Below are positions 1-32,000 of a stretch of DNA of 32,000 nucleotides, in pieces. Within the stretch, counting starts at the first letter, position 1, and every line of letters starts with the position of its first letter. The notes below the pieces were generated by a model. The model did not search any database, was not told where the DNA came from, and worked only from the letters and a program-made list of their open reading frames with translations. The translations under genes were made by a program, and so were the position numbers. Source of the DNA: Thermodesulfobacteriota bacterium (GTDB taxonomy: Bacteria > Desulfobacterota > WTBG01 > JAGOGO01); the NCBI GenBank assembly GCA_026625185.1, contig CP113000.1, forward strand, positions 2,325,622-2,357,621. Reading direction: 5' to 3'.

Positions 1-586
1 CGTTGAAATACCTGAGACCGACGCACTCCATTTTATACTGCCGGGCAAAGACATCGGCATAAAGTTCATTGACATACTTGGTTATTGCGTAGGGCGACAA
101 CGGCTTTCCGATAATGTCCTCCTTCTTCGGCAGGCTCGGATGGTCTCCGTAGGTGGAAGAAGACGCGGCATAGACAAAACGGCTGATATTTGCATCCCGC
201 GCAGCAACCAGTATATTCAAAAAACCGTCAATGTTCGACTGATTGGTACGGATCGGGTCTTCAATAGAGCGCGGAACACTGCCCAGGGCCGCCTGATGTA
301 AAACAATATCAATATTCTCGCAGGCTGACCGGCAGGTATCGAGATCGCGAATATCTCCGTTGATAAACCTGAATCGAGACCACTGTTTTTCACTGACCAG
401 AGATTTGACGTCGTCAAGATTTCGCTGGCGTCCGGTTGAGAAGTTATCCAGCCCGACAACCGTCTGGTCATGCAAAAGAAGATATTCCAGCAGATTGGAA
501 CCGATAAAACCGGCTACGCCTGTGATGAGCCAGAGTTCAGATTTATTTTGAAAGATACTTTTTATTTGGTCGTTCAGATTATTCAT
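1..586 (-). CDS. NAD-dependent nucleotide-sugar 4-epimerase, WbpP/TviC-like (N-terminal ~195 aa; C-terminus lies beyond the left edge)
   Basis: Edge-truncated, so absent from the ORF track. My reverse-strand translation from ATG at 586-584 reads [37 protein letters not shown]...[12 protein letters not shown]...[18 protein letters not shown]...[18 protein letters not shown]...GLRYFN. It has the Rossmann GxxGxxG and the SDR Ser/YxxxK. It is near-colinear with P. aeruginosa WbpP as I recall it. Confidence 0.85.
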
Positions 587-667
587 TGGGGAATGAGAAA
601 GGAAACGTTGGTTCTTAAACAAATTTATGCTTTCTTGGGTTTCTACGGTTTGTCTTGTTTATTGAGT

Positions 668-1801
668 TTATTGCTCAAGATACCATTTATAGGTTGTCTT
701 TATTCCTTCTTCCAGTGTTATTTCCGGAGTCCAGCTGAGGGCTTTGATTTTGCTCACATCCAGCAATTTGCGCGGAGTGCCCTCTGGCTTGTCGATATCC
801 CACTTTATATCACCCTGAAACCCTACGATGTCTTTTATCATATATGCGAGATCCTGTGTGGTGATGTCATTGCCGGTGCCTATGTTTATGAATTCTCCTA
901 TATCTTTGAAATCGTATTTTTCCATAAGAAACAAGCATGCGCGGGCAAGGTCATCGACATAAAAAAACTCCCGGTAAGGCGCACCCGTGCCCCAGAGGTC
1001 AACAACCGTTAATTGTGAGGCGTGAGACGTGGGGCGTGAAGTGTAAACGGTTTTAATGCCGTATAGTGAAAGTTTTTCTGCGATATTTTTTTCGGTCGCC
1101 AGAGAAACATCAAAGCCTTTTAGCGGGTATTTTTCCAGATCCTTTTTTACCGCCTGAAAATTGCCATCAGACAGGCATTTTCCAAGATGCATTTTACGGA
1201 TGAGTGCGGGGAGAACATACAATGTCTGAAGATCAAAATTATCATTCGGCCCGTAGAGGTTTGTCGGGATGGCAGAGATGAAGTTGGTCCCGTACTGTTC
1301 GTTGTAATATCTGCAGAGCTTTATGGCGGCTATCTTGGGTATAGCATACGGTTCATTCGTGGGTTCAAGGACTCCTGTTAGAAGATAGTCCTCCTTCATG
1401 GGCTGGGACGCACATTTTGGATAGATGCAGGATGAACCGAGATTAAGAAGTTTTTTTACTCCGTATTCATAGCTCGCATGGATGAGGTTGGAAGCAATCA
1501 TAATATTTTCATAGATACAGTCTGCTTTATAAATACCACTATTATCACGGATGCCCCCCACGTTAGCAGCGCAGAGAAAGACGTAGTCGGGTCGTTCCTT
1601 TTCAAAATAGGCTTCCACTTCACTTTGTCGGATCAGATCGAGAGCAGAAAACTTGACTCGCGACTCTTGATTTGTAATTGGCGTTTTCCAAAAGCGGTTT
1701 GAAATTAAATTTCTATATCCTGAAGAAAGAAGTCTCTGGATGATAGCTGAGCCAACCATTTCGGTGCCGCCGGCGACAAAAATTTTATCGTTGAAGTTCA
1801 T
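668..1801 (-). CDS. fcl: GDP-L-fucose synthase family (GDP-4-keto-6-deoxymannose epimerase/reductase), variant with insertion
   Basis: 377-aa ORF with VAGGTEMVGSAI, LGSSCIYP, NEPYAIPK (YxxxK), NLYGPNDNF and DKPEGTPRKLLD. It is colinear with E. coli Fcl recalled from memory. It differs by a ~50-aa insertion (aa ~205-262) and by Tyr195 where E. coli has His179. Confidence 0.85.
   Translation of the reverse strand: MNFNDKIFVAGGTEMVGSAIIQRLLSSGYRNLISNRFWKTPITNQESRVKFSALDLIRQSEVEAYFEKERPDYVFLCAANVGGIRDNSGIYKADCIYENIMIASNLIHASYEYGVKKLLNLGSSCIYPKCASQPMKEDYLLTGVLEPTNEPYAIPKIAAIKLCRYYNEQYGTNFISAIPTNLYGPNDNFDLQTLYVLPALIRKMHLGKCLSDGNFQAVKKDLEKYPLKGFDVSLATEKNIAEKLSLYGIKTVYTSRPTSHASQLTVVDLWGTGAPYREFFYVDDLARACLFLMEKYDFKDIGEFINIGTGNDITTQDLAYMIKDIVGFQGDIKWDIDKPEGTPRKLLDVSKIKALSWTPEITLEEGIKTTYKWYLEQ
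1015..1049. repeat. degenerate heptamer tandem array inside fcl
   Basis: GTGAGGC GTGAGAC GTGGGGC GTGAAGT GTAAACG. On the coding (minus) strand it encodes VYTSRPTSHASQ within the Fcl insertion. Confidence 0.7.
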
Positions 1802-1814
1802 AAAATTCCATAAC

Positions 1815-1849
1815 TCGTAATTCGTAAGACGTGAAAGGTGAATTGTTCA
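1815..1849. repeat. degenerate heptamer tandem array (intergenic)
   Basis: TCGTAAT TCGTAAG ACGTGAA AGGTGAA TTGTTCA. It lies between the fcl start and the 36-aa ORF. Confidence 0.6.
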
Positions 1850-1957
1850 ATTGCTGCCACGCAGGTATCGTATTAGTCCATTGATCATTTGTTTTATTGC
1901 TGTGATTTTTTGAGTCAGCAAATCAATATCTTGGTCGGTGATTAAAACACGTTTCAT
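1847..1957 (-). CDS. 36-aa ORF resembling the last helix of a four-helix-bundle (23S rRNA IVS-type) protein; probable remnant
   Basis: My translation is MKRVLITDQDIDLLTQKITAIKQMINGLIRYLRGSN, with a GGAG about 7 nt upstream. The ...K(Q/M)(M/L)(I/L)NGLI(K/R)xL(K/R) ending matches the C-termini of PF05635-type proteins as I remember them. It is too short to be the full ~120-aa protein. Confidence 0.4.
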   Translation of the reverse strand: MKRVLITDQDIDLLTQKITAIKQMINGLIRYLRGSN

Positions 1958-1978
1958 GATAGGCTCCAAGAGATTAGT

Positions 1979-2431
1979 TTAATTGGTTTCATTTGTTCCA
2001 TTGGTCTGAACTGGGGTATGTGATTTCTGAGCTACTAAAGGGATGACGATAAAACCGCTTGCAAATTCGATGTCACTAATGGCATTAAAGTCAAAGGGAT
2101 TGGCGATGACAACGCTAAGCTCTCTGCCATTTTTTGCAATTGGTATCGCGGAATACTTTTTTATAACCTTTTCGGGGACCATCTTAACCACATTGAGATC
2201 GATCTCCATTTCTTCAACGAGGACGTAGGGAAGGTTTTTTTTCTTCGCGAGGACTTTAGCGAGAATTTCTTTTTTTATTTATTCCTTCTCAACCAGGTAA
2301 TCATAGAAATCCCCCCCCCCGAGGTCTTTTGCCATTTCAAAGCATCCTTTAAATGTTCCGGCTGGATATATCCCCGGGGCAGCAAGTTCATGAGCTAACT
2401 TAATGAGCACTTGGTCTTTCAGATCTTTCAT
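1979..2431 (-). pseudogene. stand-alone T2SSE_N/MshEN-like domain gene interrupted by one in-frame TAA (2281-2279)
   Basis: The frame from ATG 2431 to the stop at 1979 is continuous except for TAA: ...DLGGGDFYDYLVEKE*IKKEILAKVLAKKKNLPYVLVEEMEIDLNVVKMVPEKVIKKYSAIPIAKNGRELSVVIANPFDFNAISDIEF... The ORF track only reports the 76-aa tail (1979..2209). Confidence 0.6.
2311..2320. repeat. C10 homopolymer (G10 on the coding strand, encodes GGG)
   Basis: Counted directly: gaaat-cccccccccc-gaggtc. Confidence 0.95.
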
Positions 2432-2539
2432 ATGCTTTTTGGGGCTAAATCCTTGTTAATTTTTTTCCTGGATATTTTTTATCGCAGTTGTCCTATTATG
2501 CCTTTTTGGGAAGTAATGGAGTTATTCACAAAACCCGTT

Positions 2540-3577
2540 TTATACAATCTCAAACTTAAACCCTTTTTCAGTAAAGAGCTTAATGCAGGTATCGACCACC
2601 TTAGAGTCGTAAAGGAGACCTTTTTTCTGAGAAATTTCTTCGAGCGCTTTTTCGATTCCCAACGCAGGACGATAAGGTCGGTGGGAAGCCATTGCCTCTA
2701 CTACATCAGCAACACCGATAATTTTTGCCTCAAGTAATATTTCCTTGTCTTTAAGACCTAAAGGATAACCGGATCCATCTGATCTTTCGTGATGTTGGAG
2801 CACAATTTGGGCAATGGGCCAAGGAAGCGTAATATTTTTTAATATCTCGTACCCTGACTGGGGGTGAGTTTTAACCAAAGAAAATTCAATATCAGTTAAT
2901 TTACCTGGTTTGCTTAAGATTTCAGAGGGGGTTGAAATCTTGCCGATATCATGGATGAGGCTCGCCATCTTGACTCCTTCGACCTCTTTTTCGGAAAGAC
3001 CCATCTCTTGAGCCAAAGCCGAAGCAAGCAGGGTTACGCGTTGCTGATGACCCGCGGTGTAAGGATCACGGGATTCAATAGTCAAAACCATGACATGGAT
3101 GATACCTTGCATTGCTTTCCGCAGATCGTTAAGGGTTACTTGAAGTTCTTCGGTCCGTTCCTGGACCATTTTTTCAAGGTTCTCTTGGTACAGCCGGTTT
3201 TGTCTCTCTAGGTTACGACGGTGCAGCGCATTGGTAACATTAATTACCAGTTCGTTAGGTTTAAAGGGTTTAATGATGTAGCCATAGACCCCTATTTTTA
3301 GGGCAGTCGACGCCAGGTCCGGATCATCCACAGCCGTCACCATCACTATTGCAGCCTCTGGTTTCTGTTTTAGGACATCCCGAGAAAAATCCAGTCCTGA
3401 TTCCCCGGGCATATGCATATCGCAAAGGATGAGGTCAAAAAAATCTTCTTTCAGGTAACTCCGCGCTTTACTTGTATTGGGAGCCAGGGTGCACTTATAT
3501 CCGTATATTTCCAGAAGTTGTTTAATTAAGTTTAGTACCTGGACTTCATCATCTACGACTAAGACATTTGCCATCAT
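2540..3577 (-). CDS. response regulator with HD-GYP domain (RpfG-type c-di-GMP phosphodiesterase)
   Basis: The receiver has VLVVDDE...LILCDMHMPG. The HD-GYP domain has HDIGK...HHERSDGSGYP. Confidence 0.9.
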   Translation of the reverse strand: MMANVLVVDDEVQVLNLIKQLLEIYGYKCTLAPNTSKARSYLKEDFFDLILCDMHMPGESGLDFSRDVLKQKPEAAIVMVTAVDDPDLASTALKIGVYGYIIKPFKPNELVINVTNALHRRNLERQNRLYQENLEKMVQERTEELQVTLNDLRKAMQGIIHVMVLTIESRDPYTAGHQQRVTLLASALAQEMGLSEKEVEGVKMASLIHDIGKISTPSEILSKPGKLTDIEFSLVKTHPQSGYEILKNITLPWPIAQIVLQHHERSDGSGYPLGLKDKEILLEAKIIGVADVVEAMASHRPYRPALGIEKALEEISQKKGLLYDSKVVDTCIKLFTEKGFKFEIV

Positions 3578-3781
3578 GGTCCTTGATCCTTATTGAACTG
3601 GGGATTGTTCAAAGAGAGGTCTGGAGTCAAATCTTTCAGTGTTTAACTTGGGACAGGGAGCAGTTTTAAGGTATTTCCCCTCACCTTAGTCTTCTTACCA
3701 AGGGGAGAGGAAAATCTATACTTTCTCTAACCCCTCTAACTACTCTTTAACAAAGGGGGAATTGGTTTTGGTTTATCCTGA

Positions 3782-4933
3782 TCAGGAAAACCATCGTTTA
3801 ACGAAAGATGAATTCTTATTTGCCGGCTTCTGGTCCTTGCTGGCAAAAGTGGCGGCAAGCCTTCTGAATTTTTTGGTAATTTCCGCCTTGGGTTCGATTG
3901 CTGATAACACTTTTCCCTGATTGATGGCCGCGAACGTGGTGGAAAAATCATTCGGCAAATTCCAGAATATGCTATGATCAAAGCTTTCTTCGGCATCTTT
4001 CAGAGTTACCTGAGAATTTTTCAAATAGCGGTTCACCACAATTTTGACTTTTCCCTTCCGGGGATACCCCCAGAAATCATAAATCTTAAAAATTTTTTTA
4101 GTATTGGCAATGCAAGGCAGAGTTAAAATAGTGATTAACAAAACCGTGTCGGAAATTTGATGAATTTTCTGGGAAATCAGATCCAGCAGTTGCCCGCTGT
4201 CAATCACCACAAAATCAAACATCCGCCGCATGATATTGAGAAGGCGCTCTACCGCTTCCGGCGAAACATTTTCATGGCCGGGAGTGCCCGGGGAGGAAAA
4301 CAAATATATTCCCGAACTGTGCTTGCTGAGGACATTCATAATAAAGGTGGGGTCCAGGCGGGTGATGTTTTTGGAAATTGCACCCCAATGATAACCGGGA
4401 CGCAGATCCAGAAAAAGCGGGGTTTCTCCGGTCGCCATATTCATATCCACCAGAGCCACTGATTTGCTGGCGGCTATTTCCGCCAAGCTGACGGCTAAGT
4501 TCACGGCAATCGTCGTTGTTCCCACCCCGCCTTTACTGCCCATAATATTTATAAGCTGGCCTAATTTTATCCGCTTGCTTGATTGTGGGCCTTCGCGAAA
4601 TTTTTTTAAAGCCTTCTTTACTTCATCGTCTTTTATCGGCTGGGGGAAAAATTCCTTGGCTCCGATGCGTATTGACTGGAGCAGCAAGTCCTGGTCGGAC
4701 TTTTTTGAGGTAAGAAAAATATCAGTGACTGCTTCGGATTGAAGCAGTGATTGAATCACATGGAAGTCATGGTCAGTATCAGTCCCCACCTCAAAGATTA
4801 AAAGATCAGCCGGCTGTTTATCGTCTTCTGACAGAATCTCAAACCCGCCGGTTGAGCTGATGATATACTCAAACTTTTTCTTTAACATCTGGTCTTTTGT
4901 ATCTATTTTAACCCGTTTTTTATTATCAAGCAT
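3782..4933 (-). CDS. TadZ/CpaE-like MinD/ParA-family ATPase with N-terminal pseudo-receiver domain
   Basis: Deviant Walker A MGSKGGVGTTTIAVNLA. The N-terminal receiver-like fold has Glu instead of the phospho-Asp (DLLIFEVG). Confidence 0.7.
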   Translation of the reverse strand: MLDNKKRVKIDTKDQMLKKKFEYIISSTGGFEILSEDDKQPADLLIFEVGTDTDHDFHVIQSLLQSEAVTDIFLTSKKSDQDLLLQSIRIGAKEFFPQPIKDDEVKKALKKFREGPQSSKRIKLGQLINIMGSKGGVGTTTIAVNLAVSLAEIAASKSVALVDMNMATGETPLFLDLRPGYHWGAISKNITRLDPTFIMNVLSKHSSGIYLFSSPGTPGHENVSPEAVERLLNIMRRMFDFVVIDSGQLLDLISQKIHQISDTVLLITILTLPCIANTKKIFKIYDFWGYPRKGKVKIVVNRYLKNSQVTLKDAEESFDHSIFWNLPNDFSTTFAAINQGKVLSAIEPKAEITKKFRRLAATFASKDQKPANKNSSFVKRWFS

Positions 4934-4990
4934 ACCTTGTTACCATTTGTTCAGATAGGCTTCCTTGACTTCTACATTCTACAGGTTTAA

Positions 4991-5291
4991 GCGTTACCCG
5001 TAAGATATGAAAAGTAAACTGTAACACTTTACACTTCAAGGTGAAAGAAACTGTGAACATACTTACTGAGGAGTAAAGCGCAAGGCGCATAGCGCGGGGC
5101 GATATTATCCTCAAACCTTATGCCTCGAACCTTATTCCTTACCGCTCATGGTTTACGGTTCCCGTTTTTCGGGTAAGCTCCGCCTGGTCAGGTTTGGAGG
5201 AACCTTCAAATGGTTTGGAAATATATAATTTTTAAGCACAGTAACAATCAAAGCACTAAAAGCAAAGCGCATTGCGCAGAGCGCGGTTGCC
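4991..5291. repeat. ~300-nt mosaic of degenerate heptanucleotide tandem arrays in one constant register (43 units)
   Basis: Read by eye in 7-nt register: xxGTAAx block, AAAGCGC AAGGCGC ATAGCGC GGGGCGA, CTCAAAC CTTATGC CTCGAAC CTTATTC CTTACCG CTCATGG, TTTACGG TTCCCGT TTTTCGG, ... AAAGCGC ATTGCGC AGAGCGC GGTTGCC. Confidence 0.75.
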
Positions 5292-5298
5292 CAAGAGT

Positions 5299-5835
5299 TT
5301 ACGCGGCCCTGATGAGTGCCGCAGGCACAGTAACTCGTATCTGGGCATTTAAGAGATTCAGCAGCAAACAGACCCTTCCCTTATCCGACTCCCAATGGTC
5401 AAACAGAGCATAGCGGTCCTTGAAGGGACCGGAGGTAATCGAAACCGGATCATGCTTCTGGTACGTCCCCCACCGCGCCGGGCGGATTAGGCCGTCATTG
5501 TCGGTTAATGACCTAATGGACAAAATCAGTTCATCGGCAATTGGCTGCGGAGCGTTATTTTCCCAGAGCACTTTTTTTACTCCACTGGTCCAAAAAATCT
5601 GAGTGACGTTTTTTCTTTCGCACCAGGCAAAAAGATAATTGGGAAAAAGGGACTTGGTCTTTTTAATTTTTTTAAGTCCGTTATAGATGTGAGTCTCAAT
5701 TTCAGGCACGTAGGTCTCGATCCCCTTGCGTTTAAGATGCAGGGCCACGGCTTTTTCCTGTCCGGGTTTGGTATAGACGACAAACCAGCTTTTTTTCATC
5801 ATTAATGTTTCGGGTTTGAAAGTTTCAGGGTTCAT
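5299..5835 (-). CDS. NusG paralogue (RfaH/UpxY/LoaP-like operon-specific antiterminator)
   Basis: NGN motif SWFVVYTKPGQEKAV. KOW-like region GDPVSITSGPFKDRYALF...RVCLLLNLL. Its ATG overlaps the upstream stop (ATGA at 5832-5835). An alternative start exists at MMKKSW (about 5802). Confidence 0.8.
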   Translation of the reverse strand: MNPETFKPETLMMKKSWFVVYTKPGQEKAVALHLKRKGIETYVPEIETHIYNGLKKIKKTKSLFPNYLFAWCERKNVTQIFWTSGVKKVLWENNAPQPIADELILSIRSLTDNDGLIRPARWGTYQKHDPVSITSGPFKDRYALFDHWESDKGRVCLLLNLLNAQIRVTVPAALIRAA

Positions 5836-8003
5836 GGTTTAGAATTCCCCGCGCTCTTTAAATAATTTTGGATAGAGGTATTATTCGGATCAAGCATGAG
5901 CGCCCGGGAAAATTCAATTTTAGCGTCGAGCAATTTATTTGAAGGCATGGGATTTTCGGAGTATTTCGAAAGACGCTGTAGTTCGTTAATTATCCATTCT
6001 AAACAAAAATGGTACCAGGCATTGGCTGGGGAAAAATGTACGGCGTCTTCATAGGCCTTCAAAGCTTTAAGTCCATAGAATTGGGTATTTTCTCTGGACA
6101 TGAATACCCAGCGGCCCTGGATTAACTCCCACGTGCCCTGTTTCCAGTCTTCGCTCATCTTCCGGGCATAATAGTTACCCAGCTCATAATGATACTGGGC
6201 ATTACCCGAATCAAAAAAGATTGCTCTCTTAAGGGGCCCTGGATTTGCTGTGTCAATAAGGTTCGCCGGGTTTACTGCGCGGCTGAGGGATTGGTAGTTA
6301 ATAAAAAAGCGATACGCCAGATAATCTTTCATTACCACGGCAAGCAGGAACACCACCACGAGGGCTTTTCCAATACTTAGTGCAGTTTTTATTTTTATTT
6401 TGTGCGAGAGAAAAGCACTCCGAACCGGAAGGAGAGAAAATTCTTCTTCACTTTTTTTAAGAGTAACCGCAACCACACAGAGACCCAGGATTACAAAAAG
6501 AAGAAAAGCGTTGGCAGGGATGTGAAGGTTAAACTCCACGACCGAATGGCAAAGGATAGCCAGAGCGCCAGTGCAGCCACCGAGGGTTATACCTACCACA
6601 AAAGGGTCCCGCCGGTCTTTCCATTTTTTCATTACCGAAAAGAGTAAAATAAATATCCCGCAAAAGAAAAGGATAAAGCCTACCCAGCCAATATCAGCGA
6701 GCATTTCCACATAATCATTATGGGCGTGTTCCCAGAAAGCAGTGGTGGGAATAGTTTTATATTTAGGATAAATAGTTTGAAAATTACCCAGCCCAACCCC
6801 AAAAAGGCGAAAGTCCCGGGATAGATGACCCGTATCCTTCCACACCTGGAGCCTTCCCCCTAAGGCGGTTGTGGGGTTGGAGAGAGTAGCGAATTTCGTG
6901 ATCACCGAGCCGACGCCCATCCATAAAACGCAAATAAAAATCAACCCACTGATAAGCAGTATTATTTTCCTTTTTCCCTTGTTAACCTTTTGCCATCCGA
7001 GCAACAGGGAAAATAACCCTAAGGAAAAAACAAAGGAAATGATCCCACCCCGCGAGACTGAAATAAAGAGTGCTGATGCCATGAAGACGATAATGAAGAT
7101 GAGGAGAATATTTTTCGCCAGCCAGGATTCAAGCATTGAAAACCGCTGTTTCCAGTCTTTTGTCATGGGAAGGTTACCCGGCTTCTCGCGGCTCACCAGA
7201 AAACCGAGTGCGAGCAGGGTAACCATCTCCAGGTAACCGGCCAAGTGATTGGCGTTGATAAAAGGGCCGCCGTAACTTCCGATTTTGTATTGCGACTGCC
7301 AGAATCCATAGATTGTATCTGACTTGCTGAGCATCTGGCAGAGAGCTAAAAAAGCCACACCCGTGCCCGTGAAAATAATGGTCAACACCATTTTTCGTAT
7401 CTGACGGGCGTTGGTCATGGTCGTGGTGATGAGAAAAAATACGGCGATGTAGACAAAGAATTTGAGAAATTCGGTTTTGGTGGCATGACCATAAATGCTC
7501 AGAGGGCGAGGAGCGAGGAGCGCTGAGCTGAGTTCAGAAAACGATGAACGAGGCATAACGTCCAAAGAGCTGAAGTCAGGGGGTGGAGAAAAGGGAGCGG
7601 GGAGCAGGTCCGTAATGCGTGGTGCGTCAGGGGTGACTTTTGGCGCCTGACTCCTTGCTCCCTTACCATTCTCCAAGGTTTGTTGATAGAGCTCATAGGT
7701 ATTTGGTGATAGGTGTTTTATTACTGTCGCAGGTAAAGGAACCATCTGAAAAATGATTAAGCCGGAAAAAAGGAAAAAAGGAAGTGTAAGACGCGAAGTG
7801 TGAGGGGTAACACCTGACGCCTGACCTTTTGCACCTGATGGGTCATGCGTAAGGTTTGAGAAGAGCCAGGTCAGGAGGAGGAAAAGGACAATCACTTCCA
7901 CGATGGTATAAGCCCAGATATGGACCGAGCCGAAGGCAAGCGGAGTAAAGATAATCAGGAAAATGAGACCATATTCAATGATTGTGTCAGGCTTTATTTT
8001 CAT
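5832..8003 (-). CDS. Wzy_C/O-antigen-ligase-like polytopic membrane protein with C-terminal TPR repeats
   Basis: Many hydrophobic spans. The EHAHNDYVEMLADIGWVG motif is typical of O-antigen ligase/polymerase loops. The C-terminus has TPR-like repeats (YHYELGNYYARK, ALKAYEDAVHFSPANAWYH, EFSRALMLDPNN). Confidence 0.75.
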   Translation of the reverse strand: MKIKPDTIIEYGLIFLIIFTPLAFGSVHIWAYTIVEVIVLFLLLTWLFSNLTHDPSGAKGQASGVTPHTSRLTLPFFLFSGLIIFQMVPLPATVIKHLSPNTYELYQQTLENGKGARSQAPKVTPDAPRITDLLPAPFSPPPDFSSLDVMPRSSFSELSSALLAPRPLSIYGHATKTEFLKFFVYIAVFFLITTTMTNARQIRKMVLTIIFTGTGVAFLALCQMLSKSDTIYGFWQSQYKIGSYGGPFINANHLAGYLEMVTLLALGFLVSREKPGNLPMTKDWKQRFSMLESWLAKNILLIFIIVFMASALFISVSRGGIISFVFSLGLFSLLLGWQKVNKGKRKIILLISGLIFICVLWMGVGSVITKFATLSNPTTALGGRLQVWKDTGHLSRDFRLFGVGLGNFQTIYPKYKTIPTTAFWEHAHNDYVEMLADIGWVGFILFFCGIFILLFSVMKKWKDRRDPFVVGITLGGCTGALAILCHSVVEFNLHIPANAFLLFVILGLCVVAVTLKKSEEEFSLLPVRSAFLSHKIKIKTALSIGKALVVVFLLAVVMKDYLAYRFFINYQSLSRAVNPANLIDTANPGPLKRAIFFDSGNAQYHYELGNYYARKMSEDWKQGTWELIQGRWVFMSRENTQFYGLKALKAYEDAVHFSPANAWYHFCLEWIINELQRLSKYSENPMPSNKLLDAKIEFSRALMLDPNNTSIQNYLKSAGNSKP
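7506..7673. repeat. 24-unit degenerate heptamer array inside the ligase-like CDS (168 nt = 56 codons)
   Basis: GCGAGGA GCGAGGA GCGCTGA GCTGAGT ... CGTAATG CGTGGTG CGTCAGG GGTGACT TTTGGCG CCTGACT CCTTGCT. It encodes the low-complexity segment at aa ~111-166. Confidence 0.65.
7781..7857. repeat. 11-unit degenerate heptamer array inside the ligase-like CDS
   Basis: GAAGTGT AAGACGC GAAGTGT GAGGGGT AACACCT GACGCCT GACCTTT TGCACCT GATGGGT CATGCGT AAGGTTT. It encodes aa ~50-75 (NLTHDPSGAKGQASGVTPHTSRLTLP). Confidence 0.65.
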
Positions 8004-8116
8004 TTTTCAGTGTTAGGTTAAAGCTGATATTTTCAACTAAACAGAACATCTCTTGAGAAAATTTTAACTGAAAAGGTTAAAAAGAATTACCTGTCCTAAA
8101 CCCAAACCGCAGGTTT

Positions 8117-10249
8117 TTAGTTTTTATCTAAAACCTCCCGTATTTTTCTCGTCAGTTTCTCAACCGTAAAGGGCTTGTGAATAAGGTTTACCCCTTTCTC
8201 TACTAACCGATGATGAACAACCGTCTCATCCGCATATCCGGACATATAAAGCACCTTGAAATCCTGACCTGCCCGCTTAAGCCGTTCGATTAATTGGGGG
8301 CCATCCATATTCGGCATCACTACGTCGGTTAAGATTATATGGATCGGGTTGTTTTCTTTTTCACAAATAATCAACGCCTCTTCCCCTTCCGCCGCCTCCA
8401 ATACCTTATATCCCTGCATCCTTAAGATATCCACTGCCAACTTCCGAACGCTACTATCATCTTCTACCACTAATACTGTCTCATTACCCTGAGGTATTTT
8501 CTCAACTGGCGCCTCCCCTTTTAACTCCTCCGGAGGTTCAAACACCCGTGGAAGATATATCTTAATCGTTGTTCCCTTGCCTACTTCACTATAGACATAA
8601 ATATCCCCTCCGCTTTGCTTCACAATTCCATAGACGGTTGAAAGTCCTAACCCGGTCCCTTTTCCTTTCTCCTTGGTGGTAAAAAAAGGATCAAAAATCT
8701 GTTCCTTAACTTCTTCGGTCATCCCCACGCCGGTATCGTTTACCGAAAGCATAACATATGCACCCGGAAGCATCCCTATATAGGAAAGCCTGTACTTCTC
8801 ATCCAATTCTACATTGACAGTCTCAATAAAAAGTTTTCCTCCTTCAGGCATAGCATCCCTGGCATTGACGGCAAGGTTTATAATCACCTGTTCCATCTGT
8901 CCGGGATCAACTTTAACCAACCCCAGATCATCAGCGAATACAGTTTTAAACTCAATGTGTTCCCCGATCACCCGGCGGAGCATTTTCTCCAAATCATTTA
9001 AAATGAAATTCAGATTAACCACCTTTATCTCCAGGATCTGACGGCGGCTGAAAGCCAAGAGCTGGCGGGTAAGGTTGGCAGCCTGGTCGGCTGCTTGCTC
9101 GATATCTTTAAGTTTGTCCTCCAAGGGGTCATCTTTCCGCAGGCCCCGGAGAGCGAGCTGGGTTTGGATGCTGATCACGGTAAGCAGGTTGTTAAAATCA
9201 TGGGCAACTCCCCCGGCTAACTGGCCGATTGCTTCCATCTTCTGGGCCTGGAGAAATTGTGCCTGCAAAGAAAGCATCTGCTGCTCCGTCTTCTTGCGCT
9301 CGGTAATATCCTGATAGCTGCTTATGGTTGCCTGTTTTCCTTGGTGCTGAATAGACGCGACCGACTCTAAAGCCCACTTAATTTCTCCGTTTTTGTTGGT
9401 TATTCTGAATTCGTACGGAACGACGCGTTTTCCTTTCAGCATTTGAAGGGCATTATCCCTGACTATTTCTCTGTCCTTAGGGAATACCAAGCTCAGTGCT
9501 TCCATGCCTAATAATTCGTCTTCACGATAGCCGCTATCTCGCTGAAACTGTGGGTTGGTGTAGACGAATTTCCCTTTCTGGACAATGTAAACGCCAACCG
9601 GTGAATTCGCAGCTAGACCTCTGAATTGCTCTTCTGCCTGCTTGCACTCTTGCCCCAGTCTGTCTCTCTGAAGTCTCGCATTAAGGATAGGCGAAATTTT
9701 GCCGACAATGCTTTCCAGCAAAACCTTGTCTTCCTCGGTGTAACCCCCTTCTTTGTTGGCAACAGAAAGCAATCCAATGGTCTGTTGTTCAAAAACGATC
9801 GGCACCGTGAAAAAATAATCAATGTGAATATGCCCCTCAGGTGTGCGAAAGGGGCCATCCGCATAGAAACTCTTTTTTTCTTTGATCGCTCTGCCCCAGA
9901 TGCTCTCTCCCCAGGAATCAGATGGAAAAACGAGAGACTTATCGGAGACTTGGCACTCATTCCAGATGCCTCGGGTCAAACTGGGGATGATAAGTTCCCC
10001 CTGGTCCCCAATAAATCCGAAAATGCCATACTTGCTTCTCATCACCCGAAGAACGACCGCCAAAACCCTTTCGTACATCGCTTCGTCAGGGGCGGTAAGA
10101 AAGATGTTGGCAATCTGGTTTAGAATTGACCTTTCATATTCCGATTTGCACAGTTTCTCTTCGGCTTGTTTACGCTCACAAGCTTCTTTCTTGAACTTTT
10201 CGACCATTTTTTCCAGTTCTTCTTGAGTCCGACTTTTAACCACTATCAC
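8117..10249 (-). CDS. hybrid sensor histidine kinase (GAF-PAS-HisKA-HATPase_c-receiver)
   Basis: H-box GGVAHDFNNLL, N-box NLAVNARDAM, G-boxes DTGVGM and GTGLGLS, and a C-terminal receiver (ILTDVVMPNMDG). GTG start with a GGAGG just upstream. Confidence 0.9.
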   Translation of the reverse strand: MIVVKSRTQEELEKMVEKFKKEACERKQAEEKLCKSEYERSILNQIANIFLTAPDEAMYERVLAVVLRVMRSKYGIFGFIGDQGELIIPSLTRGIWNECQVSDKSLVFPSDSWGESIWGRAIKEKKSFYADGPFRTPEGHIHIDYFFTVPIVFEQQTIGLLSVANKEGGYTEEDKVLLESIVGKISPILNARLQRDRLGQECKQAEEQFRGLAANSPVGVYIVQKGKFVYTNPQFQRDSGYREDELLGMEALSLVFPKDREIVRDNALQMLKGKRVVPYEFRITNKNGEIKWALESVASIQHQGKQATISSYQDITERKKTEQQMLSLQAQFLQAQKMEAIGQLAGGVAHDFNNLLTVISIQTQLALRGLRKDDPLEDKLKDIEQAADQAANLTRQLLAFSRRQILEIKVVNLNFILNDLEKMLRRVIGEHIEFKTVFADDLGLVKVDPGQMEQVIINLAVNARDAMPEGGKLFIETVNVELDEKYRLSYIGMLPGAYVMLSVNDTGVGMTEEVKEQIFDPFFTTKEKGKGTGLGLSTVYGIVKQSGGDIYVYSEVGKGTTIKIYLPRVFEPPEELKGEAPVEKIPQGNETVLVVEDDSSVRKLAVDILRMQGYKVLEAAEGEEALIICEKENNPIHIILTDVVMPNMDGPQLIERLKRAGQDFKVLYMSGYADETVVHHRLVEKGVNLIHKPFTVEKLTRKIREVLDKN

Positions 10250-10489
10250 ATCCTCCGTTCTGCACTTAAATTCAATTCGTCCGGCACTCCAAACCCATCT
10301 TCACCCGGAATTAGTTTGTCTTTTCCTTTCATGTGCTGAATGCAAATGATCGGAAGATTTTTTGCCCTAAACAGGGCTATAGCCACATTGATCCGATATT
10401 CCCCATATCAAAATCATTAGGGCTAATACCCCCTCCATAACTTAGCTGTAAAGCTCCTATTAATCCATTTTTTATGCAAAGGTAAATGG

Positions 10490-11284
10490 TTAAGTGATAT
10501 CTACTTCTTTACCATCAATGATTGCCTGGGGTATCCCCTGTACCATCAGTTCCGCTTTTTCGCTGCCGATAAGGTCAGCGACTTCCAAAACTGCCCGCGA
10601 GAGAATCGGCGGTCTCAGGTCTCGGGAGTGGGCATCAGTGGCGATCACCTGCACCAGGTTTTTCTTTATCAGGGTTCGGGTAAGTTTTTTAATTTCTTTT
10701 CCGAATTCACCGGTGATACTCAACGCGGTTACCTGGGAAAGAGCGCCGGCCTGAATGAATTCATGAAGTAGTTTGTGATTTCTCTGGATCATGGCAATTC
10801 TTTCCGGGTGGCTGAGGACTGGAACGATGTTTTTTTCGCGGAGTTTCCGGATGAGGTCTTTAACCTGAGGAAAAAGAAAATAATCGGATAACTCCAGGAG
10901 CACGTAACGGAAAGATCTGCCTGGGTTCATAAAGTTTGTTGAAATCATAGGATTGGCAAGATATACAGCAGTTCCCTTTTCTATCTGGTTAAGAATATCA
11001 GCCTCAAAAGCGATATCCGCGCCGGGAAAAACCTTTAAAGCGTGAAGGGAAAGGCGTGAAGTGTCAGGGGTGAGGAGAGTATTGAGTTCGGCGACTTTGG
11101 ATAAGATGAGGTCTTTGGCCGGGGTGTATATCCCTTGTTTCACATGGGGAGTAGCCACGATGGTGTGAATGCCGTCATTCCGGGCGATGGCGCACATATC
11201 AAGGGTTTCTTGCCAGTCTTTTGCTCCATCATCAAGGCCAGGGAGAATATGAGCGTGAATGTCAATCATATAATAATAGGTCAA
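10490..11284 (-). CDS. CpsB/YwqE-type PHP-family protein-tyrosine phosphatase
   Basis: MIDIHAHILPGLDDG...TIVATPH...HPER...ATDAH, colinear with S. pneumoniae CpsB as recalled. The true start may be the MIDIH Met (about 11269). Confidence 0.85.
   Translation of the reverse strand: MTYYYMIDIHAHILPGLDDGAKDWQETLDMCAIARNDGIHTIVATPHVKQGIYTPAKDLILSKVAELNTLLTPDTSRLSLHALKVFPGADIAFEADILNQIEKGTAVYLANPMISTNFMNPGRSFRYVLLELSDYFLFPQVKDLIRKLREKNIVPVLSHPERIAMIQRNHKLLHEFIQAGALSQVTALSITGEFGKEIKKLTRTLIKKNLVQVIATDAHSRDLRPPILSRAVLEVADLIGSEKAELMVQGIPQAIIDGKEVDIT
11040..11088. repeat. degenerate heptamer array inside the PHP phosphatase CDS
   Basis: GCGTGAA GGGAAAG GCGTGAA GTGTCAG GGGTGAG GAGAGTA TTGAGTT. It encodes ...LLTPDTSRLSLHA... 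Confidence 0.6.
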
Positions 11285-11322
11285 AGGGTTAAGGATAAAG
11301 GGTTAAAGATTAAGTTTCGAGT

Positions 11323-13590
11323 TTAGGACTTCTGACTTCTGAGTCTTCCTGCAGGCTTTTTGTCACCCTCTTCACCATAAGAATGGTAATAGTAATGATA
11401 ATAGTAGCGGTAGTTAGAGTAATAGTAGCTTTCTTTTTCAAAATTCACGTCATTTAAAACACAGCCTAACACTTTGCCCCCCACTTCAGAGAGTTGTTTT
11501 ATACCTTTCTTAATCGCCGGCCTCGGGGTTGAGGATGCCTTCACCACCACCACCACTCCGTCAACAAGGGTAGACAGGATGGCGGGGTCAGTGACCGAAA
11601 GGATCGGCGGAGAGTCAATGACAATGACATCATACTGTTCCCGTGCCCGCTCAATCATTTCTTTCATTTTTTTTGAATTTAAAAGCTCAGCTGGGTTTGG
11701 GGGAAGAGCGCCGGAGGTTATTATTTTAAGGCCGGGTATGTCCGTATTTTTGATCGTTGATTCTCCGCCGGTGAGAAGCGCGGATAACCCTTTGCCTTTT
11801 TCCAGATCAAAGACCGTGTGAATTCTCGGTCTCCTCAGATCCGCATCTATTAAAAGCACGTTTTTCCCCATGGTGGCAAAGGTGATGGCGAGATTGGAAG
11901 CCAGGAGGGTCTTGCCTTCGAGGGGAAGTACGGACGTTATCAAAAGAACCTTTTTTTCGAGATCCGGAGAAGAAAACAGGAGATTGGTTCTTATGGTCCT
12001 AAAGGCCTCCGCAATAGTTGATTTAGGCTCAGCATGGGTGATTATCTCTTTCTTCTTCAGACCAGTTGAATTGGTAGAAAAGCTTCCCACGACTCCCAAG
12101 AGCGGTATGTTTAAATAGTGCTCCACTTCATCCGGGGTTTTTATGGTGTTATCCAGATATTCGAGGAAGAAGGCTAACCCAATGCCGAGGGTAAAGCCGA
12201 CAATCAGCGCAAGAAAGATATTCTGGAGTTTTTTTGGTTTCACCGGTGTCTCGGGCACGCGTGCGGGATCAACGACCGCAATATTGGTGATGTTTAACCC
12301 TTCGGTAACCGTAGCTTCTTTGGCCCGCTTGAGCAAAGATTCAAATAGGGAGCGGGTGGTGTCGGCTTCCCGTTTTAAGACATCATATTTGATCTGCTTC
12401 TGATTGAGGTCAAGGGCCTCTTTTTTCTTTACTTCCATGGCGGCGATAATGGCTTTTTCTTTGTCTGAGGCTAACCGGGATTCGGTTTCAATACTCTGGG
12501 CGATTTTTCTTACCTCCTGGGCAATTTTCTCCCGTACCCCCCGCATTTCCGATGAAAGTCTCACCATATTGGGGTGTTCCGGGCCATATTTTTGGGAAAG
12601 CTTGGAGTACTCTCCGGAAAGGGCGATATAATTTGCCTGGAGCTCCTGAATTAAGGGGTTTCCCACGACCGCGGGTAATGATTCAACCAATTCCGGCCGG
12701 CCCGAGAATTTTTGAAGCTCTGTGTAGAGCTGCATCTTTTCTATTTTTTCAGTCTGGGCTTTGGTTAAGGCGGCATTTAAGTCATTGAGGCTTTGCAGGA
12801 TGATGCCCTGCCGTTCGCCAAAATCAATATCAATCAAACCTTGTTTTTCCCGGTAGGCCTGCAGAGATTCTTCACTATGCTGGAGCTTCTTTTCTTCTTC
12901 TTTTATGCTCTGGTTAAGCCAGCCCACGGCTTGCTGGGAGGCGGAAAATTTTCTTTCGATGTTGCTTTCGATGAAAAGCTGGGCATGGGCATTGGCGATC
13001 CGGGCTGCCAGCTGAGGGTTTTTAGCTTCGAAACTGACATTGACCAGGCGACTTTGTCGTATGGGCTCAATTCTCAATCTTCCCAAATAAGACTTTATCA
13101 AGAAGTTGTTTTCTTTGTCTTCCTCCAACTGGGGATCGGTTTTTGCCTCAGCAGAAGAGAAAATGTTTTTAAGCCATCCGATGATTCCCTGGAAAATTGC
13201 TCGCAGACTGAAGCCGTTTTTCAAACCGGCAAATTCCGGGTTTTCCTTTAAGGTGAGAGATTTGATTACCTTCAAGACCAGTGCTTTGCTTTTTAAAATC
13301 CCGTATTGGGTTTGGTAATAGTCCGCGTCAGTCTTGTTAACCCGCAAGACTTCTTCGATATCAACTACCTTGGGGTTATCGCTTTCAATCATAACCTGGG
13401 CGGTTGCCCGAAAGATGGGAGTCATACGGAATGACTCTATGGTTACGGTTACGACCACGATGAGCAGAACGGTTGCGATCAGCCACCGTCTTTTAAAAAT
13501 AACTCGGAGGTAATCTCTTAAATGGATTTCTTCTTCAAAAAAATTCTCAGCCATAAATAAAATCCAAAGGTCTAAAGGTTCAAGGGTCAA
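11323..13590 (-). CDS. polysaccharide co-polymerase (PCP-2a) fused to BY-kinase, Wzc/GumC-like
   Basis: Wzz-type N-terminus with a long coiled-coil periplasmic part. Walker A LPLEGKT, A' LLIDADLRRP, B DVIVIDSPP. C-terminal Tyr cluster YYYSNYRYYYHYYYHSY. The track start is TTG at 13590; an ATG alternative exists at 13554 (MAENFF). Confidence 0.9.
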   Translation of the reverse strand: MTLEPLDLWILFMAENFFEEEIHLRDYLRVIFKRRWLIATVLLIVVVTVTIESFRMTPIFRATAQVMIESDNPKVVDIEEVLRVNKTDADYYQTQYGILKSKALVLKVIKSLTLKENPEFAGLKNGFSLRAIFQGIIGWLKNIFSSAEAKTDPQLEEDKENNFLIKSYLGRLRIEPIRQSRLVNVSFEAKNPQLAARIANAHAQLFIESNIERKFSASQQAVGWLNQSIKEEEKKLQHSEESLQAYREKQGLIDIDFGERQGIILQSLNDLNAALTKAQTEKIEKMQLYTELQKFSGRPELVESLPAVVGNPLIQELQANYIALSGEYSKLSQKYGPEHPNMVRLSSEMRGVREKIAQEVRKIAQSIETESRLASDKEKAIIAAMEVKKKEALDLNQKQIKYDVLKREADTTRSLFESLLKRAKEATVTEGLNITNIAVVDPARVPETPVKPKKLQNIFLALIVGFTLGIGLAFFLEYLDNTIKTPDEVEHYLNIPLLGVVGSFSTNSTGLKKKEIITHAEPKSTIAEAFRTIRTNLLFSSPDLEKKVLLITSVLPLEGKTLLASNLAITFATMGKNVLLIDADLRRPRIHTVFDLEKGKGLSALLTGGESTIKNTDIPGLKIITSGALPPNPAELLNSKKMKEMIERAREQYDVIVIDSPPILSVTDPAILSTLVDGVVVVVKASSTPRPAIKKGIKQLSEVGGKVLGCVLNDVNFEKESYYYSNYRYYYHYYYHSYGEEGDKKPAGRLRSQKS

Positions 13591-14564
13591 AAGAAGCTTT
13601 CCGGGACCATCACGATATCTTCTGGTTCGATCGGGTCGGTCATGGTTATGTTAATCTCGGTTTTTCTTCCCTCTTTTTCCCGCACCACTTTGGTCCGGTT
13701 AACCGCTGCCTTTTCGGTCGCGCCGCCAGCGGTGGTAATCGCTTTCAGGACAGTGGTGCCTTTTTCGAGGTTGTATCTACCGGGAGTTTTTACCTCGCCG
13801 TACACGAAAAAGTAAGCGGCTTTGGAAACAAAAACCGTATCGTTGGGTTCAAGATAGATGTTTTGACTGTTATCACCCTCAAGCAGCTTTCGCAGGTTTA
13901 TTCTGATTACCCTATCCTCTTTCCCTGCCTGTTCTAAAGTAACGGGGTTTTCTTTAATATTCTTTGGCCTGATGACGATTACTTCACTTCCGGCATCCTT
14001 GGAAAGACCACCGGCCAGGGTAAGGACTTCGATCAGGGTAGTTTTACCGGTTAATGGATAAGTGCCCGGTCCTTTTTCGCTGCCTCCAACTTCTCCGAGA
14101 ACAAAAACCCGCTTGCTTTTATACCCTTTTACAGTAACGGAAACCTGAGGGTCGATGATGTATTTTCCGGAAAGGCGATTAGTAATTTCTTGTTCAAGCT
14201 GTTCTATTGAGAGGCCCCCTGCCCGGACCGTGCCGATAAGGGGATAAGAAAAAACGCCTTCCCGGGAAACATAGATTTCACGGGTTAAATCATCATGGTC
14301 CCACACCTGTATCTCCAACACATCTTCAGGGCCGATTTCATATTCTTTTTCTTTTTGTGGCGGAGAAGCAAATACCGGCGCTTTCTTTTGGAAAATATCC
14401 TTGATGCCTTCCTCATGGGAAGCGCTGGTTGAGGTTTGTTCGGCGGCTTTTTCTGGCTCACCATCTATTTTGGGTATGGTGGGATAGAAGCAGGCCGAAA
14501 GGAGAAGCAGAAAAAGAGTGAGGAAAAAATAAGGCAGAGGTTTAATGTTTTGTTTTGGAATCAT
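13587..14564 (-). CDS. Wza-like polysaccharide export protein (Poly_export + SLBB)
   Basis: Signal/lipoprotein-like N-terminus (LLLSAC). YEIGPEDVLEIQVW...SYPLIGTVRAGGLSIEQLEQEI, plus repeated SLBB-like segments. Confidence 0.85.
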   Translation of the reverse strand: MIPKQNIKPLPYFFLTLFLLLLSACFYPTIPKIDGEPEKAAEQTSTSASHEEGIKDIFQKKAPVFASPPQKEKEYEIGPEDVLEIQVWDHDDLTREIYVSREGVFSYPLIGTVRAGGLSIEQLEQEITNRLSGKYIIDPQVSVTVKGYKSKRVFVLGEVGGSEKGPGTYPLTGKTTLIEVLTLAGGLSKDAGSEVIVIRPKNIKENPVTLEQAGKEDRVIRINLRKLLEGDNSQNIYLEPNDTVFVSKAAYFFVYGEVKTPGRYNLEKGTTVLKAITTAGGATEKAAVNRTKVVREKEGRKTEINITMTDPIEPEDIVMVPESFF

Positions 14565-14706
14565 AGCACAGGTTTTCCGTTTAAAATTCTGGGGTCATAA
14601 GGAGTTAGATTTTCTACCTGAGAATGAGAAAGGAGGCTAAGGCCTCCTTTCGTTATGTAGGCATTTGTCTTTTTCCGTGTTTTGAGAAAAGTCACGCAGC
14701 ATCTGC

Positions 14707-15999
14707 CTAAAAACTGAGTGATAAGGTCCCTAAAAATAAATTCTCCCGATAGGACTCGCCGTCAACATTAGAATCATTATCGGTATAACGATACCCTAAC
14801 TTAAATCCTAGCCAGTCCTGGATCTGATAAAGTCCGCTTATGCCGGCAGCGAAGCGGTCATCCTCCCTTCTCTTGCTTGACGAACCTTTTTCACGATAAT
14901 CGTCATTAAAGTACGATGCTTCCCCTATGCCGGAAATTTTATAGGTAAACCGATGGGTGTAACAAAGGGTGCCTCCGGTTGATGTGTAATACGTACCGTA
15001 GAGACCGGGCGCAATACCGGGTACATGAGATTCAGTGACGCTCGTTTCCAGGAGTTTTCTGAATCCTTTCAGGGTAAAGGTATCATAGGAGGTGAGTTTG
15101 TATTTCAGATCTCCCTCCATCGCAAATCCGGACCAGTCCTTTGAGTTACCGCCCCCATCATAATTTCTTTGGTAATAACCGCCTTTGATGGTGCCCACGA
15201 TTTTTGCGGTGGGCTCCCACATGAACCCGAGCCAGTACCGGTGAGAATCGGAATCTCGATCAGTGTCGGGCAACCCCCGATCGGTTACGTTGCGGTGAGT
15301 AAAACCGTATTCAAAAAGCACAGAGGTTTTGGGAAAAAACCGGTAAAACAGGTCCATGCCCATGTCGTTTTCCATATAGTTATCCCATTCGGGATTGGCG
15401 GTAGGATCAAAGGGGCTGCGGAAGTCGTCAAAATTGCGGGAGGTGTTGCGATAAAAACCGGTCACTTTATACCGGGTGGCCAGCCGATAACTGATATCGC
15501 AAAAAGCCCGGTTTTGGAGGTAGTCCTGCCTTATGTCGATTTTATTAACGGGAGGGGTGGAATTGCTTTCCCAGTTATCCCCAGCCAGAATAGTGAGCCG
15601 GTTAAAATCCAGGTTAAGAATCCCGTTAACAAAATGGCTGTCAGTATCGTATTGTTTGTGAAATCGCTTGGCTTCAATAATATCCGCGTGGTAATCAATC
15701 TGGAAAAAATGACGTCGAATCGGAAGCTGAAGAGTAATGCCCGGGGAGACCGTGGTGATCAATGACCCCCTTTTATGGTCCTCCACCTTAAATAAATTGC
15801 TTGTATAGGATTCGGTTACACTCACCCCGGGGTGGATTTTAAGCGGGCCCACATGGATGTTGCCGGGAAGGTCTCGCATGGTTTGAATATCAGTTGAGGT
15901 TGGTATTTGCTGGGCTTGACTTTGAAAAGAACTATTGAGAAACAATAAAAGAAAAACTAAAGCTGAAACCGTCACATTAAATCCTCTTTCAAACTTCAT
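14707..15999 (-). CDS. outer-membrane beta-barrel protein of EPS loci
   Basis: Signal peptide, alternating Tyr/Gly-rich amphipathic strands, and a terminal ...LGTLSLSF (C-terminal Phe OMP signature). Confidence 0.6.
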   Translation of the reverse strand: MKFERGFNVTVSALVFLLLFLNSSFQSQAQQIPTSTDIQTMRDLPGNIHVGPLKIHPGVSVTESYTSNLFKVEDHKRGSLITTVSPGITLQLPIRRHFFQIDYHADIIEAKRFHKQYDTDSHFVNGILNLDFNRLTILAGDNWESNSTPPVNKIDIRQDYLQNRAFCDISYRLATRYKVTGFYRNTSRNFDDFRSPFDPTANPEWDNYMENDMGMDLFYRFFPKTSVLFEYGFTHRNVTDRGLPDTDRDSDSHRYWLGFMWEPTAKIVGTIKGGYYQRNYDGGGNSKDWSGFAMEGDLKYKLTSYDTFTLKGFRKLLETSVTESHVPGIAPGLYGTYYTSTGGTLCYTHRFTYKISGIGEASYFNDDYREKGSSSKRREDDRFAAGISGLYQIQDWLGFKLGYRYTDNDSNVDGESYRENLFLGTLSLSF

Positions 16000-16050
16000 C
16001 CTCTACTCCTTTCTTCAGTTACGATTCACAAAGGCAAAACAGAAATTCTA

Positions 16051-16464
16051 TTACATTGCCGGGCTTGCCGGATGCCTTGGCGGTGGTGGGGGAGGTGTTG
16101 GTGCTGAAGGAGGGCTTAATTCTAACTCTTCGTTTAAGGAACGCACAATAGCATCCACTTCCTTACAGGATAACGGAGCAAGCAATCCTTTCCCACAAGC
16201 TTTTCCGGCGGCTTGAGTGATCTCATCGGCAATAACCGGGTTCATGTAATCCCCGGGTTTAAATCCGTCCGGCGGCATTATTTCTACCTTGGTCAAGGCA
16301 GCAATAGCAGCATCAATTGAGAGGTCTTTTCCCAACCCAAGTTTTTCGGCTAATTTAATCGCGTATTCGCCCTGGGTGATTGAGGAGGCAAAAGCGAATT
16401 GAAACGCAGAAAATAAAAAGAGACCGAACGTGAATACAATTAATGGTGCGAGAATTTTTTTCAT
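16051..16464 (-). CDS. secreted small protein with Pro-rich C-terminal tail
   Basis: Signal peptide MKKILAPLIVFTFGLFLFSAFQFAFA. Tail SPPSAPTPPPPPPRHPASPAM. No family recognised. Confidence 0.5.
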   Translation of the reverse strand: MKKILAPLIVFTFGLFLFSAFQFAFASSITQGEYAIKLAEKLGLGKDLSIDAAIAALTKVEIMPPDGFKPGDYMNPVIADEITQAAGKACGKGLLAPLSCKEVDAIVRSLNEELELSPPSAPTPPPPPPRHPASPAM

Positions 16465-16750
16465 TTCTTTTCCTCCCTTGGTTGATGGTAAAATTTTAAC
16501 TCCATCCTCTAAAGCACTATTTGAGAAAATTATAAATAAAATATTAAGAATTATAACTTATAAATAGGTTAGGATTTAAATCAATACCCATTTAAACCTT
16601 GGTTAAACCGGGTTATAAACTGGGATTATGGGAAAGATAAAAGGTGGGTTCTCAGGTTGTCTTTTCGGTTCTAGAAGTGGACCCCAGACCAAGGCTATTT
16701 TATAGAGCAATTATTTTTCCAAAAAAAATCTGTTCTGTCTTATAGTACGC

Positions 16751-16781
16751 CCCAATTTAAAAATAAATTGGGTATTTTTTT
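16751..16781 (+). terminator. orphan intrinsic-terminator-like hairpin
   Basis: CCCAATTTA-AAAA-TAAATTGGG followed by TATTTTTTT. No plus-strand gene lies upstream, so its role is unclear. Confidence 0.3.
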
Positions 16782-16859
16782 GGAGAAATTCCCAAAAATA
16801 GGCGCTAAACGAGGAAACTAAAAAAATAAGGAAACCATGATGAAAAGAATTATACTAAT

Positions 16860-16872
16860 TGCCAGCGTGGGG
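16860..16872 (-). other. putative displaced 3' end of tRNA-Thr (T-stem 3' strand + acceptor 3' strand + discriminator)
   Basis: The minus strand reads CCCCA-CGCTGGC-A. This is the exact complement of the acceptor 5' strand (GCCAGCG) and of the T-stem start (TGGG) found at 30639-30688. Confidence 0.5.
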
Positions 16873-16924
16873 TTAGTATATGAATGATGGGATTAAGGAT
16901 CAAGCCAAACCGGAAGGAGGTCAA

Positions 16925-17692
16925 ATGAATTACAACGAAGCCTTAAAAGTGATCAATCCAATGGCCGCGCTTAAATCCCTTAAAATAGAGGGAAAAGAAG
17001 AAGGAGTTTACATTTATTTTCCTTGCCCGGAGTGCAACGAAGACGCAGTAATCAAAGCCTATGGAGAAAAGAAAAATCTCTGGCTCTGCACCAGGTGTAA
17101 AGTTTGCGGACATATTATAACCTTGGCGATGAAAATGGAAGCCCTTAAATTTGAGGAAGCCAAACAATTTCTCCTTAAAAAAGCCATTAGCTCAATCAAT
17201 GAAATTGACGAGGAACTGAACATAAACTACGAGCTTGAATGGTGCGAGTTTATGCAATATGAAAACCTTGACCGGGAAATATGCGAAAAACTGGGAATCG
17301 GAAAGCCAAAAGGAAAAACCAATATGCCTGGTCATCTCGCTTTTACTGTCTTGAATGAAAACCGTAAAAAGGTAGGTTATGTGGGAATCAAAATCGCCAA
17401 CGGGAAGCCCTACATTCCTAAATCATTCCATCCGGAATTCTATCTTTATAACCTATGCTATATAGACCCAGATGATGAAGTTGTGCTTACTCCCGATATG
17501 CTGGATTGCGTTAGGCTCTTAAGCCAGAGAACGCAGGCTATCTCTAATTTTTGGCTTCCCTCCCTGTCCATAAAACAGTTGGAACTTCTTCAGCCGATTA
17601 CATATCTCAGTGTTAAAGGATTTGGAGAAAATACCAGTGAAATAGCGGTAAAGCTGGCTCGTTTTCATGGAAGTTATTATCGGTTTATCTAA
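16925..17692 (+). CDS. DnaG-like protein: C4 variant of the primase zinc finger plus Toprim-like domain lacking catalytic acidic residues
   Basis: A strong GGAGG lies 5 nt before ATG 16925; the track ORF starts at 16880. CPECNEDAVIKAY...LWLCTRCKVCGHIITLAMKMEALKFEEAKQFL parallels the CHC2 finger. GHLAFTVLNENRKKVGYVGIKI..GKPYIPKSF...LYNL parallels GRIxFPIxDxxGxVxGFGGR...KYLNSPET..LYGL. VVLTPDMLDCVRL and LSVKGFGENT replace the EGxxD and DxD motifs. Confidence 0.6.
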   Translation: MNYNEALKVINPMAALKSLKIEGKEEGVYIYFPCPECNEDAVIKAYGEKKNLWLCTRCKVCGHIITLAMKMEALKFEEAKQFLLKKAISSINEIDEELNINYELEWCEFMQYENLDREICEKLGIGKPKGKTNMPGHLAFTVLNENRKKVGYVGIKIANGKPYIPKSFHPEFYLYNLCYIDPDDEVVLTPDMLDCVRLLSQRTQAISNFWLPSLSIKQLELLQPITYLSVKGFGENTSEIAVKLARFHGSYYRFI

Positions 17693-17780
17693 AATAAATA
17701 ACGGCACACTGACAATTCAGGTGCGGTTTTCTCTTGACAATGTGGGCCTTATAAGTGTTAGATTTTAATTCTTAACTATG

Positions 17781-18014
17781 TCAACCAATTTTCCTTGAAT
17801 GATCTCTGGCTAAAGTGAGGCCGGGGTGTTTTCTCTGAACAATAGAAACTGCCTCATTCAAGTTTTTCGCTTCAACTATTTCAGTAAATCCAACCAAATC
17901 CGAATGCAGCTCTTCTCCATTGGAGTTGACTTTTACTCCGTTATCCCAGAAGTCGCGGTAATCCCTTTCCCTTCCTTCTCGGATTATAGAAATGCTATAA
18001 GTGCTTTTTACCAC
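17781..18014 (-). CDS. hypothetical 77-aa protein
   Basis: ORF only, with a GTG start and a weak SD. It lies 95 nt downstream of the 249-aa gene on the same strand. Confidence 0.35.
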   Translation of the reverse strand: MVKSTYSISIIREGRERDYRDFWDNGVKVNSNGEELHSDLVGFTEIVEAKNLNEAVSIVQRKHPGLTLARDHSRKIG

Positions 18015-18109
18015 TTTCCCATTCCTTCTTGATTGAGTTGGCTATTTGTGACCCATAACGCCGCTCATAACCAGAGGGCAGATTTTGGCCCACCTGATTC
18101 ATGAGCTTG

Positions 18110-18859
18110 TTATCTGACGACTGCTTGAGTCATATCTATAAATAAAATTTCTTCAGGAATTGAAGTGTCTGCAAACCAAATTTGATCCAACCCTTGAGGC
18201 AACCCATCTGGGTAGGCTGATCTTAATCCTTCCCACATGATCCCATCGTTCATCAATGCGATATCGTCAGACTCAACAAGAAGTATTGTCGTCTTATTTC
18301 TAACTTTATAGGGTGATAATTTCTTTATCTTGCGGTCAAGTTGCTCCCTCAAGCGATCGGGTAATGTTTGATCATGAGGTGCGAAACGACCAAAGAGCAA
18401 TCCCGTAAGGCTGCTACTCCTTTTCGCAGCGTAAAATTCAAACGGGATTTCAGGCACACCCTTAATTGCATGGAAACCAATAGGGAGTTTTGGAGCTTCA
18501 TCTAAAATCCAATTTCGTAATGCGGTCGTGATCCTGGACCAATCTTGACCAGTTTGAATTCCTTCATAAGGGAGTGTCAAAACAAGTCTGAAAGGTAATC
18601 CGGAACGGAACTCATCCTCAAGGGGCTTCACTACTCGCACGAACCATGCCCCGTCTCTTCGCTGGTTAGGTATGGTGTCCACGCTAGTGTGCTCGATTGC
18701 GAAGGGCCCTGCTATAGCATCAATTTCAGAGGGCAGTTCTTCATCCGGCCAAGCATCTACTTCGATTCCAGGATGACCCTGGTCAGCAAGGTATTGGACA
18801 AAGAAGCCGATGACCCTTTTATCAGTCAACTTTTGTTGATTCTTTTCTGCATCGCACAT
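18110..18859 (-). CDS. hypothetical 249-aa protein with possible restriction-endonuclease-like N-terminal core
   Basis: Clean 249-aa ORF. SEIDAIAGPFAIEHTSV resembles a D-x(n)-E-x-K hairpin, but with EHT instead of ExK. No family recognised. Confidence 0.6.
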   Translation of the reverse strand: MCDAEKNQQKLTDKRVIGFFVQYLADQGHPGIEVDAWPDEELPSEIDAIAGPFAIEHTSVDTIPNQRRDGAWFVRVVKPLEDEFRSGLPFRLVLTLPYEGIQTGQDWSRITTALRNWILDEAPKLPIGFHAIKGVPEIPFEFYAAKRSSSLTGLLFGRFAPHDQTLPDRLREQLDRKIKKLSPYKVRNKTTILLVESDDIALMNDGIMWEGLRSAYPDGLPQGLDQIWFADTSIPEEILFIDMTQAVVR

Positions 18860-18869
18860 TTCACTGTCT

Positions 18870-19089
18870 CAAATAATCAGGATAGGGAGAAGACCCAGGA
18901 CACCTCTCCTCTTACACCACCAAGGGTACCACACCTCATATCCGGTTCCTGTTCGTTGCCCTGCATCTTTGGATTGGGCTTCCTTCAAACCCCGCCTCAC
19001 GACGACGCCCTTGCCTTTTTTTATCCTTCGGCTCCGCTAATACCTGGTACGGGACTTCCACCCCGCGAGTTACGTGCCATGCCTCGCAC
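18870..19089 (-). mobile_element. group II intron 5' (domain I) remnant, IIC-like
   Basis: The minus strand from 19089 reads GTGCGAGGCATGGCACGTAACTCGCGGGGTGGAAGTCCCGTACC...GCAAGGGCGTC...TTTGAAGGAAGCCC...GCAACGAACAGGAACCGGATATGAGGTGTGGTACC. The motif order matches domain I of the O. iheyensis IIC intron as I recall it. No domain V/VI or RT is present in the window. Confidence 0.5.
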
Positions 19090-19093
19090 AAAC

Positions 19094-19103
19094 GGGGGGG
19101 GGG
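19094..19103. repeat. G10 homopolymer immediately 5' (on the minus strand) of the intron-like GTGCG
   Basis: Counted directly: aac-gggggggggg-agc. Confidence 0.95.
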
Positions 19104-19301
19104 AGCAAAAAATGAACTTTGAGCGAAGACAGGCCGTGGGAGTTACAACTATACGAAATCCACGCCTCGGCTTTCTCCGTCCTCTTGATGCAATTTAAGC
19201 CGCGTTAGTTTGCCATTTATCACAAACTTTATGTTTTATTGCAATACAGTTTTATTTCGTCATGTATTTTTGGGCCTCTTCCAAAATCTGACCGCAAGGG
19301 A

Positions 19302-21245
19302 CTATCTTTTTAGCAATCCCATTTCGAAGAGAAAGCGTGAAGGTTCTTTGGGCCAACCTCTATATTTTTTGCCATAACTAAGTGTTAATGTTCTAATAGT
19401 TCGGGTTATTGCAACGAAACAATTGCGTCGTTCCTCCTCCATCTCCTGGCTTCTGTCCCCCTTTTTCTTACTCTGAAAGGAGGGCAACTCGTCATCAACA
19501 AGCCCGATTAGATAAACGTGATCAAATTCTTTACCCTTTGCTCCATGGATGGTCATGAGAACAACGGTATTAGCCTTTGGAGGCGGTTCCTTCGAACGCA
19601 TTTGTAACTCTTGTAAGAAGGCCTCTAAGGTAGGTTCTTCTCCCAAGTTTCGTTTTATTTCTCCCATCAATTCTTCCCAAACCAATTTCTCCTCATCATA
19701 ACGAGTAAATACTTCGTTATAAGGATCACTCTCGGCTTGGCGTTGGGCTTGTGCCAGCGAAGTAAACCAGGCCAGTGCAGATTTGCTGAACGCTTGAAAA
19801 TCTCTGCCTCTTACTAAACAACGTGACGTTTCATTCACAATTTCTTTCACGAAGGTTTCTGTAGTTTTTTGATTCAAAAGCCTAATCCAGATTTGTAGAT
19901 AGCCCATACTCAATGCTTGGGATTGCGAGATAACATCTTCAACATCAATTTCCACTTGGGTAAGTTGGGCGAAAGAGCCACACACGGCCTCCAAATAACG
20001 GCGATTTTGTCCATCATTGGCAAGGCGCAAAGTTGAGTGAAGCCAAACGAAGGGAGTGCTTTCAAATTCATCCTTTCGTTGAGAGATGACAGCAGGTAAC
20101 CCTTCGTGCCGCAATGCTATGTCCACGCCATCGAGCAATTTACGATTTCGTCCCAACACAACAACAGAACCAAAATGACCGGAGTGAAGATTTTTGATAT
20201 CCTTTGCTACTTCAGCCGCTTCCGCTTCAACGTCAGGGAAACATTCCAATAAACGCACAGTACCTTTGCCGAGACCATGGCGAAAGGCCTCAAGCGGTTT
20301 TTTGTCGGCGGTTCGCAAAAAGTTATGACGGATAAGATTATTCGCCAACTCTACGATCTCTGGCGGGCACCTGTAGTTCATAGGCAACTGGATGACCATC
20401 GGCGAAAAATCGTTGAGAAGCTCTTTTAGTCGTTCATGACTTGCACCATTCCATTGGTAGATGATCTGGTCATCGTCAGCAACAACGAATAAATTGCGGT
20501 GTTGATCTCCAGCAAGGGCGCGAATAAGGCCGTATTGCGCCTGATTCGCATCTTGAAATTCATCTATACAAATGTATGGATAGACTATTCGATAACGTTT
20601 GGCAAAAACCGGGAACTTCGTCAGTAACTGATAGGTTTTGAGGATTAAAGAATTAAAATCGAGTGCGTTTCGTTTGCATAGCTCCGCTTCATAGGCAGGA
20701 TAAACAGCGGCCATTCTTTCCCCGAATTCTTTATTTTTAAATATTTCACAGCATTGCTCAGGCAAAATAAGAAACGCTTTAAGACGTTGTATAACTGACA
20801 ATGTTTTTTTGTCGAGATCGCTTACCACATCGCTAATCTTTTTCGCTTCTTCCACTGCATTATTCAATACCGCTTGTAAATCGGCATCTTGTGAATATAT
20901 GTGGAAATTGGGGTTGATTCCTAAATGAGTGCCATGTAGGCGCAAAACATCTGCACAGAATGAATGGAAAGTGCCCAAAAAAAGACGCTCTTCCTGACCA
21001 GGCACAAAGTTTGCGACACGACTTCGCATCTCATCGGCTGCTTTGTTTGTGAATGTCAAGCCCAACACACGGAAATTTTCATCAAGGGTCGATTCAAGAA
21101 GACGAGCTATACGACAAGTCAGAACTTTTGTTTTGCCCGAGCCTGGCCCTGCTAACACCAAAAGCGGGCCATCAGCCCATTCTGCAGCTTGTCTTTGAAT
21201 AGGACTTAATTCCTCCCAAGCTTTCATAAGTTCTTTGGTTCTCAT
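19302..21245 (-). CDS. gajB: UvrD/PcrA/Rep-family SF1 helicase, GajB-like partner of the OLD nuclease
   Basis: AGPGSGKT (I), TFTNKAADEM (Ia), CIDEFQDAN (II), VADDDQIIYQWNGA (III), NYRCPPEI (IV), TIHGAKGKEFDHV (V), FVAITRTIRTL (VI). ATGA overlap with the upstream gene at 21242-21245. Confidence 0.8.
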   Translation of the reverse strand: MRTKELMKAWEELSPIQRQAAEWADGPLLVLAGPGSGKTKVLTCRIARLLESTLDENFRVLGLTFTNKAADEMRSRVANFVPGQEERLFLGTFHSFCADVLRLHGTHLGINPNFHIYSQDADLQAVLNNAVEEAKKISDVVSDLDKKTLSVIQRLKAFLILPEQCCEIFKNKEFGERMAAVYPAYEAELCKRNALDFNSLILKTYQLLTKFPVFAKRYRIVYPYICIDEFQDANQAQYGLIRALAGDQHRNLFVVADDDQIIYQWNGASHERLKELLNDFSPMVIQLPMNYRCPPEIVELANNLIRHNFLRTADKKPLEAFRHGLGKGTVRLLECFPDVEAEAAEVAKDIKNLHSGHFGSVVVLGRNRKLLDGVDIALRHEGLPAVISQRKDEFESTPFVWLHSTLRLANDGQNRRYLEAVCGSFAQLTQVEIDVEDVISQSQALSMGYLQIWIRLLNQKTTETFVKEIVNETSRCLVRGRDFQAFSKSALAWFTSLAQAQRQAESDPYNEVFTRYDEEKLVWEELMGEIKRNLGEEPTLEAFLQELQMRSKEPPPKANTVVLMTIHGAKGKEFDHVYLIGLVDDELPSFQSKKKGDRSQEMEEERRNCFVAITRTIRTLTLSYGKKYRGWPKEPSRFLFEMGLLKR

Positions 21246-23170
21246 AATACAGCCTTTGCAACTACGTCTGTGATGATCTTGGCAAAAAATGAAGGAACAC
21301 GTGTGCTGTCGGCACTTGTTCTCCGAAGCTCTTCAAGCAATGCAATAGTGTAGCCGGTTTTATCTGCTCTTATCTTTGAAGCAAGCTCATCTTCGAATCC
21401 TGCCTCGTCGTGCTTCTTAACTAAACTAATCTTGCGTTCAGCAAGAATTTGTACGTACTCTTGTGCAAAGCCATTTTTAATAAGAAACATTTCCAAATCC
21501 ATGCCACTTTCCGGCAGTGGCCGGACAAGCTCTTTGATTTCGTCGGGCAACAGACCACGCATTTCAATCTGTTTCACGAACTCTTGTCCAGCGGCATCAT
21601 TGTCACAGACCATAATCCACGGTGTCTCAAAGGTACGAGCCAAGCCAACAAACGCACCTGGTGATCCGTTGTTTTGAAAGTCGATTACTGTAATTCCAAA
21701 CTGATCCAATGGCTTCTCCAATAGTTCGGCAAAAAATCGGAACAAAAGATACTCACTCTGGCCTTCGCACAATAGCCATGCACGTGCAAACAGGACTTCC
21801 CCTCGAATGCGTTTTGCATAAGTGTCAAGGTCCGCAAGGTCACCGTTGCTGAGATATATCTGTGATTCGCCATAGAGTCGCTTCAGTTGAACATGAATAT
21901 CAGTTTGTCCCGGGTAGATCATGAGCAGTTTTCGATATTCCCGCTCTCCCATCTTGCCATTAACATGGAGAGTGGTGGTGCCCTCATGATAATCAAATTT
22001 CGGTGCATTATTCTTACAAAACTTCAATAACTCTGGAGTGTTTGGCACTTTGACAGAAAATGAACGCTTTACGTAAAGAATTTTGGAAGACGAGCCATTT
22101 CGACGAAACATCCGAATCTGTGTGAATGGGATTTCCTGAATGAAATAGGGTGAGTGGCTTGAGACAATTTTCTGGCTTTTGACTTCGTCCAAATTCCTTG
22201 CAAGGGCGCGCGTCGCTTGGGGATGAAGATGTGCTTCCGGTTCTTCTAAAGCCAAAATGGCCTCGGTCTCTGGCTGAAATGTCGGTTTGAGAAGCACGTC
22301 AATATAGGCTTGAAAAAGAAAAAGAACAGCCAAACTCTGTATGCCTTGCCCATGTCGGGAAAGCGGAAAATCAACTTCATTACCATGTGCCTTGATGACA
22401 ACTACCGATTTCGACATTAAATCCCAAGGCTTGAGGGGCAAAGCCTGTATTGAAGTGTTTTGTCCATCTCCCAGCCACATAATTTTTTGAATGTTTTCTA
22501 AAGTTGATCTTATTTGATCGAGCCTTGGATCTGCCTTCAGAACCGCCTCATTCAGCTTTCCCAACTCCTCACTAAGCATCATTGTTTGCTCTTCACTGAT
22601 TTTAAGATCACGCAGTATTCTTCCCCAGAATTGTGAACGTGGCGAAAACTCAGTGTCTGAATCACGGAGAGCAGACAAATAAAATAGCCGAATATAAGAA
22701 AGAAATCTCGTTAGGTTTCCAGAGCTTGCACCTTTTCCACCCAATGGTTGCCCATCTAATGTAAGAAATTCCCATTTCGTAACGATCTCTTTGGAAGTCG
22801 TATCGTACTTGCTAGATACCCTCAGTCCGATGGAATCCAAATCTTTTAGAGGATCGGTTTGTATAATATCGCTAAGTGCTTGAATCAGAGAATTAGGCCA
22901 TTCATCAGGTTTATCTTCACGAAACCATAGTTCTATAATAATGCCTTCGCTGGTTTGCGGTGAATCGGCAACTTTGGACATATAGTAGTCATACTCGTCG
23001 AATGCTATTCCGCGACCTTGGAGGCTTCGAGGCAATACGATCTTCAATGCGTCAAGAAGGGCTGTTTTGCCGGAGTTATTTTCACCCACTAAAACAGTAG
23101 TGTCCTGGATAGGAATGGACACGTCTACCAAACAACGAAAGTTTTTTACAAAAATCTCCCTGAGCTTCAT
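21242..23170 (-). CDS. gajA: OLD-family ATPase/Toprim nuclease, GajA-like (class 2 OLD)
   Basis: N-terminus KLREIFVKNFRCL...LVGENNSGKTALLDAL (Walker A) and LALEEPEAHLHPQ (Walker B/D-loop). C-terminal Toprim has LLCEGQSE and MVCDNDAAGQ (DxD). Confidence 0.85.
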   Translation of the reverse strand: MKLREIFVKNFRCLVDVSIPIQDTTVLVGENNSGKTALLDALKIVLPRSLQGRGIAFDEYDYYMSKVADSPQTSEGIIIELWFREDKPDEWPNSLIQALSDIIQTDPLKDLDSIGLRVSSKYDTTSKEIVTKWEFLTLDGQPLGGKGASSGNLTRFLSYIRLFYLSALRDSDTEFSPRSQFWGRILRDLKISEEQTMMLSEELGKLNEAVLKADPRLDQIRSTLENIQKIMWLGDGQNTSIQALPLKPWDLMSKSVVVIKAHGNEVDFPLSRHGQGIQSLAVLFLFQAYIDVLLKPTFQPETEAILALEEPEAHLHPQATRALARNLDEVKSQKIVSSHSPYFIQEIPFTQIRMFRRNGSSSKILYVKRSFSVKVPNTPELLKFCKNNAPKFDYHEGTTTLHVNGKMGEREYRKLLMIYPGQTDIHVQLKRLYGESQIYLSNGDLADLDTYAKRIRGEVLFARAWLLCEGQSEYLLFRFFAELLEKPLDQFGITVIDFQNNGSPGAFVGLARTFETPWIMVCDNDAAGQEFVKQIEMRGLLPDEIKELVRPLPESGMDLEMFLIKNGFAQEYVQILAERKISLVKKHDEAGFEDELASKIRADKTGYTIALLEELRRTSADSTRVPSFFAKIITDVVAKAVL

Positions 23171-23338
23171 TAATTAGTTCCTATAATTTACTTTAAATCA
23201 CCAAATGCGTTATCTAATCTATATAAAAATCGGCATAAGACTCCGTTGTCCAGAATTTTATAATTTTATGGACCCCTCTTCACCCCCTCCAATCTTGAGC
23301 AGGGTGCCCCCGTAAGTCCCTTGCGTTTCGTGCCTTGA

Positions 23339-25201
23339 CTACCGAATGACCGTGACAAGACAATCTCGCTTGCTCTGAATGTCCATCTCAAATGTTCCGT
23401 CGTCCACTATCGCGCGTTCGGGGTCGTAGACCACGAACAGAATGAACGATCCTAAAGGATACTTCGTAATGTCTGCGGCAATCCCCTCTGATGCTTTGCT
23501 GGGGGTTGTCGCCTTTCGAATGTACTTTGCTTCTACAATCAAGGCAGCAGCCTTTGCTTCGTGATCTGGCACAACCTTGGCCAAACAGAATGTCGTTGTT
23601 GGAAACTCGCGCTTGAAGTCGTCGCCATGTGCTCGGAGCAAAGCGTCGATCTGATCGTTCACTTCGTTTTCGTTCTTTGGCTTAGTCTTCCTGAATGCTA
23701 CCGGGATGTTTTCCCGGAGCATCGCCGCTATTTGCCCTGCCAACCTTTCAGGATCCTCTTTAAGATACTCTCGGTCCGAAATAAGTTGAAGTAGACTGCC
23801 GCTCCTGACCTTATAACGAAGGTCATCGAGGTGGCGGCGAATATCCGTGAGGGCTACCAGAACCTGCTCACCATGCCTGTGGCATAATTGCCAGACAGCT
23901 TCAACGGCTTCATCCTCGTTGCCAGGAACGTAATCCGTTATATCTGCGAGTTCAGAGAGTCTCGCCAAGGCAAATGCGTCATCCGTTTCTTTAGAGAAAC
24001 AGACCGCCTGCCGGATATAGTCCAACGCTGTTGTTCGTGTCTCTGGAGATTCAATCGGATCGGTGAAGATGTCCTTTGAGTATATCCCTACATTGTCAAC
24101 GTCTTGAAGCCCTGCTGCGTAAGCAGCAAGCCGACGATCAATGCACTGGAAACAACTCCCGCAATGGGTCGCGGTCTCGAGGCGTTGGAACGTTTTGCTG
24201 CAGGAAACGGTGCTGCTGATAAGATTGCGGCCATTGACCCGGCTGAGCAAATCCATTACGTCCGTCTTGGTTTTGTTCCAGAACGGATTCAAGACCGTAA
24301 ACCTTGAGCCATTTAGTTCTGACAGGAACTGGGACATTAGATGAAAGGTCTTCGGATGGGTAGTGCGGCTTGCTCTTGCACTTATCAGGTCTTGCCGTCG
24401 GAGAAGGTTCAATGACGTAACACCGTTTTCGTAGGCGAAAAAGGAGTCAAGGGACAGCCTGTGCGCCAGCGAGAAAGCGATTGAACAGAACAAAAAGGCC
24501 CGCGTGCGCTGGGTCTCCTCCGCCGCTCGAATATGGGAAAGCCCGCAGTCAAAGGAATAGTGGCGAATTCTCCTTGGATATTCAGCCGTCAACGCATCGA
24601 CGAGTTTCTTCTGGGTCCGTTTTGTGCTCGGTTGCCCCGAACGATGGCTTATCAAATAGAGGACTTCGTTCGTTGACTCCAGCCGCTCCAACACGCCTGC
24701 AAGAGAATCCGATCCACCAGAGAACAGGGCAACGGACGAAGGTTCTTTCGGCGCAATGGCGAACTCCTCTCTATCAAAGAGCGAAGTGGGCGGGGTTGAA
24801 TGTCCCGGCACAAAATCGAACAAGTAATCTCTATCTCCAGTCATGAAGAGCAGCGCTGCTGAAAGCTTCTGTTTCACGGAGGTCTGGTTCCAAAAATCAA
24901 CGTCACGTACACGAATCACGAAATGCATGTCACGCGGCCACGCGTGCAACTCCACTGCTTCCTTCGCTCCCCGTTGAGCTGCCCGGTCGGCTGCGAAGAT
25001 GTACGCTGCGATTTCCAACAGATCCAAAATCCGTAGAGGCAAATGGAACACTTGATCCACGAATCGAGGCAGTTGCAGATTGACGTTGCAATCTGGATCA
25101 TTTCTGAAGTAAATCAGCGAGGTCACTTTCGCAGTCTTGGCGAGGTCCTTGGGGCGGCCGGCTCCATTACACAGAAACACGTTTGGAGTCGAGCAACTCA
25201 T
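23339..25201 (-). CDS. three-part fusion: unknown N-domain + QueC-like PP-loop ATP-pyrophosphatase + C-terminal PD-(D/E)xK-type domain
   Basis: VALFSGGSDSLAGV (aa 157-170), RTRAFLFCSIAFSLA, NPFWNKTKTDV and the Zn cluster SC...HCGSCFQCIDRR (aa 334-356). All are colinear with B. subtilis QueC as recalled. The C-terminus has ENEVNDQIDALL...VVPDHEAKAAALIVEAKYI (PD-x10-EAK). Confidence 0.8.
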   Translation of the reverse strand: MSCSTPNVFLCNGAGRPKDLAKTAKVTSLIYFRNDPDCNVNLQLPRFVDQVFHLPLRILDLLEIAAYIFAADRAAQRGAKEAVELHAWPRDMHFVIRVRDVDFWNQTSVKQKLSAALLFMTGDRDYLFDFVPGHSTPPTSLFDREEFAIAPKEPSSVALFSGGSDSLAGVLERLESTNEVLYLISHRSGQPSTKRTQKKLVDALTAEYPRRIRHYSFDCGLSHIRAAEETQRTRAFLFCSIAFSLAHRLSLDSFFAYENGVTSLNLLRRQDLISARASRTTHPKTFHLMSQFLSELNGSRFTVLNPFWNKTKTDVMDLLSRVNGRNLISSTVSCSKTFQRLETATHCGSCFQCIDRRLAAYAAGLQDVDNVGIYSKDIFTDPIESPETRTTALDYIRQAVCFSKETDDAFALARLSELADITDYVPGNEDEAVEAVWQLCHRHGEQVLVALTDIRRHLDDLRYKVRSGSLLQLISDREYLKEDPERLAGQIAAMLRENIPVAFRKTKPKNENEVNDQIDALLRAHGDDFKREFPTTTFCLAKVVPDHEAKAAALIVEAKYIRKATTPSKASEGIAADITKYPLGSFILFVVYDPERAIVDDGTFEMDIQSKRDCLVTVIR

Positions 25202-25986
25202 TTCCCCTCCTCCTCTCGGCGAAGTTCATCGCGAAGCTTGCCGAATGCTATCGCGAGGAATCCCTCGACCTCTCTTTCGCCCAGTACGTGGTCGCGTGCA
25301 TGCGCGTTGAACCAGCCAGCAGCGAAGGACTGCGTAATCTTGGCCGTTTCAAACGCGTGCTTTGATACATCGTCAACATGCGACTTGACATCATGCTGGA
25401 ACTGATTCCGTTGTTGAAGTGATGGAAAAATAGCGGAAGCCACCCTGTCCAGGAAATAGTTGAGATAGCGTTCAGTCAGTCTGCCGAAGAAGAGACGGCT
25501 GAGTTCACAGAAACCAGACCCGGTCCCAAGACGGCGCCAGGATTCAAGGAATTCGCTTGTTGGTTTGAACAGTGGGAGTTGTTTAGTGGCGTTGTCCTTG
25601 TACCATTTTCCGAGAGCATCGGCCGCTGCAGCAAGCGCAAGTTGCCCATACTCGGACGCGGCCTTATCCATGGGCATCTGTTGCCTTAGGGCCTTGACAA
25701 TTGAAAGCAGAGTCGGCTCATCGGGAAGAGAAACACCGGTCGCTTTGAGTTCGCCTATGGGATCGTCAAACCGACATGCATGGGAGAAAACCACCAAGAA
25801 GGTAAAAACCGTCTTGACCGCATCGTCCCGGGAAAGGCTCTCGTACTGACGGCGGACATTCTGAAGTGTTTGGGCTGCTACAGTTTCGACAGGAATGCCA
25901 TCAGCGTACATCGACCTCATTTTCTTAACGAGGTCGACCCATTTCTGCGTCTTTTGCGGAAGCGATGAGACTCTCTCGTGTCCCAT
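25198..25986 (-). CDS. hypothetical 262-aa helical protein, translationally coupled partner of the QueC-like fusion
   Basis: AGAGG SD 7 nt before the ATG. The stop overlaps the downstream start (ATGA, 25198-25201). It starts Met-Gly. No motif recognised. Confidence 0.7.
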   Translation of the reverse strand: MGHERVSSLPQKTQKWVDLVKKMRSMYADGIPVETVAAQTLQNVRRQYESLSRDDAVKTVFTFLVVFSHACRFDDPIGELKATGVSLPDEPTLLSIVKALRQQMPMDKAASEYGQLALAAAADALGKWYKDNATKQLPLFKPTSEFLESWRRLGTGSGFCELSRLFFGRLTERYLNYFLDRVASAIFPSLQQRNQFQHDVKSHVDDVSKHAFETAKITQSFAAGWFNAHARDHVLGEREVEGFLAIAFGKLRDELRREEEGK

Positions 25987-26119
25987 GTTTTACCTCTTTT
26001 CCATCCCGGTTTCCTCCAGGCCAACGTTGCAGATCACTGGCCCCCAGGGGCAGGAAAGTATTTAACTTAGCATTGCCCTGGGGTCGAGATGCATTCGCTC
26101 GTTATACAACTCTTTTGTT

Positions 26120-26416
26120 TTAGGGTTTAATCTGCTTTGTTTTTGATAAGTTCGTTACTTTGACATTTATACCTTTGTGATGAACACGCTTCATTGCCAT
26201 TTCCATGTCATTTTGAGGAACACGAAGAATTTTATTTTTATTCATTTGCGTTTTAAGCCGGAAAAGTGCTTGATCTATTTTCTGAGCAGTGCCACCACGT
26301 TCAACTTCAATTGTTGACTTCCCTCGGATTGCATCAAGGCGACGTTTACCAGGAATAGGCACTTCTGTTCGTGCAGCACTTCCCTTTCCTTTCTTATGTG
26401 ACTTACTTTCAGGCAT
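26120..26416 (-). CDS. hypothetical basic 98-aa protein
   Basis: The internal ATG at 26416 has AAGGAG 6 nt upstream, and I prefer it to the track start at 26524. Sequence MPESKSHKKGKGS...RRLDAIRGKSTIEVERGG (possible D-x9-E-x-E hairpin). Confidence 0.5.
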   Translation of the reverse strand: MPESKSHKKGKGSAARTEVPIPGKRRLDAIRGKSTIEVERGGTAQKIDQALFRLKTQMNKNKILRVPQNDMEMAMKRVHHKGINVKVTNLSKTKQIKP

Positions 26417-26690
26417 AATATCTCCTTTTATTGGCTGTATAAACACCCCTATTAAAATCTCCAATTGAGCTGATTGGTCTCCGCCCCAAAACAAAAAAGG
26501 CCTCTCCCCCTTTTTTTCAGGCAATCGGCCTTCTTTTATTCTAATTAAATTTTAAAACCTTTTCCCTTGCTACCATTTTGAATAAAACCCCTTTTGGTTT
26601 TTATTGTTATTTTTTCTATAGTTACTCCTTAAGAGAAAAAAAGTCAATCAGAAGACTAATCTATTCGTTTTAATTGCTCTTTTTCAGGAA

Positions 26691-26716
26691 ATAAAAAACC
26701 CCGCATTTCTGCGGGG
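26691..26716 (-). terminator. Rho-independent terminator downstream of the 94-aa gene
   Basis: The minus strand reads CCCCGCA-GAAA-TGCGGGG followed by TTTTTTAT, about 95 nt after the stop at 26811. Confidence 0.7.
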
Positions 26717-26810
26717 TTTCGGGATGAAGGAAATGGAGGATTTTCATCCTCTGGTTAAAGATTACCAAATCTTAAAAGCTTCTGTCAACAGAGGTCGTGA
26801 TTTTCATACC

Positions 26811-27095
26811 TTAATATTCCTCAGGGAATAAAACCGTGGTTGCAGACCTGTCTGCCTCCGTAATAACCCATATTTTCTCCCCTTGGTGCTCGTAGGCCGA
26901 GAGGATCCGGAAGCCTTCCTTCAGCGACAGCTCGTTCTCTTGTTTATCCTCCTGGCATAAATCACCCCAATCACCTTTGGCGTGTCTCTTCAGAGACTCC
27001 CAGACAAATTTGGCAACCCCCCCATTATCCACCACTTTGTCGTTTACACCTCGAGTCATCACAACCTGTCCTAATCGGAATTTGGGTGTTCCCAT
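26811..27095 (-). CDS. conserved small plasmid/MGE-associated protein (GDWGDL...ITEADRS.TT.L.PEEY family)
   Basis: RHAKGDWGDLCQEDKQENELSLKEGFRILSAYEHQGEKIWVITEADRSATTVLFPEEY matches a widespread small family I recall from plasmids and ICEs. Its function is unknown to me. GGAGG upstream. Confidence 0.7.
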   Translation of the reverse strand: MGTPKFRLGQVVMTRGVNDKVVDNGGVAKFVWESLKRHAKGDWGDLCQEDKQENELSLKEGFRILSAYEHQGEKIWVITEADRSATTVLFPEEY

Positions 27096-27274
27096 TTCAC
27101 CACCACCTCCTTTTTTGCATTTTTAAAGAACAAAATGTTTTGTAATTACAGTGACTTAGAAAACAGGAAGGACTGATTGAAGGGTAGCAACCAGAGGAAA
27201 TTTGTCAAGTCATTACAATTAGTTATAAAATATCCACTGTTTTTATAACAGCTCTATTAAAAATTTTTATTTTC

Positions 27275-27283
27275 TGTTATAAT
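27275..27283 (+). promoter_or_regulatory. candidate extended -10 promoter (TGtTATAAT) for the methyltransferase gene
   Basis: Exact TATAAT at 27278-27283 with TG at 27275-27276, 109 nt upstream of ATG 27392. No good -35 box. Confidence 0.35.
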
Positions 27284-27391
27284 GAATAAAGTACAATTTA
27301 TTAAGAGGTTATTCTTGTTTACTATGAACAATCTCCATTCTGACGATCAATCGATAGCCAAAGGTTAAATAATCCACAAGAAACCAATACT

Positions 27392-28972
27392 ATGCCTTCA
27401 GACAAAACACAAAAGAGTGGTCTGCCCTTTGGAAGCGAATTTCCTCCTTCCCAAGTCGAACCGGCTGTCTTCCCGGAAATGGTTCAATTACTTGAACGTT
27501 TCGATACGGTACGCAAAGAGGTAGGGCAGCAGACAAGCCAAAAACGCAAAGCTGAGCTTGGGCAGTTTATGACCCCCTTAACGGTTGCCCGCTTTATGGC
27601 ATCTCTTTTTTCGCCTTCAACCCTGCAGACAGCACGACTTCTCGATGCTGGCGCAGGGATAGGCTCACTATCAGGGGCTTTTTTGGCTCGCGCAGCCTCA
27701 GGTGGTTTCCGTTTTCAGCATATCCAAATTGTCGCTTATGAGATCGACGCCAGTTTACGAAAGCATTTGTCCCGAACATTGACAGGTTACCAAAGTGGAC
27801 TTGATGTAGATATTTCTGTGTTGCCTAGCGACTTTATTGAAGAAGCAGTAAGGTGCATTCTTGAAGGGACACAACGCTTTACTCATGCGATCTTAAACCC
27901 CCCTTATAAGAAGATTAATAGCGCGTCTCGTCATCGGCTTTTGCTTCGTAGCGTCGGCATTGAGACGGTCAACCTATATTCCGCTTTTGTCGCGCTCACA
28001 ATCGAACTCATGCAACCAGGCAGTCAAGTTGTTGCAATTATACCCCGCAGTTTTTGCAATGGCCCTTACTATAGGCCATTCCGCGAGCTTATCCTCGCCA
28101 AGACAGCGATCAAACACATACACTTGTTCGCCGCGCGCAATCGAGCCTTCAAAGATGATGACGTTTTACAGGAAAACATTATCATCCTGCTTGAACGAGC
28201 TACTCCGCAGGGAAGTGTTACCATTTCCACGTCGACAGACGACAGTTTTACCGATTCCGAAATCCATATTCACCCATTCGATCGTATCGTTTTCCCGAAT
28301 GACCCGGAACATTTTATCCACATTCCAACCTCGCCCGAACGCAACCAGAACGAATTTCTCTCAACTATCCAATATAGCCTTACTGATCTTGGCCTTGAAG
28401 TGTCCACGGGGCCAGTCGTGGATTTCAGACTTAAACCCCACCTGCGACAAATGCCCAAGCCTGGCACTGTACCACTTCTCTATCCGAGGCACTTCTCCGG
28501 GCAGTCAATTGACTGGCCGAAGCAGGGCATTAAGAAACCCAATGCCATACGTAGGAATCAAGAAACCGAAAAGTGGCTTTATCCGAACGGCTGTTATGTT
28601 GTAGTCAGGCGGTTTTCGTCAAAAGAAGAGAAGCGTCGGATCGTGGCGAGTGTCGTTAATCCAGAAATCTTTAGTACCCCCATGCTTGGTTTCGAAAATC
28701 ATCTCAATATTTTTCACTCCCGGAAACGAGGAATATCAGAAAACCTTGCTCGCGGTTTGTCGGTATTCTTAAATTCCACGCTGGTTGACGAGCAATTCCG
28801 TCGTTTTAGTGGACATACCCAGGTTAACGCAACCGACTTGCGTTTACTAAAATATCCCAGCCGTGACGCATTGACTCATCTCGGCCCTTGGGCAAAGAAG
28901 CAACGCGATCTTACTCAACAGAAAATAGATGAAAAAATAAAAAAACTCATATGCCAGAATACGAAAATATAA
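27392..28972 (+). CDS. gamma-class N6-adenine DNA methyltransferase, M.PstI/M.BsuBI-like (Eco57I-type MTase domain)
   Basis: Motif I LLDAGAGIGSLSGAF and motif IV AILNPPYKK. The size (526 aa) and the adjacent PstI/BsuBI-type endonuclease are consistent with this call. Confidence 0.8.
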   Translation: MPSDKTQKSGLPFGSEFPPSQVEPAVFPEMVQLLERFDTVRKEVGQQTSQKRKAELGQFMTPLTVARFMASLFSPSTLQTARLLDAGAGIGSLSGAFLARAASGGFRFQHIQIVAYEIDASLRKHLSRTLTGYQSGLDVDISVLPSDFIEEAVRCILEGTQRFTHAILNPPYKKINSASRHRLLLRSVGIETVNLYSAFVALTIELMQPGSQVVAIIPRSFCNGPYYRPFRELILAKTAIKHIHLFAARNRAFKDDDVLQENIIILLERATPQGSVTISTSTDDSFTDSEIHIHPFDRIVFPNDPEHFIHIPTSPERNQNEFLSTIQYSLTDLGLEVSTGPVVDFRLKPHLRQMPKPGTVPLLYPRHFSGQSIDWPKQGIKKPNAIRRNQETEKWLYPNGCYVVVRRFSSKEEKRRIVASVVNPEIFSTPMLGFENHLNIFHSRKRGISENLARGLSVFLNSTLVDEQFRRFSGHTQVNATDLRLLKYPSRDALTHLGPWAKKQRDLTQQKIDEKIKKLICQNTKI

Positions 28973-29910
28973 AAAGCGTTCTCCAGATCCTCGAACTTCT
29001 CGGTCTTCCCCGCGCACAAAGAAACGAGCGCTCCGCGCTCTGTTTGCTGGCCCTGCTGAATCTTACGCCTAAAAAGACCTGGGCGCAGGCTGAAAGCCCG
29101 CTTGTAGGCATCACACCCATGATGGATTTTAGCCGCAAGCACTACGGCAAGGAATATGCCCCCAACACGCGGGAAACTTTCCGCCGCCAGACAATGCACC
29201 AGTTTATGCAGGCAGGGATAGCGCTATACAACCCCGACAAACCCGATAGGCCGGTCAACAGCCCCAAAGCTGTTTACCAAATCTTGCCCGAAACGCTTGC
29301 CTTACTGAAAACCTATGGTACTAATCAATGGGAGCCCTCGCTAAGGCGGTACCTTTCGACAAGAAAAACCCTTGCCCAGCGCTACGCCAAAGATCGTAAG
29401 CAGACTTTAATACCCGTACAAATTGCACCAGGTAAACAAATCCATATCAGCCCGGGTGAACACAGCGAGCTTATCAAGGCAATTGTCGAGGACTTCGCGC
29501 CACGCTTCGCACCTGGCGCCACATTAGTCTATGTTGGGGACACGGGGGAGAAGTGGAGCTATTTCGATAGAGAACTATTGATCAAGATAGGCCTGACGGT
29601 TGATTCACACGGCAAAATGCCGGACGTTGTTCTCTATTATGGCAAGAGGAATTGGCTTTTACTGGTCGAATCCGTAACTAGTCACGGCCCGGTCGATGGG
29701 AAACGCCACGAAGAGCTGGCAAAGTTGTTTTCCAGCACATCTGCGGGTTTAGTATATGTCACGGCTTTTCCTTCCCGTTCAATCACTGCCCGTTATCTTA
29801 GTGAAATAGCCTGGGAAACGGAGGTATGGGTTGCGGAGTCACCTTCACACCTGATCCATTTCAACGGGGAGAAGTTTTTAGGGCCTTATAGCGAAAAGTC
29901 TGCCGGGTAA
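28951..29910 (+). CDS. type II restriction endonuclease, BsuBI/PstI family
   Basis: The 319-aa C-terminal core MPDVVLYYGKRNWLLLVESVTSHGPVDGKRHEEL matches the BsuBI_PstI_RE signature as I recall it. It overlaps the MTase gene by 22 nt. Confidence 0.75.
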   Translation: MPEYENIKSVLQILELLGLPRAQRNERSALCLLALLNLTPKKTWAQAESPLVGITPMMDFSRKHYGKEYAPNTRETFRRQTMHQFMQAGIALYNPDKPDRPVNSPKAVYQILPETLALLKTYGTNQWEPSLRRYLSTRKTLAQRYAKDRKQTLIPVQIAPGKQIHISPGEHSELIKAIVEDFAPRFAPGATLVYVGDTGEKWSYFDRELLIKIGLTVDSHGKMPDVVLYYGKRNWLLLVESVTSHGPVDGKRHEELAKLFSSTSAGLVYVTAFPSRSITARYLSEIAWETEVWVAESPSHLIHFNGEKFLGPYSEKSAG

Positions 29911-30341
29911 GGAAATGGCAGTGAAGTTGGCATAAACGATTCTTTTCCCCGAGGTGATCTCCAATATCCCTTCAACCAAACTTTCTAAAATGACTTCAAA
30001 ATGCTTTTTAATCGCGAGTAGTTCCCTGGTAGCTTCTCGGAGAAAGGTGCTTTCCGTTCCTTTTATTTCTTCCCCTTCAAAAGCTTTTTTACGATTTTAA
30101 CACGAAAAGTAAAAATATCAAAAATATTAATGGCTTTAAGGGATATGGGTAGGCTTTCCCTGCCATCCGTCCTTGTCTCTATACAGGCATTTTTCCTTTA
30201 AGCCAATAAATGGCTACAGCCTATCGCAACTGACTAAAAACTCAAGGGAAAAATTTGCTATACCTCTATCGCTTTTTCTTTATTTTTCTCACGCTCTGTG
30301 CTAATTGTGTGGCCTGAAAAATTATTTTTCTTGACGGGGTG

Positions 30342-30467
30342 ATGGATCATGTAAAGATAGTGGGTATTTGGATTCGGGTCTTCACTGAAGATCAGGCCAA
30401 GGGCGAAAGCCCGGAACACCATAAAAGGCGTGCCCGATTTTATGACCAATCAAAAAGAAGGAAATGA
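30342..30467 (+). pseudogene. serine recombinase N-terminal stub (41 codons) with catalytic Ser replaced by Phe
   Basis: My translation is MDHVKIVGIWIRVFTEDQAKGESPEHHKRRARFYDQSKRRK*. Compare the consensus (Y/C)xRVSTxxQ...G.S.E.Q......YA. TTC stands where TCC/TCN Ser is expected. The track instead lists an antisense 63-aa ORF. Confidence 0.5.
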
Positions 30468-30638
30468 GAGAGATTGAGCATTTTGAGTCAGGAATAAACT
30501 GGTGTCCAAATAGTGTCCATGAGAGAGCTAAAATGGGGTAAAAAGACCTGACAGAATCTAAAACAGAAACAATAAAAAAATATTTTTAAAACAATAAGTT
30601 AGATAAATATTTGCCTATATTCGATAACTTGCAAAAGT

Positions 30639-30688
<50 letters not shown>

Positions 30689-30702
30689 TGTGTTTTTAAT
30701 TT

Positions 30703-31854
30703 ATGTTAAAAACTAATACGTTGTCAAGTAAAAGCCCGTTAAGTTTTTATCATCAAAAGGACGCCTTCTTCTGGCTCTGTCTTGGCCAGGTTCCCGGAGT
30801 AGGCAATATTATTTATAACCGGCTAATTAAAAAGTTTAAAACCCCGGAAAAAGTTTTTCACGCCTCGCCGGAGGAGCTAAAAAAAATTGAAGGGCTTCGC
30901 TCCCAAACGATTGAGGCAGTCGTTGCTTTCAAAGATAACGATTGGGCAAAAAAAGAATTGGACCAGATCGAAAAACAGGGGATTACCTTTTTAACCTTAC
31001 AGGATGAGCGGTTCCCTCGAAATCTAAAAGAAATTTATGACCCCCCGCCTTTTTTATATGTTAAAGGAGAGCTTTGGGAAAAAGGCCACCTCTCCATAGC
31101 AATGGTCGGCTCCCGAAACGCATCATCCTATGGAAAGACAATTACCAAACGTCTTTCCCGAGCCTTGGCCGAACGAGGATTCACGATTGTGAGTGGTTTA
31201 GCAAGAGGGATTGATACCTGTGCCCATAAAGGCGCTCTGGAAGGGGGGGGGAGGACGTTGGCCGTGCTTGGATCCGGCATCGACCTCATCTATCCTTGGG
31301 AGAATAAGGGACTGGCTGAAGAAATTACTCGCCACGGGGCTATTATATCGGAATTTCCTTTGGGGACTCAACCCGAAGCAATCAATTTCCCTCCCCGAAA
31401 TCGAATCATCAGCGGTCTTTCTTTAGGAACCGTTATCGTGGAAGCCTCCTTTCGGAGCGGTTCCCTGGTCACCGCTCGGATGGCCTTAGAACAAGGAAGA
31501 GATGTTTTTGCGGTTCCCGGCAATGTTGATTCTCCCTGGAGCAAGGGAACGAACCGCTTGATCAAAGAAGGGGCGAAACTTATTATGGACCCGGAGGATA
31601 TTATCGATGAGGTGATGCCCCAATACAAAGCGCCAATAACCTCCGGGCAAGAGAAACCTCCGGAGACAAAGGGATTAACGCCTGAAGGTCAAAAAATTTT
31701 TGACCTGCTCGACAGTAATCCCCTGCATATTGACCACCTCATCCAACACAGCGGGCTGCAACCCAATCTGGTTTCGAGCCTGCTCCTTGAGTTAGAAATC
31801 AATGGATTGGTAAAACAACTACTTGGAAAAATGTTTATTAAATGTGAGCGTTAA
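30703..31854 (+). CDS. dprA: DNA processing protein DprA (Smf)
   Basis: MVGSRNASSYG...IVSGLARGIDTCAHKGALEGGGRTLAVLGSGIDLIYPWEN...PPRNRIISGLS...VVEA..RSGSL.TA. Classical dprA-topA synteny. Confidence 0.9.
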   Translation: MLKTNTLSSKSPLSFYHQKDAFFWLCLGQVPGVGNIIYNRLIKKFKTPEKVFHASPEELKKIEGLRSQTIEAVVAFKDNDWAKKELDQIEKQGITFLTLQDERFPRNLKEIYDPPPFLYVKGELWEKGHLSIAMVGSRNASSYGKTITKRLSRALAERGFTIVSGLARGIDTCAHKGALEGGGRTLAVLGSGIDLIYPWENKGLAEEITRHGAIISEFPLGTQPEAINFPPRNRIISGLSLGTVIVEASFRSGSLVTARMALEQGRDVFAVPGNVDSPWSKGTNRLIKEGAKLIMDPEDIIDEVMPQYKAPITSGQEKPPETKGLTPEGQKIFDLLDSNPLHIDHLIQHSGLQPNLVSSLLLELEINGLVKQLLGKMFIKCER

Positions 31855-31858
31855 AAGC

Positions 31859-32000
31859 ATGGCAGAATCTTTACTCATTGTTGAATCACCCACAAAAGTT
31901 AAAACCATTAATAAATTCTTAGGGGAAAAATTTCAGGTTATGGCCTGCATGGGACATGTCCGAGGACTTCCCAGCCGGTCAGGTTCGGTGGACATACAGA
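31859..32000 (+). CDS. topA: DNA topoisomerase I, N-terminal Toprim start (runs off the right edge)
   Basis: My translation is MAESLLIVESPTKVKTINKFLGEKFQVMACMGHVRGLPSRSGSVDIQ. IVESPxKxKTI and GH(V/I)RDLP are TopA hallmarks. Confidence 0.85.
   Translation, partial: MAESLLIVESPTKVKTINKFLGEKFQVMACMGHVRGLPSRSGSVDIQ

Follow-up and report, generated by a model that had tools for sequence, protein, structure and literature searches.

A coupled two-gene cassette between Gabija and restriction-modification genes

The window analysed here, a stretch of 32,000 nucleotides, contains on its minus strand two overlapping genes, encoding a 262-aa protein (hereafter the partner) and a 620-aa fusion protein (Table 1). 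An earlier note on this DNA had described the genes as translationally coupled through an ATGA and had placed in the second one the motifs SGGSDS, NPFWNKTK, a Cys cluster and PD...EAK; both reading frames, their overlap and all four motifs were found at those positions. In the ATGA, the TGA of the partner gene (25200-25198) overlaps the ATG of the fusion gene (25201-25199), and a purine-rich Shine-Dalgarno run lies before the fusion start at 25204-25217. A scan for promoters and terminators around the cassette gave results at the level of shuffled sequence.

The cassette had also been said to lie between a Gabija-like pair and an R-M system, and we indeed found GajA (E=1e-214) and GajB (E=4.5e-261) as neighbours, with a type II methyltransferase and a BsuBI/PstI endonuclease on the other flank, which confirms the defence-island setting. 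GC content is 0.52-0.53, versus about 0.42-0.46 on the Gabija side. As the note had remarked, QatA, QatD and a CD-NTase are missing: QatA and QatD are absent from the window, and CD-NTase, Cap10 (TGT-like) and CBASS effector genes are absent from the neighbours in the window and do not recur across the 80 loci of the survey described below. No integrase and no tRNA were found in the 32-kb window.

Table 1. Features of the cassette, with positions in the 32,000-nucleotide window
Feature	Position	Strand	Remarks
Partner gene, 262 aa	25198..25986	(-)	ORF
AAGAGG, Shine-Dalgarno-like	25994..25999	(-)	7 nt 5' of partner ATG (sequence read)
Partner codons 1-16, MGHERVSSLPQKTQKW, predicted acceptor peptide	25939..25986	(-)	Gly2, His3, Arg5, Pro10, Trp16 conserved
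Coupling junction	25198..25217	(-)	Shine-Dalgarno run GAGAGGAGGAGGGG, then ATGA (sequence read)
Fusion gene, 620 aa	23339..25201	(-)	QatC-like N-extension, PP-loop core, helical linker, REase-like domain
QatC-homologous region, aa 57-385	24047..25033	(-)	N-terminal extension and QueC-type Rossmann core with Zn site
SGGSDS PP-loop (pyrophosphate/ATP binding), aa 161-166	24704..24721	(-)	SGGxDS in 71/72 intact family members
S278-R-T280-T-H-P283, QatC-type substrate-site motif	24353..24370	(-)	Aligns to QatC STRTTHP (T276/T278)
Zn-binding Cys cluster C334...C347-G-x-C350-x-x-C353	24143..24202	(-)	Aligns to QatC Zn site
Helical linker, aa 386-508	23678..24046	(-)	Helices in AF2 model
PD-(D/E)xK domain (Pfam REase_DpnII-MboI, PF18742), aa 509-613, predicted effector	23363..23677	(-)	
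Putative catalytic residues E511 (first helix), D546, E557, K559	23525..23671	(-)	

The fusion protein carries an enzyme of the QatC clade

The 620-aa protein had been read as a QueC-type core preceded by an unknown N-domain of about 150 aa. A PP-loop enzyme with a Zn cluster is indeed present, but by its sequence the protein is a member of the QatC clade and not a canonical QueC. The PADLOC model for QatC, a comparison suggested in the earlier note, matched it with E=4.9e-47 over aa 57-385, and the NCBIfam QatC model (NF041925) gave 184 bits over aa 58-384, the curated equivalog cutoff being 280; overall, the QatC part of the pair scores 184-190 bits, compared with 414 bits for the canonical QatC of Larkinella. 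Because the PADLOC match is strong while the NF041925 score stays below both its cutoff and the canonical value, we place the protein in the QatC clade but outside the curated equivalog. Two PDB chains of QatC were also matched (9vlk, E=2e-22; 9zee, E=1e-21). In the HMM and PDB alignments the match sets in at aa 57-59 and spans the region N-terminal to SGGSDS, so the supposedly unknown N-domain is the QatC-specific N-terminal extension.

The motifs agree with this assignment. A published list of QatC-specific motifs comprises a catalytic Asp, D(x)4R...WxR, RxRxxxF/Y, ExG, T-x-T-T-HP and P(x)4TK (PMC13329287). The fusion protein has D60, D72-x4-R77...W88-P-R90 (with a spacer of 10, not 7), RTRAFLF at aa 232, E258-N-G, NPFWNKTK at aa 305 and P306xxxxTK, and from D60 to the Cys4 site the QatC signatures are retained in 67-72 of 72 family members. 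Among the intact members, [ST]R[ST]THP is kept in 70 of 72 and CGxCxxC in all 72. The first of these is significant in that the S/T-x-T motif of the QatC substrate site stands where QueC and Cap9 have Tyr/Asp (PMC13279940, PMC13639016), and the fusion protein shows the same replacement of the QueC substrate residues.

We considered whether the protein could instead be a metabolic QueC, or whether the pair could belong to a system that modifies DNA with 7-deazaguanine and whose REase cuts unmodified DNA. The annotation as '7-cyano-7-deazaguanine synthase', the fused restriction-fold nuclease and the R-M genes nearby would fit, as would PF06508, although this family, which the earlier note had suggested testing on aa 150-365, matched only aa 283-359 and weakly (30 bits). 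However, the QueC model TIGR00364 gave 15.4 bits against a cutoff of 150.3, the substrate residues are of QatC type, and QatC is unable to replace QueC in vivo (PMC13329287). As to DNA modification, there is no TGT or DpdA transglycosylase and no recurring third gene nearby, and the TIR-bearing variants described below would be senseless for modification-dependent restriction, while a strictly conserved partner with a Gly2 tail suggests a protein substrate. With the QueC score, the substrate motif, the neighbours and the TIR variants all against it, this reading was rejected as highly improbable.

Proteins of this kind bear the name '7-cyano-7-deazaguanine synthase' in their source annotation. 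The label is misleading for the fusion protein, and the whole system is currently mis-annotated under it.

Downstream of the QatC-homologous region, the linker is conserved to about aa 482 irrespective of the C-terminal module that follows, the swap point lying after ...SGSLLQLI. It is probably the counterpart of the C-terminal helical extension by which QatC binds its partner.

The predicted nuclease domain is one of several interchangeable modules

The C-terminal region had been proposed to be a PD-(D/E)xK domain. PF18742 matched it with E=1.5e-10 (41.2 bits, gathering cutoff 27) and matched all 20 trimmed homologous domains (best E=2.2e-13). P545-D546...E557-x-K559 is encoded at nt 23525-23569; E511, P545, E557 and K559 are invariant, D546 and H547 are conserved at 90% or more, and PD...ExK is kept in 65 of the 66 REase-type members. 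In the AF2 model of the region (pLDDT 87), E557 and K559 lie on a beta-strand, and the order of elements (E511 helix, strand, D546 turn, E557/K559 strand, helix, strand, helix, strand) is compatible with the alpha-beta-beta-beta-alpha-beta REase fold. The family match and the conserved E...PD...ExK pattern thus support the proposal, whereas no significant three-dimensional match accompanied them: Foldseek of the model gave none in PDB (best BstEII, E=0.05) or BFVD, and a profile of the nuclease domain alone had no matches among PDB sequences.

The same QatC-like core was found to carry REase, Thoeris-like TIR or other C-terminal modules. Of the 72 intact genome copies, 71 have an REase or a TIR module; the TIR module resembles ThsB of Thoeris (E=7e-62), and the REase-like domain resembles the 'Helical-REase' associated with short pAgo (PADLOC Aga_Helical-REase, PDLC02411, E=1.5e-7). 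Module swapping is typical of immune effectors, and the finding that the nuclease is one of several interchangeable modules strengthens its reading as an effector. An exchange of REase and TIR on a constant sensor or regulator is the pattern of pAgo, CBASS, Avs and similar systems; in the present family, what stays constant is a QatC-like ligase with a protein partner of its own, in place of an Argonaute, NTPase or cyclic-nucleotide sensor.

Some close relatives, 60-68% identical over aa 1-482, have coiled-coil/HTH-like tails instead, and others a sigma54 AAA+ ATPase that carries an HTH. In the tails of the 682-702-aa variants no Pfam family scored at E<=0.1, P0103 excepted, and the HTH-like assignment is only putative. 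As these C-termini look non-toxic, a killing function is not evident for every module. The relatives concerned occupy prophage-like settings: either they are flanked by an integrase on one side and by replication genes on the other (DUF5906 primase, AAA_24, DUF669, excisionase-like HTH_17), or they come from viral contigs of IMG/VR. This could mean that the pair is primarily a regulatory sensor or switch of mobile elements, acting for instance on the expression of prophage or island genes, and that its nuclease version is a toxin-antitoxin-like addiction or exclusion module instead of a dedicated anti-phage system. We consider this unlikely, since the REase version of the window belongs to a defence island on the chromosome and the 32 kb contain no integrase, REase and TIR modules predominate so clearly among intact copies, and the HTH tails are putative. 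Moreover, defence systems on phages or mobile elements are common, and therefore such a context does not speak against defence.

The partner protein has a nearly invariant Met-Gly tail

The earlier note had recognised no motif in the partner, and searches of Pfam, NCBIfam and PADLOC likewise returned no match to any family. This includes the NCBIfam QatB model and the three PADLOC QatB models, the latter matching a genuine QatB at E=6.5e-58; the partner is thus missed by the QatB models of PADLOC-DB v2.0.0 and NCBIfam. An hhalign comparison of the partner family with nine genuine QatB proteins from plasmid qatABCD operons gave a probability of 0.4%, and homology to QatB is for this reason not claimed. 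Against PDB, sequence and profile searches gave no matches and Foldseek of the AF2 model nothing significant; QatB itself (9y02_A) had the highest probability in the list, at a non-significant E=1.1 and TM 0.30/0.35. The model is all-helical (pLDDT 82), with residues 1-12 disordered (pLDDT <50) and then a helical bundle. The likeness to QatB drawn in the earlier note thus holds for position, size and the Met-Gly start but not for homology, and we regard the partner as a QatB analogue, judged by position, size, helical fold and Gly2 tail, and as a putative substrate or regulator.

Conservation is strictest at the extreme N-terminus, from Gly2. M1, G2, H3, E4, R5, P10 and W16 are invariant in the partner alignment (A1), the start reads MGHER in 76 of 80 genome copies, and MGHxR...P.T..W is retained in the most distant relatives among the matches listed; the family as a whole comprises 972 clusters at 50% identity. 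This tail parallels the essential QatB motif MGTS...P..W (PMC13279940), from which it differs in reading MGHxR instead of MGTS and in being about 12 aa long, compared with 30-90 aa in QatB.

Conservation is also much higher in the partner than in QatB (mean column identity 66% versus 41%), and the partner's invariant charged residues extend beyond the tail, including D54, E112, D123, R173, R181, R193, E213, E254 and E258, along with Y174. Taken with the lack of detectable QatB homology, this would suit a partner that binds the fusion protein as an inhibitor, an antitoxin or an independent enzyme, the QatC-like domain then acting on a small molecule or nucleic acid. Such a role appears improbable to us, given that the strictest conservation falls on the N-terminus with its Gly2, the acceptor feature of QatB and CdnD, and that disorder is predicted for the tail, as would be expected of an inserted peptide.

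The pair is conserved as a separate unit

We surveyed 80 species genomes from more than 20 phyla. Results showed that the two genes are adjacent in all 80, with the partner always directly upstream of the QatC-like gene, in keeping with the conserved pairing that the earlier note had required. They mostly overlap, most often by 4 nt (46 loci), less often by 8 nt (13 loci) or by other lengths from 1 to 14 nt (10 further loci), and the arrangement is intact, with conserved catalytic motifs, in 72 of the genomes. The hosts are mainly uncultured Chloroflexota, Verrucomicrobiota, Bacteroidota, Desulfobacterota and similar groups.

Nor is the pair embedded in larger qatABCD or CBASS operons, again as required there. 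The QatD HMM found nothing in any of the 80 loci, and QatA was strong in a single one (L098, from Larkinella), where it is part of an adjacent, separate and complete qatABCD. No recurrent third gene family was present in more than 7 of the 80 loci. Larkinella is informative, as its pair adjoins a complete canonical qatABCD with its own QatB and QatC, which argues that the pair is a separate system and not a decayed one. A decayed or truncated qatABCD that lost qatA and qatD would account for the QatC-like core and for a gene order (helical Met-Gly protein, then QatC-like enzyme) like that of qatB-qatC. On the other hand, it would hardly remain intact with its motifs kept in so many genomes and phyla while QatD is found in none, nor would it reside beside a complete copy with a QatC of more than twice its score, and the partner is of another family, itself highly conserved. 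Failing on both co-conservation and co-residence, this explanation was rejected and has in our view almost no chance of being correct.

About two-thirds of 'QatC-cluster' proteins lack qatA or qatD neighbours (PMC13329287). Our results indicate that these include at least one large, coherent and widely distributed system.

Relation to QatBC and Cap9-CdnD, and a possible mechanism

QatABCD is an anti-phage system, reported by Gao et al. in 2020. [quoted passage not shown] As QatB and QatC by themselves suffice to defend against some phages (PMC13279940), the missing QatA and QatD are less anomalous than the earlier note assumed. The pair resembles QatBC in both components: the fusion protein has the N-extension, the PP-loop core, the Zn site and all signature motifs, and the partner is an all-helical protein of about 260-290 aa, encoded by an overlapping upstream gene, with a flexible Met-Gly N-terminus followed by a Pro and a Trp. 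It differs from QatABCD in having neither QatA (KAP NTPase) nor QatD (TatD), a module being fused to the enzyme instead, and in occurring mainly in other, uncultured groups, QatABCD being found in Pseudomonadota.

A second analogy is offered by Cap9 and CdnD of type IV CBASS, where a QueC-family PP-loop enzyme modifies a partner protein at its Gly2 amine and this change to the flexible CdnD N-terminus licenses immunity (Wassarman et al. 2025, bioRxiv 10.1101/2025.04.06.647259). Both QatB and CdnD require a Gly2 start as acceptors (PMC13279940; bioRxiv 10.1101/2025.04.06.647259). However, Cap9 is minimal, with only about 185 aa, keeps the canonical QueC Tyr/Asp and has a CD-NTase as substrate, and type IV CBASS depends on Cap10 (TGT-like) and on a separate effector activated by cyclic nucleotides, neither of which accompanies the pair. 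With canonical QueC the fusion protein shares the SGGxDS PP-loop, the Rossmann-like core and the C-terminal Zn-binding Cys residues, but it lacks the QueC catalytic motifs and has in addition an N-domain, a linker and a nuclease.

In the literature searched we found no description of a QatC/QueC-nuclease fusion or of a stand-alone pair. Co-conservation of the genes, their independence of larger operons and the nuclease match support the earlier suggestion of a candidate undescribed defence cassette, as far as sequence comparison goes, and the pair is a candidate anti-phage module and apparently an undescribed relative of the QatBC core. We think it more likely than not that the two genes form an immune module that stands alone, in a lineage sister to the QatBC core and with a QatBC-like mechanism.

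The most likely course of such a mechanism would be as follows. By analogy with QatB-QatC and CdnD-Cap9, removal of Met1 from the partner would expose the Gly2 amine, and Gly2 on its short flexible tail would enter the QatC-like active site; the length of about 12 aa, well below that of the QatB tail, makes the docking geometry less certain. An ATP-activated carboxylate, 7-carboxy-7-deazaguanine or another acid, would then be ligated to Gly2. The state of the complex, modified or unmodified, would keep the fused nuclease off until infection, upon which the nuclease would cut DNA, or TIR variants would degrade NAD+, and phage replication would be halted, probably at the cost of the cell's life. 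A more tentative extension, which we hold possible but doubtful, is that the partners form an acceptor family of their own, with the motif Gly2-His3-x-Arg5...Pro...Trp, whose switch drives interchangeable outputs, be they a PD-(D/E)xK nuclease, a TIR NADase or, where the genes are borne by (pro)phages, AAA+ or DNA-binding modules with a possible role in the transcription of mobile elements. The invariant His and Arg could point to an adduct or a chemistry different from NDG.

The route from QatB modification to phage restriction is not established in the 2026 QatBC papers cited above, and QatC resists reconstitution in vitro. A fused, explicit effector could make the killing mechanism of QatBC testable: as the effector is attached directly to the QatC-like enzyme, activation could be read as DNA cleavage or loss of NAD+. 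The predicted acceptor peptide, being short and nearly invariant, would also be convenient for mass spectrometry and peptide assays.

Two coupled genes in a candidate defence system

The two minus-strand ORFs described in the earlier note are both real and ATGA-coupled (the TGA of the partner overlaps the downstream ATG at 25198-25201), and all the motifs that it listed are present at the coordinates given there. The upstream gene encodes an all-helical Met-Gly protein, hereafter the partner, and the downstream gene a QatC-like enzyme fused to a predicted PD-(D/E)xK domain. Judged by sequence, the proposal of a candidate undescribed defence system is supported with refinements, namely that the enzyme belongs to the QatC clade, that the pair is autonomous and that its C-terminal modules are swapped. 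We are highly confident of the architecture and of the claims on the family.

Features of the window and of homologous loci (coordinates of L-numbered loci are those of the locus)
Feature	Coordinates	Strand	Remarks
Partner ORF	25198-25986	minus	262 aa
Fusion-protein ORF	23339-25201	minus	620 aa
Purine-rich Shine-Dalgarno run GAGAGGAGGAGGGG	25204-25217	minus	ahead of fusion gene; sequence read
AAGAGG	7 nt 5' of partner ATG	minus	partner's own Shine-Dalgarno-like site; sequence read
Complete Gabija system	19302-23170	minus	GajB 647 aa, E=4.5e-261; GajA 642 aa, E=1e-214
Type II R-M pair	27392-29910	plus	Eco57I-family N6-adenine methyltransferase and BsuBI/PstI-family endonuclease, genes overlapping
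dprA	30703-31854	plus	PF02481, E=2e-80; borders island
249-aa ORF	18110-18859	minus	just downstream of gajB
134-aa ORF	26120-26524	minus	island ORF
94-aa ORF	26811-27095	minus	island ORF
137-aa ORF	16051-16464	minus	island ORF
270-aa ORF	16880-17692	plus	low-GC (0.37-0.40) left edge of island; weak CHC2 primase-type zinc finger
L098, Larkinella punicea NZ_QOWE01000022.1	6001-12762		MGHER-partner/QatC-REase pair immediately upstream of complete canonical qatABCD
L098 qatA	8753-10696
L098 qatB	10705-11574
L098 qatC	from 11571
L012, Rhizobium sp. WL3 plasmid	3693-7436		divergent QatC-like protein
L011, Natrinema plasmid	4222-6987		divergent QatC-like protein

The pair is conserved and occurs without QatA and QatD

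Scanning one genome per species with a partner profile found 109 genomes from more than 20 phyla, including Chloroflexota/Dehalococcoidia, Verrucomicrobiota, Bacteroidota, Desulfobacterota, Armatimonadota, Poribacteria, Bacillota, Omnitrophota and Latescibacterota. A QatC-like gene lies immediately 3' of the partner gene, on the same strand, in 80 of the 80 retained loci, which answers the question, raised in the earlier note, of whether the two genes are co-conserved. They overlap by 4 nt in 46 of these loci, by 8 nt in 13 and by 1 to 14 nt in 10 more, and a few copies are frame-shifted or interrupted.

The absence of QatA and QatD noticed in the window extends to the family. With HMMs made from bona fide QatA and QatD, QatD was found in none of the 80 loci and a strong QatA match in one only, in Larkinella punicea, where it comes from an adjoining complete qatABCD (QatA 703 bits, QatC 414 bits, QatB start MGTSTSRNGPRPTTPLLPDW). 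The two systems therefore occur together as distinct entities, with two QatC paralogues side by side, each having a partner of its own. Clustering of all flanking ORFs gave no third gene family in more than 7 of the 80 loci, the commonest neighbours resembling type I R-M subunits, and starting from the enzyme instead led to the same picture in widely differing neighbourhoods. Further divergent QatC-like proteins, 26-30% identical to E. coli QatC, are encoded without QatA or QatD in L011 and L012, one having a 190-aa hypothetical protein and an XRE-family protein as its neighbours, the other being archaeal; more non-canonical QatC-based modules probably exist.

The enzyme core belongs to the QatC clade

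The sequence of the 620-aa protein places it in the QatC clade rather than with canonical QueC. The PADLOC QatC model matches aa 57-385 (E=4.9e-47), NCBIfam QatC gives 184 bits, under its 280-bit equivalog cutoff, and the solved QatC chains 9vlk (E=2e-22) and 9zee (E=1e-21) align from aa 58-59 on. The QueC-type core proposed earlier thus stands, as one of the QatC clade, while the N-domain proposed with it as unknown is the QatC-specific N-terminal extension, since the alignments to QatC already start there. Canonical QueC identity was rejected (TIGR00364, 15 bits against a cutoff of 150).

The protein has the complete set of QatC signature motifs of PMC13329287, with the catalytic Asp (D60), D72x4R...WxR, SGGSDS, RTRAFLF, ENG, P(x)4TK and the Zn cysteines. 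In QatC, the place of the Tyr/Asp pair with which QueC and Cap9 recognise the nucleobase is taken by two hydroxyl residues, T276/T278 in E. coli and T278/T280 in P. aeruginosa (PMC13279940, PMC13639016), and S278-R-T280-T-H-P is their counterpart here. Among 72 intact copies, SGGxDS is retained in 71, RxRxxx[FY], ENG and CGxCxxC in all, and [ST]R[ST]THP in 70.

A nuclease-like module in an exchangeable position

The PD-(D/E)xK module predicted at the C-terminus is supported by profile matches and conserved putative catalytic residues. Residues 509-613 match Pfam REase_DpnII-MboI (PF18742) above the gathering cutoff (E=1.5e-10), 20 of 20 trimmed homologous domains also match PF18742, and the C-terminus also matches the PADLOC pAgo-associated 'Helical-REase' (E=1.5e-7). 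E511, P545, E557 and K559 are invariant, with D546 conserved to at least 90%, and PD...ExK is kept in 65 of the 66 intact REase-type copies. In the AF2 model of aa 366-620 (pLDDT 87) the linker is helical and leads into a domain with the order helix-strand-strand-helix-strand-helix-strand, E557 and K559 lying on a strand. As Foldseek gave no significant hit for this model in either PDB or BFVD, it is the HMM match and the conserved residues, rather than a 3D match, on which the fold assignment rests.

The first ~482 residues (ending ...SGSLLQLI) are 60-68% identical among relatives whose C-terminal modules differ. The restriction-endonuclease-like (REase) domain is present in 66 of 72 intact genome copies and a TIR domain (PF13676, E~1e-13 to 1e-15) in 5, encoded downstream of the partner in Poribacteria and Armatimonadota MAGs (L032, L037, L039, L040 and L058). 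The TIR domain on the QatC-like core matches Thoeris ThsB (E=7e-62), and the partner in L032 starts MGHIR, not MGHER. Exchange of REase and TIR on a constant core is a classical signature of an immune effector position. Other relatives (682-702 aa) carry two kinds of ~200-aa coiled-coil tail, putatively HTH-like, one of 1048 aa ends in a sigma54-type AAA+ ATPase and HTH, and more distant pairs have further, unassigned tails. The HTH-like and AAA+ variants (L004-L006, L019/L020 (= IMG/VR L103), the P0103 contig and L104) are found either on predicted viral contigs (IMG/VR) or with an integrase on one side and phage- or plasmid-type replication genes (DUF5906 primase, AAA_24, DUF669, excisionase-like HTH_17, prim-pol) on the other. 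Some of the family therefore resides on mobile elements, where the output of these variants may be regulatory rather than killing.

The partner resembles QatB in layout

The partner, noted before for its Met-Gly start and lack of a recognised motif, belongs to no family in Pfam, NCBIfam or PADLOC and has no relative in PDB by sequence or profile. In its AF2 model (pLDDT 82) residues 1-12 are disordered and the remainder is helical throughout. Conservation is highest in this N-terminus: M-G-H-E-R, P10 and W16 do not vary in the partner-family alignment (A1), MGHER opens 76 of 80 genome copies, and M-G-H-x-R-(L/V/I)-x-x-(L/I/V)-P-x-T-x-x-W is kept even in the most distant partners among the members listed of a family that comprises 972 clusters (50% identity).

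The likeness to QatB suggested in the earlier note holds for gene position, overlap, similar size, helical body and flexible Met-Gly N-terminus, but no homology was detected. Profile-profile comparison with nine genuine QatBs, taken from plasmid operons annotated as qatABCD, found no relationship (probability 0.4%), and the Foldseek comparison with QatB 9y02_A was not significant (E=1.1, TM 0.30/0.35). As a positive control, PADLOC QatB models find the Larkinella QatB (E=6.5e-58) and not the partner of the same locus. As several QatBs within canonical operons are annotated merely as 'hypothetical', very remote homology is possible but not demonstrated. On Acinetobacter, Methylobacterium, Vibrio and Agrobacterium plasmids with canonical qatABCD (L013-L016), QatB is called 'hypothetical protein', and in L014 and L016 its annotated start is too far downstream, the real one (MGTS.../VGTS...) lying further upstream, in agreement with the mis-annotation noted in PMC13279940.

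The QatB tail reads MGTS...GP...PL(I/V)PxW, against M-G-H-x-R...P...W in the partner, and Gly2 and the Pro/Trp segment of QatB are essential for defence (PMC13279940, PMC13639016). Mean column identity is 66% in the partner family and 41% in the QatB alignment (A2). Near-invariant blocks (GxGFCELSRLFFGKLTERYLNYFLDR and SKHAFETAKITQSFAAGWF) and numerous invariant charged residues lie in the partner, the latter outside its tail, whereas QatB is poorly conserved outside its own. This far higher conservation, with the charged residues, hints at an activity particular to the partner or at (several) interfaces, and the invariant His3 and Arg5 could serve a recognition or chemistry different from that of QatB.

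Relation to known systems and proposed mechanism

As QatABCD is defined, the pair falls outside it: QatA and QatD are missing, the partner is no detectable QatB and the QatC region scores below the curated equivalog cutoff. Among the seven configurations described in a survey of qat loci, 98% being canonical, none resembles this pair (PMC13434339). In the PF06508 similarity-network study only ~34% of QatC-cluster genes have qatA/qatD neighbours, and the remaining genes and REase fusions are not discussed (PMC13329287); the structural papers on Qat do not mention fusions. Within the searchable literature, the architecture is undescribed.

The pair may work in the manner of QatBC. [quoted passage not shown] We infer these steps from the QatB-QatC and CdnD-Cap9 precedents, and lean towards them with moderate confidence. 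An NDG-type adduct on QatB was detected by LC-MS/MS (PMC13639016), although reconstituting the reaction proved impossible for the Kranzusch group (PMC13279940). In canonical systems QatD binds QatB, forming a QatBCD complex (PMC13639016, PMC13434339). It is therefore plausible, as suggested earlier, that a nuclease joined covalently to the QatC-like enzyme replaces QatD functionally.

The surrounding island

The island spans ~16.5 to 30.5 kb of the window; housekeeping polysaccharide-export and two-component genes flank it at one end and dprA at the opposite end. The Gabija-like pair noticed beside the cassette is a bona fide Gabija system, its gajB and gajA overlapping by 4 nt and lying 168 nt from the cassette, and the R-M system was likewise detected (PADLOC MTase_II, E=1.6e-211; BsuBI/PstI-family endonuclease, E=3e-152). 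The GC content of the cassette is 0.52-0.53, compared with ~0.42-0.46 towards Gabija and 0.39-0.47 in the opposite flank as far as the R-M genes. The 249-, 134- and 94-aa ORFs gave no significant match in Pfam, NCBIfam or PADLOC, nor the 137-aa ORF in Pfam; all four are possible additional defence or accessory genes. The 270-aa ORF, whose zinc-finger match is under the Pfam cutoff (E=2e-4), could be a mobile-element remnant. On the unrelated P0103 contig, too, the partner gene has a DprA fragment directly upstream, and the neighbourhood of dprA may be a recurrent insertion site.
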